Positions 1 to 64,000 of a stretch of DNA of 64,000 bases are shown in pieces (position 1 is the first letter of the stretch; every line of letters begins with the position of its first letter). This stretch comes from an uncultured Candidatus Saccharibacteria bacterium (GTDB taxonomy: Bacteria > Patescibacteriota > Minisyncoccia > Phycocordibacterales > CAIZLB01): the NCBI GenBank assembly GCA_964417855.1, contig CAYQJB010000001.1:166709-230708 (forward strand). The letters are read 5' to 3'. A program made the position numbers and the translations under genes. Below the pieces are notes generated by a model. The model had not been told where the DNA came from and ran no database searches. It saw only the letters and a list, made by a program, of their open reading frames with translations.

Positions 1-1564
1 ACATCTTAATGCCGTCAATTTTTATGTCTTTAAATACAAACAAGGGCTTCGCATTACCTTCACCAAATGGCATCATTTTTTCTAATTCGCTCCACATTTT
101 CCAAGTAACCTGTTCTGGTAGCAGGATAGCATCAGCAGTATATTTTTGAACCTTTGACTCTTCTGAACTTATTCCGTAAAGCGCCTTAAAGCTTTCCTTA
201 ATTCTGTCTCTAAATTCATGTATACAATCATCATTTATTGAATAACCTCCAGCAAAGGAGTGCCCACCTGCATTTATAAACAATTTTGGGTGTTTTTCCT
301 GAATATCACGCATTATCGAGACAACATCACAGAAACCATCTGATCTACAAGACCCCTTAATCATACCTTCGCCTCTTCCCCACAGAAAAACTGGTACCCC
401 ATAGTCTTTTACAAGGGTTGTGGAAACTAAACCAAGCAGTGTAGGGCTCCAATCAGGGTTTCCTACAACCATAATGTCATCACCATCCAATTTCAGCTCT
501 TTTATCAATTTATGAATGTCCTTACTCATCTTTGCAACTACTACCTTTCTCTCGTCATTGATAGAATTCAAGTGTTTCACCATACTTTCAGCCTCAGAAG
601 CATCTGTTGTAGATAAAAGAAGAAAAGCATCCCTTGGATCAGCCATTCTTGATGCAGCATTGATTCTAGGTGTAATCAGAAAGGTTATATCCTCCTCTAC
701 CAGGTCCTTTTGAGACATCTTTAGAGCTCTAAATAGCTTAATAAGGCCAAGTCTTTGGGTTTTTCTCAGAACCATTAGACCAAATCTGGCAAAAACCCTG
801 TTTTCATTAATCAAAGGCACCATATCAGACAATGTTGCTATACCAACCATGTCCAATAGCCATTTTTCCCAACCTTCCTTGATATCAAACTTGCTTTCAT
901 GGGCTTTATCGTAAGAAATTAAGGCTTGAACGATTTTATAGGCAACCCCAGCTCCACATAGCATCTTGTCTGGGTATGCGCAATCCAGCCTTTTTGGGTC
1001 GACAACGGCACAGGCTGGGGGTAATTCCTTATCTGGCAAGTGGTGATCTGTAATTATAACGTCAATTCCAAGCTCATTAGCTCTTTTTACAGTCTCAACA
1101 TCTGTTATTCCACAGTCTACAGTTATAACAAGCATCCCTTTATGATTAACATCAGCCTTATTCTCTATCGCTAGAGCTTCAATTACATGCAAGTGAAACC
1201 CAAAACCCTCTTTGTGCCTGTGAGGGATGTAATTTACAAAATTAGTGTATGAAACCTTCTTAAAGAAATCATGCAACACAACAGAAGCGGGGATACCATC
1301 GGCATCAAAATCACCATAGATAACAATTTTTTCATTATTATTCATAGCTTTATTGATTCTTATAACAGCCTTCTCCATATCCATCATCAAAAATGGATCA
1401 TGTATGTGATTATCATAGTCTGGATTAAGAAATGCTTCCCTTTCGTCCGGTTTCACACCTCTGGCATTCAACAAATGATCAAGCATTGTATTGCCAGACC
1501 ATTCTCTGACCTCATAATTCTTAATTTTTTTAGTTTTTTTATCTTTAGATCTTTTCAATATCAT
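1..1564 (-). CDS. recJ: Single-stranded-DNA-specific exonuclease RecJ (N-terminal ~520 aa; C-terminus lies beyond the window start)
   Basis: Manual minus-strand translation from the ATG at 1564: MILKRSKDKK...GMLVITVDCGITDVETVKRANELGIDVIITDHHLPDKELP..., showing the DHH phosphoesterase motifs of RecJ. The ORF is absent from the supplied track because it runs off the window edge. Confidence 0.8.
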   Translation of the reverse strand, partial: MILKRSKDKKTKKIKNYEVREWSGNTMLDHLLNARGVKPDEREAFLNPDYDNHIHDPFLMMDMEKAVIRINKAMNNNEKIVIYGDFDADGIPASVVLHDFFKKVSYTNFVNYIPHRHKEGFGFHLHVIEALAIENKADVNHKGMLVITVDCGITDVETVKRANELGIDVIITDHHLPDKELPPACAVVDPKRLDCAYPDKMLCGAGVAYKIVQALISYDKAHESKFDIKEGWEKWLLDMVGIATLSDMVPLINENRVFARFGLMVLRKTQRLGLIKLFRALKMSQKDLVEEDITFLITPRINAASRMADPRDAFLLLSTTDASEAESMVKHLNSINDERKVVVAKMSKDIHKLIKELKLDGDDIMVVGNPDWSPTLLGLVSTTLVKDYGVPVFLWGRGEGMIKGSCRSDGFCDVVSIMRDIQEKHPKLFINAGGHSFAGGYSINDDCIHEFRDRIKESFKALYGISSEESKVQKYTADAILLPEQVTWKMWSELEKMMPFGEGNAKPLFVFKDIKIDGIKM

Positions 1565-1587
1565 GATTCTAGCATAAAATAGACAAC

Positions 1588-2046
1588 ATGACTGACTCAA
1601 ACAACGACAATACATTTCAGGACACAAATAATAACCATAATGAAGACTGCGTATTCTGCAAAATTATAGATGGAACAATACCTGCTTATAAGGTATATGA
1701 GGATAGTGAAACACTTGCGTTCCTAAACATACAACCCAATAACTATGGTCAAACATTGGTTATTCCAAAGGATCACACAGAAAATATATATACAATATCT
1801 GATGAATTACTTTGCAGAGTGATGTTAAGTGCCAAAAAGGTGGCTATTGCCATAAGAAATGGTACCGATGTAGATGGAGTAAATATAATAATAAATAATG
1901 AAGTTGCTGCAGGGCAAGCTATAAACCACCTTCATGTGCATGTTATACCAAGAATAAATGATGATGGATTCAAAAACTGGGAACCAAAGGAATACAAGGA
2001 GGGCGACATGAAGGTTTATCAGGACAAGATTGTAGCAGAACTTTAA
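1588..2046 (+). CDS. HIT-family (histidine triad) nucleotide hydrolase
   Basis: Histidine-triad motif NHLHVHVIPR is present, and the VFCKII...LAFLNIQP N-terminal pattern is typical of HinT/HIT proteins. Confidence 0.85.
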   Translation: MTDSNNDNTFQDTNNNHNEDCVFCKIIDGTIPAYKVYEDSETLAFLNIQPNNYGQTLVIPKDHTENIYTISDELLCRVMLSAKKVAIAIRNGTDVDGVNIIINNEVAAGQAINHLHVHVIPRINDDGFKNWEPKEYKEGDMKVYQDKIVAEL

Positions 2047-2056
2047 TCCCAGTATT

Positions 2057-2587
2057 CTATCTGACAACAAAACCTATTGGTTCTTTAGGTGTTTCTTTTT
2101 CTGTGATAATCAACCTTATAATTCTAAATATCTCTTTAAAATCAGCCTCGTTGTTTAATTCCATTTCTTCAACTTTTTGCTTGAGGTCCTTGTAATCGTC
2201 TACCATCTCACGAAGTCTCGTAAAAACTCTCATAATTTGAATATTTACTTGAATAGCAAGCTTGCTATTCAGTACGCCAGAAAGCATAGCTACCCCTTGT
2301 TCTGTAAATGCCAAAGGAGGTTTTCTTAGGCTTTTTTTAAGGCTGGGATTGGATATCACATTTTGTGATATCCAATTGTCTGTTTCTTCTCGCGTAAGCT
2401 CGAACATAAAATCATTTGGAAATCTATCTAAATTTCTTTTTACAGACTGATTCAAACGCATTGTTTGCACCTCATATAATATTGCCAAATCTCTATCCAA
2501 CATCACCTTCTGTCCTCTAATAATATAAATATTATCTTTTATGAGACTAATGTTTAATGAAACTTCTTCTATCTGTTTTTCTTTCAT
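2057..2587 (-). CDS. ORF6N (KilA-N-like) domain protein
   Basis: IRGQKVMLDRDLAILYEVQTMRLNQSVKRNLDRFPNDFMFELTREE matches the ORF6N domain consensus. Confidence 0.7.
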   Translation of the reverse strand: MKEKQIEEVSLNISLIKDNIYIIRGQKVMLDRDLAILYEVQTMRLNQSVKRNLDRFPNDFMFELTREETDNWISQNVISNPSLKKSLRKPPLAFTEQGVAMLSGVLNSKLAIQVNIQIMRVFTRLREMVDDYKDLKQKVEEMELNNEADFKEIFRIIRLIITEKETPKEPIGFVVR

Positions 2588-2656
2588 AAGGAAGAATATA
2601 ACAAATAGACATGAAGTTTCTATAAAGAAATTCTAAAGAAAAACAGTAGAGCTTAC

Positions 2657-3892
2657 TTATCTCAATGCCTCTATACCCGGCAGAGTCTCATTTACTAAGA
2701 AATCAATCATAGCCCCTCCCCCAGTTGATACAAAAATATTATTGTGACTCTTGGCCGCACCACTTACACCATTAGTATTTTCTGGCAACTCGTCCAACCC
2801 AAGTGATTTTACAGCAGCAACAGTGTCACCTCCTCCAATTGCGCCCTTAACACCACTTTCAATTAAAAGTTTTGCAAGAGCAATTGTTTGATCGGTGAAA
2901 CCATTTTCATAATTACCAAGAGGACCATTCCATAGAACAAATTTTGCTGAAGTGATTAGTGGCTTAATTACATCCATAAGGGACGCGCCTGCATCTACAA
3001 TAATATCGTTATCAGATACCTCTCCTATTTTTTTAGCAGAAACTTTTTTGATATCATCAAAATCATGCACAACAACATCATTTCCGATAATTAATTTTGG
3101 ATTAGAGACAACATCAGAGATATCTACTGAACCGTCTGAGACTAATGACCTACCAACATTAAATCCACGAGCTTTATAAACATCGTTAACTAATGCTCCA
3201 CCCAAAACAACAGAATCTGCCTTATCCAAATATTTTTTAATCAAAGGTAATTTTGTATCAAACTTAGCACCACCTAAAATAAAAACAAAAGGATGAGGAG
3301 GGTCAATTGCTTCACTCAATGAAGTTATTTCCTTCATTAATTGAATACCAGCAAAGTGTGACAAAAATCTTGGAACTCCAATAACTGATGCATGCTTTCT
3401 GTGAGAAACAGCAAAAGCATCATTTACATAATAATCAGCATAACTCGCAAGTTCTTTTGAAAAAACTTCATCATTACTTTTTTCACCTTCATTCACCCTA
3501 AGATTCTGAAGAAGAATAATTTCACCATCCACCATGGAATCAATAGTCTTTTTTACATTTTCTCCAACAACCTCACTAATATACCTAACGTTAAGATCAA
3601 GTGAGTCATTAAAGTGTTTAGCTACAATTTCCATTCCAGATCCATCCTTTGTTTCTATATGTGAAATCAAAACAACTTTTGCACCGCTGTTTTTCAAAAG
3701 ATTTACAGTAGGAAGAATAGCTCTCATTCTTAGATCTTCAACTATTATTCCATCGATAATTGGAACATTAAAATCAACTCTTACCAGGAAGGTTTTAGAT
3801 CTAATTTTATCGATAGTATCATCATTATTTTTTACAAATTCCTCAATTCCAATTATCCCTTTTGTGATTTCCGTTAAATTTTTATCTGACAT
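2657..3892 (-). CDS. pgk: Phosphoglycerate kinase
   Basis: 411 aa, with VRVDFNVP and KVVLISH...G PGK N-domain motifs. Its stop abuts the tpiA start, as in a pgk-tpiA operon. Confidence 0.93.
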   Translation of the reverse strand: MSDKNLTEITKGIIGIEEFVKNNDDTIDKIRSKTFLVRVDFNVPIIDGIIVEDLRMRAILPTVNLLKNSGAKVVLISHIETKDGSGMEIVAKHFNDSLDLNVRYISEVVGENVKKTIDSMVDGEIILLQNLRVNEGEKSNDEVFSKELASYADYYVNDAFAVSHRKHASVIGVPRFLSHFAGIQLMKEITSLSEAIDPPHPFVFILGGAKFDTKLPLIKKYLDKADSVVLGGALVNDVYKARGFNVGRSLVSDGSVDISDVVSNPKLIIGNDVVVHDFDDIKKVSAKKIGEVSDNDIIVDAGASLMDVIKPLITSAKFVLWNGPLGNYENGFTDQTIALAKLLIESGVKGAIGGGDTVAAVKSLGLDELPENTNGVSGAAKSHNNIFVSTGGGAMIDFLVNETLPGIEALR

Positions 3893-3893
3893 T

Positions 3894-4706
3894 TTATTTT
3901 TTCTTTTTTAATTTTATTTTAGGCTTCTTTTTTTCAATATTAAGTGATTGGCAAATACTTTTAAGACCCTCTGGTTGCCACCCTGCGCGCCCCACAAGAA
4001 GCCCATCAACATCTCCATTGTGAACCAGGTCTTGCGCATTATCAGGAGTCACAGAACCTCCATAGACAATTTTAACGATACTTGCAATACTTTCTCCCCA
4101 ATTGTCTTTTAAATATTTTCTGATTAAAATTACAATCTGGTGAATTTCATGTGCTGTTATTGCTATATTCTGTGAATTATTTACAGCCCATAGTGGTTCA
4201 TATGCAATAACTAAATTAGCAAACTGCTGACGTGATGTATAAATAAGAACTTCCTTAAGTTGATTTTTAATAACAGTTAAATATTCTGCGTCATTATCTC
4301 TTTCTGCCTCGCCTACACAAACAATGCCAATCATTCCAGCAGCAAGAACTTTTTGCAACTTTTGAGCTATAAGAGAAGTATCTTCACCTATCGCGCGTCT
4401 TTCAGAATGACCAACTATTATATGAGAAACACCTGCGCTTTTAAGCATTACCGCGGAAATCTCTCCAGTATGGGCACCTGATTCAAATTTGGATATGTCT
4501 TGTGCGCCAATTTTTATCTTACCTTTTGGTCCACCAGCCATTTGGGATAATGTCGCAATAAATGGAAAAGGTGGGCAAATAATAGTCTCCGTCATCTTCA
4601 ACTTGTCTACACCCCTTTTGATTACAGCCATCTTAGCCTTAGCTTCAACTAAGGTATTTGGCGTCATTTTCCAGTTTGCAATTACTAAGATCTTTTTTGG
4701 CTTCAT
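3894..4706 (-). CDS. tpiA: Triose-phosphate isomerase with a lysine-rich C-terminal tail
   Basis: ANWKM, GHSERR, AYEPLWA and YGGSV motifs are present. An unusual tail KKKPKIKLKKKK follows the catalytic domain. Confidence 0.9.
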   Translation of the reverse strand: MKPKKILVIANWKMTPNTLVEAKAKMAVIKRGVDKLKMTETIICPPFPFIATLSQMAGGPKGKIKIGAQDISKFESGAHTGEISAVMLKSAGVSHIIVGHSERRAIGEDTSLIAQKLQKVLAAGMIGIVCVGEAERDNDAEYLTVIKNQLKEVLIYTSRQQFANLVIAYEPLWAVNNSQNIAITAHEIHQIVILIRKYLKDNWGESIASIVKIVYGGSVTPDNAQDLVHNGDVDGLLVGRAGWQPEGLKSICQSLNIEKKKPKIKLKKKK

Positions 4707-4807
4707 ATATTTAAAATTATACCAAAAAAAATAAAGTTATACACAAAATAGTAGTGGAAAACATGTTGTAATATTGAATACGCAAGCAAAAAACTTTTGA
4801 GTCTTAT

Positions 4808-5968
4808 CTACTCTATCTCTTTTAGACTGTTTATACCCCAAATAGTAGAAGTACTTGAATTAAAGTTTATATTTACTAAATATGGATCATAGGTAATACT
4901 TGAAGAATTAGCCATACTTAAATGATTAGCGAAAACAGCCTTTGTGTTTGAAGTATTCGATAAGTAAATAGCGCCGTATGGAGCAACAAGAAAGGCACTG
5001 GCTAGAGCAGAGTTACTTATACTTATAGCCGGGTCACCACCAGTACAATCAATATTGGTGCAACCGTTTGTACTTTCAGATACTAATATAATATTACTTC
5101 CCAAAGTTCCGCTTCCGCCTAAATATGCGGAGTTTTTCATTATAATTGTTCCTCCAACTACTATAGTTTCTGATTTTGATCCATAACTAGGACTAAGTTG
5201 AACTGTGGAGGTGTTATCAAGCTCTACATTGCCTGTTACATAAAGTGGCCCCCCAAGTGTTAAAACACTACTTTGATCCAGTTTAAGATTACCAATAATT
5301 TTAGCCGCACCAATTGTTGATGTCGCCTTACCGTTTAAATCCAAACCTCCATTAATAATAATTCCTGAGCTAGCCTGATTCTTCCATCCATTTATGTCAC
5401 TGTCTGATATTGGCATATTTACGGAGTTGGTGGAGGTTGAAAGGGTTCCTGTTATCAGGGACGTATTTAGCAGCAAACTGCCATCTAATGAAAAAACATC
5501 ACCATGTATTACAGAACTATTATCCATTCTAAGACCACCAGACGAAAGCCATGCTCCATAATTAAATGAAATATCCTTGTTTGAACTTAAAATAGTTTTT
5601 GTCTTTCTGGCAAACAAACTGTATGCACTACTTGAAATGACTTCTTTTGTACTTGAATTAACATCAGCAATTGAAATACCTGTATTACTATTCAAAATTG
5701 ACAAACTAAGTACTGATGGAACAATCTTTCCTTTGTTTAATCGGTATAAAACTTCTTCATCTCCTGTTAATGAATTCAATAGGGACTGTTTTGATGTTAA
5801 GTAATCACTTGTATTTTTAACCTGGTCAGCAATAGGTAAAGATAACCCAAATAGAATAATTGTAGAAATTGCTAGTGTTAATATAACAGCAATTAAAACA
5901 GCTTGGCCAGACTCTCTATTTGGAGCTTTCTTTTTTTTATTCTTTGTTTTTAATATGCGATTACTCAT
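4808..5968 (-). CDS. Type IV pilus-associated PilX-like / minor pilin-like protein (S/T/N/G-rich)
   Basis: N-terminus RESGQAVLIAVILTLAISTIILFGL resembles the PilX N-terminal hydrophobic segment, and the gene is the last in the pilin operon. The long low-complexity body suggests a surface fibre or tip protein. Confidence 0.45.
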   Translation of the reverse strand: MSNRILKTKNKKKKAPNRESGQAVLIAVILTLAISTIILFGLSLPIADQVKNTSDYLTSKQSLLNSLTGDEEVLYRLNKGKIVPSVLSLSILNSNTGISIADVNSSTKEVISSSAYSLFARKTKTILSSNKDISFNYGAWLSSGGLRMDNSSVIHGDVFSLDGSLLLNTSLITGTLSTSTNSVNMPISDSDINGWKNQASSGIIINGGLDLNGKATSTIGAAKIIGNLKLDQSSVLTLGGPLYVTGNVELDNTSTVQLSPSYGSKSETIVVGGTIIMKNSAYLGGSGTLGSNIILVSESTNGCTNIDCTGGDPAISISNSALASAFLVAPYGAIYLSNTSNTKAVFANHLSMANSSSITYDPYLVNINFNSSTSTIWGINSLKEIE

Positions 5969-5997
5969 TTTAGCTTATTTAATAATACAACAATTGT

Positions 5998-6531
5998 CTA
6001 TCTTAATATATAGGAATTATAAAAATTCTCTGACAGATATTGATCGGAACTTGTTCCATTATCTATCGTCATCTCAACCTTGAAACCATTAAATGTTGAT
6101 GTAGACATGTTTCTAAAGGTAAGGTTTGTAACCCTTACATCAGACAGACTTAAAGGTCCTACATAAATATTATTTTGGTCAAGAAAAACCTGATTGTTTA
6201 ATAAATAAATTTTTGTTGTAGTGGAATGTCCAGCACCATCATAAGCTATCAAGGAAATTGATCCAGTGGCATTATCAAATTTTGTATTCACAATGTCTAT
6301 TGCAGAAGCACTATTCACCTGATTTTCAAAGGCAGCAACAACACCTACAGCACTCCTTTCTATATCCCTAGAGCTTTTTGAAATTAGATATGTTCTTGAG
6401 GCTGAGTCAATCAAGCTCAGTAAGGTAAAAAGCAAAACGGTCATTAGACTTATGTATATAACAGTCTCCATCAAGGAAAAACCTGATTGTTTATTATTCA
6501 TGTTTTTATTCATGTGATAGTTGGAATACAT
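5998..6531 (-). CDS. Prepilin-type (class III signal) pilin / pseudopilin
   Basis: QSGFSLMETVIYISLMTVLLF matches the G|FxLxE prepilin peptidase cleavage/methylation motif. Confidence 0.7.
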   Translation of the reverse strand: MYSNYHMNKNMNNKQSGFSLMETVIYISLMTVLLFTLLSLIDSASRTYLISKSSRDIERSAVGVVAAFENQVNSASAIDIVNTKFDNATGSISLIAYDGAGHSTTTKIYLLNNQVFLDQNNIYVGPLSLSDVRVTNLTFRNMSTSTFNGFKVEMTIDNGTSSDQYLSENFYNSYILR

Positions 6532-6532
6532 T

Positions 6533-7081
6533 TTATTTATTATATATATTGTGAATATATGAAGTTAACGACCTTGTGGATGTTGCTCCATTTTCCTGCC
6601 ACGAAACGCTTACAACATATCCTCTAGTGTCTGTATCCGGCACACCTCCCGAGTCTACAATATTAAAACTAGCAATATCTCTATTAATTGGTGTAAAAAC
6701 TACAGTTCTGGTAAATTTATTATCTACCAGCGATATGGTTGTGGTAGCTTGCCAATTTTTATTACTCTGATTCCAATATAATCCGTATAAAGTATTATTG
6801 CTTAACACTCCTATGTTTTGCCATGAGGCATTTCTCATACTATTAATTGCTGTAACGCCTTCTTCAGCAAGCATTCCAGCTTGAACTCTTTGTGTAGATC
6901 CAAAGCCCAACTTACTTATTCCTGTTTCTAGATTTATAATCAAAATTAAAGATAGACAAATTATACTTGAGCCAATTAGTATTTCAGCAAGACTAAAACC
7001 TCTATTAAGGTTTGTATGACTAGTACAACTAGTCATATCATGCTTCTTTGATCTAAATTTTAATTGTTTTTTTAAAAACAT
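6533..7081 (-). CDS. Prepilin-type minor pilin
   Basis: NRGFSLAEILIGSSIICLSLIL class III signal motif; overlapping and contiguous with the neighbouring pilin genes. Confidence 0.65.
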   Translation of the reverse strand: MFLKKQLKFRSKKHDMTSCTSHTNLNRGFSLAEILIGSSIICLSLILIINLETGISKLGFGSTQRVQAGMLAEEGVTAINSMRNASWQNIGVLSNNTLYGLYWNQSNKNWQATTTISLVDNKFTRTVVFTPINRDIASFNIVDSGGVPDTDTRGYVVSVSWQENGATSTRSLTSYIHNIYNK

Positions 7082-7093
7082 ACCTATTTTTTA

Positions 7094-7564
7094 TTACTTA
7101 GCTTCAATTATACCAGTTCCTGAAATTGTTATTGTTTTTGAATATGACGGTGTACCAACAACAATAGTGCCGGTTGCATTTGGTGCTCCAGTAATCTTTG
7201 CAAAGTCTACTTCATTTTTATGTGACGAAAGATTCACACTTGAAATCTTTATATCAGTTTCCAATTCGTATGTCAGTATGTTGTTTCCACCAGCTTTTGT
7301 AACGCCAGAAAACATAATTACAGTTGAGGATGAAAAAGATACCCCATAAGACGAATCATTTTTTCTATTAAGGGACATGTTTTTAGTCTTTTCTATTGTT
7401 GAAACGACTGAATCAACATCCTTTTCTATAGCCTTCTTTTCTCTAATATTAAAATAAACTTTTGCTGAAATACCGGAGATTATAGCGATCAAAGCAATAA
7501 CAATAATCATTTCCATTAATGTAAAACCAATATTTTTAGTTGTTTTTTTATTTACAGTATCCAT
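7094..7564 (-). CDS. Type IV pilin (PilA/GspG-like)
   Basis: KNIGFTLMEMIIVIALIAIISGI is a canonical GFTLxE N-terminus; 156 aa. Confidence 0.75.
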   Translation of the reverse strand: MDTVNKKTTKNIGFTLMEMIIVIALIAIISGISAKVYFNIREKKAIEKDVDSVVSTIEKTKNMSLNRKNDSSYGVSFSSSTVIMFSGVTKAGGNNILTYELETDIKISSVNLSSHKNEVDFAKITGAPNATGTIVVGTPSYSKTITISGTGIIEAK

Positions 7565-7567
7565 AGT

Positions 7568-8779
7568 TTATATATTATTCATCACAGAATACATTGGAGT
7601 AATCATTGAAATAGCAAAGAACCCAACAGCAGCACCAATAAATACCATAAGGACTGGCTCAATAATTGTGGACAAATCTTTTGTTTTTTGATCAACCTCA
7701 TTTTCATAAAACGTTGCAACCCCAATTAGCATTGTAGAGAGTTTACCAGTTTCTTCTCCTACACTAATCATTTCAGTGACAAAAGCGGGGAATATTTTAC
7801 CCTCCTCTTCAAACACAACAGACATGGGCTCCCCTTTTGTAACAACTATTTCTAGTTTCTTTAGAGCTCGTTTATAATTGCTGTTTTGTAAAACTTCTCC
7901 AGTAATTTTAACAGCGGTTATCATATCCACCCCAGCTGATAGTAAAGAAGACAATGTTCTCGCCGTTCTTGCGGAATTACTTTCAATTACAATTTGCGAA
8001 ATCACCGGGATCCTTAGAACAGCATCGTCCAACACCTTCTTTCCCAGTGAGGTTTTGAAAAAATAATAAGTTCCCATAAAAAAGACAACTAGCCCGACAA
8101 AAGAAAGTATAATATTTGTTGAAAGAAAATCACTTACAGCGATAATAAATTTTGTACTACCAGGTAGCTCTGTTTTTAAATCTTTAAATGTCTTAGTAAG
8201 TCTAGGGACAACATATATCATCATCATAAAACCAACTATTATCATAACCATGAATATTATAGCTGGATACATCATCGCTCCTTTAATTTTCTTTTGCAAA
8301 AGATAGGTCTTCTCCATTTGTATAGACACATCTTTTAGTGATTGAGATAAATTACCAGACTCCTCTCCTGATTTAACCATAGAAACAAATATGGAGGGGA
8401 ATATTTTTGGATATTCAGACAAGGCCTCATTAAAAGTCTTACCGCCAGAAATAGAAACATTTAGGTTTCTAAAAATTTCCTTTAGTTTTGTGTTTGGCGT
8501 TTGCTTCTCAGAAACACTGAGTGCACGGGAAAGAGGCAGACCAGCTTCAAGCATATTAGAGGTATTTCTCGCAAAATTTATTTTATCGATATTTTTAATG
8601 CTAGAAAATAAACTGAACCCCCTTTTGTTACCACCACCTTTAACTTTTTCTTCCTTTACAGAAACTAGCGTTTCAGATCTCTTTCTAAACTCCTCAAAAA
8701 AAGCAGACTTATTTTGAGCCTCTATATCACCACTATATTTTTTGTTCTGACTATTGATTGCTGTAAAATGATATTTCAT
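7568..8779 (-). CDS. pilC: Type IV pilus assembly platform protein PilC (GspF family)
   Basis: 403 aa with duplicated GspF-type domains, a polytopic TM pattern, and a position immediately downstream of pilB. Confidence 0.88.
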   Translation of the reverse strand: MKYHFTAINSQNKKYSGDIEAQNKSAFFEEFRKRSETLVSVKEEKVKGGGNKRGFSLFSSIKNIDKINFARNTSNMLEAGLPLSRALSVSEKQTPNTKLKEIFRNLNVSISGGKTFNEALSEYPKIFPSIFVSMVKSGEESGNLSQSLKDVSIQMEKTYLLQKKIKGAMMYPAIIFMVMIIVGFMMMIYVVPRLTKTFKDLKTELPGSTKFIIAVSDFLSTNIILSFVGLVVFFMGTYYFFKTSLGKKVLDDAVLRIPVISQIVIESNSARTARTLSSLLSAGVDMITAVKITGEVLQNSNYKRALKKLEIVVTKGEPMSVVFEEEGKIFPAFVTEMISVGEETGKLSTMLIGVATFYENEVDQKTKDLSTIIEPVLMVFIGAAVGFFAISMITPMYSVMNNI

Positions 8780-8823
8780 ATTTTATTGATGGAAACCCTA
8801 CCTACCCCTCAACTTCTATATAT

Positions 8824-10608
8824 TTACTCTGATGATGCAACCCTAAGTATTTCCTCTACAGAAGTCCTTCCTTGTACTGCTTTAAATATACCATCTTCAA
8901 ACATAGTAAGCATCCCTTCTTTTCTTGCTTGTTCTTGTATTTGATCAGATCCCGTTCCTTTCATTATCATTTCCTTTATTGTAGAAGTAACCTTAAGAAC
9001 CTCGTGAATACCAATTCTACCCTTGTATCCGTCTTCACTCTCTTGATCTGCGACGGGTTTATAAAAATATATATTTGACCAATCTGCAGTATCGGCAACA
9101 ATGTGTTCCTCCTTTAAACATGTCAAAACTTTATCTAGATCTGTATATCTTCTTAAAGAATCCAATTGTTCTTTGTTTAAAATATACTTTTCTTTAGATA
9201 CCCCCAACTCCCTAACAAGTCTCTGTGCAATTATTATCTTTAGAGTTGAAACAAGAAGAAACGGCTCGCATTTCATATCAATTAAACGAGGAATCGCGCC
9301 AGCAGCAGAGTTAGTGTGAAGTGTTGATAACACCAAGTGACCAGTTAGGGATGCGTTTATAGCCAATGAAGCTGTTTCATTATCTCTAATTTCTCCCACC
9401 ATTATAATATTTGGATCCTGTCTCAAAAGAGATCTGAGTCCAGAAGCAAAAGTTAGGCCAATTTCTGGTTTAACCTGAGTTTGATTAACTCTATTCATTT
9501 GATATTCAACGGGGTCTTCAATTGTAGAAATATTTACATCCGGTTGATTTAAAATATCCAATAATGTGTACAGTGTCGTCGTCTTACCAGATCCAGTTGG
9601 TCCTGTTGTTAAAATTAACCCCTCTGAATACTTACAAGCCTCATGAATCAATTCCAAATCTTTTCCATGGAATCCTAAGTGTTCAAGTGTGAAACCTGTC
9701 ATATTCTCTCTGAGTAACCTCATAACAGTCTTCTCTCCATAATATGTAGGTAAAACAGAAACACGAAATGAAACATTTTCTCCGCTTGATTCGATTTTAA
9801 ATCGCCCATCCTGTGGAAGTCTCTTCTCATCCAGTTTAAGACTGGCTAAAACCTTAATTCTAGCCGTTATGCTTGGGCCAATATTCTTAGGTAGTACCAT
9901 TGCATCATGAAGAATTCCATCAATTCTATACCTAATAACTACATCATTCTCCATTTGCTCTATATGAATGTCAGATGCACCCTGAAGAATAGCGTGTTTT
10001 AACAAGGTATCAACTATTCTAACAACAGGCAGGTCCTCTGCTAGTTTTTTTAACTCTTCACCACTGGTTTCATCGGCTTTTGGGGCTCCGGGTACAATAC
10101 CACCGATATTGATTCCTTTTAAACCCTTAAGTGAGGATACTTCTTGTTGAATAATATCCCCAAAATCAGCCTTTAGACTTTTTTGATACTGAATTAAGGC
10201 CGACTTCATTGACTCTGTTGTCGTCAACCTTGGTAAAATCTTTAAACCAGTCTTCTTTTTAACAAAATCTATAGCGGAAAAATCTGTAGTATCAAGCATT
10301 GCAACCTCTAGAGAATCATCTCTTTTTCTAAAAGCGATGATATTATGTTTTCTAGCAATAGGCTCAGGGATTAAAGAAAGAATGCTAAACTCCAGTTTTT
10401 CACTACTAATATCAATAAAAGGGATACCCAAGATGTATGACTGCATTCTTCTGTAATCATCAGCGGATATCTTACCCTCAGTAACCAATACCTCACCTAG
10501 GGGAATTCCCTCTTTCAAGGATTTTTGTTCAATTTCATTCAATTCAGAACTTGCAACAAGTCCTGAATCAATAACAAGCTTTTTAAGCTGATTAGGGTCA
10601 ATAATCAT
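8824..10608 (-). CDS. pilB: Type IV pilus assembly ATPase PilB (GspE family)
   Basis: N-terminal T2SSE_N-like domain; Walker A LTTGPTGSGKTTTLY; Asp and His boxes; 594 aa. Confidence 0.9.
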   Translation of the reverse strand: MIIDPNQLKKLVIDSGLVASSELNEIEQKSLKEGIPLGEVLVTEGKISADDYRRMQSYILGIPFIDISSEKLEFSILSLIPEPIARKHNIIAFRKRDDSLEVAMLDTTDFSAIDFVKKKTGLKILPRLTTTESMKSALIQYQKSLKADFGDIIQQEVSSLKGLKGINIGGIVPGAPKADETSGEELKKLAEDLPVVRIVDTLLKHAILQGASDIHIEQMENDVVIRYRIDGILHDAMVLPKNIGPSITARIKVLASLKLDEKRLPQDGRFKIESSGENVSFRVSVLPTYYGEKTVMRLLRENMTGFTLEHLGFHGKDLELIHEACKYSEGLILTTGPTGSGKTTTLYTLLDILNQPDVNISTIEDPVEYQMNRVNQTQVKPEIGLTFASGLRSLLRQDPNIIMVGEIRDNETASLAINASLTGHLVLSTLHTNSAAGAIPRLIDMKCEPFLLVSTLKIIIAQRLVRELGVSKEKYILNKEQLDSLRRYTDLDKVLTCLKEEHIVADTADWSNIYFYKPVADQESEDGYKGRIGIHEVLKVTSTIKEMIMKGTGSDQIQEQARKEGMLTMFEDGIFKAVQGRTSVEEILRVASSE

Positions 10609-10711
10609 TTGTGTAAATTATATCATGCAACCTATTTTAATTCTATAAATAATTAATACTTTTTTGTGTACAAAAAATAATTTTCTTAAATAAAATAATA
10701 ATAAATTAATA

Positions 10712-12562
10712 TTATATATTTGTTTCGAACGATTTCTTTTGTAACTCGAAAAGGTTCTTGTATATACCACCTTTAATTTTCATTAACTTTGCATGACTAT
10801 CAAACTCCTTCAATTCTCCATCCTCAATAACCATAATTCTGTCTGCGTTTTTAACAGTATTAAATCTATGGGAAATTAAGATAACAGTTTTATCAGCTGG
10901 CAAGTTCTCCAGCTCTTGGAATATTTCCATTTCTGCAATTGAATCAATCGAAGCTGTAGGTTCATCAAGAATCCAGATTTGTGGATTCTTATAGAACATC
11001 CTAGCGAGAGCAAGTTTTTGCCATTGACCAACGGAAGGTTCTACTCCATTATCAAACTCTTTTCCTAAATGAGTTTCGTACCCAAATTCCCAAGCAGAAA
11101 TAAATTCATGCGCTCCAGATCTTTTTGCTGAATCAATCACCCTATCTAAATCTAATGGAATGCTAGTATCACCCAAAGCTATAGCTTCTTTAACTGGTAA
11201 TTTATAATGCGCATAATTTTGCGATAAAAAACCTAGTTTTTTATAATAACTAGACAGATCAATCTCGTCTATATTTTTTCCATTAATCAAGATTAGCCCT
11301 TCTGTAACATCATAAAATCTCATTATCAATTTTGTTAATGTTGTTTTTCCAGCACCATTAACTCCAACAATTGCAATTTTTTCCCCTGCTCTAATTTTAA
11401 AATCAAAACCACTTAAAATGTTTGTTTTCGTATTTGGGTAGGTGAAAGAAACATTTGAAAATTCTATCTCCGGAGTTTCTTCATTAAGTTTTATGTGTCC
11501 ATTTTTAACAGCCTTCTCTGTACCTAGAAATTTAAAAGTATCATTTATAAAATTATTATTGCTAACCAGAATTGCAAAACCTCTAAAGATAGTAGAGAGT
11601 GAGTCTCTGATATCTGTCATTCTACCTATAAGGAAAATGAAGGTACCCACCTCTAGTGTCTTATCCACGACACCACCCATTAAATTGAATACAATTACAG
11701 CCATAGCAACCACCTGAATAAGAACCGTTACATTTGTGTACTTAGATCTCCTTGCTTCATTACCATTTATTTCATTATTAAATGTACTCAATAGTCCGCC
11801 AATTATATTCTTGAAATAATCTTTAGTCTTGAATATTTTTATCTCAGTTAATGTAGGGACATCAGAAAAGTACCACGCCAACATATGATACTTACGCTTA
11901 ATTTCAGCTTTTGCATCCCATATACCATAAGCTCTTTCCCCAAATTTAATTTGTAAAAGAAGATTTGGAATAATTGCAATAATCATCAGTGGGGCATACC
12001 ACCATTTGAAGTAAAATAACACAAAAACAACTGAAAAAAGAGTTATGAATTTACTGAACATAAAGAATCCCCAATCACAAAAACGAACTGTCTTATCAAT
12101 ATTCTCATCTACTCTAGACATTAGATTATTAAAATCTGGATTTTCAAAAGTTTGAACATCTATCTCATTTTTCTTTTCTATAAATACGAGATTAATGTAT
12201 TGGGCAAAAAAAACATTAAATTTGGCGTCTATATAGTCGTACCAAACATCTGCTAATTCAATAAATAAAGGTATGGACAGGTAGACACAAACAATCCCAA
12301 TTAGAGTTGGATCAAAAAGTGTTGTTAAATTACCAGAGGTTATTTTGTTTATAAACAAAGCAGCAAACCACGATAAAACAATAGGTAAAACTGCTGAAAT
12401 AGTTAGTAACCCAATTTCAATCGGTATAAATTTCTTATCAAATACCCACACAAGTTTTAATACTTTGTAAAAATTTACGATTACAGAGGTACTCTTTGGT
12501 TTCTTTTCTCTATCCTTACTGGATTTATTATTTTTTTCGACGGTATTAGTATTTGATGTCAT
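10712..12562 (-). CDS. ABC transporter, fused permease/ATP-binding exporter
   Basis: Six-TM N-terminal domain, Walker A GVNGAGKTTLTK, a signature-like PSVGQWQKLALAR and Walker B IWILDEPTASID. No C39 peptidase domain. Confidence 0.85.
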   Translation of the reverse strand: MTSNTNTVEKNNKSSKDREKKPKSTSVIVNFYKVLKLVWVFDKKFIPIEIGLLTISAVLPIVLSWFAALFINKITSGNLTTLFDPTLIGIVCVYLSIPLFIELADVWYDYIDAKFNVFFAQYINLVFIEKKNEIDVQTFENPDFNNLMSRVDENIDKTVRFCDWGFFMFSKFITLFSVVFVLFYFKWWYAPLMIIAIIPNLLLQIKFGERAYGIWDAKAEIKRKYHMLAWYFSDVPTLTEIKIFKTKDYFKNIIGGLLSTFNNEINGNEARRSKYTNVTVLIQVVAMAVIVFNLMGGVVDKTLEVGTFIFLIGRMTDIRDSLSTIFRGFAILVSNNNFINDTFKFLGTEKAVKNGHIKLNEETPEIEFSNVSFTYPNTKTNILSGFDFKIRAGEKIAIVGVNGAGKTTLTKLIMRFYDVTEGLILINGKNIDEIDLSSYYKKLGFLSQNYAHYKLPVKEAIALGDTSIPLDLDRVIDSAKRSGAHEFISAWEFGYETHLGKEFDNGVEPSVGQWQKLALARMFYKNPQIWILDEPTASIDSIAEMEIFQELENLPADKTVILISHRFNTVKNADRIMVIEDGELKEFDSHAKLMKIKGGIYKNLFELQKKSFETNI

Positions 12563-12751
12563 GAATATTATGTCGTTTATATAGGCCTTATATTACAATT
12601 ATTAGCCCTGAATTCTTATTTTATCCTTTGTTGGAATATCTTCGTGCCCAACCTCAATAATAGCTACGGGCTTTACTGGTTATTGCCACTTTCTTCAAGT
12701 TGCATGAGTTTTTCTGTTGAAGATACTTATGTTGAAAATATTAGCATTTTT

Positions 12752-12780
12752 TTGACCTATTTACCAAAAGATGATATATT
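12752..12780 (+). promoter_or_regulatory. Candidate sigma70-like promoter upstream of nusA
   Basis: TTGACC (12752-12757), a 17-nt spacer, then TATATT (12775-12780). Confidence 0.4.
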
Positions 12781-12920
12781 AATGAGGTCTCAAGTTATGT
12801 TCGCCCAAAAGGCGGGCTAATTTTTTTCCCAAGACTATCAAGAGCCCAAATATACGGCCATAAATATAGTTTATTATAAAGGAGACACTGCCACTAACAA
12901 TTAAATAACAACTAAATATT

Positions 12921-14186
12921 ATGTTTGATCTAAAAGTAATTCATTCCGTCCTTGACCAATTAGAAGAAGAGCGCGGAATTCCAAGAGAAAAAATCCTAGA
13001 AGCTATAGAATTAGCCCTAGCAACAGCCTATAAGAAGGAATATGGAAGAAAAGGCCAATATATAAGAGCAATTTTCGATTTAAATACAGGAAACGTAGAA
13101 TTCTGTCAGGTAAAAACAGCTGTTGACCCGGAAACAACCATTTTTCCAAATGAAGATGGGACCCTACCAGAGTCAGCTTATGAAACAAATGAAGATGGTG
13201 AGGAACGTACAATTTTCAATGACGAGCAACACATTCCATTGGATATTGCTAGAAAAATCAAAAAAGACATTCAAGTTGGTGAGGAACTAGTTTTTCCACT
13301 TGAAACTAAGGCAGATTATGGAAGAATCGCAGCTCAAACTGCAAAACAAGTGATTATTCAGAAGATTAGAGAGGCAGAAAAGATTTCTGTACTTAATGAA
13401 TTCGGAAAAAAGGAAGGTGAAATTGTATCAGGAACAGTAGAAAGAAGTGAAAGAGGTACAGTTTTCATAAATATGGGGCGTGCTATAGGTATTCTTCCAT
13501 ATGATGAGCAAATTCCAGGAGAACATTACAATCAAGGAGAAAGAATCAGAGCCTGTTTGATGCGTGTTGAGGAAACTCCAAGAGGTATCTTCCTTAGACT
13601 TTCTCGTGCTACACCTCAATTTTTAGCAGAATTATTCAAAATAGAAGTACCTGAGATAGGAGCCGGAACAGTTGAAGTAAAAGCTGTTGCCAGAGAAGCC
13701 GGAGCAAGATCTAAGATTGCAGTCACTGCGACAGATTCACATATTGACCCAATTGGATCAATGGTTGGACAACGTGGAGTTAGAGTAAATACAGTTATGA
13801 GCGAACTAGGAGGTGAGAAAATCGATATTATTGACTGGTCTGAGAATCCGGCTGAATTCATAGAATCAGCCCTATCTCCAGCAAAAGTAGTAAACATAAC
13901 ACTTAATGAAGTAGATAAGACAGCAACAGTTGAAGTAACGGAGGATCAACAATCACTAGCTATTGGGAAAAGTGGTCAAAATGCAAGACTTGCTGCCAGA
14001 TTAACAGGGTGGAGAATTAATATTCAAGCCGTTAAAGGTGATGAGGGGGCTGAAAATGAAGAAGCTGCTGATCTAAAGGCAGAAAAAGAGGAAGTAATTA
14101 ATGAAGCAGATGTTGCAAAATTAATTGCAGACGGCGTACTTACAGAAGAAAAGACTGAGGAAGAGTCAGTTCTGGGAACAGAATAA
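12921..14186 (+). CDS. nusA: Transcription termination/antitermination factor NusA
   Basis: NusA N-terminal domain, S1 domain and tandem KH domains (GSMVGQRGVRV...). Acidic C-terminal tail. Confidence 0.92.
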   Translation: MFDLKVIHSVLDQLEEERGIPREKILEAIELALATAYKKEYGRKGQYIRAIFDLNTGNVEFCQVKTAVDPETTIFPNEDGTLPESAYETNEDGEERTIFNDEQHIPLDIARKIKKDIQVGEELVFPLETKADYGRIAAQTAKQVIIQKIREAEKISVLNEFGKKEGEIVSGTVERSERGTVFINMGRAIGILPYDEQIPGEHYNQGERIRACLMRVEETPRGIFLRLSRATPQFLAELFKIEVPEIGAGTVEVKAVAREAGARSKIAVTATDSHIDPIGSMVGQRGVRVNTVMSELGGEKIDIIDWSENPAEFIESALSPAKVVNITLNEVDKTATVEVTEDQQSLAIGKSGQNARLAARLTGWRINIQAVKGDEGAENEEAADLKAEKEEVINEADVAKLIADGVLTEEKTEEESVLGTE

Positions 14187-14296
14187 TCTAAGACTCCGAC
14201 GGAAACATAATTTGACCAAAACAATACAGACCCTTGGGGTGGAGGCTGTTTGACGACATATATTAGACGAATAACAATTACAAAATTAAAATAAGT

Positions 14297-14845
14297 ATGA
14301 TGACAAGAATGAATTTATGGCACGACATAGAGCCTGGAACAGCTGATGAGATAGTTACAATTATCGAAATCAACAAAGGCTCAAAGAATAAATATGAAAT
14401 AGACAAAAAAACAGGTCTAATTTCTTTAGACAGGGTTGGTTATACAACTCAAGACTATCCATTTGACTATGGGTTTGTTCCACAGACCCTCTGGGATGAT
14501 GGTGACCCACTTGATACAGTAATATTAACGACACACGCGCTTATGCCAGGAATAATGACACGTATTCGTCCTGTTGCAATCATAAACATGATTGATGATG
14601 GTGATTCAGATGCAAAAATTGTTGCAGTTCCTGTTGGAGACCCGCGATGGAATAATGTAAATGATTTATCTGATATAAATCCACACACCATTGAGGAAAT
14701 TGAACACTTCTTTCTAACATACAAACTTATGCAAAATAAGGTTGTAACGATCGATAGTATTGAGGGCGCACAGAAAGCAAGGGATGCATTTGAGAGAGCG
14801 AAGAAACTTTATCAAGAAAAGTTTGGAAATAGCGAGTCAAAATAA
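14297..14845 (+). CDS. ppa: Inorganic pyrophosphatase (family I)
   Basis: EINKGSKNKYE, DYGFVPQT and DGDPLDTV motifs. Confidence 0.92.
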   Translation: MMTRMNLWHDIEPGTADEIVTIIEINKGSKNKYEIDKKTGLISLDRVGYTTQDYPFDYGFVPQTLWDDGDPLDTVILTTHALMPGIMTRIRPVAIINMIDDGDSDAKIVAVPVGDPRWNNVNDLSDINPHTIEEIEHFFLTYKLMQNKVVTIDSIEGAQKARDAFERAKKLYQEKFGNSESK

Positions 14846-14872
14846 ATTAATCAGCCAAAATAAAAAAACAAC

Positions 14873-15922
14873 ATGCCTTTTACAATCACAAATAAACAAA
14901 AACTTCCAAATTCAGAATTTGAAATTACTGGGGAACTTAAAGCCGAAACGGTTTCTGGCTTTCGCGAACAAGCTTTAAAGAGCTTTAATGGAGAGACAAA
15001 GGTTTCTGGATTCAGACCAGGTCATATTCCAGAGAAATTATTAATTGATAAGTTTGGAGAATTAGCAATAACAGAAGAGGCTGGAAGACTAGCTCTTGAG
15101 CATCATTACGGAGAGATAATTCAATCTCTTGATATCAAGGCTGTTGGATCTCCTGCTGTAACAATAACTAAGGTTGCGCCAAATGAAGCTTTTGGATTTA
15201 AAATAAAAACAGCCTTAATGCCTGAGGTTAAGATTGGAGATTATAAAAAAGCAGCAAGTAAAATAATGGCGGAGAAAGTAGAAGTTAAGGTGACGGACAA
15301 AGAAGTCGATGATTCAGTAGAGGAATTAAGAAAGCAAGTTGCACATGAAGAACATCATGCACAAAACCCAGAGGATCATGGGCACGATCATGGCGACCTA
15401 GCGCTTCCTGAAGTAAATGAGGATTTTATAAAGAAATTTGGAGACTTAAAGAGTGTAGAGGAATTTAAGGAGAAAGTTAAAGAAGGAATAACTGCTGAAA
15501 AAACTCGCAAAGAGAAGGACAAGAAAAGATTAATGATAATGGAGGAGCTGATTAAGAATTCTACTATTGATATGCCTCAAATGCTTATCGATTCAGAATT
15601 AGACAAAATGGTTGCAGAAATGTCATCAAACATTTCTCAAATGGGTCTATCTATTGAGGATTATCTTAAGCATGTTGGAAAGACAATTGAGGATATGAAG
15701 AAGGAATGGACACCAGATGCAGAAAAAAGAGCAAAGACACAATTGTTACTTAATAAAATTGCTATCGATGAAAAAATAGAAGTTTCAGAAGATGCAATTA
15801 AAAAGGAAGTTGATGCATTACTTAATTACTACAAGGATGCAGACCGTGTCAGAGCAACAATTTACATTGAAACAGTGATGCTAAATGAAGCTGTTTGGAA
15901 ATTCTTGGAGGAGGTTAAATAA
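14873..15922 (+). CDS. tig: Trigger factor (short form, 349 aa)
   Basis: N-terminal ribosome-binding signature VSGFRPGHIPEKLL (the GFRxGxxP motif). The size suggests a reduced or absent PPIase domain. A His-rich segment HEEHHAQNPEDHGHDHGD is present. Confidence 0.75.
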   Translation: MPFTITNKQKLPNSEFEITGELKAETVSGFREQALKSFNGETKVSGFRPGHIPEKLLIDKFGELAITEEAGRLALEHHYGEIIQSLDIKAVGSPAVTITKVAPNEAFGFKIKTALMPEVKIGDYKKAASKIMAEKVEVKVTDKEVDDSVEELRKQVAHEEHHAQNPEDHGHDHGDLALPEVNEDFIKKFGDLKSVEEFKEKVKEGITAEKTRKEKDKKRLMIMEELIKNSTIDMPQMLIDSELDKMVAEMSSNISQMGLSIEDYLKHVGKTIEDMKKEWTPDAEKRAKTQLLLNKIAIDEKIEVSEDAIKKEVDALLNYYKDADRVRATIYIETVMLNEAVWKFLEEVK

Positions 15923-15942
15923 AATACTTTTAAAAACACGCG

Positions 15943-15981
15943 CGACCAGAGACTGGCCGCGCGTGTTTTTGTATACAAATA
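15943..15981. terminator. Bidirectional rho-independent terminator between convergent tig and rsmE
   Basis: GC-rich stem ACACGCGCG...CGCGCGTGT, flanked by an A-run on one side and a T-run on the other. Confidence 0.7.
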
Positions 15982-16012
15982 AAGAATTACAATATACAAA
16001 CTTCCTTTAAAA

Positions 16013-16864
16013 CTAGTTATTAACCAACGCAAGCAAAGCAATAGCCGCTGTCTCTGCCCTTAAAACATTCTGACTAAATTTAATAGATTTAATTTTTGAA
16101 TCCTCAAACAACTTAATTTCTTTTGGAGACCACCCCCCTTCTGGACCAATCAAAAATACTAGGTCTGTATATGAACTCTTCTTCTTAAGGACTTCGTTTA
16201 GATTTGAACCATTTTGATTACAAACAAAAGCTCCAACCTTCTTATTATCTATTAGACCCAGCTCTTTGATTGCCTCAGTAAGCTTTTTTATAGGGTGCAT
16301 TACAGGCACATCACTTCTTCCACATTGTTCAGATGCCTCAACCAATATTCTTTGAGACCTAGTCATATTTAAATCCTTCTTGATTGTTCTGTCTGTAACA
16401 ATAGGAACGATTTGAGAAACACCAAGTTCTGTTGCTTTTTGAAGAACCAAATCAAAATTATCATTCTTAATTAATGACATCAACAGTGTTATCGAAGTCT
16501 TTGACAGCTGATTATTAGACGTAGAAGTATTTTCATCTTTTTCCACGACTTTGCCAACTGAATTACCAGTCTTTGATATTTTTTTTCTAATATCTGCTTT
16601 TATATCCTTATTTGGAGCAACATCCTCAGTATTCTCTACTTTAGTTATCTCCAAAACCCTAAGAACAGCCTCACTATTATCTAATTTTTCAATAATGCAT
16701 AGATAATCATATCCTGAACCATCAAAAAGTATTACCCTACTACCTGTAATATATCTAAAAACCTTCTTCCATTGGCTTAAAACAGGCTCATATTCAAAAG
16801 CTCTTAAAACTACCCTTTCCTTTGCGTCAATCTTATCTTTTATAAAAAATCTATGAAATCTCAT
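16013..16864 (-). CDS. rsmE: 16S rRNA (uracil1498-N3)-methyltransferase RsmE
   Basis: LVLQKATELGV...RSQRILVEASEQCGR...GPEGGWS..E...LRAETAA motifs, with a middle low-complexity insertion. Confidence 0.75.
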   Translation of the reverse strand: MRFHRFFIKDKIDAKERVVLRAFEYEPVLSQWKKVFRYITGSRVILFDGSGYDYLCIIEKLDNSEAVLRVLEITKVENTEDVAPNKDIKADIRKKISKTGNSVGKVVEKDENTSTSNNQLSKTSITLLMSLIKNDNFDLVLQKATELGVSQIVPIVTDRTIKKDLNMTRSQRILVEASEQCGRSDVPVMHPIKKLTEAIKELGLIDNKKVGAFVCNQNGSNLNEVLKKKSSYTDLVFLIGPEGGWSPKEIKLFEDSKIKSIKFSQNVLRAETAAIALLALVNN

Positions 16865-17086
16865 ATTAAATTATGTTAATTGTACTTAAAATTTTAGTTT
16901 ATTTTCAAATTATACGCTGTTTGATTTTTCTTAAAATTAAGCGTATTCTTTGAACCATACAGACATCCAGACAAAGCCCTAGATCAATAATTTTGAACCT
17001 ACTGTGGATAACTCCACAAAAGTACCAAAACCATGACAAATCCAAAACTCAGATAAACCCACTATTATATATAATACACTTTGAAC

Positions 17087-17662
17087 ATGTTAATTCCAAC
17101 AGTTATAGAAAAATCACAATTTGGCGAGAGGGCATATGATATATATTCAAGACTTCTAAGAGAAAATATCATTTTTCTTGGGGGACCAATCGATGATAAT
17201 GTAGCAAATATTGTTATCGCACAATTACTATTTTTACAAGCAGAAGATCCAAAGAAGGATATCTCTTTGTACATTAATTCACCAGGGGGTTCAGTTACAG
17301 CAACCTTGGCGATGATTGATACAATGAATTACATCAAGAATGATGTTTCAACAATCTGTGTCGGACTGGCAGCATCAGGTGGTGCATGGCTACTTTCAGC
17401 TGGAAAAAAAGGAAAGAGATATGCATTACAAAATTCAGAAATGATGATTCACCAACCACTACAAGGCGGAATAGAAGGACAAGCATCAGACATAGAAATC
17501 ACAGCAAAACAAATCATTAAGACAAAAGAGAGATTGGCAAAAATGATGGCAGAAAACACTGGACAACCATTAAAGAAGGTTGAAGCTGATGTTGATAGAG
17601 ATTTCTATTTATCAGCAGATGAAGCAAAGAAATACGGACTTATCGACAAAGTTCTATCATAA
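17087..17662 (+). CDS. clpP: ATP-dependent Clp protease proteolytic subunit
   Basis: IPTVIE...[11 protein letters not shown]...INSPGGSV...MIHQP is the ClpP catalytic-triad context. The track ORF starts at a TTG at 17081, but the ATG at 17087 gives the canonical M-IPTVIE start. Confidence 0.9.
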
Positions 17663-17671
17663 TTTAAAAAC

Positions 17672-19225
17672 ATGATTACAAACCAAATAGCCCTTTCATT
17701 AGCAGTAATGACAGGTGGCGTAGGTTTTGTTATTGGATACTTAATCAGAATATTGGTTGCGCTAAGTACAAAAAACTCTCTTGAACTTAATGCAAAGAAA
17801 ATTAAAACAATAGCAAAAGAGGAGGCCGTTGAAATAATATCTAGAGCTCAAAATGATGCAACGGAAATCATGTCGGACGCAAAAAAAGAAATAAAAGAAA
17901 AGGAAGAAAATATACAGAAGAATGAAGATCGATTAATAAAGAAGGAACAAATGGTTGATAGCAGACAGATTGAAGTTGAAAAGGACATCAAAAAAATTGA
18001 TGAAGAAATAGAAAAGATACGTTCTAGAAAAAATAAACTCTCCGAAGATGAGGAGCAGCTTAAAATATTAAAGGATCAAGAGAGCCTTGTTATAGAGCGT
18101 ATTTCTGGATTAACAAATGAAGAAGCGAAGAAGATTGTGTTTGATAAAATTGAAAAAGACTCAGCTGATGACCTTGTTAATAGAATGAATAAGTTTGATT
18201 TGTTTGCAGAGGATTCACTTGAGGATAAAGCGAGGGAGATACTAACAACGGTAGTTCAAAGACTTGCTTCTTCTGTTAATGCAGAAATATTTTCTTCTGC
18301 TGTTCAAATTCCATCTGAGGATATTAAAGGAAAAGTTATTGGAAAAGAAGGAAGAAATATTAAAACTTTTGAAAAAGAAACGGGTGTTGAAGTTTTGGTT
18401 GATGAAGGACAGGGATACATTACATTGTCATGTTTTGATCCAATAAGAAGACAGGTTGCAAAAATTGCATTAGAAGCACTTATTGCCGATGGAAGAATAC
18501 AACCAGCAAGAATTGAAAAGGAAGTTGAAATGGCGAGAGACTCAATAATAAAAGAAACAAAGAAATTAGGCAGCATGGCATGTTATGAAACAGGTGTCGT
18601 TGGACTTGATCCACGTATTTCAACAATCCTAGGAAGACTGCAATATAGAACTAGTTACGGACAAAATGTATTGCAACATTCAATAGAATGTTGTCATCTT
18701 GCAGGAATGTTAGCAGAAGAACTTGGTGCTGATGTTGCAGTTGCAAAAGCAGGTGCGCTACTGCATGACATTGGAAAAGCACTAGATCATGAAGTTACAG
18801 GAAGTCATGTTGATATAGGGAAAAAACTGCTGGAGAAGATGGGTGTTGATAAAAAAATAATTCAAGCAATGCAATCGCATCATGATGAATACCCATATGA
18901 AACACTAGAGGCTAGAATTGTTCAAACAGCAGATGCTCTTTCTGGAGGACGTCCCGGCGCAAGAAGCGACACTATGGAAAACTATATTAAGAGACTTAAT
19001 GATCTTGAAGATATAGCAAACTCTTTCTCTGGAGTAGAGAAATCTTATGCACTTCAAGCTGGACGAGAAATCAGAATTTTTGTTTCACCAGAAAAAATAT
19101 CAGATTATGATGCAAAAAATATAGCTAGGAATATAGCTATTAAAATTGAGAGGACATTGAAGTACCCAGGAGAAATAAAAGTTACAGTGATAAGAGAAAA
19201 TAAGATTGTTGAAATAGCTAGGTAA
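17672..19225 (+). CDS. rny: Ribonuclease Y
   Basis: N-terminal TM, coiled-coil region, KH domain (KGKVIGKEGRNIKTFEKETGV) and HD domain (LLHDIGKA...H..D). Confidence 0.9.
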   Translation: MITNQIALSLAVMTGGVGFVIGYLIRILVALSTKNSLELNAKKIKTIAKEEAVEIISRAQNDATEIMSDAKKEIKEKEENIQKNEDRLIKKEQMVDSRQIEVEKDIKKIDEEIEKIRSRKNKLSEDEEQLKILKDQESLVIERISGLTNEEAKKIVFDKIEKDSADDLVNRMNKFDLFAEDSLEDKAREILTTVVQRLASSVNAEIFSSAVQIPSEDIKGKVIGKEGRNIKTFEKETGVEVLVDEGQGYITLSCFDPIRRQVAKIALEALIADGRIQPARIEKEVEMARDSIIKETKKLGSMACYETGVVGLDPRISTILGRLQYRTSYGQNVLQHSIECCHLAGMLAEELGADVAVAKAGALLHDIGKALDHEVTGSHVDIGKKLLEKMGVDKKIIQAMQSHHDEYPYETLEARIVQTADALSGGRPGARSDTMENYIKRLNDLEDIANSFSGVEKSYALQAGREIRIFVSPEKISDYDAKNIARNIAIKIERTLKYPGEIKVTVIRENKIVEIAR

Positions 19226-19310
19226 AATAAGGGTATTTCTGGATATTTAAAAAAATCTGGCTAATTAGTAAATGAAATGTTTTAACAAAATCGGCTCAAT
19301 TTATTAAAAA

Positions 19311-19340
19311 TTGACGAATATGTCAAAATGTGTCAAAACT
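19311..19340 (+). promoter_or_regulatory. Three helically phased 10-bp direct repeats (TTGACGAATA/TGTCAAAATG/TGTCAAAACT) upstream of the hup promoter
   Basis: The exact TGTCAAAA core is repeated at 19321 and 19331 with a 10-bp period, and a degenerate copy lies at 19311. Confidence 0.35.
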
Positions 19341-19360
19341 TTTTTAATCTATTAAAGCTA

Positions 19361-19389
19361 TTGATTCAAAATATGGCTTAATATATAAT
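19361..19389 (+). promoter_or_regulatory. Candidate sigma70-like promoter for hup
   Basis: TTGATT (19361-19366), a 17-nt spacer, then TATAAT (19384-19389). Confidence 0.45.
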
Positions 19390-19443
19390 CAATAGCGAGG
19401 TTATAGCGGTCGACAATTATAAAACACAATTACTTGTACAAAT

Positions 19444-19716
19444 ATGAATAAAGCAGCATTGGTTGACAAAGTAAATGAAGTACTAGGAACAACAAAAGTT
19501 CAATCTGAGGAAGTTGTAAATACTATCTTTGATAGTATTACAGCTACACTTAAGAAAGGCGAAGAAGTTTCAGTAGCTGGTTTCGGTATCTTTTCTGCAA
19601 AGAAGAGAGCCGCACGTTCTGCTCGTAACCCAAGAACAGGAGAAATCGTAAAGGTTGCAGCTATGAATGTTCCAAAGTTTAGAGCAGCAAAGGCTCTTAA
19701 GGAAGCAGTTAAATAA
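19444..19716 (+). CDS. hup: DNA-binding protein HU
   Basis: 90 aa. The ...GFGIF...RNPRTGE...VPKFRAAKALK pattern is the bacterial HU/IHF-fold signature. Confidence 0.92.
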   Translation: MNKAALVDKVNEVLGTTKVQSEEVVNTIFDSITATLKKGEEVSVAGFGIFSAKKRAARSARNPRTGEIVKVAAMNVPKFRAAKALKEAVK

Positions 19717-19750
19717 TTTCAGTAAGTCGGTTAGATAGTTTCCACTTAAC

Positions 19751-19784
19751 AAAATACCCCAGCGCAAGCTGGGGTATTTTGTTA
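19751..19784 (+). terminator. Rho-independent terminator after hup
   Basis: AAAATACCCCAGC-GCAA-GCTGGGGTATTTT hairpin followed by a T-run. Confidence 0.75.
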
Positions 19785-19847
19785 GTTTGCTATATTTAAT
19801 CAATAACTTATACCCCCTATTTTCTATACCCACCAACACAGATATAG

Positions 19848-20918
19848 TTATCTCACAATCACGGCCTGGTTAGTAACCCCTGGAACTGCATAGAAATTGT
19901 CCATTAATTTTTCTGTTGTCCAATACTCAAAACTTCTTCCATTAATAGGATCGTTTAAATAAAATCCTGATGGATTGTCCTTTGGACCGGCAACACCAAC
20001 AAGAACTCTGGCGTGTTCCCCTTTAATTGCTGTGACCTCTCCCCCGCCTGGAACTTTCCATGAATAAGCGGGTGTAGCCATTGATGTATAACCCCAAAAA
20101 ACAATAGGATGACCCGCCCTTATTTCACGAGCCAGTGTTGTGGCAGTTATGATTGTTTCATACGACGCGTCTCTCCCGTATGAAATTGCCGCTTTCATAA
20201 CTGGCGCACCATAAACCCCATACCCCCCAAAATCATCACCTACCCCAATACTACCGACAAACATCTCCCTCGGATCATCCCATTCGTTTAATTCAACATT
20301 TTTTGGCCTAGGTTTATAACCAAATTTCTGAACAATCTCCATGTCATCAGCAATATTTATTCCATAATACGCAAGTGCCATTCTAAGTGAAGCAGCTTCA
20401 CAGCTATTCCTATACTGCTGTGCGAAATATGGAACTTTCAGTTTGAATACATCGGTTGGTTCAATTACAACTGGAACCCTAGTCTGTATCAATGCTGGCG
20501 TTGATACTGCTACGGGCGCCATTATTGGTGCTTGTTCTGTTTTTGTTTCTATTGGTATTGTAATTGCAACAACCTTAAGTTCTACTTTCTCCTCAGAAGG
20601 CTCGTTTTCAGAAATAGATGCTTCTTTTGTCACTAAATGCACAGTATTTAGTGTACTGTCTTTTTCATCACTAACTGTGGCGACTACCGTCATGTCATCA
20701 GAAGCTCTCATCAAACCACTGTTTGTATTAGCGGTGACAATGAAGCCACCATAGACATTGTCAGCCTTAGTAGGTGTTCCATTTTGTGATACAGATGATT
20801 GTGACTCAGAATAAACAGTATTAACCCTCGTATTTACAGGGGTTACCAAATTTATTCGTATATACAACGAAGCCATTATTATCAAAAGAGCGAGAAAGAT
20901 ATAAATCTTTATTCTCAT
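19848..20918 (-). CDS. Membrane-anchored C39-like (Peptidase_C39_2-type) cysteine peptidase domain protein
   Basis: N-terminal TM (IYIFLALLIIMASLYI), then YFAQQYRNSCEAASLRMALAYYG matching the C39-like catalytic Cys context. The track start (MTAFQAV...) runs into the tRNA-Gly; the real start is most likely MMRIKIY at 20918-20921. Confidence 0.55.
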   Translation of the reverse strand: MRIKIYIFLALLIIMASLYIRINLVTPVNTRVNTVYSESQSSVSQNGTPTKADNVYGGFIVTANTNSGLMRASDDMTVVATVSDEKDSTLNTVHLVTKEASISENEPSEEKVELKVVAITIPIETKTEQAPIMAPVAVSTPALIQTRVPVVIEPTDVFKLKVPYFAQQYRNSCEAASLRMALAYYGINIADDMEIVQKFGYKPRPKNVELNEWDDPREMFVGSIGVGDDFGGYGVYGAPVMKAAISYGRDASYETIITATTLAREIRAGHPIVFWGYTSMATPAYSWKVPGGGEVTAIKGEHARVLVGVAGPKDNPSGFYLNDPINGRSFEYWTTEKLMDNFYAVPGVTNQAVIVR

Positions 20919-20920
20919 CA

Positions 20921-20994
20921 TGGTGCGGGATAAGGGAATCGAACCCTTGTCTACTGCTTGGAAGGCAGTCATTCTACCACTAAACCAATCCCGC
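20921..20994 (-). tRNA. tRNA-Gly (anticodon UCC), CCA encoded
   Basis: Manual fold of GCGGGAT...anticodon loop CUUCCAA...TTCGATTCCCTT...ATCCCGCACCA, with 7-bp acceptor stem and T-loop. The 3' CCA directly abuts the start of the downstream CDS. Confidence 0.85.
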
Positions 20995-21120
20995 TTACTT
21001 TTAAACTATACCAAAATTAGGATAAAAGTAAATACTTTTTATTTAATCGTGCTAAAATAGTATTAATAAGATATATTTTGATAGGAACAAATAATACTCA
21101 GGTAATCATTAAAACTCAAA

Positions 21121-22296
21121 ATGAACAACATTGAATTTATAATAAGCACCATTATGTCCCTTATAAAACAGGTTTTTATAATTATAGTTGCAGTTTTTAG
21201 TCTATTCACGTCAACACTTTCTATCAGCCCAACCATCCCCTCAGCGAGCAATTTAACAGGTACAACATCTGATTACACAAAAGAAAGGGCAAACAAAAAT
21301 ACGAATGATATAATCGCTGTTTTTAACCCACTTACACCAAAGGACGACATAATAAATACGTTAGATGGAGCGACAAAGAATATTAAACTCAATCTTTTGA
21401 ACCTTACAGCTCCAACCTATCAGGTGATTGATGTTCAAAACAACAAAACAACATCAAATATTCCCGAATCACCCAAAACCTCAACAACAATAGATGCTTT
21501 AACAAAACCTCAACAAACAGAGTCTGTTATATCGATAAAATCAAAAGGATCCGAAGAAAGCGTTATAAATATCAGATGTGAGAACAAGACCAAGAATACT
21601 CTAAAGGTAATAACTGGAAGTGGAATAATAATAAGCTCTTCTGGTTTAATTTTAACAGCAGCCCATGTTGCAGCACCAGTTTATGCACAACAACTTAATA
21701 ACTCATATAACTGTTATGCTCGAATAAACAATCCTGCCTCGGGGAAATACCCCCTTAAGGTAGTTTACATCGATCAAGCTTGGATAAATAAGTACTACTC
21801 TGTATTTGATAAGACTTACACAGAGACAGGTGAACATGATGTAGCAATTCTGAAAATAGATAATTCAAATTCTAAATTGACCCCAAGTGAAATAATTAAC
21901 CTTAATAATACTGCCTTTGCGGCCTTATCTACTGAAGTTCCAAGCGTTGGTCAATCTATTGTAATAAAATCTTACCCAGCTGATGTTTATGGCAAGTTAG
22001 GTGTCTTTACGGTGCTTCCAAGAAAGTCAGAAATAAATTCTATCGACAAGATTACAGACTTTAATGGAGGCCTAAGTAGTTTGGACCTAATAGAGACCTC
22101 ACCAAGCAACCTGGGGCAATCTGGGGCTTCAGGAGGGGGTATTTTTAACAACCAAGGACAACTGATTGGAATTATATCTAATATGATTTCATCCAATATT
22201 TTGTTTAAAAATAAAGTAAGAGCTACGTCTATTAGATATATGAACGATGAAATAACCAAAAATGGAGGGAGATCTATCTTCGAAGATAACCTATAG
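21121..22296 (+). CDS. Secreted or membrane-anchored trypsin-like (S1) serine protease
   Basis: N-terminal TM/signal; GSGIIISSSGLILTAAHVA (His context); GQSGASGGGIF (GDSGGP-like Ser motif). Confidence 0.6.
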   Translation: MNNIEFIISTIMSLIKQVFIIIVAVFSLFTSTLSISPTIPSASNLTGTTSDYTKERANKNTNDIIAVFNPLTPKDDIINTLDGATKNIKLNLLNLTAPTYQVIDVQNNKTTSNIPESPKTSTTIDALTKPQQTESVISIKSKGSEESVINIRCENKTKNTLKVITGSGIIISSSGLILTAAHVAAPVYAQQLNNSYNCYARINNPASGKYPLKVVYIDQAWINKYYSVFDKTYTETGEHDVAILKIDNSNSKLTPSEIINLNNTAFAALSTEVPSVGQSIVIKSYPADVYGKLGVFTVLPRKSEINSIDKITDFNGGLSSLDLIETSPSNLGQSGASGGGIFNNQGQLIGIISNMISSNILFKNKVRATSIRYMNDEITKNGGRSIFEDNL

Positions 22297-22651
22297 GTGC
22301 ATCGTTCTTTTTTTCATCAGCTTTTAGTCCGCCGCTATTAAATGCATCTAGAACAAATTTTTGCTGAATTTTAATCACAGTATCCCAATTGTCATCAGGA
22401 GATAGATTATTAGTCTTTTCATGACCACAAGTCTCACATCTATTTGTGACTCTATATTTATCTTTCTTTAGCTCTATCTTTATAGGTTTCATAAGACCTT
22501 GGCATTCTGAAAGTCTGTCACCGGGATTAATGTCAACGTGTTTACTCCATAAACAGTTTGAACAGTGATCTGTGTAACCATCCCCTTTTACCTCAACTCC
22601 ACATACTTCACATGTAAAGTTCTCTTTTTTCTTTGTGAATTTTTTACTCAT
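22274..22651 (-). CDS. RNHCP domain-containing zinc-ribbon protein
   Basis: FTCEVCG...GYTDHCSNCLWSKHVDINPGDR...RCETCGH matches the RNHCP family layout. Confidence 0.55.
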   Translation of the reverse strand: MSKKFTKKKENFTCEVCGVEVKGDGYTDHCSNCLWSKHVDINPGDRLSECQGLMKPIKIELKKDKYRVTNRCETCGHEKTNNLSPDDNWDTVIKIQQKFVLDAFNSGGLKADEKKNDAPIGYLRR

Positions 22652-22686
22652 ACGAATTTCTTTTCTTACTTATACTAAACTATTTG

Positions 22687-22759
22687 TCGGGGCGCCGGGA
22701 TTCGAACCCGGAGTCACTTGCTCCCAAAGCAAGCATGTTAGCCGTTACACCACGCCCCG
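22687..22759 (-). tRNA. tRNA-Pro (anticodon UGG), no encoded CCA
   Basis: CGGGGCG acceptor stem, anticodon loop UUUGGGA, GGTTCGAATCC T-arm. The track ORF 22635..22853 is an artefact across it. Confidence 0.85.
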
Positions 22760-22864
22760 ATTTGTAGAAATAGCATATCACACATATTTTATTTTTGCCA
22801 ATATTAGATGTTACATAAACATTAGCTTAGTCTGGTTTAAAAAAATAATGTAAAACACAGTCAA

Positions 22865-23476
22865 TTAGTTGAAAAGCGGCAAAACCTTAACCTTACAGCT
22901 CACAAGGTTTGTTTTTGTTACACGTGAACCAGAATGATGAAGACTTATACAAATACCGAGGAATTTAAGGCTTTCTTCCTTAATATCAAAGTCCATACAA
23001 TATTTTAAGGCCATCAATCTGACTTTTCTTAACTTCTCCTTCGTTAGGTTGATCTCTGGCTTCAGCCACTCCACACCCTTTCCGTCTCTAATAACACTTA
23101 TACTAGGGCCAAAAAGGTCGTCTCCCCCACTGTCTTGATTAGAAGGGATTCTAAGGGTTTTAACCTCGACTATGTAATAATAACCGTCTTTTTGCGCAAT
23201 TATATCAATCTCACCTATTTTATTCCTATAATTTCTATCAACTATCTGAAAACCGCGTTTTTCTAAAAAAACTACAGCTATACTCTCACCAAGATCACCA
23301 ACCTTCTTATTTGAATTGCTTTTATCCCCTTTGTCTATCACATCTTCTTTATTATGACTTTTAGATCTTATTCCGAGTTTTATTCTTGATTTGTCCTTTT
23401 TAGAACCCACCTTACTTACTTCCACACCCCTTCCTGTGTCAACTTTGTCCTTTTTTGATTGTTCTATTATGATCAT
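22865..23476 (-). CDS. YraN (UPF0102) family endonuclease-like protein with a K-rich N-terminal extension
   Basis: GDLGESIAVVFLEKRGFQIVDRNYRNKIGEIDIIAQKDGYYYIVEVKT is the YraN core, preceded by ~60 aa of Lys/Ser-rich low-complexity sequence. Confidence 0.65.
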   Translation of the reverse strand: MIIIEQSKKDKVDTGRGVEVSKVGSKKDKSRIKLGIRSKSHNKEDVIDKGDKSNSNKKVGDLGESIAVVFLEKRGFQIVDRNYRNKIGEIDIIAQKDGYYYIVEVKTLRIPSNQDSGGDDLFGPSISVIRDGKGVEWLKPEINLTKEKLRKVRLMALKYCMDFDIKEESLKFLGICISLHHSGSRVTKTNLVSCKVKVLPLFN

Positions 23477-23754
23477 TGTTTATTATTTATTACTATTAAC
23501 AAACGGATGATATACAAACCAGATGAAGAACCTATAAAGATTTATTAAAGAAAAGCAAAAGAAAAGATGTACTTTTTAAGAAAAGAGACAAAATATATAG
23601 ATCACCTTCAACCTAGTGTTTCTCATGAAACGTTGAAAATGAGGTTACAAACGGGTTAAACATACAAAAAAACACCATTTAGTAGCAAAATAAGGGTTTC
23701 ATAGGAAACACCCCGTATTATTGTCAAGAAAATAGCAATATTTTACTAAAAGAC

Positions 23755-23886
23755 AGTGGATAGCCACTTATCCACACAATTAAACCTTATTTATAGCCAT
23801 ATATTGCGTTTTTCCTTATAAAATAGCATTTCTGTATAAGCCTGATTTCTATGTCTTTTATACACATATCCACGGAGTTATCCACA
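23755..23886. promoter_or_regulatory. Cluster of four DnaA-box-like 9-mers (two perfect TTATCCACA)
   Basis: Perfect boxes at 23768-23776 and 23878-23886. A 7/9 box at 23866-23874 and an inverted 7/9 box at 23755-23763. All lie in a 500-bp ORF-free region between yraN-like and the tRNA pair. Confidence 0.5.
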
Positions 23887-23991
23887 GTCTAGGACATTTT
23901 ATAAGTCACTTAGGGACAAAAATGCCGTCTCATACCAATCTTAACTACACCGCAATAACCAACCATTCTTTATGATCTAACTATCAAATTG

Positions 23992-24062
23992 TGCGGGTAG
24001 GGAGAATCGAACTCCCGTCTCGTCCTTGGCAAGGACGCATTCTACCACTAAACCATACCCGC
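23992..24062 (-). tRNA. tRNA-Gly (anticodon GCC), no encoded CCA
   Basis: GCGGGTA acceptor stem, anticodon loop UUGCCAA, GGTTCGATTC T-arm. Confidence 0.85.
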
Positions 24063-24103
24063 ATATTATTTTGCTTTATTATTATAACACTAAATTATAA
24101 TTG

Positions 24104-24175
24104 TGCACCCGCCAGGACTCGAACCTGGAATAACGGTTCCGAAGACCGTTGTGATATCCATTTCACCACGGGTGC
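24104..24175 (-). tRNA. tRNA-Arg (anticodon UCG), no encoded CCA
   Basis: GCACCCG acceptor stem, anticodon loop CUUCGGA, GGTTCGAGTCC T-arm. The track ORF 23991..24191 is an artefact across both tRNAs. Confidence 0.8.
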
Positions 24176-24256
24176 ATATTCCATATCCTGATCACCACTG
24201 AGACAGTCTACATCATAGATAGCAAAAAATCAAAAGGTGTACTAATATTCTATATA

Positions 24257-25783
24257 ATGACTACTAAAGACATAAACAATAATCCAATAAAAGAACTGAG
24301 TAACAAACTACTAAAAAAAATAGACCAGGGTAGTGTTCCTGCCTATATACAGAATATCGTCATCAAACTGCAGGAAGCGGGCTTTTCAGCTTATTTAGTA
24401 GGGGGTTGTGTAAGAGACCTGATATTAAAGAAACAGCCAAAAGACTGGGATATTACAACAAGCGCAAAACCTGAAGATATAATCAAAACTTTTGAAGAGA
24501 CATTTTATGAAAATGACTTTGGAACTGTTGGTATAAAAATAAGAAAAGGGACAGGGGAGACAGAAATAGTAGAAGTTACACCCTATAGAACAGAAGGTGA
24601 TTACTCAGATAGCAGACATCCTGATGAGGTAACTTTCAGCAGTAATATAAAGGACGACCTTCTGAGAAGAGACTTTACAATTAACGCAATGGCATATGAT
24701 TCAGTAAAAGACACTATAGTTGATGAGTTTGAGGGTTTAAAGGACATAAAAGACAAGGTCATAAGGGCAGTAGGAGACCCAGTTAAACGATTTCACGAAG
24801 ATGGACTCAGATTGATTAGGGCGGTTCGTTTTGCTGCCGAATTAGGTTTCATGATTAACATAGACACACAAGAAGCTATCATATCGGAATCCGGGGTTCT
24901 TAAGAAAATTGCAACAGAAAGGATTAGGGAAGAATTCGATAAATTACTTATGTCTAAACAGCCTGCCTTAGGTATAGCGATGGCTCAAAAGCTTGGTTTG
25001 TTGAGTATTTTCTGCCCAGAACTTGAGGGAGCGGTTCATGTGAAACAAAACCAAGCCCATTCTTATGATGTTTTTGAGCATCTCTTGAGGAGTTGTCAGT
25101 GTGCTGCGGACAAAAATTGGAGGCTGGAGATAAGATTAGCTGCTTTATTCCACGATATTGGAAAGCCACCAACAAAAAGGGGTAGTGAAACAAGTGATAT
25201 AACCTTTTATGGACATGAGGTTGTTGGCGCTAAAATGTCTAAAGTTATATTAGAAAGGATGAAGTATCCAACAAAAGTTATTACAGTTGTTACAAAACTG
25301 ATCCGTTGGCACATGTTTTTCTCGGATACTGAACAAATAACACCCTCAGCTGTCCGAAGAATGATAGCAAATGTTGGCAAGGAATACATTTGGGACTTAG
25401 TAGACCTAAGAATTTGCGACCGTGTAGGAACGGGAAGACCCAAGGAAAACCCTTACAGACTTAGAAAATACAGGGCTCTTATTGAGGAGGTGATGATGGA
25501 CCCAATTGATGTGGGGATGCTTAAAATTGATGGAAATACGCTGATTAAGGAATTAAACATACCAGCAGGGCCAATTATAGGACTAATTTTAAATGCTTTA
25601 CTTGAGGAGGTTCTAGAGAAACCAGAACTTAACACACAAGAGTACCTTACAAAAAGGGCTATAGAAATTTCTATGTTTCCCATGAAACAACTCAAGGAAC
25701 TATCTGAAAAGGGGGTATTAAGAAAAAAAGACCTAGAAAATGAGCAAATAGAGGAAATCAGAAAAAAGCACGATATTAGATAG
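24257..25783 (+). CDS. cca: CCA-adding tRNA nucleotidyltransferase with HD domain
   Basis: PolyA-polymerase head domain (AYLVGGCVRDLIL...DWD), followed by an HD domain (LFHDIGKP...GHE...). Confidence 0.85.
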   Translation: MTTKDINNNPIKELSNKLLKKIDQGSVPAYIQNIVIKLQEAGFSAYLVGGCVRDLILKKQPKDWDITTSAKPEDIIKTFEETFYENDFGTVGIKIRKGTGETEIVEVTPYRTEGDYSDSRHPDEVTFSSNIKDDLLRRDFTINAMAYDSVKDTIVDEFEGLKDIKDKVIRAVGDPVKRFHEDGLRLIRAVRFAAELGFMINIDTQEAIISESGVLKKIATERIREEFDKLLMSKQPALGIAMAQKLGLLSIFCPELEGAVHVKQNQAHSYDVFEHLLRSCQCAADKNWRLEIRLAALFHDIGKPPTKRGSETSDITFYGHEVVGAKMSKVILERMKYPTKVITVVTKLIRWHMFFSDTEQITPSAVRRMIANVGKEYIWDLVDLRICDRVGTGRPKENPYRLRKYRALIEEVMMDPIDVGMLKIDGNTLIKELNIPAGPIIGLILNALLEEVLEKPELNTQEYLTKRAIEISMFPMKQLKELSEKGVLRKKDLENEQIEEIRKKHDIR

Positions 25784-25855
25784 AGTTTAACCATTACCCA
25801 AATTCAAAACAAGTAACTAGACAATAAGGTGCATACTCAATAAATACAAACTAAC

Positions 25856-25886
25856 AAAAATACCGCTCTATAGGCGGTATTTTTGT
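25856..25886 (+). terminator. Rho-independent terminator after cca
   Basis: ATACCGC-TCTATAG-GCGGTAT stem-loop flanked by AAAA/TTTTT. Confidence 0.7.
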
Positions 25887-26382
25887 TAGTTTTTTAAAAT
25901 GTAAAACTCTTTATAGAAAGAGCCTCAGTACTGGACGCAACAAGGTTATAGTTATTATGATGCGGCCGTACTAAGGCCCTCGAAACAAGTGTGGGAAACG
26001 AAACAAGTAGAAACGATTGAGAAAATTGAGATATTTATTTAATTGTTGTGGGTTGTCTCTATGATTATGGGGTAGGCCAGTGTAAGTCCTGTATTCTCCA
26101 TTTAAATGTGATGCCCAGATTAGAGCTCACTAAGCTAATTTTGGGAGAATTTAAAATGTCCTTTATTACCAACCAATCCGTATCATTAAGACTTCCTCAA
26201 AGAACTATTTGACCCGATGTTGGGCCGCTCATCTGTCCTTTATTCTAATTCATATTAAAGACATGTAAAGGACATTATCGTAAATTCTTGTGGATAACTT
26301 TTTATTTATTTATTATTTCATTCTGACCGCTATGATAAAGGACATTCTAGTGTTAAATATTTTGTGAAATTATTTAATTATT

Positions 26383-27210
26383 CTACTGAAATAAGTTATC
26401 CACAACTAATTTTACTGGGCAGTGATCTGAACCTGTAAAATCATCTTCTATTGTGCATGATTTTATTTGATTCATAATTTTCTTCGATACAAAAAAATAA
26501 TCTATTCTCCATCCAACGTTTCTTTCTCGAGCAAACGTTTTCATGTCCCACCAAGTATAAGCGTCTATTTTATGTGGGTGTAACTCCCTAAAAACATCTA
26601 CATACCCAGCTTCAATGAATTTATCAATCCAAATTCTCTCTTCAGGTAAAAATCCTATACTTTTTTTGTTTTGTTTCGGTCTAGCTAAGTCTATTTCCTC
26701 ATGAGCCACATTAACATCACCACAAAAAACAACACTTAAGCCTTTGTTTGTAAGCTTTTTACAGTATTTCAAAAATTCTTTGTAAAAATCAAGTTTATAC
26801 TGAAATCTCTCTGGGGCGCCCCCTCCATTTGGAAAATAGCAGTTAATTAGTGCCCACTTATCAAAAATCAAACATATCATTCTACCTTCCTGATCCATCT
26901 TTGGTATTCCAAACCCATACTCAATTTTATTTGGAGTTGTTAATATGTCCTTCATATATATTGCTATTCCACTGTATCCTTTTTTGAGTTTAGAATGATC
27001 AAAATAACTAACGTAACCTTTAGGGTTTAGTATTTTTTCATCTAACTGATCTACGTGTACCTTGGTCTCTTGCATACACATAAAATCTGTGTTCTGTTGC
27101 ATAATTAACTCAAAAGACCCCTTTCTGTGTATAGCTCTTAAACCATTTACGTTCCATGAAATTATACTTAATTGTTTTTTCATTTTATTAAAGACATTAT
27201 TTTTAATCAT
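26383..27210 (-). CDS. xth: Exodeoxyribonuclease III
   Basis: LSIISWNVNGLRA start; ExoIII catalytic motifs; 275 aa. Confidence 0.9.
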   Translation of the reverse strand: MIKNNVFNKMKKQLSIISWNVNGLRAIHRKGSFELIMQQNTDFMCMQETKVHVDQLDEKILNPKGYVSYFDHSKLKKGYSGIAIYMKDILTTPNKIEYGFGIPKMDQEGRMICLIFDKWALINCYFPNGGGAPERFQYKLDFYKEFLKYCKKLTNKGLSVVFCGDVNVAHEEIDLARPKQNKKSIGFLPEERIWIDKFIEAGYVDVFRELHPHKIDAYTWWDMKTFARERNVGWRIDYFFVSKKIMNQIKSCTIEDDFTGSDHCPVKLVVDNLFQ

Positions 27211-28147
27211 TCTTCTCCTTACGTCCGTGAAAGTTTTTGTGTATGTCTTTTAGGTGTTTGTCTGTTACGTGTGTATATATTTGTGTCGTGACAATACTTG
27301 CATGCCCCAGAAGAGCTTGCACAGAGCGTAAATCGGCTCCATTTTGCAATAAATCTGTTGCAAAGCTGTGTCTTATAACGTGAGGTGTTACTTTTTTGGA
27401 AACCCCAGCACTTATTGAATGGTGTTTAACAAGTCTTTCAACAGACCTTGGTGTTATATCAAACATCAATCCACTTGTAATATCAACTCGCTTCTTTAAA
27501 TACTCCCTCAACGCCTGTTTTGCTGTCTCAGACATAAAAACCACTCTGACCTTGTCTCCCTTACCTCTAATTGAGAATTCGTCTTTATTCAAATCAAGAT
27601 CCCTGGGCACGGAACATAATTCTGAGACACGAAGCCCTGTTGAAAACAGAAGCTCCATTATAGCCTTATCTCTTAGCCTCTTTTTTTCATCTTTCTCATT
27701 ATCTGGAGATTTCAGTATTCTTTCGAGCTCTTCTATTGAAATATGGTCAATTTGCCTCTCCGGGACCTTAGCAAGCTCTATATTATCAGGAGATAATATC
27801 TGTAGACCTCTTTTAGCCATATACTTTAAATAAGCCCTTAAGGCAATAAGGTAGTAGTTTTGAGTCCTTTTTTTAATAAAACTAGTGCCTGTTTTTGTTG
27901 CAAATGAACGCCTGTTTAGGAAAAGCCTGTATTCTCTTAGTTTTTCCTCAGTTATGTCTGATGGGCAATCTGATTTAAGAAATTCTAGAAAAAGATCGAG
28001 ATATCGATTATAGTTATCGACTGTTTTTAAACTCCTACCTTTTTCAATCTCTGTATATTCTAAAAAGTGGCGTTTTAAAGTCCCCAAACTCGATTTTACA
28101 TCGGTCTGGCCACCAAACTTATCATCAACAGAGTTATTGTGCGACAT
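27203..28147 (-). CDS. XerC/XerD-family tyrosine site-specific recombinase
   Basis: C-terminal catalytic region HVIRHSFATDLLQNGADLRSVQALLGHASIVTTQIYTHV contains the R...HxxR...Y motif. It overlaps the start of xth by 8 nt. Confidence 0.85.
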   Translation of the reverse strand: MSHNNSVDDKFGGQTDVKSSLGTLKRHFLEYTEIEKGRSLKTVDNYNRYLDLFLEFLKSDCPSDITEEKLREYRLFLNRRSFATKTGTSFIKKRTQNYYLIALRAYLKYMAKRGLQILSPDNIELAKVPERQIDHISIEELERILKSPDNEKDEKKRLRDKAIMELLFSTGLRVSELCSVPRDLDLNKDEFSIRGKGDKVRVVFMSETAKQALREYLKKRVDITSGLMFDITPRSVERLVKHHSISAGVSKKVTPHVIRHSFATDLLQNGADLRSVQALLGHASIVTTQIYTHVTDKHLKDIHKNFHGRKEKND

Positions 28148-28271
28148 GCTTAAATTATATCACCTATATTAGACTGTACAAACCTATTGTACCAACAAGA
28201 CTACTGAGAATAGCCCTGAACACACAAAAACACTTGCCTGCAATGTTCTTTTGTGATATTATCTCAAAACC

Positions 28272-28550
28272 ATGTTAACCAAGACAAAGAAACAAAAAAT
28301 TATAAAAGAAGTGCAGATTCACGCAACTGATACAGGAAGCGCTGAGGCACAGATTGGAATTTTAAGTAAAAGAATTGAAGAATTAACAAAACACCTTAAG
28401 ATTCATGCTAAAGATAACCACTCAAGAAGAGGGCTTCTTCAAATGGTTGCAGACAGACAAACACTTCTAAAGTATTTGCAAAAAAAGAACTCTGCTAGAT
28501 ACGATGTTGTAATCAAGAAACTTGATTTAAAGAAAAAGTCAGCCAACTAA
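28272..28550 (+). CDS. rpsO: 30S ribosomal protein S15
   Basis: 92 aa; ...DTGSAEAQIGILSKRIEELTKHLKIHAKDNHSRRGLLQMVADRQTLLKYL. Confidence 0.95.
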   Translation: MLTKTKKQKIIKEVQIHATDTGSAEAQIGILSKRIEELTKHLKIHAKDNHSRRGLLQMVADRQTLLKYLQKKNSARYDVVIKKLDLKKKSAN

Positions 28551-28759
28551 GCATCTAGTCTAGACAATATATAAAAACGCTTTCGTCTTTATATATTTTA
28601 CAAACTCCGTCAGATTCTATATTTTTTAAATAAGCTACCCAGTCAACATTAGGACAATTTTTAAATAATTTTTATAAATAGTTTCATTTGGGCTCATGGT
28701 ATTTTAATAAAACACACTTAGACCATATTAAATGGTTCATTTTAAGCATAATTTAAGAC

Positions 28760-29467
28760 ATGACAGTAATTAAACACAAACAACAACGTGTTGGAGTTTT
28801 TATTGATACACAAAATCTTTATCACAGCGCAAAGAATCTTTATCATGCGCGAGTAAACTTTGGGGCAATAATGAAGGAAGCTGTAGCGGGTAGATCATTA
28901 ATAAGAGCGATAGCCTACGTTATAACAACAGAAAGTGGTGATGAAACCAATTTTTTTGATGCACTTGGTAAGCTAGGGATAGAAACGAAAACTAAAAATC
29001 TTCAAATTTTTAGTGGGGGAGCAAAAAAGGGGGATTGGGATGTAGGTTTGGCGGTGGATGCAATTAAACTAGCACCAAAATTAGATACAGTTATTATTGC
29101 TTCTGGCGATGGAGATTTTTGTCCCTTAGTTGAATATCTACAAACAAACGAGGGTTGCCAAGTAGAAGTTATTTCTTTTGGAAAATCTTCTTCTCAAAAA
29201 CTAAAGGAAGTAGCTGATGACTTTATCGACATGTGTGACAGTCCTTCAAAATACGTTATGATGCAGAACTCACAACAAAACACCGGAGAGAGGGGTAATA
29301 GGCAAGAGAGACCTAATAAAGAGATTCAAACGAGACCAAAGAATAATCCTGCACCAAAAAAACAATCAAAAAACTCTAACGAAAACAAACCTATTACCAC
29401 AAACACAAGAAAGGATTTTGATTTTTTTGACCCTGAAGAAAGACCAGATTCAAAATTTGATATATAA
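28760..29467 (+). CDS. NYN-domain (LabA-like) protein with disordered C-terminal tail
   Basis: VGVFIDTQNLYHSAK...DWDVGLAVDAIKLA...IIASGDGDFCPLVEYLQ is the NYN/LabA PIN-like signature. Confidence 0.7.
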   Translation: MTVIKHKQQRVGVFIDTQNLYHSAKNLYHARVNFGAIMKEAVAGRSLIRAIAYVITTESGDETNFFDALGKLGIETKTKNLQIFSGGAKKGDWDVGLAVDAIKLAPKLDTVIIASGDGDFCPLVEYLQTNEGCQVEVISFGKSSSQKLKEVADDFIDMCDSPSKYVMMQNSQQNTGERGNRQERPNKEIQTRPKNNPAPKKQSKNSNENKPITTNTRKDFDFFDPEERPDSKFDI

Positions 29468-29475
29468 TAATATTA

Positions 29476-30600
29476 ATGGATCCAATAGAACAAAAACCAG
29501 CACGATTATATCCAAATGCAGATAGGGGATCTGCAGGGATTAACGTCATGCCAACTAGACTTAGTACCAACGCTGACGATCCTTCAAAAAAAGAAGGCGA
29601 CACAAAACCGCTAGTCCACATACAAGATGTATTATCTCAGAAAAAAAACGATACACCTTATAAAACTAGTTCCGTTCACACATTCAAAGATGATATGGCG
29701 GCAGAATCATCGAAGGGAAATTTTTCTATTGGTAAAATTGTTATGGCCAACAGCAAAAAGGCGCATGAAGAGGAAAACAATAATAGAAACGCACAAGATA
29801 CAAACAACCATATCGGGATTAAGTTAGGTGTAATATTTTTATGCATAATAATAATTGGAGCGCTTGCATACCTGGGTTTAAACTTAGCAAAAACTCCACA
29901 AGAGGTAAGCAACCAGGCAAACCCCACAGAACAGGTTGTGAATGGTATTCTGTACTCCGAACAAAACGTAACCTTACCGGTTAACAATAAGACAAAAGCC
30001 AACATATACAAAGATATTTCCAAAGAAATATCTTCAGTGAAAATCCCAACAGGCAAGATGAAGTCTCTTATCTTTACATATCAAGAGGGGGCAAGTACCA
30101 CACAAATATCTGCCTCTGATTTTTTAAACCTGATTGCACCTAGCGCACCCGACATACTTGTTAGAAATATTAGGAAAGAATATGTCTTCGGATATTATTC
30201 TTACGACACAAGTGAGCCTTTTATTATCCTAAAATCATCAAATTACGACTCTGTATTTGCTGGAATGTTAGATTGGGAAAAAAGCATGTATGCAGACTTG
30301 GGAGAACTACTAGTAAATAAAGATTCTATATCTGTAGCACCAACAAACATCACATCAGCATCAACTACCTCAACAACACCAACACCATCAACAACAGATA
30401 CCGTTATAAAAACAGAATATGATACAGGTTTTGTTGATAAAATAATTTCTAATAATGACACAAGGGTTTTGTATAGACAAAATGGTAATATTGCGTTCTT
30501 TTATACCTTTTTCAATAAAGATACTGTCATTATCGCAACAAGCGAACAATCACTTCGTGAGATTATTTACAGACTTACATCAGGTAAAATAACAAGGTAA
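29476..30600 (+). CDS. Hypothetical single-pass membrane protein (disordered N-terminus, ~240-aa extracytoplasmic domain)
   Basis: ORF plus TM segment IKLGVIFLCIIIIGALAYLGL; no recognisable family. Confidence 0.4.
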   Translation: MDPIEQKPARLYPNADRGSAGINVMPTRLSTNADDPSKKEGDTKPLVHIQDVLSQKKNDTPYKTSSVHTFKDDMAAESSKGNFSIGKIVMANSKKAHEEENNNRNAQDTNNHIGIKLGVIFLCIIIIGALAYLGLNLAKTPQEVSNQANPTEQVVNGILYSEQNVTLPVNNKTKANIYKDISKEISSVKIPTGKMKSLIFTYQEGASTTQISASDFLNLIAPSAPDILVRNIRKEYVFGYYSYDTSEPFIILKSSNYDSVFAGMLDWEKSMYADLGELLVNKDSISVAPTNITSASTTSTTPTPSTTDTVIKTEYDTGFVDKIISNNDTRVLYRQNGNIAFFYTFFNKDTVIIATSEQSLREIIYRLTSGKITR

Positions 30601-30712
30601 TCGTCTTTGGTCATTTGGGTGGCAACGACAGTATTATTTCTTTATAAAAACTTCTGTTTTATTTTATAATTACTTTATAGAAACTTTATACCTTATTTGA
30701 TACAATATACAA

Positions 30713-31066
30713 ATGAACTTAGATATACAAAAATACAAAAACAAATTAGAAAATGAATTAACTAGACTGGAAAAAGAAATACAAGAAATATCCCAAAAAG
30801 AAAATGGAACAACATGGGAAGCTATTCAAACAGAAACAGGTGAGGATACTGCAGACAGGGAAGACGTTGCAGAATCTATTGAGAATTACGCATCAAATGT
30901 CTCCATCACTTCTGATTTAGAAAAGAATATTATTGATATAAAAGAAGCATTGTTTAAGATACAATCAAACACATATGGTCTGTGTGAAGTGTGCCAGACT
31001 GAAATAGAAGAAGATAGATTAGATGTTCTTCCTGAGGCTAGGACTTGCAAGGAACACATGAAATAG
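30713..31066 (+). CDS. DksA/TraR-family C4-type zinc-finger protein
   Basis: Coiled-coil N-terminus, then CEVC-x17-CKEH zinc finger in the DksA/TraR arrangement. Confidence 0.6.
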   Translation: MNLDIQKYKNKLENELTRLEKEIQEISQKENGTTWEAIQTETGEDTADREDVAESIENYASNVSITSDLEKNIIDIKEALFKIQSNTYGLCEVCQTEIEEDRLDVLPEARTCKEHMK

Positions 31067-31152
31067 TTTTGTTTTCTTGATATTTTTATAACAGTATTTG
31101 TCTTTTTATATCCTTGGATTTCTGGTATTTTTTAACCTGTCTCATATAAAAA

Positions 31153-32736
31153 TTGTATATATCTTGCAAAGGAATAACCCAAGAGGGAATCTTGTGCCAA
31201 CTTGTTGATGTTGAATTAGACATCTCAAGAGGTCTTTTTTCTTTTTTAATTGTAGGTTTAGCTGATAAGTGTATTGGAGAATCCAGGGAAAGAATAATTT
31301 CTGCTATTAAAAACAGCGGTTTTTCCTCTCCAAAAACAAAAAATCATAAAATAACAGTCTCACTTGTTCCTGCCGGTATTAAAAAAGAAGGTGTATTATT
31401 AGACCTTCCTATTTCCCTTGCTTATCTTGCTGCCTCTGGAGCTGTAAACAAAAAAGCTTTAGAAAACTCAATTTTTATTGGAGAACTTGGCTTAGATGGA
31501 TCTATCAAGCAAAATAATTCTCTAGCCTCCATCATTAGTTCACTTCACAAGGAACAAACCGGTAGAGTAAATCCAGTTATTTTATATAGCAATTTTGAAG
31601 ATAAACAGACCAACCTAATTAAACAATTAAGCATTGAGGGAATAATAATTCATAAATTTACCTATTTAATGGACTTAATAGTATTTCTAAATACTGGGGT
31701 ACAGAACAAAGAAAATGATAGTAAGGGGGTGTTGATGGAAAAAAACCTCATTACAAATATAAGCAACGGTGCTAGTAATGCAAATGCAAGCAACAGCACT
31801 TGTACTGACATAATTTATGAGATTGATTCTGTTGTTGGACAGGAAAAGGCAAAAAGGGCTATTTTAATATCAATGTGTGCCGGATATAACATAATAATGG
31901 CGGGGCCGCCTGGTGTTGGTAAAACAATGCTAGCAAGAAGTATGCACCAACTTCTTCCCACCCTAAAACCGGATGAATATATAGAAGTACTTTCCACACA
32001 CAACAAACTAGAGAGACCCTTTAGATCCCCTCATCATACAAGTAGTTATTCCTCAATCATCGGAGGAGGGAGTCCTATAAACGCAGGTGAAATTACAAAG
32101 GCTCACAAAGGAATTTTATTTCTTGATGAACTACCTGAATTCAACAAAAATATTATTGAATCCCTGAGACAACCCCTTGAACAGGGGATAATACAAATCA
32201 ACAGAACAGGTAATACTGTCACATTACCTTGTAAAATTATGTGTGTTTGCGCAATGAACCTGTGTCCCTGTGGTAACAGAGGTATACCAAAAAAAGACTG
32301 CATTTGCAATGGAAACAAAATTAGTATCTATCAACAAAAAGTATCACAACCTTTTTTGGAGCGCTTTCATGTATCTATAAATTTACCTCACGAGGTTAAT
32401 CACCATAAAAAAACACTAAAGGCGCCAAATGGCCTTATGGGTTATCAAATGACAAAAACCATAAATCATTTTAACAAAATGAGCGTCGCTTTTTTATGGA
32501 ACGATACTGAATCAGAACTACTTGATGAGAATTCAGAGCGAAGAAGTTTTTCCATGAGAGCTATAAAACAAATCAAGGATATAACAGAAACCATTTGTCT
32601 AATAGACTATATTGAGTCAAACTTGCTTAGTATGCAGTTGCAAACCAGGAATACAGAACTTGATTCAAAACAAAAACTTATTATCCAAAAGAAACATCTA
32701 ATTGAAGCCTTCTCCTACAAAAACAACCTCTGGTAA
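31153..32736 (+). CDS. comM: YifB/ComM family Mg-chelatase-like AAA+ ATPase
   Basis: VDVELDISRGLFSFLIVGLADKCIGESRERI N-domain; Walker A MAGPPGVGKTMLAR; ILFLDELPEF Walker B. Starts at TTG. Confidence 0.85.
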   Translation: MYISCKGITQEGILCQLVDVELDISRGLFSFLIVGLADKCIGESRERIISAIKNSGFSSPKTKNHKITVSLVPAGIKKEGVLLDLPISLAYLAASGAVNKKALENSIFIGELGLDGSIKQNNSLASIISSLHKEQTGRVNPVILYSNFEDKQTNLIKQLSIEGIIIHKFTYLMDLIVFLNTGVQNKENDSKGVLMEKNLITNISNGASNANASNSTCTDIIYEIDSVVGQEKAKRAILISMCAGYNIIMAGPPGVGKTMLARSMHQLLPTLKPDEYIEVLSTHNKLERPFRSPHHTSSYSSIIGGGSPINAGEITKAHKGILFLDELPEFNKNIIESLRQPLEQGIIQINRTGNTVTLPCKIMCVCAMNLCPCGNRGIPKKDCICNGNKISIYQQKVSQPFLERFHVSINLPHEVNHHKKTLKAPNGLMGYQMTKTINHFNKMSVAFLWNDTESELLDENSERRSFSMRAIKQIKDITETICLIDYIESNLLSMQLQTRNTELDSKQKLIIQKKHLIEAFSYKNNLW

Positions 32737-32801
32737 GCCAGAGGTTGTAAAACAAGAACTTCATCACTCTAAATTATAAAGAAGGGTTAGCTTGGTGAAT
32801 A

Positions 32802-33827
32802 TTAGAATGGATTTCTCCCTCCACGAACCTCAAAGTGCAAGTGAACTCCTGTTGATTGACCTGTGTTTCCCATTCTTCCTATTTGCTGACCTTTGTTAAC
32901 ATGTGATCCTGCGCTTACTGATGTTGAACTTAAGTGACCATACAAAGTTTGTGTTCCATTGGCGTGCTTGATAACCACATAATCCCCATAACCTCCATTC
33001 CAACCACTATTTTTACTAATGATGACAGTTCCTTCAGCAGCCGCTAATATTGGAACGAAAGCCCCACCAAATGAGGCTAGGTCTACACCATTGTGTCCAT
33101 GAAGACCTTGGGTTCTAACACCACCGTTGACTGGTCTTTTAAAATACCCAGCTAAATTTGAAGATGGTTTTGGTGAGGGTTTAACTTTGGTTGGAACCAC
33201 TTCAATTTCAGCGTTTGGAATTATAATCTCTTGGCCAACAATAAGACCTGCAGACTGGTCTATGTTGTTGTAACTTATGATTTCAGCAACATCTGACTTA
33301 AATTTCTTAGCAAGATCTTCTACATGATCACCTTTCTTTACTGTATATTTAATACCGGTGATTGGTAAAATAACAATTACCTGATCTGGTTTAAGTTCAG
33401 TTCCTGATTTTAGATCATTTGCCCAATAGATAGTATTTGATGTAACGCCAAACATTTTGGCAACCAGCGCGATAGTATCTCCTTTTCTAACTGTGTAAAG
33501 ACTAATTTGATCAGAGTTGTTTCCTTCATCAACAAGAGACCCATCTAGGGCGCTGTTTTCATTTGTGACAGCATAGCCATCAACAATAGACTTATCTTGA
33601 GCCGCATTAGCACCAGCCACCTCAGCACTGTTCGCCGCCTCCAACAGATTTATGTTGTTTATATTTAATTCAGGGTATGCCAAAGCCTCTTCTGTGACAG
33701 CCACAGCGTTTGAAGAAAGAACCTTGTTTTGTGAATTACCTAAAATACCAGACTTTACCCAATCCAAAACACCAAAAACATCCGCTTTAGCATAAAACGG
33801 ATATATCATTACGGTCAAAACAAGCAA
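32802..33827 (-). CDS. Secreted LysM-domain M23 (lysostaphin-like) metallopeptidase
   Basis: Two LysM repeats (YTVRKGDTIALVAKMFGV... and YTVKKGDHVEDLAKKF...); the C-terminal M23 H..D...HLHFE motif region. Confidence 0.85.
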   Translation of the reverse strand: MLVLTVMIYPFYAKADVFGVLDWVKSGILGNSQNKVLSSNAVAVTEEALAYPELNINNINLLEAANSAEVAGANAAQDKSIVDGYAVTNENSALDGSLVDEGNNSDQISLYTVRKGDTIALVAKMFGVTSNTIYWANDLKSGTELKPDQVIVILPITGIKYTVKKGDHVEDLAKKFKSDVAEIISYNNIDQSAGLIVGQEIIIPNAEIEVVPTKVKPSPKPSSNLAGYFKRPVNGGVRTQGLHGHNGVDLASFGGAFVPILAAAEGTVIISKNSGWNGGYGDYVVIKHANGTQTLYGHLSSTSVSAGSHVNKGQQIGRMGNTGQSTGVHLHFEVRGGRNPF

Positions 33828-34181
33828 AATTATTGATGTTTTTGTGACCTTTTCTATCGCTCGTCCTTTTTTATGACGCAGAATTTCTGTAGGTCTGTTT
33901 TTAGGATCGAGGTCTTGAGGGGTTATTAAAATAACTTTAGATTAATTGATAGAATTTCTCTGGGTATAATAGGGCTTAAAATAAAGCATTATTAGTTAGA
34001 ACAAACTGTGTACCTATATATGTTAGAGATATTTTGAATCAAAGTCAACGGTTTTATTAAGACCAACACAATAGTAAAAATAGGTCAAACGAGATAAAAA
34101 AAGGGTACTAGCCAGCTTTGTGATATAGTATTTATACTAAAAATAAAAGTAAATAATCGTAAAAATAAATTCAAATTAAAA

Positions 34182-36158
34182 ATGCATCCACAAACACAAT
34201 CACAAGCATTAACCGGTCTAAATGAAATGCAAAAAGAGGCAGTCACAACACTACATGGACCTCTACTTATATTGGCTGGGGCTGGGGCTGGCAAAACAAA
34301 AACCGTTACACACAGAATTCTAAACTTAATAGAAAACGGTGTTTCCCCTGAATCAATTCTCGCTATTACCTTTACAAATAAAGCCGCTAAGGAAATGCGT
34401 GAGCGTGTGGAACATTTAATTGGAAGCAGCAGAGAGATGAATCTACCTATTCATAACTTCTCAAAGCCTTTCGTATCAACATTTCACTCCCTTTGTCTAA
34501 ATATATTAAAAGAGTCAGGTGACGCAATTGGCATTCCTCGTAATTTTACAATTTACGACAAAAGTGATTCCAAACAAGCCATAAGAGAGGCCGTAAACTC
34601 ACTTGGTTATGACATTAAAATGGTTGAACCTAATAAAATAATGTCTATAATTTCAAGAGAAAAGAGCAATTTTTCATCTATTGGGGCGTATGAAGCGGTA
34701 AATGGAGAAGATCATTTTGGGGCGATAGTAACAGCGGTCTGGAAAAAATATGCTGAGGCACTTTTTAAAGAAAAAGCTCTTGATTTTGACGATTTATTAT
34801 ATAAAGCGGCTGTTCTCCTTAAAACAAAGCCTGAAATTAGGGCTATGTATCAGAATCGATTCAAATTTATTCATATTGACGAATATCAGGATACAAATGG
34901 TATTCAATATGAGCTTGCTCGTCTTTTGGTAGGACCTGAACATAATATTGCCGTAGTCGGGGATATTGATCAGGCTATTTATAGCTGGAGAGGGGCCAAT
35001 ATAAAGAACATTATGAAATTTGAGACTGATTATCCAGAAGCTAAGGTTATTTTACTTGAAGAAAACTATAGATCCACAAAAACGATACTCTCTGCAGCAA
35101 ATGAAATAATTAAGAAAAACATATTTAGAAAAGACAAGAATCTGTTCACAAACAATGAGGATGGGGAATTAATAACCCTATATAACGCTTATGATGAGAA
35201 CGATGAAGCAAATCATGTAGCCAATACATCTAGAGATTTAATAGCTGAAGGCAAAAAAGCGGAAAAAATAGCCGTTTTATACAGAACAAACTCACAGTCG
35301 CGTGCTCTTGAAGAGGCTTTTCTTAGAAAAGGCATAGATTACCAACTCCTAGGAACAAGATTCTTTGAAAGAAGGGAGGTTAAAGATGTTATTTCCTACG
35401 CACGAGCAGCACTTAATCCAGAAAGTCTTGCTGATATAAAGAGAATAATAAACACCCCAGTAAGAGGAATCGGAAAGGTGACGCTCATTAAGATAATGGC
35501 TGATCAAACAGCGGGACTTCCTTCTGCAACAAAACTTAAGGTTGATAACTTTTACGCATTACTATCCAGTATTAAGAACCAAATTGAAACACAAAGACCA
35601 TCGGTTGCAATAAAATTTATTATTGAAAAAACAGGAATAGAGGCAGCACTCAAAGCAGAGAATGATAAAGAAGAAGACCGAGTTGGAAACATTAGAGAAT
35701 TAGTAACACTTGCTACAAGATACGATGACATGCCAGGAAAAGAGGGAATTGAAAAACTTATCGAAGATGCCGTGCTCGCTAGTGATCAAGATTCTTTAAA
35801 TGAAAAGACTGCAAAAAATAACGGAACAGGTGTGAAACTTATGACCGTTCACGCTTCCAAAGGTCTAGAGTTTGATTATGTTTTTATAACCGGACTGGAG
35901 CAAGATTTATTTCCAAGTGGTAGATCATCAGAAGGAAAATCCGGAGAAGATCAAGAGGAAGAAAGGAGATTATTTTATGTTGCCTTAACCCGTGCTCGCA
36001 CAAAACTTTATTTATCTTACGCTAACATGAGAACAATCTTTGGAAGCAAACAAATCAATTTACCATCTGAGTTTATAAAGGACATTAGTGATACACTTAT
36101 CGAGAGACATGATCAGGAAATATCTGGGGGAATAAAATCTATTTTTATAGATTTCTAG
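34182..36158 (+). CDS. UvrD/PcrA-family ATP-dependent DNA helicase
   Basis: GPLLILAGAGAGKTKTVTHRI Walker A; UvrD helicase motifs through VHASKGLEFDYVFI...LFYVALTRAR. Confidence 0.9.
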   Translation: MHPQTQSQALTGLNEMQKEAVTTLHGPLLILAGAGAGKTKTVTHRILNLIENGVSPESILAITFTNKAAKEMRERVEHLIGSSREMNLPIHNFSKPFVSTFHSLCLNILKESGDAIGIPRNFTIYDKSDSKQAIREAVNSLGYDIKMVEPNKIMSIISREKSNFSSIGAYEAVNGEDHFGAIVTAVWKKYAEALFKEKALDFDDLLYKAAVLLKTKPEIRAMYQNRFKFIHIDEYQDTNGIQYELARLLVGPEHNIAVVGDIDQAIYSWRGANIKNIMKFETDYPEAKVILLEENYRSTKTILSAANEIIKKNIFRKDKNLFTNNEDGELITLYNAYDENDEANHVANTSRDLIAEGKKAEKIAVLYRTNSQSRALEEAFLRKGIDYQLLGTRFFERREVKDVISYARAALNPESLADIKRIINTPVRGIGKVTLIKIMADQTAGLPSATKLKVDNFYALLSSIKNQIETQRPSVAIKFIIEKTGIEAALKAENDKEEDRVGNIRELVTLATRYDDMPGKEGIEKLIEDAVLASDQDSLNEKTAKNNGTGVKLMTVHASKGLEFDYVFITGLEQDLFPSGRSSEGKSGEDQEEERRLFYVALTRARTKLYLSYANMRTIFGSKQINLPSEFIKDISDTLIERHDQEISGGIKSIFIDF

Positions 36159-36211
36159 ATCTTAAATATTGTAAATCAATTAAGAGTTTCAAGCAGAAAA
36201 ATATATTTCAA

Positions 36212-37120
36212 ATGAAAAATCCAAATTTAAAAAACAACAGAAGAAGACTCACAAAACAAACAGAACAAGAAGGTTTCATTTCTTCAGGTGAGCCAGTGGG
36301 GGAAACAATGAAGGATTCTGTGTTTGCAAAAAAATCTCTTGGTCAAAATTTTTTAAAGTCCCAAAAGGCACTCAATCAAATTATTGAGGGTGCTGGTGAC
36401 CTAAGGGATAAGACAGTCCTTGAAATTGGCCCTGGAATGGGTTCATTAACCGAAAGACTAATCAAAACCCCCGCAAGCAAAATAATTCTAATTGAGATGG
36501 ATGATAGGCTAATTCCAATACTTACTGAGAAATTTGCTGATGAAATTAAAAACAAAAGAATGGAAATTGTTCATGATGATATTTTAAAAGTAAATTTAAA
36601 TTCAATTGGTCTTACAAAAGGTAATTACAGTTTGATTGCAAATATTCCATATTACATAACAGGTGCAATTATAAGAAATATTATTGGTGGTGATATTTAT
36701 CCAGAAAGAGCTGTGGTTTTAGTACAAAAAGAAGTTGCAGAAAGAATAATTTCTCGTGATAAAAAAGGAAGCCTATTGTCTATCGCCGTGAAAGCAATTG
36801 GCGATCCAAAAATAATTGGCAAGGTTCCAAAAGGTGCCTTTGTTCCATCGCCAAAAGTTGATTCCGCAATACTATTAATTGATAATATTTCAAAAAAAAC
36901 ATTTGACGAAAGTTCTAAAAAAGAAAAAAGGTTTTTTGATATCCTACACGCTGGTTTTGCACACAAAAGAAAATTATTGAAGAGCAATTTAAAAGAACAT
37001 AATATTTTTATTGATGCTGAAAAAGCATTAGAGGTGTGTAATATAAAAAGTGACGCAAGATCTGAAACATTAACATTAGAACAGTGGAAAAAATTATCAT
37101 CTCTTGATATACTTTACTAG
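36212..37120 (+). CDS. rsmA: 16S rRNA (adenine1518/1519-N6)-dimethyltransferase RsmA/KsgA
   Basis: SLGQNFL...LEIGPGMGSLT SAM-binding motif, and NIPYYIT. The true start is probably at the internal MKDSVF. Confidence 0.9.
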   Translation: MKNPNLKNNRRRLTKQTEQEGFISSGEPVGETMKDSVFAKKSLGQNFLKSQKALNQIIEGAGDLRDKTVLEIGPGMGSLTERLIKTPASKIILIEMDDRLIPILTEKFADEIKNKRMEIVHDDILKVNLNSIGLTKGNYSLIANIPYYITGAIIRNIIGGDIYPERAVVLVQKEVAERIISRDKKGSLLSIAVKAIGDPKIIGKVPKGAFVPSPKVDSAILLIDNISKKTFDESSKKEKRFFDILHAGFAHKRKLLKSNLKEHNIFIDAEKALEVCNIKSDARSETLTLEQWKKLSSLDILY

Positions 37121-37959
37121 TGAAAAATTCTAATTCTCATAATAAAGTTTTAATACTTGGTGCGATATGTATTTCAATTCTAGCTGGAGTTCTATCTTAC
37201 AGAATTGCAGATATTAAAAATCAGCAAGACTTAAATAAGCGACCAAAAATTTCTGATGTTTTTGACATAACGGGGGAAAAAGAGGACCCTACAACCAACA
37301 GAATTTTAACAGCCATAGATAATTCAAACAATTCACTTGAAGCATTGTTACCCCAAGTTGATCCATTCACAATAACAGATAGTGATTCAGCAACAGCGAG
37401 AATGGCAAAACAAGTTTATTCTGACTATGTTAATCAAGAGGCAGGAAACTCTGATCTAACCGTAGCAGACATAGCCCAGAATGCCTTAGGTCAAATGTCA
37501 GGTTCAGACATGCCAAGGCTTAAGTATAATTTTAATAATATTACACTAACCGAGAGGTCTGATAGTGAGGATTTGAGACTTTATGGAAATAATTTTGCGG
37601 AAATATATACCAGAAATTTAAACTTAGTCGCACAGAATCAACAAAAATACTCAAATAGCTTAGCAGCATTGGCGGATGTTTATGAGAATATAAGCAAGGA
37701 ATTACTCAAAATTAAATGTCCAATCGGTCTTTCTTCGTATCATCTAACAGTTGTAAATAATTTTCAAGTTCTAGCTGACTCATTTAGATTAATAGACATG
37801 CAAAGTCAAGATCCTGTTAAATCTCTTCTTGGTGTTAAATCAGCCAAGGAAGCAGGAGCCGAAAACGATCAAATGTTTATAAATATTAGTAAGTATTTTA
37901 AAAAGAATGGTATAATTTTTAGCAATAATGAAATAGGGGTGATATGGAACTCCAACTAA
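37120..37959 (+). CDS. Hypothetical membrane-anchored protein, first gene of the T4SS-like cluster (possible VirB8/PrgL-like)
   Basis: GTG start overlapping the ksgA stop; single N-terminal TM (VLILGAICISILAGVLSY). The functional assignment is positional only. Confidence 0.35.
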   Translation: MKNSNSHNKVLILGAICISILAGVLSYRIADIKNQQDLNKRPKISDVFDITGEKEDPTTNRILTAIDNSNNSLEALLPQVDPFTITDSDSATARMAKQVYSDYVNQEAGNSDLTVADIAQNALGQMSGSDMPRLKYNFNNITLTERSDSEDLRLYGNNFAEIYTRNLNLVAQNQQKYSNSLAALADVYENISKELLKIKCPIGLSSYHLTVVNNFQVLADSFRLIDMQSQDPVKSLLGVKSAKEAGAENDQMFINISKYFKKNGIIFSNNEIGVIWNSN

Positions 37960-37969
37960 ACAATTAAAA

Positions 37970-39799
37970 ATGAACAAAACAAAAGACAGCAATATTTGCA
38001 AAAAAGATGGTGGAAAAAAAATTGGCATAGTAATATTTTTTTCTTTAGCTTTTTTAATTTTTAGTTTGGGTGTCGCCAGTGCTCAAACAAATCTTACGGA
38101 CAACCCACTTTTAAATCTAGCTCCTGAACCACCAGCTGCATCAACTCAAACCAAAGTAGACACAGCAGGAGCTCCAAAAGCAACAGTAGTTACAGAGGGT
38201 GCACCAAAAGCAACAATTGTTGATGAAAGTGGGGCCAGTAACGCTTCAGCAAATAAAAGTAATACTGGAACAACGGCGGCCGCACCAGGTGGAGCAGCAT
38301 CCTCTGTAACATCAACTGGAGCTTGCGTTGGTGGTCAAATGCTTGCAAAACTAATGACAAGCGCCATTTCAGCTGGAATAGGCGCCTTAAAAGGAGGAAC
38401 AATGGGTGTTGCAGAACGTTTGTTAAATGTACCATCAACAAACGCACTAACGGAGTCAGCAAGAAACCAGGAAGCTAAATTAAATGCTGAAAATGGTATA
38501 TTTATTTTTGGTGTTCAAACTGGAATAAGTTGGGATGGAATTGCATACTGTATTGTAAACACAGTAATAGATTATATTGTTAATTCAACAATTCAATGGG
38601 CAAACTCAGGATTCAAAGGAAACCCTGCCTTTATCAGAAACCCTCAGCAATTTTTTAAGGGATTAGCAGACCAAACAGCAGCACAATTTATTAGAGAGGT
38701 TGCGTATAATGAAACAGGTATAGATGTCTGTAAGCCATTTAGAGTTGTAATTGCAACAGGTTTAGCTGGTAGTTATTCTAATTTAACAAACGGAAAGTCT
38801 ATACAGTCTTGTTCACTATCACAAATGCAGCAAACAGCAATGCAGTCAGGAAAATATTCAATAACAACCCCTACGGATTGGATTGCTTTAACAAAACCTC
38901 AGAACAATAAGTATTATTCATATATAAACGCAGGGGAAGAGATGAGCAAAAGAGTTGCTGTCAAAAATAACACAGCAAGACTTGACCTTTCAATAAACAG
39001 AGGGTTTCTTAGTTACAAAAAATGTAAAGATGAAAGCAAGCCAGAAAGCAAAACAAACCCTTGTGACACACTAACACCGGGATCAATGATTGCTGATTCG
39101 CTGTCTACAACACTAAATATACCAAAAAACAGACTTGTATCAGCTCAAAAATTTGATCAAATGGTTGATGCGATTGTGAACAACCTGATAAAGATAGCGT
39201 TGAGCAAGACGCTTGAAAGCGTAACTGGACAGGCCCCAACAGCCGCTGTTCAATCAGACTATTATAATATAGTAGCAAACAACGCAACAGCTTATAATGC
39301 TGCAAATATACCTACAGGCCCAGTTGGGCAAGGTGGAACTATAGGTACTTCCGGAGGGCCTCTTCTTCAGCAAATATTGAGTGGTGCCACTTTTTCTAAT
39401 AACGATTGGAATACCTATGCCGTACAACAATTGGTTGCATCGGGTATAGCCAACCTACCAGTTAGTGATGCTTCAACATATTTTTCAGGCGGGGTACCAT
39501 CAGTTCAAGGATACTTAAGTATAATGGCAGCAATAGCACAAAAAGAATCTGGTGGTCAAGCAAAACCAGCAAGATACCAGGAGACAAAGATTGGTAATGG
39601 TACCACATATTCAGTGGGATTAATGAGTCTAACACCCGGAGATTTGGGCACAGGAAATATGACATACGATGACCTAGAAGATCCATATAACAACATTAGA
39701 ATTGCCGTAGGAATTATGGCCAACTTAGTAAGAAAATATGGTGTTCTTCATGGGCCAAACAACACAGGATTATCAGCATATTGGTCAACGTTTAGATAG
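37970..39799 (+). CDS. Secreted protein with C-terminal SLT-type lytic transglycosylase domain (VirB1/PrgK/TcpG-like)
   Basis: Signal peptide; C-terminus AIAQKESGGQ...YSVGLMSLTPGDLG...DPYNNIRIAVGIMANL carries the SLT E-S / GLMQ / AYN-like motifs. Confidence 0.6.
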   Translation: MNKTKDSNICKKDGGKKIGIVIFFSLAFLIFSLGVASAQTNLTDNPLLNLAPEPPAASTQTKVDTAGAPKATVVTEGAPKATIVDESGASNASANKSNTGTTAAAPGGAASSVTSTGACVGGQMLAKLMTSAISAGIGALKGGTMGVAERLLNVPSTNALTESARNQEAKLNAENGIFIFGVQTGISWDGIAYCIVNTVIDYIVNSTIQWANSGFKGNPAFIRNPQQFFKGLADQTAAQFIREVAYNETGIDVCKPFRVVIATGLAGSYSNLTNGKSIQSCSLSQMQQTAMQSGKYSITTPTDWIALTKPQNNKYYSYINAGEEMSKRVAVKNNTARLDLSINRGFLSYKKCKDESKPESKTNPCDTLTPGSMIADSLSTTLNIPKNRLVSAQKFDQMVDAIVNNLIKIALSKTLESVTGQAPTAAVQSDYYNIVANNATAYNAANIPTGPVGQGGTIGTSGGPLLQQILSGATFSNNDWNTYAVQQLVASGIANLPVSDASTYFSGGVPSVQGYLSIMAAIAQKESGGQAKPARYQETKIGNGTTYSVGLMSLTPGDLGTGNMTYDDLEDPYNNIRIAVGIMANLVRKYGVLHGPNNTGLSAYWSTFR

Positions 39800-39881
39800 G
39801 GATAATGTGTAAGTTAAAAATAACCAAAATGGTTAATAAACAACTTATTATTTTTTTAAAGATGGTATATAATATTAACGA

Positions 39882-42362
39882 ATGAATCTGTTTAAAAACA
39901 CAACAATAAAAACAAAAGTTTCTTTAGTGGTGGTGTTTTTATTCTTATTTTTAACACACAATAAAGTGGTATCGGCTAGTCCGTTCGATGACCAAGTTAA
40001 AGCTGCAACACAGCAGGAGTCTGGGATTGTTAAAGACTCTAATGGCCAAATAAGTACAGCACCAGTAGGGTGGTTCTCAACTAACTATGGCGAACTATAC
40101 AATGCGGCGACCCCTGAAAAAAAAGCATTGATGACTCCAGAGATGTCAAAGTTATATGACACTATATTACCTTTAGAACAACAACTTATTGGTCTAAATA
40201 ATGATGCGAATGCAGGCAATCAAAGCCAAAGAACACAACTTGCTTTATCAATTGCACAAGCAAAAGTAGCCTTTAAGACAAACCTTGGTCTTGGTGCTAC
40301 AACCGAAGAAGCTACTGCTGCACAACTTCAAGGTCAGGTTATTTTTTGTCTAGGTGGATCCGGCGTCATTCCAACATTGAATATCCCTGGATGTATTGCA
40401 ATCGTATCATATGAAATACTATATTTAACATCTTGGGTTCTTTGGGTTGCAGCACTGATGTTTGATTGGACAATTGCATGGAGCCTTTCCATGCGAGATA
40501 TTGTTAACAGCTTTGCCGCAATACAATATGGATGGGAGACCTTTAGAAATGTTATTAACTTGTTCTTCATACTTATTCTTGTTTACATATCTATAGCTAC
40601 AATACTTCAAATAAGTGGATATGGTTACAAGCAATTACTTGGAAAATTGGTTATTGCAGCTTTTTTAATTAACTTTAGTATGTTCTTTACTGAAATTATA
40701 ATAGATCTAAGTAATATGACAGCCCTTGTTTTCTATAAGCAAATAATGGTCGATGCAGATAAGTTTGCGTCCTTAGGATCAGCTGGAGCACCAGGCGGAG
40801 CTTCTACTACAACAAATCAAAACCTTTCTCTTGGAATAATGAATGCACTTGGTTTGCAGACAATTTGGGGTGTAGGCCAAGCCAATAAAGGACTTGGTAC
40901 GGCTTCTTCATCACAAACACAAGGAAACAATCCGGCTGTAACTGGGGGAGGAAGTGTTGCTGCAGCTGGAACTGGTCAGGCTGCTATTATTGACCCTTGG
41001 AAGATGACTCTTGTTGGTCTTGGTGGATCTGTCTTCATACTAATCCTGTCTTTTATTTTCTTTGCTGCTTCCTTAATGTTTATGGTAAGGGTACTTATAT
41101 TAATTATTCTTATAATTACCTCACCAATCGCATTTTCAGCAAACGTGCTACCTGGTACAAAATTCTTGTCCGATAAATGGTGGAAACAACTCAATAGTAA
41201 TGTTTTGTTTGCACCCGTCTACATGGCTTTAATGTTTATTACATTAAAAATGATTTGGGGAGGAAGTAATCATGTTACAAACTTGCTGTCCTTGCTTGCT
41301 AACGAGAGCGCAAGTGGTATGCAATCTATAGTATTCTTCTTGTTACTATCTGCCATGTTGGTTGCCTGCCTTACTGTAGCGTCATCCTTAGGTGCAACAG
41401 GGTCTAAGACAATGCAAAGCTGGGGAAAGAGTGCTAGTTCAGGTGCAAAGAAGTTTGCAATAAACAGAGCGGCAGCTCCAGTTAGTTACATAGCAGACAA
41501 GGCATCTAAAAATGCTTTTATAGCAAGAAATGCACCTATACTTCTTCAGGGCGCAGACAAACTTGCTCAAGCAAAACTTGGTGGAACTTCAACATATAGA
41601 TCTAGAGTTGCTGATGACAAAAAGATGTATCAAGCAAGAGGGGATTTAGTTAAAAATGCAGTTACAGGAGAGCTTATCAGAGGTAGAAACGAAAGCTTAA
41701 AAGCTTTTGATGATAGAAAGAAAAACCAAACAGAAGCCGGGGAGATGGCACAAAGGAAACAATTAGGAGTGGGTGAAGGTAACGAAAACGCCTCAATGAG
41801 ATTTAATAAGGGGGCTCAACAAGCTAGACAGGATTTTATGAATAAATCTGAATCTAAAAGTAAAGACAAAGAGGTCAGTGCCGCAACGGTAGAAAAAAAT
41901 CAAAAAGAAATATCTACTGGAGCGATAGCTTTAATCTCTTCAATGAAGGCGTCTGGGGCCCTTAAAAATTTACACCCCGATGAAGCCAAAAAAACAGAGG
42001 ATATAATGAAAGAAATAACTGATGCAAGTGATGCAAAAAAAGAGGTAACACCAGAAATGATTGGAAAGCTTGTTCAAGAATCAAAGGCTCCAATTGATAC
42101 CTTATCAAAAACAATAGCAACAATGGAAAAGAACATGGAGAGATATGCAGGGGTGATTAAGAACACAAGAGATCCATCAATGCTACTTGCTGCAACTCAA
42201 AAACTTGGGGCTATGCAAGCGTCCCACACAATAGCTTCTCAAAAGAGGACTGATATTAAAAATCTTGTTGAACAACAAAAAGCTTTGGCAAAAAGGTCTG
42301 AAGATATAGCAATGCAACAAAAACTTAGAACAGTCACTGAAGAAAACAAACCTAAAGTATAA
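39882..42362 (+). CDS. Polytopic membrane protein, VirB6/TrbL/TcpH-like
   Basis: Signal peptide, then 6 or more TM helices rich in Trp/aromatic residues (YLTSWVLWVAALMFDWTIAWSL...), and a ~350-aa hydrophilic K/A/Q-rich C-terminal tail. The 826-aa size matches Gram-positive VirB6 analogues. Confidence 0.5.
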   Translation: MNLFKNTTIKTKVSLVVVFLFLFLTHNKVVSASPFDDQVKAATQQESGIVKDSNGQISTAPVGWFSTNYGELYNAATPEKKALMTPEMSKLYDTILPLEQQLIGLNNDANAGNQSQRTQLALSIAQAKVAFKTNLGLGATTEEATAAQLQGQVIFCLGGSGVIPTLNIPGCIAIVSYEILYLTSWVLWVAALMFDWTIAWSLSMRDIVNSFAAIQYGWETFRNVINLFFILILVYISIATILQISGYGYKQLLGKLVIAAFLINFSMFFTEIIIDLSNMTALVFYKQIMVDADKFASLGSAGAPGGASTTTNQNLSLGIMNALGLQTIWGVGQANKGLGTASSSQTQGNNPAVTGGGSVAAAGTGQAAIIDPWKMTLVGLGGSVFILILSFIFFAASLMFMVRVLILIILIITSPIAFSANVLPGTKFLSDKWWKQLNSNVLFAPVYMALMFITLKMIWGGSNHVTNLLSLLANESASGMQSIVFFLLLSAMLVACLTVASSLGATGSKTMQSWGKSASSGAKKFAINRAAAPVSYIADKASKNAFIARNAPILLQGADKLAQAKLGGTSTYRSRVADDKKMYQARGDLVKNAVTGELIRGRNESLKAFDDRKKNQTEAGEMAQRKQLGVGEGNENASMRFNKGAQQARQDFMNKSESKSKDKEVSAATVEKNQKEISTGAIALISSMKASGALKNLHPDEAKKTEDIMKEITDASDAKKEVTPEMIGKLVQESKAPIDTLSKTIATMEKNMERYAGVIKNTRDPSMLLAATQKLGAMQASHTIASQKRTDIKNLVEQQKALAKRSEDIAMQQKLRTVTEENKPKV

Positions 42363-42364
42363 TT

Positions 42365-43063
42365 ATGACAACATTTACAGAACAAGAATTTATAGACAAG
42401 ATGAATTTACTGCCTGCAGAGTTACAAAAAAAACTTCTTTTACTTGATTATGATGATGATTTCATTAGTATCATCAATTATAATAGTATTAAGCCAGCAG
42501 AAACTATCAACGCAATTGGTTTGGCCGTTAGGTTGGTAGCTCTTGGTTTTTCCTCAAAGCAAGAATTATTTGAATCTGTTTCTAATGAAGTCTTAGTTGA
42601 AGATGAAGCCAGACACATATTCAGTGAAATAGACAGAACAATACTAGTACCAAACAACCTTAAGGGTATTATCGAAACAGGAATAGAATTACACACTGAA
42701 GGACAAGAGGATGCAACAAACACTGAAGACAAGTATTCAACTCACAACATCACAGAAACAGCAGAAGACATTCTGAAAGAAATTGAAAATCCAACACCAG
42801 CTACGTCCTCAATGGTTTCTAGTTTTAACAAACAAACTACCACAACACTGACGGCTGTAGGGCCTCATGATCAGCTTTCAGTCGATGGTTTAACTAATGA
42901 GTCCTCAAATATTATAAAGAATCCTCAAAACACAGCAACACCAACCGATACAACACCTGCACCAAACAAAGAAGGACAACTTGAAGCAAAATTAACAGAA
43001 ACTGTGATTCAACCAGTAAAATCAACATATTATAAGGTAGATCCATATAGGGAGGAGATGTAG
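42365..43063 (+). CDS. Hypothetical cytoplasmic protein (paralogue of the next gene)
   Basis: The N-terminus TEQEFIDKMNLLPAELQKKLLLLDYDD resembles TEQFNKLPESFKTAIKASDYDK of 43095..43442. Confidence 0.35.
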   Translation: MTTFTEQEFIDKMNLLPAELQKKLLLLDYDDDFISIINYNSIKPAETINAIGLAVRLVALGFSSKQELFESVSNEVLVEDEARHIFSEIDRTILVPNNLKGIIETGIELHTEGQEDATNTEDKYSTHNITETAEDILKEIENPTPATSSMVSSFNKQTTTTLTAVGPHDQLSVDGLTNESSNIIKNPQNTATPTDTTPAPNKEGQLEAKLTETVIQPVKSTYYKVDPYREEM

Positions 43064-43094
43064 GTACCTATAAATCAATTGAATAATTAAAAAC

Positions 43095-43442
43095 ATGACA
43101 GCAACATCCATAGAAAGAAACACAGAACAATTTAACAAGCTTCCTGAAAGCTTCAAAACAGCAATTAAAGCTAGCGATTATGATAAATCACTAGCTTTAA
43201 TTTCAAAGGAACATAAACTACACATTGATCAGTCTTCTATGTTAGAGGAATTATTAGCAAAACTTATTTTTGGAGATATTGAATCTGAAGATATCATTTC
43301 TGAGATGAAATCAAAGTTAAATCTTTCAAAAGAAGAGGCAACAAAGATTGCCGCAGAACTTGATCAGATGATAATTAAAGAAATTAAACGTAATTTAATG
43401 AATATTCAGAAGGAGACAACTGTAAAAGAAGACGTAGAATAA
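43095..43442 (+). CDS. Hypothetical small protein (paralogue of 42365..43063 N-domain)
   Basis: Shared N-terminal motif as in the previous entry; 115 aa; no TM. Confidence 0.35.
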   Translation: MTATSIERNTEQFNKLPESFKTAIKASDYDKSLALISKEHKLHIDQSSMLEELLAKLIFGDIESEDIISEMKSKLNLSKEEATKIAAELDQMIIKEIKRNLMNIQKETTVKEDVE

Positions 43443-43468
43443 TTGTCATGATATAATTGTTTTGATAA

Positions 43469-43924
43469 ATGAGATATCAAACACCACAATTTATTGAGGA
43501 GGAAACAAAACTATTTGGCCCACTTACTTTTAAGCAGTTCGTATATCTAATTGGAGGAGCTGGTATCTCTTTTGCTGTATACAAAATGCTTCCGTTTCTT
43601 TTGGCAATACTAATAATCGCACCTGTTGCTGGAGCCTCGCTTGCTTTGGCTTTCTATAAGATAAATGAAAGACCTTTTATAGACGCCGTGGAAGCAGCCT
43701 TCTATTTTATTATATCAAACCGTCTTTACACGTATCAAAAAATAGATAAACCTACTCAGCAATTAAGAACTTCACAAAAGACAATGATTGCCCCCGTACC
43801 TAAGATTGGGGCATCCACAAGCAGACTTAAGGATTTGGCATGGAGCTTAGATATCAATGAGAATATAAAAGATAAAAGTAAGGACAACTTTGATATGGGG
43901 GTTAATGATAAAATAAAAATATAA
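43469..43924 (+). CDS. PrgI/TcpE-family (VirB3-like) small membrane protein
   Basis: RYQTPQFIEEETKLFGPLTFKQFVYLIGGAGISFAVYKM and a two-TM layout match the PrgI family pattern. It lies directly upstream of VirB4. Confidence 0.6.
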   Translation: MRYQTPQFIEEETKLFGPLTFKQFVYLIGGAGISFAVYKMLPFLLAILIIAPVAGASLALAFYKINERPFIDAVEAAFYFIISNRLYTYQKIDKPTQQLRTSQKTMIAPVPKIGASTSRLKDLAWSLDINENIKDKSKDNFDMGVNDKIKI

Positions 43925-43932
43925 TTAATAAA

Positions 43933-44589
43933 ATGGCATCAAATCAAGAAAATTTTTCAAAACCTACACAAGATTTTGTCCCTATAAAAGAAGTTAGAGA
44001 TGGAATTGTTATATTAAAAGATGGTTCTATGAGGGCTATTCTTCTTGCTTCTTCTATTAACTTTGCATTGAAGTCTCCTGAAGAACAACAGTCTGTTCTT
44101 TATCAGTTTCAAAACTTTTTAAATTCAATAAACTTTTCTATACAAATCTTTGTTCAATCAAGAAGACTAGATATTACGCCTTATATTAACCTTCTTGAAG
44201 ATAGAATAAAATTCCAATCAAGTGAACTTATGAAGGTTCAAACAAGGGAGTACATGGACTTCGTTAGAAATCTAACTGAGTCAGTAAACATTATGACAAA
44301 AAGTTTCTTTGTTGTTGTTCCATATTCTCCAACTGTACTTAATAAAAAAGGGGGTGTGTTTGGAGGTATGTTTGGAGGTAAAAAAACATCTAAAGAATCT
44401 GAGAATGACGAGTATCTTCAGTTTGAAGAATTTAAAAGCCAACTTCAACAAAGAGTAGAGGTTGTAGAACAAGGTCTTGTTAGATGTGGAGTTAGAATCG
44501 CTCAACTTGGAACTGAAGAAATCATTGAGTTCTTCTACAAACTCTTCAATCCAGGTACTGTTGAAAAACCAATAGATATGTCTAAGTAA
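43933..44589 (+). CDS. VirB4/PrgJ/TcpF-like ATPase, N-terminal domain (separate ORF)
   Basis: FVPIKEVRDGIVILKDGSMRAILLASSINFALKSPEEQQSVLYQFQNFLNSI resembles the N-terminal CagE/TrbE/VirB4 region of Gram-positive VirB4 homologues. It ends with a TAA 60 nt before the next ATG. Confidence 0.55.
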   Translation: MASNQENFSKPTQDFVPIKEVRDGIVILKDGSMRAILLASSINFALKSPEEQQSVLYQFQNFLNSINFSIQIFVQSRRLDITPYINLLEDRIKFQSSELMKVQTREYMDFVRNLTESVNIMTKSFFVVVPYSPTVLNKKGGVFGGMFGGKKTSKESENDEYLQFEEFKSQLQQRVEVVEQGLVRCGVRIAQLGTEEIIEFFYKLFNPGTVEKPIDMSK

Positions 44590-44649
44590 GTTTTGGTTTG
44601 TTGATATCTGGAATTTTTTTATATTTTAGAGTACAATTAAAATAATAAT

Positions 44650-46497
44650 ATGAGCCTATTAGATTTTTTAAAGAAGCCTCAAGAGGAATCTTCACCAATT
44701 AGTTCCATTCTACCTAAGGAAATTTACCAATCTGGTGTTTTAGAACTACAAGACATAATCGCACCTTCTGGTTTAAAAATAAGTCCAAAGACAATCAACT
44801 TAGGAGAGAAGATTGTTAGAACATTCTTTGTTATTTCTTATCCAAGATTTTTATCATCGAACTGGTTTTCTCCAATAATTAACCTCGACAAGGTTTTTGA
44901 TATTTCGATTTTTATACACCCAGTAGACACAGCTACTGTACTTAGACAATTTACAAAAAAAGTTGCTGATATTGAAGTTGATATAAGTACGAGAGAGACT
45001 AAGGGATTAGTTAGAGATCCGAAGTTAGATACTGCCTATCAAGACCTAGAAGAGCTGCGTGACAAGCTACAGCAGGCACAGGAGAGACTTTTTGACATAG
45101 GTCTATACATTGCTATATATGGTGAAGACGAGCAAGAATTAGACAAAATTGAATCAGAAATAAAATCTATTCTTGAATCAAACTTGGTTTTCATTAAGCC
45201 CGCCCTTTTCCAACAAGAACAAGGCTTTCAAAGTGTTTTACCAATTGGTGAAGACAAGCTTGGGGTTCACTCTAAATTAAACTCTGAACCACTATCAAGT
45301 ATTTTCCCATTTATTTCTTTTGACCTTACATCAGATAAAGGAATTCTTTACGGTATAAACAGACACAACTCAAGTCTTATTCTTTTTGATAGATTTTCAC
45401 TGGAAAACTACAACTCTGTAACATTTGCTAAAGCTGGTTCCGGAAAATCTTATCAAACAAAACTAGAGATTATTAGATCTATGATGTTTGATACAGATGT
45501 TATAGTACTCGACCCAGAACGTGAGTATGAATACCTTGCTGAAGCAACTGGTGGTAGATATTTTAATATTTCCCTAACATCAGATCACCACATCAATCCA
45601 TTTGACCTACCGGTTCCAAGAGAAGGGGAATCATCATCAGACGTTCTAAGATCAAACATTATTAACCTTGTTGGATTATTTAGAATAATGCTTGGAGGAT
45701 TAACAGCAGAGGAGGATGCTGTTGTTGATAGAGCCATCACAGAAACTTACGCCCTTAAAGATATTACTCCTGAATCAAACTTTGCAGCCGCAGAACCTCC
45801 ACTTATGTCAGACTTTGAGCTTGTTCTTAGTGGAATGGAAGGGGGAGAGTCATTAGCACAAAGACTTACAAAGTACACAAAAGGAACATGGGCTGGTTTT
45901 ATCAACAGACCATCAAACGTAGACATCAACAAGAAGTTTGTTGTTTTTTCACTTAGAGATATGGAAGAAGAACTGAAGCCTGTTGCTATGTATATTGTTA
46001 TGCACTATATATGGAACGCTATTAGAAAGGAGCTTAAGAAAAGACTTTTGGTCATTGATGAGGCATGGTACTTAATGAAATCAGAAGATACAGCTTCATT
46101 CTTGCTTGGTCTAGCAAAAAGAGGAAGAAAGTATTATTTGGGACTTGCTACAATTACACAGGACGTTGAGGATTTTTTGAAGTCTCCATACGGTCTTCCT
46201 ATTATTTCAAACTCTTCTATTCAAATCTTATTAAAGCAATCTCCATCTTCTATTGATATTGTTCAAAAAACATTTAACTTAACGGATGAAGAAAAATATT
46301 TACTTCTTGAATCTGATGTGGGGGAGGGGATGTTTTTTGCTGGTCTAAAACACGTAGCAATCAAGGTTATTGCATCCTATACGGAGAATCAAATAATTAC
46401 ATCTAAGCCATCAGAGGTTCTACAGATTAAAAAGGAAAAGGCAGAACTTGCTGCACAAAAAGAAGAGGAGATGGATAAATTAAAAAAGGTTCTATAG
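44650..46497 (+). CDS. VirB4-like T4SS ATPase, C-terminal ATPase module
   Basis: Walker A FAKAGSGKSYQT, Walker B LVIDEAWYLM, and conservation along the VirB4 C-terminal domain; 615 aa. Confidence 0.8.
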   Translation: MSLLDFLKKPQEESSPISSILPKEIYQSGVLELQDIIAPSGLKISPKTINLGEKIVRTFFVISYPRFLSSNWFSPIINLDKVFDISIFIHPVDTATVLRQFTKKVADIEVDISTRETKGLVRDPKLDTAYQDLEELRDKLQQAQERLFDIGLYIAIYGEDEQELDKIESEIKSILESNLVFIKPALFQQEQGFQSVLPIGEDKLGVHSKLNSEPLSSIFPFISFDLTSDKGILYGINRHNSSLILFDRFSLENYNSVTFAKAGSGKSYQTKLEIIRSMMFDTDVIVLDPEREYEYLAEATGGRYFNISLTSDHHINPFDLPVPREGESSSDVLRSNIINLVGLFRIMLGGLTAEEDAVVDRAITETYALKDITPESNFAAAEPPLMSDFELVLSGMEGGESLAQRLTKYTKGTWAGFINRPSNVDINKKFVVFSLRDMEEELKPVAMYIVMHYIWNAIRKELKKRLLVIDEAWYLMKSEDTASFLLGLAKRGRKYYLGLATITQDVEDFLKSPYGLPIISNSSIQILLKQSPSSIDIVQKTFNLTDEEKYLLLESDVGEGMFFAGLKHVAIKVIASYTENQIITSKPSEVLQIKKEKAELAAQKEEEMDKLKKVL

Positions 46498-46505
46498 AAA
46501 AACAA

Positions 46506-46546
46506 ACACCCCACCGCTCATTTTATGAATAGTGGGGTGTTTTTAT
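46506..46546 (+). terminator. Rho-independent terminator after VirB4
   Basis: ACACCCCAC...GTGGGGTGT stem followed by TTTTT. Confidence 0.65.
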
Positions 46547-46581
46547 ATATTATTATCTTGAAATCTGTTAATATATAACTA

Positions 46582-47043
46582 ATGAATGAAAGGCAGGCCA
46601 AAAATCAACAGCGTCTACAGAGTGGTAAACAACTTGGTCAGGATTCTTCTGTTGATTCAAAAAACAATGACACGTCTGAAGGCGGTGCTGACAACAGCTC
46701 TGGTGAAAAAAAAATTACCCAATCTGTTTTTTTTAAACTGTTAACTGTTTTACTAATTCTTGATATAATCGGATTAATTCCATTTATTGGATGGGCAATA
46801 AGCACTGTTGCATCGCTTTTAATATTTAGAAAATTTGGGGTTAAATTTCACTACAAAAACATCATGAAAGTTGGTACTTGTGACTTAGTTAAGGTAATTC
46901 CAGGAGTTAGTCTTATTCCTACTTTTGTAATGAGTGGAATTTTAACAATTGGACCTATGGTTAGCGGTCTTGGAGAAGGAATTCCTGGAGGGCAACATGT
47001 TGCAAACAAAGTACAGAAAGCTATTTCTATGACTAAAAAATAA
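46582..47043 (+). CDS. Small two-TM membrane protein (T4SS-cluster associated)
   Basis: Polar N-terminus; hydrophobic helices LLTVLLILDIIGLIPFIGWAISTVASLLIF and VSLIPTFVMSGILTIGPMV. Confidence 0.35.
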   Translation: MNERQAKNQQRLQSGKQLGQDSSVDSKNNDTSEGGADNSSGEKKITQSVFFKLLTVLLILDIIGLIPFIGWAISTVASLLIFRKFGVKFHYKNIMKVGTCDLVKVIPGVSLIPTFVMSGILTIGPMVSGLGEGIPGGQHVANKVQKAISMTKK

Positions 47044-47107
47044 AGTATTTATAAAGTTATAAACAAAAAATTACTTTCGTTGTACAATTAGTGATATAAT
47101 TAATAAG

Positions 47108-48160
47108 ATGATTAAAAAAAACAAACACTTACTTATTTCAACACTTTCTTTGATTGTTTTATTTTTAGTTTTTATTCTAATAAACAAAACAGAGGCACAG
47201 GTAGGGGATCCGTCTAGTATTCCAATTCCACAACAAATAAAGGAAATAAAGCAGCAGTTAGATATAAACATTTCCCCTGAGGTACCGGAACCAAATCAAG
47301 ACGTGACAATAACAGTGGAGGCCTATGGTTTGGATTTAAATTCCACAGATATGCAGTGGTTGATAAATGGTAAAGAAAAAGTTAGGGGTCTTGGTGAGAA
47401 AAAATTCACTTTAAATGTTGGGAACTCTGGGCAAAGTACGGTTACGTTAAACATTACACCCAAAGACCAACCTTTGATTTCCAGAGTTTTTGTTTTTAAT
47501 CCTTCCAATGTTGATCTTTTGTGGCAAGCCGAAACTTATACGCCCCCATTTTATAAAGGAAAAGCTTTATTTTCCCCAGAATCGTCAGTGACAATGGTTG
47601 CTATTCCAAATTTTATTAATGGTACCACAAGGACAAATGATTCAAATGTTGTATACAAGTGGAGTATAGACAGAGAGGTTCAGGGGGACTACTCGGGTTA
47701 TGGAAAAAATTCTTTTCAATACACATCAGATATATTGTCTCTGGATACAGAGATAGAGATCGAGGCTTATCCTTCTAGTCAACAAACAAGAAAGGGTGTT
47801 GGTAGCGCCTTGTTGTCTACAAAAAATGCTTTTCTTCTGTTTTATGAAGACAACCCAACAAACGGTGTAATGTTTAACTACTCTCTTAAGAATCAGGTTA
47901 ATTTAGGAACAAGAAACGAATCAAAGATAAGCGCCTTTCCTTTTAACTCTAGTTCAAATAGTAAAAGTTCTGGTTTAGAATACACATGGTATGTAAACTC
48001 TGAAAAGATTGATATACCGTTGAGTACAAACACAATAACAATCAAAAAGAACTCTGCTCAAAAAATTGATGTTGCAAGTATACTTGTTTCCTTATCAAAC
48101 CCTACACACATAATGCAAGAGACCCAAAATAGCATCGATTTTTTGTTTAACAATAATTAG
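47108..48160 (+). CDS. Secreted hypothetical protein (signal peptide, beta-rich repeats)
   Basis: Signal peptide MIKKNKHLLISTLSLIVLFLVFILINKTEA. No family recognised. Confidence 0.4.
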   Translation: MIKKNKHLLISTLSLIVLFLVFILINKTEAQVGDPSSIPIPQQIKEIKQQLDINISPEVPEPNQDVTITVEAYGLDLNSTDMQWLINGKEKVRGLGEKKFTLNVGNSGQSTVTLNITPKDQPLISRVFVFNPSNVDLLWQAETYTPPFYKGKALFSPESSVTMVAIPNFINGTTRTNDSNVVYKWSIDREVQGDYSGYGKNSFQYTSDILSLDTEIEIEAYPSSQQTRKGVGSALLSTKNAFLLFYEDNPTNGVMFNYSLKNQVNLGTRNESKISAFPFNSSSNSKSSGLEYTWYVNSEKIDIPLSTNTITIKKNSAQKIDVASILVSLSNPTHIMQETQNSIDFLFNNN

Positions 48161-48226
48161 TACTTTTGCACATTATTTTTCCTTCATAAATATACACAAA
48201 TCTTTATTTGTTGTATTATATTAGTA

Positions 48227-48988
48227 ATGAATATCCTTAGTAATAATAAAAACAAAATTGGTGGCAAGTTTTTAGCAGCAACAAGTATTCTGTCAATATC
48301 ATTATATTTATTTTTTGGGATTGTTAGTGTTGTGGAGGCGGTTGATTTTCCCGCTTCTTTAGGGGGAGGTTCTATGAGTCCAACAACGAACAGTGTCACA
48401 AAAACAGCCGCTCCCACACTAACTGATTGGAGTACTTTTAATTCAGGTTCAAACTATAATCCAAACTCTACCCCCAACTCTGCACAGCCAACATCTCCAG
48501 TAATAACTCCAGGCTCTCAAGCTATGCTACAACAGATGGGGCCTCCGAGCAGTGCCGCTTGTGGAATATCTGTTTCTGGTAGTGGTGGTAAAGGAAAATG
48601 GAATTATTGTATGCTTGCTCCTATAGGAGGCCTTATAGGGACACCGTCGGGAACTGGTAAGGACGCAACGGAGATTGTTGATTTGGAGAAAGGCCTACAA
48701 CCATTCTTTGCTGGGGTTTACAAAGTTGGTGTAACAGCAGCTGTTGCTCTTTCAATTCTTGTTATTTCAATAGGTGGAATTAGAATGGCAACAATAGACT
48801 CCATAACAGCCAAGGAGGAGGGCAAGAACATGATCAACGCAGCTCTTTCAGGGTTGTTTTTGGCTCTGTTTTCTTATGTTTTACTTTACACAATCAACCC
48901 AGCTTTGATTGGTAATGGGGAGGGGTCAATTTTTCCAACCTCAACAATTCAAATAAATGTAAACCCGTCAACACCAGCAAAAAAATAA
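48227..48988 (+). CDS. Candidate VirB2/TrbC-like pilin-type protein
   Basis: Signal/anchor, a polar T/S/P-rich linker, then a C-terminal ~90 aa of two hydrophobic helices (VGVTAAVALSILVISIGG ... ALSGLFLALFSYVLLYTINPAL), as in T4SS pilins. Confidence 0.3.
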   Translation: MNILSNNKNKIGGKFLAATSILSISLYLFFGIVSVVEAVDFPASLGGGSMSPTTNSVTKTAAPTLTDWSTFNSGSNYNPNSTPNSAQPTSPVITPGSQAMLQQMGPPSSAACGISVSGSGGKGKWNYCMLAPIGGLIGTPSGTGKDATEIVDLEKGLQPFFAGVYKVGVTAAVALSILVISIGGIRMATIDSITAKEEGKNMINAALSGLFLALFSYVLLYTINPALIGNGEGSIFPTSTIQINVNPSTPAKK

Positions 48989-48990
48989 AA

Positions 48991-50454
48991 ATGTCTAGAT
49001 CAAAATTAATCATCTCTATTGCACTAATATTAAGTATAGCCCTCGGTATTCTTGTTGGTATATATTTTTATACAAAAAAAACCACCCAAGGCAACCTTCC
49101 AACACAAACTGATAAAACAATCTTTGGTGGTGTTGGTGGGGTCAGAACTGATCTGCCAACAGACAACACAAACAACCCCCAAGGACAAACTACCTCTGGT
49201 ACAGAAAAACCAACAGGAACGTCAACACCAAAAGCAACCCTACTTAGAAGAATAGCTATTGGACCAATATCTGGAGATGATTTTGTCATGAGGGATGTTT
49301 TTGCAACAACAAGTAATTCTTCAACAACACAAACTGTTGGAACTTCTACAAAGAAACAAACAATTAAAGTGACTGTACCAGCTAAACCAAAACTATTAGG
49401 TCAAGAAGAAAAAATCAGATATATGGAAAGGGGAACGGGAAGAGTTTTTGAGGCTGAAGCAACAACGTCCACAATTCAAAGAATAACCAACTCAACCTAT
49501 ACAAGAACAGTTGAATCATTTTTTGACAAGAAAGGTGATAATGTTCTTTTTAGAAATCTTTTGGAAAACACAGATACCATACAAACAAGACTTGGAACAG
49601 TCTCGCTTGACACACCAACATCCACAGAATACTCTTTAAAAACAAAGGACTTTCCATATAATCTTCTTTCTGTTGTCACATCACCAGAAAAAGATTCTTT
49701 TGCATCTTATTTTGAGTCAAAAGGAGTGGGTTCTTCAATTAATATTAGTAGATTTGATGGAACAGGAGTTTTTACAGTTTATAAGTCACCATTTAGAGAA
49801 TGGTTGTTGTCCTGGCCAAACACAAATACTTTAGTTTTGAACACAAAACCTTCAACCTATTCTCCCGGCTATGCATATTCTATCAATATAAAAACCAAAG
49901 CTTTTAGCAGAATAACAGGGGGTCAAAATGGTTTAACAACGCTTGTTTCACCAGATGGTTTAAATGTTTTAGTGGGGGAGAGCATTGATGGATCTATGAA
50001 ATTAAGTATTTTAAATCTTAAAACACAGTCTTTTAGAGAGATATATACAAGAACCTTACCAGAAAAATGTGTTTGGTCTAAGTTAGAAAAAAGTGTTCTG
50101 TTTTGTGCAGCAAGTGAGTCTATTGTATACGCTCCTTACCCAGATGCTTGGTATCAAGGTTTGGTATTTTTTGATGACAATGTTTGGAAAATAAACATCG
50201 ACACACAAGAAAACAAGCTGATTGCTGTTGTTAAAGACACGGTTAAGGATGGTTTAGATATCACAAACATGATTTTAAACAAGAATGAGGACTATATGCT
50301 GCTTACAAACAAAAAAGACTTAAGTTTGTGGGGTCTTCAAATAGAGAAACCTGTTGCTGTGGTGGCCACCACAACACCTTCAAGGGTTAAAAACACAACA
50401 ACTAGCACAACAACAAAAGCCACATCGAGTAAAGCAACGAATACAAAGAAGTAA
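48991..50454 (+). CDS. Membrane-anchored T-rich hypothetical protein (last gene of cluster)
   Basis: N-terminal TM LIISIALILSIALGILVGIYFY, a Thr/Pro-rich linker and a ~350-aa extracytoplasmic domain. ATG overlaps the previous stop region. Confidence 0.4.
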   Translation: MSRSKLIISIALILSIALGILVGIYFYTKKTTQGNLPTQTDKTIFGGVGGVRTDLPTDNTNNPQGQTTSGTEKPTGTSTPKATLLRRIAIGPISGDDFVMRDVFATTSNSSTTQTVGTSTKKQTIKVTVPAKPKLLGQEEKIRYMERGTGRVFEAEATTSTIQRITNSTYTRTVESFFDKKGDNVLFRNLLENTDTIQTRLGTVSLDTPTSTEYSLKTKDFPYNLLSVVTSPEKDSFASYFESKGVGSSINISRFDGTGVFTVYKSPFREWLLSWPNTNTLVLNTKPSTYSPGYAYSINIKTKAFSRITGGQNGLTTLVSPDGLNVLVGESIDGSMKLSILNLKTQSFREIYTRTLPEKCVWSKLEKSVLFCAASESIVYAPYPDAWYQGLVFFDDNVWKINIDTQENKLIAVVKDTVKDGLDITNMILNKNEDYMLLTNKKDLSLWGLQIEKPVAVVATTTPSRVKNTTTSTTTKATSSKATNTKK

Positions 50455-50503
50455 TTAAACGAAATAAGGATTATTAACAACTTAATTAATATTTTTATAA
50501 CAA

Positions 50504-50534
50504 ACAAAAACCGCTTATTTAAGCGGTTTTTGTT
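50504..50534. terminator. Bidirectional rho-independent terminator between the T4SS-like cluster and yidC
   Basis: AAAAA-CCGCTT-ATTT-AAGCGG-TTTTT. Confidence 0.7.
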
Positions 50535-50548
50535 TGTTATTTTGTGAC

Positions 50549-51274
50549 TTATTTTATATCCTTTTTGATGGTTTTTCTAAAATATAATTCTTGGGCAATA
50601 GCAAAAATATTTGAAGTTATCCAATATAGTGAAATAGCTGAGGTTAAGCTAAATGAGATCAAAAAAACGATAGCTGGCATTGTATATCTCATTTGTACAT
50701 TCATACTTCTTGCAAAATCTTCTTGCTTTCCACCCTTACCTGTTGGAACAAAAGCTGGAACAGAGTATCTTATTTGGATGAATTGTGTAATTCCTACCAC
50801 AATACTAAGCCAAATATTCTTCTTTGTTATATCCAGTAATCCTAAAAACAAAACATTAACTATTTGTGGATTTGGAATAAAGCTATACAGTATTTGTGGA
50901 TCTATGTGAGGCAAACCTGATGTGTAAAAAATTTTTGCTAAAGAAAGGATGATGGGTAGCTGAATAAGCATTAAAAGAATACCTGAAAATGGATTTAGGT
51001 TGTTTTTCTTATAAAAATCTAACGTGAGTTTTGCTTGTTCCTCTTTATTATTAGCAGTTTTCTCTTTAATTTTATTCAACTCAGGCTCCAAAGCCTTCAT
51101 TTTCAGCTGTGTTTTAACAGAACTTTTTGATAAGGGGATTAATATAAACTTAACAACACAAGTAAAAAGGATAACAGCAACACCAAGATCAGCTCCTGGT
51201 GTGTGATTTATTATAAATACAAGTCCGTTATATAGTGGATTATAAAAAGTGAAACTAAAAAAATTTGATATCAT
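50549..51274 (-). CDS. yidC: Membrane protein insertase YidC (short form)
   Basis: YidC/Oxa1 core with conserved TM arrangement; rpmH-rnpA-yidC synteny. Confidence 0.85.
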   Translation of the reverse strand: MISNFFSFTFYNPLYNGLVFIINHTPGADLGVAVILFTCVVKFILIPLSKSSVKTQLKMKALEPELNKIKEKTANNKEEQAKLTLDFYKKNNLNPFSGILLMLIQLPIILSLAKIFYTSGLPHIDPQILYSFIPNPQIVNVLFLGLLDITKKNIWLSIVVGITQFIQIRYSVPAFVPTGKGGKQEDFARSMNVQMRYTMPAIVFLISFSLTSAISLYWITSNIFAIAQELYFRKTIKKDIK

Positions 51275-51654
51275 TGTTTTATTATATCTTCTTTTACTAA
51301 AATTTGCTTAATATCTGAAACGATTTCTCCAAAACCTGCGTTTTTTGACGTTTCTTTTGAAAGGAACACAAAAGAGGGGATTGTAGTGTTTTTATCTTCA
51401 AGCCCCAACTCTTTTATGGCTGTAACAAAAGCCTCTCTAAGCCTTCTTTTAGACTTGTTTCTATCAATAGCTTTTATACAAACCTTTTTAGAACAAACGA
51501 ACGATCCTTCCAACTGATTAACCTTATCTTTAGGCACAACAGGCCCTGTTTCTTTTTTTTCAAAAACTTTCAAAAGAAAAAAGCCTGAATTATAGGCTCT
51601 TCCTTTTTTCATTATTAAAGCAATTTGGGTTGAAGAAAGGCTTTTTATTGTCAT
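51271..51654 (-). CDS. rnpA: Ribonuclease P protein component
   Basis: KAIDRNKSKRRLREAF is the RnpA RNR motif; 127 aa; position between rpmH and yidC. Confidence 0.8.
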   Translation of the reverse strand: MTIKSLSSTQIALIMKKGRAYNSGFFLLKVFEKKETGPVVPKDKVNQLEGSFVCSKKVCIKAIDRNKSKRRLREAFVTAIKELGLEDKNTTIPSFVFLSKETSKNAGFGEIVSDIKQILVKEDIIKQ

Positions 51655-51702
51655 AGATGGCTTTATTTAAGGGTATTTTACAAACAACCCAAGCATGCAA
51701 GA

Positions 51703-51837
51703 CTATACAGCCAACTTCTTTCTACCTTTTGCGCGACGAGCGGCCAAAACACGACGTCCTCCATGTGTTTCTGATCTCACAAGGAAACCATGTGTAGTAG
51801 CTCTCTTTCTTTTATTTGGTTGGTATGTTTGCGACAT
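51703..51837 (-). CDS. rpmH: 50S ribosomal protein L34
   Basis: Manual translation [44 protein letters not shown] (44 aa). It was missed by the 60-aa ORF cutoff; the plus-strand track ORF 51695..51886 is antisense to it. Confidence 0.9.
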
Positions 51838-51992
51838 AAGGAGGATATTACATCATTTTTGTTTTTTTGTAAACACCAAAAATTAGAAGTGTTGTGTTTT
51901 AAAGTCTACTAAAGTTATCCACAGGTATGAACATACTTTTATGTATAGTTCAAGTTTCTTTTAAAAAACCAGAGGGTATAATATTTAACACT
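51838..51992. promoter_or_regulatory. rpmH-dnaA intergenic origin/promoter region with a perfect DnaA box
   Basis: TTATCCACA at 51915-51923, in the divergent rpmH/dnaA intergenic region. Confidence 0.5.
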
Positions 51993-53324
51993 ATGGAAAT
52001 AAAAAAACTATGGGATGATCTATTGGCGCAAATGGAAATTGAAGTTTCTAGAGCCAACTTCTCTACATGGTTTAAAGATACATACATAAACAAAGTAGAT
52101 AGTGGTGTTGTTTATATAGCTGTTCCAAATACTTTTGCAAAGGAATGGCTTTCTCAAAGATATCACAAAAAAATACTTGAAATACTTAGGGTGGGGGATG
52201 AGTCTATTAGGTCTATTGAATATACTATTTCTGCATTAAAGAAAAAGAAAGATGGTGCTGATGAGGAAAATTCCCAAAACAAAGAACTCCCATTAAGCGG
52301 CTTATTTATTAGCCCGGACGACAATTTGAACCCAAGATATACATTTGATAATTTTGTTGTTGGTCAATTTAATGAATTAGCGCACGCTGCTGCACAAGCT
52401 ATAATTAAAAAACCTGTTGCTTATAACCCTCTTTTTTATTATGGAAACACAGGTTTGGGTAAAACACACTTAATGCAGGCTGTTGGAAACCATATAAAGA
52501 ACCATAATAAAGACCGCCGTGTTTATTATGTTACTTCTGAGAAATTTACAATGGATTATGTAACATCACTCCAGTCTGGAAAGATAAATAATTTTAAGGA
52601 AAAGTATAGAAAGTATGATGTTTTGATAATGGATGATATTCAGTTTCTTTCAAACAAAGAGAAGACTCAGGAAGAGCTTTTTCACTTATTCAATTATCTC
52701 TATGATAACAATAAACAAATTATCTTTTCATCAGATGTTCATGTAAACTACCTTCCAAACCTGGAGGATCGTTTAAAATCAAGGTTTATGGCTGGTATGA
52801 TTATTGATATCTCCCCAGCTGACACGGAGTCTAGAATTGCAATTCTTAAAACTAAGGCTAGGATAAACAACTTTTATATCTCTGATGAACAAGTAACCTT
52901 CCTAGCAACAGCTGTTAGTGGTAGCATTAGAGAGCTAGAGGGTGTATTAAACACCGTAATATGTCAGTCTCAATTAAAAGGAAGAGAATTAACACTCGCT
53001 GAAATTAAACAGCACACAAAGAACACGGGTGGTCCTCATAAGAACGTTTCTGTAAAAGATGTTGTTAAAGCTGTTGCAGCCTTCTACAATCTAGAAGAAG
53101 AAACTATCTACAACAAAACAAGAAGACAAGAAGTTGTAAAACCAAGACAGTTAACAATGTACATATTAAGAGAATATTATAATATCTCATTACCTTCAAT
53201 TGGTCAGAAACTGGGAGGTAGAGACCACACAACAGTAATCCACTCATGTGAGAAAATTAAAAATGAATTAAAGGTAAATCTTGAACTACAGGGGGAAATC
53301 AATCAGATACGGGCCATGTTATAG
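51993..53324 (+). CDS. dnaA: Chromosomal replication initiator DnaA
   Basis: Start at MEIKKLWDDLL; the upstream track extension is unlikely. Walker A GNTGLGKTHL; DnaA domain IV helix-turn-helix at the C-terminus. Confidence 0.92.
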   Translation: MEIKKLWDDLLAQMEIEVSRANFSTWFKDTYINKVDSGVVYIAVPNTFAKEWLSQRYHKKILEILRVGDESIRSIEYTISALKKKKDGADEENSQNKELPLSGLFISPDDNLNPRYTFDNFVVGQFNELAHAAAQAIIKKPVAYNPLFYYGNTGLGKTHLMQAVGNHIKNHNKDRRVYYVTSEKFTMDYVTSLQSGKINNFKEKYRKYDVLIMDDIQFLSNKEKTQEELFHLFNYLYDNNKQIIFSSDVHVNYLPNLEDRLKSRFMAGMIIDISPADTESRIAILKTKARINNFYISDEQVTFLATAVSGSIRELEGVLNTVICQSQLKGRELTLAEIKQHTKNTGGPHKNVSVKDVVKAVAAFYNLEEETIYNKTRRQEVVKPRQLTMYILREYYNISLPSIGQKLGGRDHTTVIHSCEKIKNELKVNLELQGEINQIRAML

Positions 53325-53707
53325 TTTATAGCTGTTAAAATTAGAGATATCAAAAGAAGGAGGTGTATTGAAAAATACCCTCTTTTTTATTATTCAAGAA
53401 TATATAAAACATACATATCCTTAATTACTTATGTGCATAAGTCTGTGTATAAAGTGTTTATAGATAGTTAGTATACTGTTAAGAACCTGTATTCAACATG
53501 TTATTTAAAAAGTATAAGCTGTGTACTAAAAGGTAGTTATAAACAGGTCTATAAAAGACATGTTCTGAATCACCATATAAAACACTGTCTTTTAGTCTGT
53601 CCTTTATTTAAATACGTTTAAATCATAGGATATATCAAAAAGTCCACATATCCACAGGTATAGTAGTAATAGATGTTTTTTATTAATAAAGATATAATCA
53701 ATACATT
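53325..53707. promoter_or_regulatory. dnaA-dnaN intergenic region, candidate oriC/DUE
   Basis: 383 bp, strongly AT-rich. DnaA-box-like ATATCCACA at 53648-53656 with an adjacent TCCACA. One copy of the TGTCCTTTATT motif at 53598-53608. Confidence 0.5.
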
Positions 53708-54808
53708 ATGAAAATTGAATGCATCAGAGAAAGATTAGCAGAAGCTGTTTCAAAAGCTGAAAAGATTACAAGTAAGAACGCGTCATTACCTGTTCTTAAG
53801 TGTATTCTTTTAAAAGCAACTAAAGACGGTTTGTTTATAAGTGCAACAAATCTTGATATTGGAATAGAAATAAAAATACCAGCAAAAGTTGAAGTTGAAG
53901 GGTCTATAGCAATCCCTGGTTCTATACTAAATTCTTTCTTAAATAGTATATCTTCAGAGAAAACGGTTAAACTTGATTCAGAAGATGGTAACTTGATTGT
54001 TTCTACTCAAAAGACAAATACTGTCATAAAAATATTTCCAGATGATGATTATCCTTTGATTCCTAAGGTAGACACCGGTAAAGGGTTTGAAATGCCTACA
54101 GAGAGCCTTGTGACAGGCATTAAGTCTGTTTGCTATAGTTCTGCTACTTCTAGTATTAAACCAGAGCTCTCAAGTGTTTGTGTGACTCCAGAAGAAGATT
54201 CCATTCTCTTTGTTGCCACCGATGGATTAAGACTTGCTGAAAAAACAATTAAATTAAAAAATAATTTTGATTTTACACAAATATTAATACCTGTTAAGAA
54301 TGCGATTGAAATAATTAGGATTTTTGAAGGAGGGGAGGATATGTTAAGTATCGTTATTGAACAAAACCAAATCGCTATAACAGCAGGAGATACCTATTTG
54401 GTTTCAAGGATTGTTGAAGGTAATTTTCCTAATTACAAAGCTATTATTCCAAAAGATTTTGTTTCTGAGGTAACTGTTTTAAAACAAGACTTAATGAATT
54501 GCTTCAAAACAAGTTCTATTTTTACAGATGCTTTTAATCATACTAAATTTGTTGTACACGCGGAGGAAAAAAGTGTTGAGATTATAACAAAAAATAATAA
54601 TGTCGGTGAAAATTCGACATCTATATCAGGAAATGTTGTAGGGGAGTCATTAGATATTAATTTTAACTATAAATACATAATGGAGGCGTTAGCTTCTATT
54701 AACTCTGATAGCTTAATACTTTCCTTTAGTGGGGTTAATAAACCTATGATAATGAAACCTGTGGGCGATTATAGCTTTCTTTACCTATTAATGCCTATGA
54801 ATAGATAA
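53708..54808 (+). CDS. dnaN: DNA polymerase III beta sliding clamp
   Basis: 366 aa; three-domain clamp pattern; follows dnaA. Confidence 0.9.
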   Translation: MKIECIRERLAEAVSKAEKITSKNASLPVLKCILLKATKDGLFISATNLDIGIEIKIPAKVEVEGSIAIPGSILNSFLNSISSEKTVKLDSEDGNLIVSTQKTNTVIKIFPDDDYPLIPKVDTGKGFEMPTESLVTGIKSVCYSSATSSIKPELSSVCVTPEEDSILFVATDGLRLAEKTIKLKNNFDFTQILIPVKNAIEIIRIFEGGEDMLSIVIEQNQIAITAGDTYLVSRIVEGNFPNYKAIIPKDFVSEVTVLKQDLMNCFKTSSIFTDAFNHTKFVVHAEEKSVEIITKNNNVGENSTSISGNVVGESLDINFNYKYIMEALASINSDSLILSFSGVNKPMIMKPVGDYSFLYLLMPMNR

Positions 54809-54838
54809 TATTGTAAATAATTTATTAATATATATAAA

Positions 54839-55096
54839 ATGGTAAATATAGGTGATTTATTGAAAGATTATTTAAAAATTAAAAACCCTTTAGTTGATAA
54901 AGTGTCCTTGTCTGATGAACTAAATAAAGAATTTAATTTAAATATCAAAGAAGAGCAAGTTTTTTTTAGAAAAAATGTACTTATATTAAAAGTTAATGCT
55001 GTTCAAAAAAGTTTTGTTTTTATGAGAAAAAACGCTGTTTTAGAAACTGTTAACAGAATATGCCCTGATAGATTCATAGATACAATACAGTTCTAA
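54839..55096 (+). CDS. DUF721/DciA-like small protein
   Basis: 85 aa. The C-terminus VFFRKNVLILKVNAVQKSFVFMRKNAVLETVNRICPDRFIDTIQF follows the DUF721 hydrophobic pattern. Sits at the conserved post-dnaN position. Confidence 0.45.
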   Translation: MVNIGDLLKDYLKIKNPLVDKVSLSDELNKEFNLNIKEEQVFFRKNVLILKVNAVQKSFVFMRKNAVLETVNRICPDRFIDTIQF

Positions 55097-55116
55097 GACA
55101 AGTAATAAAAAAACAC

Positions 55117-55148
55117 ACTACTTACAAATAGTGTGTTTTTTAGGTGGT
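55117..55148. terminator. Bidirectional terminator between the DUF721 gene and PBP1A
   Basis: AAAAAACACACT-ACTTACAAAT-AGTGTGTTTTTT. Confidence 0.65.
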
Positions 55149-55161
55149 TGTTGTTGAACTT

Positions 55162-57678
55162 TTATTTAATTGAAAATACTACAGTTGCCTCTCTTTTGTT
55201 TCCATCAGAGTCTGTCTCTATAGCTTTTAGTTCATCTTCAAAATCACTAGAAGGTGTATCTTTGGGTGTGTAAGAGAAAGTAAAAGGGGATTCCGTTGAT
55301 TTACCTATTGAAACTCCGTTTATAAGATATTCAATTGATACAGTGTTTTCTTTTGCACCAGAAACTAAAATTGTTTGTCTCGATGTTTTATCTATTGTTG
55401 CAAACTTAACTGGGGATATTATCCTAAAGGTGTTTGTGATTATGTCTTGATTGTTGACTGCAGCTTGAGAAATTAAATTTTCTGCAACTGTACTTTTTGA
55501 CCAATTTAATACCCCGAATTCCCAGTTGTTGAATTGTTCGTCTCTTGATGACAACCCTGGTGCTGAACCCTTTGGGTTTGTTCTGTCTATCCAATAAAGC
55601 TCTGAATGTACCTCATTACCTGGGCCAGCCCAAGATCCTGTTAGAAATGGTTTAAGACCTGTTTCATAAGATTCAGGGGAATCAAAATTCTCAACAGGGA
55701 TTCTTGATAGTTCAAAATCCATTATACTTTTAAATAAAGGCCCAACTATTTTTGCTGATGCTTGTTGGGACATAGGGGTGTTGTCATTGTTTCCCATCCA
55801 TGCTCCAATTGAAATACTTGGTGTGTAACCAATCTCCCAAGCATCTCTTGAGTTGTTTGTTGTTCCGGTTTTTATTGCAACATCTCTATCTCCAAAAGTA
55901 CTTTGTGAAAATATAGAAGATCTAGCTTTTTTGTCTGATAAAACATCATTAATTAACTTAGCTGACTGTTCTGTTATAACCTGTCTTGTTGAAACCTTGT
56001 CGGGAGCCTGTTCCAAGATATCCCCTTTTTCAGTTTCTATTTTTAAAACAGATATTAGTGGAGCTTTTTGACCATTATTTGCAAAAACTCCATAAGCCGA
56101 AGTCATATCAAGTGGTGAAACTTCCCCACCTCCAAGAACAAGTGTTAATCCATATTGAGAAGCAGGACCAAGTTCATTAATTCCTAGTGCTGTTGCTGTC
56201 TTAATTGTGTCTGCTAAACCAGCTAAATATAAAACCTTAACAGATGGAATGTTTCTTGACTGAGCTAATGCTGATCTAAAGTTCATTAAACCTTTATATC
56301 CACCTTCATAGTTTTGTGGATTATAACAAGGTGAACCGTCTGAACTTTTTGTTTCAGTACCTGTTGGAGAACACTTAACATTAAACTCTGTTAGAACGTC
56401 AAAAACAGGTGTTTCAGGGGTGTATCCTTTTTCAAAGGCTGTTACATAAGCAAACGGCTTAAAGGCTGAACCAGGTTGTCTGTGTGCAGTTGTGACATTG
56501 AAGTTTCCATCATTTTTAGCATCAAAGTAATCTTTTGAACCAACCATTGTTAGAATTTGACCTGTCTTTGGGTCAGTTGCAACAACAGCCGCATTATTTG
56601 CTTTGAAAGATGGGCCTTCCTTATTTACATAATTATAGACCAACTCCTCGGCTTTTTGTTGAAGGGTGTAGTCTAGTGTTGTTGTTATTTTTAAACCCCC
56701 TTTTAATAATAATTCATCACCATATTTTGCTTCAAGATATTCTTTTATGTACATAACAAAATGGGGAGCCTTAATTCCAGCTATTGATTTTGGTTGAAAA
56801 ACAACTTTTTCCTTTATAGCTTGATCGTATTCTGCCTGAGTAATCATTTTTGAATCAAGTGTTTTTTGAAGAACTAGATTTTTTCTATCTTCTAATTTGT
56901 TTTTGTATTTTCCATAAGGTGAAAGAGTTGTAGGGGACTGTGGAAGAGCAGCAAGATATGCAGACTCCGCAAGTGTTATGTCTTTTGATTTTTTATTAAA
57001 ATACAAAGAACTCGCTTCCTCAATACCATAAATATTTCCTCCATAAGGAGCTTCATTTAAATACATATTTAAAATTGTATCCTTGCTAGCGTTCCTTTCC
57101 AGTTTAATGGATAGAATCCATTCCTTAACTTTTCTTGCTATTGTCTTATCTTGAGAAAGTAGTGAGTTTTTAACAACCTGCTGTGTTATTGTTGAACCTC
57201 CTTGGCTGAATTTAAGGCTGAAGATATTGGCAATAATCGCTCTTATAATAGATGTTACTTTAATGCCCCCATGATTGTAAAAATCAACATCCTCAATCGC
57301 AATTGTTGTTTTTTTGATATTTGAAGAGATCTGATCAAAGGGTGTTACTGTTCTTCTTACTTTTTCACTCAAGTCATATAATAAAATATTTCCAGTTCTG
57401 TCATAAATCTTAGCTGATTGACCAAGGAGTCTGTCGTCAAAAGAAGATAGGTCTGGGGTTTTAATCGTTGCTGCCCAAATTAAAAACAATCCAGACAAAA
57501 TAATAAAACAAATTATTAATGCTAAAAAAATATCTCTAATAAGAAACCTTTTTTCTTTTTTTGTTTTAAATTTATTTTTAAAACGACGGGGGAGCCCCAA
57601 CATGGATCTAAGACTCCATTTACTGTGTTTTTTATAATGTGATTCTACTGAAGATTCATTTTTATAGTCATTAAACAT
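55162..57678 (-). CDS. Class A penicillin-binding protein (PBP1A; transglycosylase + transpeptidase)
   Basis: N-terminal TM; GT51 motifs (EDVDFYNHGG, QGGSTITQQ); transpeptidase SAFKP and KTGT; a C-terminal extension of ~150 aa. Confidence 0.9.
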   Translation of the reverse strand: MFNDYKNESSVESHYKKHSKWSLRSMLGLPRRFKNKFKTKKEKRFLIRDIFLALIICFIILSGLFLIWAATIKTPDLSSFDDRLLGQSAKIYDRTGNILLYDLSEKVRRTVTPFDQISSNIKKTTIAIEDVDFYNHGGIKVTSIIRAIIANIFSLKFSQGGSTITQQVVKNSLLSQDKTIARKVKEWILSIKLERNASKDTILNMYLNEAPYGGNIYGIEEASSLYFNKKSKDITLAESAYLAALPQSPTTLSPYGKYKNKLEDRKNLVLQKTLDSKMITQAEYDQAIKEKVVFQPKSIAGIKAPHFVMYIKEYLEAKYGDELLLKGGLKITTTLDYTLQQKAEELVYNYVNKEGPSFKANNAAVVATDPKTGQILTMVGSKDYFDAKNDGNFNVTTAHRQPGSAFKPFAYVTAFEKGYTPETPVFDVLTEFNVKCSPTGTETKSSDGSPCYNPQNYEGGYKGLMNFRSALAQSRNIPSVKVLYLAGLADTIKTATALGINELGPASQYGLTLVLGGGEVSPLDMTSAYGVFANNGQKAPLISVLKIETEKGDILEQAPDKVSTRQVITEQSAKLINDVLSDKKARSSIFSQSTFGDRDVAIKTGTTNNSRDAWEIGYTPSISIGAWMGNNDNTPMSQQASAKIVGPLFKSIMDFELSRIPVENFDSPESYETGLKPFLTGSWAGPGNEVHSELYWIDRTNPKGSAPGLSSRDEQFNNWEFGVLNWSKSTVAENLISQAAVNNQDIITNTFRIISPVKFATIDKTSRQTILVSGAKENTVSIEYLINGVSIGKSTESPFTFSYTPKDTPSSDFEDELKAIETDSDGNKREATVVFSIK

Positions 57679-57782
57679 TTTGTTTTTTTAATTGTTTGTA
57701 CATCATACATTGTATAACAAAACACACACTATTTACAGTGTGTGTTAGCTACCGAAATTGAGATAAATAAAATATATATCGA

Positions 57783-58055
57783 TTAGAACAAGTCCTCGCT
57801 AATCTCATCCTCCACCTCATCTTCGTCGTCTGTTGTTGGGGCTACGTATTCACCATCTTCATTAAGCTCACCAAAAGCACCGAAGCCAAAAGGGTCTTCC
57901 TCAGGACTAACAGCAGCTTCCTCCTCTACTGGGTCTTCTGCATCATCACCAGAAAGCTCTGCTGGGTTTATGTCAGTAATTTCCTTATCATCATCTGTAT
58001 CTGCTTCTGTGTCATCCCCTCCAGCTTTTATTGTGTCATCTAATTCGTCAGACAT
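57783..58055 (-). CDS. Small highly acidic disordered protein
   Basis: 90 aa, about 45% Asp/Glu (DTEADTDDDKE...TTDDEDEVEDEISEDLF). Followed on its strand by an ACACACACT/AGTGTGTGT hairpin. Confidence 0.35.
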   Translation of the reverse strand: MSDELDDTIKAGGDDTEADTDDDKEITDINPAELSGDDAEDPVEEEAAVSPEEDPFGFGAFGELNEDGEYVAPTTDDEDEVEDEISEDLF

Positions 58056-58189
58056 ATTATATATTTGAATTATTATTAAAACTTATTTGATATATTTATC
58101 ATATCATTAGAAATATGCAAGTGGAACTGTGGATATCAACTTATTTAGATAAAAACCTGAACGAGGTCTATTGTAAAAATACCTAAAGA

Positions 58190-58663
58190 TCAGTTTCTTA
58201 TAATAGCTGAACATGCCAAACCGCAAGCTATTGCATCATATTCATCATCGGTTGCTTTCTTGTCCATCTTCAAAATCATCTGAACCATTTTGATCATTTG
58301 ATGTTTATCGCTCTTTCCGTCACCTGTAACTGCAACCTTAATTTCCATTGGGTTAATTTCTTTTATTTTAAGATTATTGTTTGACGCAATATAAATTATT
58401 GCCCCTCGTGTTTCAGCAACCCTCATTGCTGTCTTTGTGTTTTTACTGAAAAATAAAGTTTCTATGGCTAAAACAAAAGGTTTGTGTGTAGATATTAAGT
58501 TTTCAATTTTGTTTCCCACCAGAAGTAGTCTCTCTTCAAATGGAAGTTTGGCGTCTGTTTTAAAACATTCAGAATGAAGAAGTTCTTCTTTTTTACCCTG
58601 CTCCCTGTTAATAATAGCAATACCTAATCTTTCATATCCGGGGTCTATAGATAGTATTTTCAT
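58190..58663 (-). CDS. ruvC: Holliday junction resolvase RuvC
   Basis: ILSIDPGYERLGIAI...AIETLFF...DAIACGLA with catalytic acidic residues. Confidence 0.9.
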   Translation of the reverse strand: MKILSIDPGYERLGIAIINREQGKKEELLHSECFKTDAKLPFEERLLLVGNKIENLISTHKPFVLAIETLFFSKNTKTAMRVAETRGAIIYIASNNNLKIKEINPMEIKVAVTGDGKSDKHQMIKMVQMILKMDKKATDDEYDAIACGLACSAIIRN

Positions 58664-58669
58664 TTTAAA

Positions 58670-59719
58670 CTAAGTAAATTTAATTTGCCTTTCAGTAGGA
58701 TAATCTTTTCCTAAGTGAGCATAACCCTGTTGTGTAACCACACGGCCTCTTGGGGTTCTTTCTATAAAACCAAGTTGTATTAAGTATGGTTCACTAAATT
58801 CTTCAATTGTAGCCTCGTCCTCTGAAAGGGAAGCAGAAATTGTACCTAACCCAACCGGTCCGCCTTCATATTTGTCAACAATTGTTGAAAGAATAGACCT
58901 GTCCATAGCCGTTAGACCTCTATTGTCTATAGAAAGCAAGGTAAGTGCTTCCTCAACAACCTCTTTTGTTAATTGTTTTTTGAGAACCTGAGCATAATCC
59001 CTACATCTTTTTAATAAGTAATTAGCTGTACGAGGTGTAGAGCGGCTTCTTTTTGAAATTTCTGCAATTGCCCCAGAATCTATACTCATATTAAGTATTT
59101 TTGCAGATCTTGAGATAATTTTACCTATTTCATCCTCAGTATAGAACTCAAGTCGGAAAACACCACCTGAAAACCTAGACCTAAGAGGGGAGGATATCAT
59201 TGCGACTCTTGTTGTAGCAGAAATTAATGTAAAAGGAGGCAGGTCTAATTGTATTGTCCTTGCGGAGGGGCCTTTTCCAATAATAATGTCAATTTGGCCT
59301 GATTCCATAGCTGGGTACAATACTTCTTCCACGGTTTTGTTTAATCTGTGGATCTCATCAATAAAAAGAATGTCTCCAGGGGACAGGTTTGTTAGTACAG
59401 AAGCGAGGTCTCCCACACGCTCTATTACAGGCCCAGAAGTAACCTTTATTTGAGACCCTGTCTCTTTAGCTATAAGATGGGCCATTGTGGTCTTACCAAG
59501 TCCTGGAGGGCCGTAAAACAACAAGTGTTCTGGTGGGTGATTCCTTTCTTTTGCTGCTGTGAGTAGTATTTTAAGGTTGTTCTTTATTTGTTCTTGTCCA
59601 ATATACTCATCGAAATTGTTAGGTCTTAGTTCTTGGTCAAGCACTTTATCACCCGTTTTTTCAAGGGTTTCATCTGTTACAGGTTCATCTATATGGGTTA
59701 TATTAAAATCTTGAGACAT
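58670..59719 (-). CDS. ruvB: Holliday junction branch-migration helicase RuvB
   Basis: Walker A LLFYGPPGLGKTT; Walker B ILFIDEIHRL; winged-helix C-terminus. Confidence 0.92.
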   Translation of the reverse strand: MSQDFNITHIDEPVTDETLEKTGDKVLDQELRPNNFDEYIGQEQIKNNLKILLTAAKERNHPPEHLLFYGPPGLGKTTMAHLIAKETGSQIKVTSGPVIERVGDLASVLTNLSPGDILFIDEIHRLNKTVEEVLYPAMESGQIDIIIGKGPSARTIQLDLPPFTLISATTRVAMISSPLRSRFSGGVFRLEFYTEDEIGKIISRSAKILNMSIDSGAIAEISKRSRSTPRTANYLLKRCRDYAQVLKKQLTKEVVEEALTLLSIDNRGLTAMDRSILSTIVDKYEGGPVGLGTISASLSEDEATIEEFSEPYLIQLGFIERTPRGRVVTQQGYAHLGKDYPTERQIKFT

Positions 59720-59770
59720 TGTGTTTTTTTCTTACCCATTTTAACCCCTAATTGGGATAATAACCGCTTG

Positions 59771-59805
59771 ACAGAAAAAAATAAGTATGCTACGATACTT
59801 AGGTA
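59771..59805 (+). promoter_or_regulatory. Candidate sigma70-like promoter driving a plus-strand non-coding transcript
   Basis: Consensus -35 TTGACA (59771-59776), a 17-nt spacer, then TACGAT. No plus-strand ORF lies downstream. Confidence 0.35.
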
Positions 59806-59916
59806 AACGAAATGCACTTGCCACACGGTTGTGGAAGATGTAAAATAGATTTTTGTAATCAGTTGATTCAAATAAGAAGAGATTTATTCCCGTGTTCACA
59901 TGAACTAAACGGCTCC

Positions 59917-60085
59917 TTAAATCTCTAAGCGATACAACCTTCGCGGGTCTATCGGTTTTTCTTAAAGGACGTTCTGGTGCGGGCTTTATGCCACGTTCCT
60001 GGTGCTATCCTTAAAGAACTATCGGGCTTTAGGTCTTAGGACTTAAAGCATCGCTTAGAGATTTAAAGTGCTGTTTTTTTATACC
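59917..60085 (+). ncRNA. Candidate structured non-coding element (unclassified): 17-bp perfect inverted repeat enclosing 116 nt, followed by a T-run
   Basis: TTAAATCTCTAAGCGAT (59917-59933) pairs perfectly with ATCGCTTAGAGATTTAA (60050-60066). The interior has internal CTATCGG / CTTAAAGG / CTGGTGC motifs in mirror order; downstream is GTGCTGTTTTTTT. Relatively GC-rich within an AT-rich spacer. Confidence 0.3.
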
Positions 60086-60246
60086 TCAATTTTGATGTGC
60101 TTATATTTTTGAATAAGCTACCTCTGTATTACAACTGTGTTTCAAAATCGATAAGGTAACAATACCTGCGAGGCCACATGAAGTCAACGGACATGTACAC
60201 AGTTTTGATTTTCATAAGTTATTTCTCAGGCTGTCAAATGAAACCA

Positions 60247-60280
60247 ACAAAAAAGACTTGCATTGCAAGTCTTTTTTGTT
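60247..60280. terminator. Bidirectional rho-independent terminator
   Basis: AAAAAAGACTTGCA-T-TGCAAGTCTTTTTT is a perfect 10-bp stem with A- and T-runs. Confidence 0.75.
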
Positions 60281-60322
60281 GGTTGAAATCAGGAGGGTGG
60301 TTTATATAATCAAATATTCTTT

Positions 60323-62032
60323 CTATTTTTCCTCCTCAATATAATCATCTTTTGTTAAGTCTATAACTCTCTCTAATTCTTCAAAAGAAGTTTGCCCTTG
60401 TAAAACTTTTACTACACCATCTTGTCTCATGTCCATAAAGCCTTGTTTTTTTGCAACAGCCCTAATCTCTCTTTCACTTGGGTTCTCTCTAACAATCTTT
60501 TCAATAGAAGCGTCTGTTAATATTAATTCATGAATACCAACTCTATCTGCATACCCAGTGTTGTTGCAGGCAACGCACCCAACAGGAACATATATTTCAG
60601 TTGGTTTTTCAGGGAACTCTTTTGCTTCTTCCATGTCTTTGATTGAATCAAGAACATCGTCAACCAAAGCTATTCTTTCAGGTGGTATTGGCATCTTCTT
60701 TTTGCATTTTTCACAAAGCACTCTAACAAGACGTTGAGCAATAGCGGCATGAATAGCCGATGTTAATGTTTTTGGATCAGCACCAAGATCTATTAGTCTA
60801 GTAAATGTTCCTGCGGCATTGTTTGTGTGGAGTGTTGAGAACACAAGGTGTCCTGTTAGTGCGGCGTTAATGGCAGTAACGGCTGTTTCGGCGTCTCTGA
60901 TTTCTCCAACCATTATAATGTCTGGGTCTTGTCTCATTGCAGATTTTAAACCAGCCTGAAACGTATAACCTTTGGCATCTTCAACTTGTGTTTGAACAAT
61001 TCCAGGAAGGTGATATTCAACAGGGTCTTCAATTGTAATAATCTTATATTCAGGACTTGATACCTCTCTTAAAAAGGCATAAAGAGTTGTTGTTTTTCCA
61101 GAACCAGTTGGTCCTGTTGTTAAAATTAAACCATTTGGTCTAGCAATTTCTTTTCTAATTGCTGCTAAAAAACGCTTTGTCATTCCTAATTTATCCATAG
61201 TAACCATAATAGATTCTGGATTTAGAATACGCATAACCACAGACTCACCATATGAACCAGGGATTGTTGATGTTCTAATTTCTATGTCACTTCCCTTAAG
61301 TTTAACTGTAAATCTTCCGTCTTGAGCATTTTCTTTAACGTTTAATTTTAATCCAGACAAAAGTTTTAAGCGTGAGAGCATAAGGTTGTATGTGTCCTTG
61401 TCGAATTCTGCAACAGTGGTCAAAACACCATCAATTCTATAACGCAGTCTGGAATTAAATTCTCCAGCCTCCATGTGAACATCGGATGATTTTGTAGAAA
61501 GAGCTCCAGCCATCATAATAGAAAGCATTTTTGAAACACGGTGAGTTTTCTTCATTTCAAGAGCTTCTTTTATCCAAGTTGCAATATCCTCTAGTTTTTT
61601 TGTTCTCTCAACCAAAGATTCAATTTCCTCACTTGAAATATCTAATGATCCAGCCTCAGTTTGAGCCGCAAAAGAAAGGTCTTTATATCTTTCCCATGCC
61701 TTTTCTAAACTATGTGTTGATGCGATAAAAAGTGTTACTTGATAACCCTTTCTACCCAGATTATCTAGTACATCCTTTGTTTCAATACTATCTGGGGAGT
61801 GAACAGCTAAAGATATTTTAGTACCAATTATATCAAACACTGCGGTTTGGCTTGATTTTGCAACCTCCTCCTCTATCATTTTTAAACCATCTGAGTTAAT
61901 TGGAACAGTTGTTAGGTCAATGTAGGTAAGATTGTATTTATCCGCCAACATTTGCATAGAAGCTTCTTCTTCATCAATAAGAAGTTGTTTCATTCTTGTG
62001 TCTTGTTTTTCTTCATCAAATTGAATTGTCAT
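60323..62032 (-). CDS. Second GspE/PilB-family secretion/pilus ATPase (paralogue)
   Basis: T2SSE_N-like N-domain; Walker A LILTTGPTGSGKTTTLY; CVACNNTGY zinc-binding-type CxxC. 569 aa, clearly distinct from the PilB at 8824..10608. Confidence 0.8.
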   Translation of the reverse strand: MTIQFDEEKQDTRMKQLLIDEEEASMQMLADKYNLTYIDLTTVPINSDGLKMIEEEVAKSSQTAVFDIIGTKISLAVHSPDSIETKDVLDNLGRKGYQVTLFIASTHSLEKAWERYKDLSFAAQTEAGSLDISSEEIESLVERTKKLEDIATWIKEALEMKKTHRVSKMLSIMMAGALSTKSSDVHMEAGEFNSRLRYRIDGVLTTVAEFDKDTYNLMLSRLKLLSGLKLNVKENAQDGRFTVKLKGSDIEIRTSTIPGSYGESVVMRILNPESIMVTMDKLGMTKRFLAAIRKEIARPNGLILTTGPTGSGKTTTLYAFLREVSSPEYKIITIEDPVEYHLPGIVQTQVEDAKGYTFQAGLKSAMRQDPDIIMVGEIRDAETAVTAINAALTGHLVFSTLHTNNAAGTFTRLIDLGADPKTLTSAIHAAIAQRLVRVLCEKCKKKMPIPPERIALVDDVLDSIKDMEEAKEFPEKPTEIYVPVGCVACNNTGYADRVGIHELILTDASIEKIVRENPSEREIRAVAKKQGFMDMRQDGVVKVLQGQTSFEELERVIDLTKDDYIEEEK

Positions 62033-62205
62033 AGCATTATTTTATACTGTTTTTAGGTATTGTGCCACAAATAATTTGCATAATCCATTTTGTAAACAAG
62101 ATTACATCCTAAAATCAACATTGTTTGACGAAAGATGTTGACGAGGATACAATTATTGTATTCCTATCGTTATTTAATACGGTATTTAAAAATAATAAAA
62201 CAATT

Positions 62206-63552
62206 ATGACTGAAAGACCGTTACCACCTGAGGGTTTACCGACAATACCAAACCGGGCAAGTGAAGCTGTGATTGACGTTGATACTGAGGTGGAAGTCTT
62301 AGAGTCGGAAACAGAAGAGCCTACGACACCAGAGATAAACGAACCCGCAGCTGAACCATTGGACAGCCCAGAAGGTATTCCTGTACAAACAGAAGTGACG
62401 GAGAGAGAAAGTGGTTGGTTCAAAAGTCAAATTAATAAACTGGGTAAAAGAATGGGTTGGGCTGAAGATATTATTACTTATGTAAAACTAAATATTGCAG
62501 ACAAACTTTCAATGGAGAAAGAAAGTTCATCTGAGGACAAGTTGATATCTAAAAAAAGGGATGAAATTTCAAGAATCGAAGAAAAAATAAAAAAGATAAT
62601 CGTTGAAGATAAAAGAAAACAGGAAAATATTGAAAAAATAGATAGATTGATTGAAGAAGCTCAAAGAACCTTAAATAGTGAGCTGGAAGCCGCACATCTA
62701 AGAGAAAAAGAAAGGTTGCCTAAAGTTGGGGAAAAGAGGGGTCAGCTTGAGGAAGAAAAAAAATTCTTAACTGGTCAACTAGAAAGATTTGGAGAGAGAA
62801 AGGTTGGAGTACTTGATAAGTTTGTAGACAGAATAGAGCTTAAAACAGAGGGAATTAGACAAAGAGAGGGTTATCAAGAAAATATAAATAAACGTCTTGA
62901 GGCGAACAAGGAGATTGAGAAAATGATGGGTGTGGTAAGCGAAACGGAGAGTCAAATAACTGATATTAGAAAAAAATTAGAAGAAACCAAAGACAAGAAA
63001 GAAAGGGATATATTAAAGAAATCACTGGGAGATAGTGAGAAAGCACTAAGTAAGGCTAAAACAGCTTATAAAAAAGCTGAAACATCGAGACAAAAACTAA
63101 CAAAATCTATAGAACGTACTGATAGTAGGACAGACAGGTTTGACGCACTCAGAGACAGGTATGCAAAAAGAAGCAATATAGAAAAAAGAGCTTGGCAGCG
63201 CCTTTTTGCGAAAGGTGAGGGTTCTGGCACAGAGAATCTTAGTGAAGAGGAAAAGGAATTCAAAAAAATCAATGATGATGTAAAAGAACTTGGTGTGTTA
63301 ACAGAAAAATTGGGTAAGAAAAACCATCCTAAAATTCAAAAAATTCTAGAAAACATAAATGCCTCTTTGATAAAGGTTTTGAACATGGATTTCTTGGAAG
63401 AGAAACAGAAAGATATTTTTGAAAACTCAGTATCGCAAATTGAAGGTTTTTTGAATCATATTAAAGGAGAAAAAGGGGCAATTACAAACGATATGTTCTA
63501 TATAATTAAAAAATTCCAAAAAAATATTAGAAAAAGAATAATTACTAAATAA
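62206..63552 (+). CDS. Long K/E-rich coiled-coil protein with acidic Pro-rich N-terminus
   Basis: Probable start at MTERPLPPEG; the track ORF starts at a TTG at 62125. Approximately 350 aa of heptad-like charged repeats; divergent from the PilB paralogue. Confidence 0.4.
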   Translation: MTERPLPPEGLPTIPNRASEAVIDVDTEVEVLESETEEPTTPEINEPAAEPLDSPEGIPVQTEVTERESGWFKSQINKLGKRMGWAEDIITYVKLNIADKLSMEKESSSEDKLISKKRDEISRIEEKIKKIIVEDKRKQENIEKIDRLIEEAQRTLNSELEAAHLREKERLPKVGEKRGQLEEEKKFLTGQLERFGERKVGVLDKFVDRIELKTEGIRQREGYQENINKRLEANKEIEKMMGVVSETESQITDIRKKLEETKDKKERDILKKSLGDSEKALSKAKTAYKKAETSRQKLTKSIERTDSRTDRFDALRDRYAKRSNIEKRAWQRLFAKGEGSGTENLSEEEKEFKKINDDVKELGVLTEKLGKKNHPKIQKILENINASLIKVLNMDFLEEKQKDIFENSVSQIEGFLNHIKGEKGAITNDMFYIIKKFQKNIRKRIITK

Positions 63553-63553
63553 A

Positions 63554-63862
63554 ATGAATGCAACACCAAACGACAACATAATCCCTGATGATGTAGGAGG
63601 AATCAGTAATCTTCATGGAGAAGAACTCGAAAATTATCTCAAACAAAAATTAGATGAATTCAATGAAAAGATAGACGCAAGCGAGGCTGCTTTAGAAAAA
63701 ATGAATGATTATGTCGAAAGTGGTACCTTGATCGATGAACAAAAAACATACGATGAGGATACGGATGATATTTTGGAAATAGAGGATCAGCTTGATACAG
63801 ATCTAAATAATGCTGTGTTGGATTTAGCTACAGAGGATAGGGTTTTGAAGGATATAGAATAA
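63554..63862 (+). CDS. Small acidic protein
   Basis: 102 aa, D/E-rich; start is immediately adjacent to the upstream stop. Confidence 0.3.
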   Translation: MNATPNDNIIPDDVGGISNLHGEELENYLKQKLDEFNEKIDASEAALEKMNDYVESGTLIDEQKTYDEDTDDILEIEDQLDTDLNNAVLDLATEDRVLKDIE

Positions 63863-64000
63863 AAGTAGTGGTATAATGTAAGTATCTTATAAAATAATTA
63901 AATGAAATATGTTTGAATTTTTTAAACACAGTAATGTTGGCAAACCAGAATCAGAAACAGTTAGCTTTTCAGAAGTTATCAAAGAAACCCCCACAGAGGC

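Follow-up and report, generated by a model that had tools for sequence, protein, structure and literature searches.

Adjacent genes for a TrsD-like protein and a short VirB4 as a probable two-polypeptide VirB4 of a chromosomal Patescibacteria T4SS

The window analysed here, a stretch of 64,000 nucleotides, very probably (probability roughly 0.88) encodes a genuine two-polypeptide VirB4 belonging to a chromosomal monoderm-type (MPF-FATA-like) T4SS of Patescibacteria (Paceibacteria-like). The first gene product, of 218 aa, is in all likelihood a TrsD-like or 'TraC-like' protein, the detached first module (∼210 residues) of the VirB4 N-terminal domain, and the second, of 615 aa, can with much the same assurance be taken as the second half of that domain followed by the P-loop motor domain; these assignments come from sequence comparison. 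An adjacent TrsD-like gene and short virB4 is the normal arrangement in Patescibacteria and has already been published (Quinonero-Coronel et al. 2025, PMC12102498). The additions made here are modest, namely a clade with a fused form and a break point shared with plasmid systems.

Organization of the region

The first-pass annotation had described two ORFs, the first closing on TAA and the second opening on its own ATG, with a summed length of 833 aa that is normal for VirB4; both ORFs and the total were found to be so (Table 1). The two ORFs have an identical reading frame, a point which the annotation did not state. The annotation had argued that an AT-rich gap speaks against a simple frameshift. 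The 60-nt spacer carries TAA, TGA and TAA in the frame of both ORFs (the stop codons of this stretch lie at 44587-44640), so that no single nonsense or frameshift change accounts for their separation. The spacer displays no coding similarity. Homopolymer runs are also present in it. An alternative genetic code was considered and rejected, since recoding of TGA would leave both TAA stops in place and the long ORFs of the whole window read normally under table 11.

The spacer exceeds those of most relatives, which have a median of 5 nt, with 61 of the 75 gaps falling between -4 and +30 nt. It contains two -10-like hexamers, TACAAT at -18 and TAAAAT at -12 with respect to the ATG of the C gene. 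The long spacer together with these hexamers raises the possibility that translation of the N and C genes is not strictly joint. For promoter-like matches, the region shows no enrichment over shuffled sequence (36 found, 38 expected), and a terminator scan of the 60-nt spacer did not find a terminator-like hairpin.

Both genes are part of a T4SS gene cluster in which a PrgI-family gene lies directly upstream of them, a position that it keeps in the related loci L001-L003 and L092 and in plasmids. Small ORFs also belong to the cluster. TrbL_3 and T4SS_pilin are annotated in the syntenic locus L003. A relaxase and a coupling protein (VirD4/TraG) are absent among the Pfam-scanned ORFs, which comprise most long ORFs of the window; this agrees with the result given in PMC12102498 for most Patescibacteria. 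A recently acquired island was rejected as an origin of the cluster, as G+C is uniform along the window (0.32-0.39) and distant relatives have a syntenic locus.

Table 1. Features of the VirB4 region and of the surrounding T4SS cluster (window coordinates)
Feature	Position	Strand	Evidence or remark
ksgA	36212-37120		flank of T4SS cluster
Chromosomal T4SS gene cluster	37970..50454	+	Pfam; synteny with L003 and L092
SLT-domain (VirB1-like) protein	37970-39799		Pfam
826-aa membrane protein, VirB6/TrbL position	39882-42362		cluster position
PrgI-family (VirB3-like) small membrane protein, 151 aa	43469..43924	+	PF12666 PrgI, 33.8 bits, cutoff 27
218-aa N-protein gene	43933..44589	+	ORF with ATG start, TAA stop
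Spacer between both VirB4 genes	44590..44649	.	60 nt, AT-rich, 18% G+C
615-aa short VirB4 gene	44650..46497	+	ORF with ATG start
Walker A AKAGSGKS	45427..45450	+	residues 260-267 of 615-aa protein
Walker B LLVIDEAW	46045..46068	+	residues 466-473 of 615-aa protein
Four ORFs downstream of the PrgI/N/C genes			153, 350, 253 and 487 aa
yidC-rnpA / dnaA-dnaN	50549-54808		other flank of T4SS cluster

Identity of the two proteins

Databases contain more than 7,900 relatives of the 218-aa protein (the 120 best listed being 210-228 aa long), and 2,570 clusters built at 50% identity match it, which marks its ORF as a real gene and not a chance ORF. The identical protein is found on six contigs from several sources (NCBI, JGI, Logan, ENA), one record being annotated in a MAG; the window is metagenome-assembled as well. 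About 70 residues are invariant over 41 N-protein homologues. The match of the N protein to the TrsD/TraD family NF041427 (30 bits, E 4.1e-7, positions 15-142 of 201) scores far under the curated cutoff of 200 bits, and the protein is, by these profiles, a remote TrsD/TraD relative outside the narrow NF041427 family. The first-pass annotation had held that alignment of this ORF to a distinct, known small T4SS protein would weaken the idea of a split gene. Such a match does exist, though weak, and leaves the split reading intact: by PMC12102498 and by the alignments and fold comparison made here, TrsD is nothing other than a VirB4 N-terminal part that has become detached.

A precomputed match to the Pfam family PF26593 'TraC-like' exists for the identical protein (P0001) and for each of the 120 listed relatives; a local Pfam scan of the N protein did not return it. 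Resemblance of the N protein to VirB4 in the PDB was found by fold comparison only: the sequence search gave nothing meaningful, with a T-cell receptor chain as its best hit (E 0.76), and the top 14 PDB hits of the AF2 model (pLDDT 70) are all TrwK/VirB4 chains. An internal duplication was looked for by comparing the N profile with the first 230 residues of the C protein, and the result was not significant (E 0.019).

The 615-aa protein scores 367.1 bits against NF045971 conju_CD1110 (cutoff 325), which identifies the C ORF as a real gene rather than a chance ORF. Its scores under the cutoffs of TIGR00929, TIGR02746 and NF045975 are expected, because the N-terminal ∼200 residues are missing from this protein. 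The Pfam P-loop_TraG match reaches 89 bits and the VirB4 C-terminal domain of PDB 4ag5 aligns with an E of 5.5e-38. The motor domain has both signatures, Walker A (GxxGxGKS/T) and Walker B (hhhhDE); residues G481, G483, K484 and S485 of Walker A and D688 and E689 of Walker B (concatenated numbering) are invariant in alignment A3.

Reconstitution of a full-length VirB4 by the two proteins

The alignment to full-length VirB4 that the first-pass annotation had called for was carried out, and the N and C proteins proved to be collinear and complementary, with no overlap between the two in four full-length models. The N and C matches extend over positions 16-175 and 292-373 of 375 in TraC_F_IV (Pfam), 7-170 and 264-726 of 792 in TIGR00929, 97-233 and 290-893 of 894 in NF045975, and 2-107 and 179-733 of 752 in NF045971, so that N spans positions about 2-233 and C about 179-893 overall. 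A complete VirB4 N-terminal domain ahead of the motor domain is found only when the two proteins are taken jointly. The same order is seen in single-chain proteins: N aligns to residues 11-207 and C to 325-750 of the fused 858-aa VirB4 of Myxococcus pYRE, while in a fused protein of 797 aa (P0255) N aligns to residues 4-215 at 40% identity (phmmer) and C to 225-795 at 57% identity.

The concatenated N+C sequence was modelled with AF2 using an input alignment of natural fused homologues, giving a moderate model (pLDDT 75.5, pTM 0.52). Comparison of this model with full-length TrwK produced 812-875 aligned columns with an E of 3.7e-28, at ∼15% identity and a TM-score of ∼0.42; with such a TM-score and the moderate pTM, the relative placement of the domains in the model is not established. 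Junction residues 213-248 have a pLDDT below 50; the break sits in this linker, for which disorder is predicted.

Conservation of the split and alternative explanations

The split is present in 75 of 75 complete N/C pairs from other Patescibacteria species, with N always directly upstream of C, while gap length and frame relation vary over these pairs and only 15 of the 75 share a frame. Among the representatives of the best 150 clusters (of 2,570), 149 are standalone N proteins of 146-443 aa; some relatives of 300-443 aa carry 100-220 additional C-terminal residues. Comparison with orthologous loci, also proposed by the first-pass annotation, thus finds the split conserved, and together with the invariant N residues it favours the genuine split over the other two readings that the annotation had offered. 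The annotation had missed that the split is not peculiar to the window genome and is standard for the whole lineage.

One of these two readings, a recent nonsense or frameshift mutation that broke a single virB4 in the window genome, gains something from the shared frame of the ORFs and their normal summed length. It is effectively refuted, with a probability close to nil, by the three stops that the spacer of 18% G+C carries in frame, by its lack of coding similarity, by the 75/75 split with varied gaps and frames, and by the strong conservation of N and C parts alike. A truly disrupted relative, L091, looks different: residues 1-89 are encoded in another frame than residues 193-796, with about 100 residues lost. 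The other, a sequencing or assembly error that artificially parted a single gene, would suit a metagenome-assembled window and a spacer with homopolymer runs. It is just as improbable and is rejected, because the identical protein is on six contigs and because independent assemblies from at least 75 species, as well as finished plasmids from cultured bacteria, show the same architecture.

An unlikely alternative, although clearly less remote than either of these, is that the 615-aa VirB4 is functionally complete alone and that the 218-aa protein, though anciently paralogous to the VirB4 N-terminus, serves the T4SS as an accessory component in its own right, such as an adaptor, chaperone or regulator. 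The C-terminal extensions of the longer N relatives suggest a degree of functional independence; evolution is faster in the N part than in the C part (same-locus identities of 55-67% as compared to 69-84%); and TrsD homologues of Gracilibacteria are mostly encoded away from virB4 (PMC12102498). Against it, the C protein leaves the N-covered region empty in every full-length model tested, the coverage of the two being complementary, the modelled N+C concatenation aligns end to end with TrwK, and syntenic orthologues of Candidatus Colwellbacteria hold both parts in one chain with a linker of ∼10 residues. The two-polypeptide VirB4 is hence preferred over an accessory protein beside a complete ATPase.

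Fused form in Candidatus Colwellbacteria

Fused proteins of 775-807 aa form at least 118 clusters, several records of which are named Candidatus Colwellbacteria. The fused genes, of ∼790 aa, occupy the syntenic oriC-proximal locus ksgA...PrgI...yidC-rnpA-dnaA. These fused orthologues, like the conserved adjacency of N and C in the split loci, indirectly support the view that both polypeptides would act as one VirB4. In an NJ tree of N domains the fused forms branch within the split forms at a depth of 14 nodes, and the fused form is probably a secondary re-fusion; the direction is given as probable because the tree uses ∼200 columns, carries no bootstrap support and has an outgroup that is not monophyletic.

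Proposed mechanism and significance

The N and C proteins would be made from adjacent genes and may come together through non-covalent contacts, giving a VirB4-like protomer. Anchoring of the ATPase hexamer at the membrane channel would then fall to the N module along with the PrgI/VirB3-like protein, a role modelled on the N-terminal domain of TrwK in the R388 system. If this is correct, a separate chain might allow the stoichiometry or assembly of the N module to be controlled independently, and in the window genome such control could come from a leaderless promoter of the C gene's own within the 60-nt spacer.

In PMC12102498, no T4SS component of Patescibacteria is more abundant than TrsD, which is described as usually adjoining virB4 (1,664 of 2,272 homologues encoded near VirB4), remotely homologous to the VirB4 N-terminus and of unassigned function; the word 'split' is absent from the main text of the paper. 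It also cites data by which TrsD is essential in Ca. Southlakia epibionticum, the sole Patescibacteria species tested in this respect. The fused Colwellbacteria orthologues offer a simple argument for TrsD-like proteins as parts of the VirB4 motor. The arrangement also guards against mis-annotation, in Patescibacteria as well as in Gram-positive plasmids, as a short VirB4 after a small "hypothetical protein" is not to be labelled a pseudogene or an assembly error. Beyond these two points, a two-gene VirB4 is ordinary for the lineage.

Comparison with known systems

The N and C proteins jointly cover, in the same order, the full length of TrwK of R388 (PDB 7o41/7o43/8rtd), of the CD1110-family VirB4 and of the fused Colwellbacteria form. 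They share with full-length VirB4/TraC ATPases the Walker A and B motifs and an N-terminal domain of the same fold; those ATPases are, however, one polypeptide, whereas the window encodes two.

The triplet of PrgI, N-module and short-VirB4 genes is also found on plasmids of Pontibacillus, Planococcus, Clostridium, Thermoanaerobacterium and Miltoncostaea, thus in Bacillota and Actinomycetota, finished plasmids of cultured bacteria being among them; the Planococcus N-module is annotated TrsD. In Staphylococcus aureus pGO1, TrsD (227 aa) lies directly upstream of TrsE (672 aa), a VirB4-type ATPase, and a small membrane-protein gene precedes the pair; these are TraD/TraE of pSK41-type plasmids, and pGO1 gives its name to a subclass of MPF-FATA. 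Residue 3 of the window C protein aligns with residue 2 of TrsE, which is the same break point, although the C protein is only 23% identical to TrsE and very remote. A profile comparison (hhalign) of the N family with pGO1 TrsD was not significant (E 0.019, probability 2.5%), so the link to TrsD is drawn from the NF041427 model, the shared gene order and the shared break point. The window cluster lies next to dnaA on a chromosome, whereas pGO1 is a plasmid that is conjugative and encodes both a relaxase and a coupling protein of VirD4-like type.

The break point held in common with TrsD/TrsE suggests that the split predates the divergence of Patescibacteria and pGO1-type systems. It is conceivable, at slightly under even odds, that TrsD-like proteins are a detached VirB4 module arising from one ancient break common to pGO1-type plasmids, to many other plasmids from Bacillota and Actinomycetota and to nearly every member of the Patescibacteria, with one re-fusion in Colwellbacteria. 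VirB3-VirB4 fusion proteins occur in some Gram-negative systems, so that the VirB3, VirB4 N-terminal and motor modules can be separate or joined without loss of function; such a fusion is the opposite event, a joining, in another T4SS class.

The gene set is also that of the Patescibacteria T4SS of PMC12102498, which is likewise chromosomal and near dnaA and has PrgI/VirB3, TrsD, VirB4, VirB6-like, VirB1-like hydrolase and pilin-like genes. As far as that description goes, the window shows no substantive difference from these systems and adds one more instance of them.

Complementary coverage of VirB4 by two adjacent genes

The first-pass annotation had read two ORFs of 218 and 615 aa as the N-terminal part of VirB4 (N protein) and its Walker A/B ATPase (C protein). 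Both ORFs were found on the + strand (table), and the complementary model matches bear out the assignment. The N protein matches the N-terminal part alone of the full-length VirB4/TraC models and the C protein the remainder: positions 16-175 and 292-373, respectively, of the 375 of Pfam TraC_F_IV, 7-170 and 264-726 of the 792 of TIGR00929, 97-233 and 290-893 of the 894 of NF045975, and 2-107 and 179-733 of the 752 of NF045971, the last with a C protein score of 367 bits, exceeding the 325-bit cutoff. The C protein also matches the crystal structure of a VirB4 C-terminal domain (4ag5; E 5.5e-38), and the TrsD/TraD family model NF041427 gives the N protein 30 bits (E 4e-7), far under its 200-bit cutoff. 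Judged from these profiles, the coverage is complementary and without overlap, as expected of a split and not of a duplication, and the two genes jointly encode every part of a VirB4.

Coordinates of features in the window and at related loci
Feature	Position	Strand	Remark
PrgI-family (VirB3-like) gene	43469..43924		directly upstream of N gene; Pfam scan
N protein ORF	43933..44589	+	218 aa; ORF call
C protein ORF	44650..46497	+	615 aa; ORF call
Walker A, AKAGSGKS	C protein residues 260-267		
Walker B, LLVIDEAW	C protein residues 466-473		
yidC	50549-51274	-	immediately downstream of T4SS cluster
rnpA	51271-51654	-	
dnaA	51927-53324		
dnaN	53708-54808		
Fused gene	L092:6001-8337		645-kb Colwellbacteria contig
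Disrupted fused gene	L091:1282-3470		MAG close to fused clade (88% identity)

Single-chain proteins align to both products. In the Myxococcus plasmid pYRE protein (858 aa), residues 11-207 align to N and 325-750 to C; in P0255, a fused Patescibacteria protein of 797 aa, residues 4-215 align to N (40% identity) and 225-795 to C (57%), with only ~10 residues between. The best 14 PDB matches of the N protein AlphaFold2 model (pLDDT 70) are all TrwK/VirB4 chains of the R388 system (best E-value 2.8e-4; TM-score 0.48 normalised to the query). The concatenated N+C sequence, whose comparison with full-length VirB4 had been proposed earlier, was modelled from 56 aligned, naturally fused homologues (pLDDT 75.5) and aligned with full-length TrwK on an end-to-end scale (812-875 columns, E 3.7e-28), at a global TM-score (~0.42) too low for judging relative domain placement. 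The junction-spanning residues 213-248 have pLDDT <50, which suggests that the break lies within a flexible linker.

Secondary-structure prediction gives the N protein the order three strands, helix, strand, two helices, strand, helix, strand, helix; the same order is predicted for C protein residues ~42-196, and a profile match of N 158-196 to C 127-161 (E 0.019) is weak, below statistical support. The VirB4 N-terminal domain (window 43933-45339) could contain an ancient tandem duplication.

Conservation of the split

The spacer between the ORFs is 60 nt long with 18% G+C, and a scan of it found no terminator-like hairpin. The ORFs have a common reading frame, and the spacer holds three in-frame stops (TAA, TGA, TAA); a single point mutation or a single indel is therefore insufficient for the separation, in agreement with the earlier argument from the gap against a simple single-base frameshift.

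A recent pseudogenising mutation and an assembly error had been considered beside a genuine split, with comparison of related genomes as one way to decide. The N protein has >7,900 matches among 5.8 billion proteins, the best 120 all being of 210-228 aa and from Patescibacteria/Paceibacteria assemblies; among 1.8 billion cluster representatives it has 2,570, and 149 of the best 150 are standalone (146-443 aa). Among 83 loci (80 from one-genome-per-species representatives, three from metagenome and MAG contigs), all 75 complete pairs are split, with a 599-678-aa ATPase gene directly downstream of the N gene; two of these pairs are from copies of one contig (L001, L002). The gap varies (median 5 nt; -4 to +30 nt in 61/75), and only 15 of the 75 pairs are in a common frame. 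Within the same loci, identity is 55-67% for the N part and 69-84% for the C part, and ~70 N residues are invariant among 41 homologues. Conservation of the split, with varied gaps and frames and conserved N residues, thus excludes both pseudogenisation and assembly error, and the genuine split is supported.

The appearance of a broken gene of this family is, in contrast, seen in L091, where residues 1-89 lie in frame +1 and 193-796 in frame +3, with ~100 residues missing between, whether through genuine decay or through mis-assembly.

Some N-protein relatives are longer (300-443 aa; P0137, P0138, P0161, P0166, P0174, P0196 and others), with an N-terminal TrsD-like domain followed by 100-220 additional residues.

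Genomic surroundings and proposed assembly

The T4SS cluster is chromosomal, with the same G+C as the rest of the window, and adjoins the presumed replication origin, as evident from yidC-rnpA-dnaA-dnaN directly downstream (50549-54808). This layout recurs in L003, L091 and L092, and an origin-proximal T4SS is also described in PMC12102498. Neither a relaxase nor a coupling protein was found among the window ORFs scanned with Pfam; the cluster agrees with the literature view of a Patescibacteria T4SS turned to non-conjugation use.

The N and C genes are adjacent, co-oriented and kept as a pair. Their polypeptides may associate non-covalently into a VirB4-like protomer and hexamer, and the N module with PrgI/VirB3 would dock the motor onto the membrane channel, by analogy with the TrwK N-terminal domain in R388 structures.

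The 64-kb window holds type IV pilus genes as well as the T4SS: at 7568-10608 and 60323-62032 are a PilC-like T2SSF gene (403 aa) and two genes for PilB-like T2SSE ATPases of 594 and 569 aa, both of which contain an MshEN domain.

A Shine-Dalgarno sequence is absent from all ten T4SS genes in the window. A TANAAT hexamer lies ≤30 nt upstream of the start in 23 of 50 long ORFs as compared to 7.5% of random 30-nt windows, a background uncorrected for the AT-richness of intergenic DNA, and motif starts peak at -15 to -11. TATAAT at 43920-43925 precedes the ATG at 43933, as 44632-44643 precedes that at 44650. These hexamers look like -10 boxes for leaderless or very short-leader mRNAs.

Fused and split forms in other systems

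In a search with P0255, fused TrsD-VirB4 proteins of 775-807 aa (P0255, P0271-P0389) made up at least 118 clusters at 90% identity; all carry PF26593 and P-loop_TraG, and several records name Candidatus Colwellbacteria. In the Colwellbacteria contig the order is ComM, ksgA, large membrane protein, PrgI, VirB4, yidC-rnpA-rpmH, dnaA-dnaN, the same chromosomal context as that of the window's two genes, at the oriC-proximal locus where other Paceibacteria carry the split genes. When an orthologue is fused at a syntenic locus, this is classically taken as evidence that two separately encoded proteins work as one.

Cultured bacteria outside Patescibacteria (Pontibacillus, Planococcus, Clostridium perfringens, C. 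botulinum, Thermoanaerobacterium and the actinomycete Miltoncostaea) have the same triplet on plasmids: a PrgI-like gene, an N-module gene encoding 260-344 aa and one for a short VirB4 of 620-660 aa; the N-module gene is annotated TrsD in Planococcus and "TraC family protein" in both clostridia. The window's two-gene order is also that of Staphylococcus aureus plasmid pGO1, where the gene for the TrsE ATPase (672 aa) lies 14 nt downstream of trsD (227 aa). The alignment of the C protein with TrsE starts at residue 3 against TrsE residue 2 (LLDFLKKPQEE and IMAFLKKKKQEQ), and the break point is therefore homologous with that of pGO1.

A crude neighbour-joining tree of the N domains (~200 columns, without support values, outgroup not monophyletic) places split proteins from Bacillota and Actinomycetota plasmids at the base and the fused clade 14 nodes deep among standalone forms. 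This nesting makes a secondary gene fusion probable, and together with the break point common with pGO1 makes re-fusion the most economical reading. The standalone P0181 (224 aa) falls inside the fused clade.

According to Quinonero-Coronel et al. 2025 (PMC12102498), no other T4SS component is as abundant in Patescibacteria as TrsD (2,272 homologues, 1,664 encoded near VirB4), which is found elsewhere only in the pGO1 subclass and is classed as without assigned function. The paper gives it as essential in Ca. Southlakia epibionticum and describes the clusters as often close to dnaA and without a relaxase. Family models for the small N-type protein also exist (Pfam PF26593 "TraC-like", NCBIfam NF041427). 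A genuine two-gene VirB4 split is thus supported as the correct reading of a known arrangement, to which the explicit complementarity test, the break point common with pGO1 TrsE, a broader plasmid distribution in Bacillota and Actinomycetota and the Colwellbacteria fused clade at a syntenic locus are small additions.
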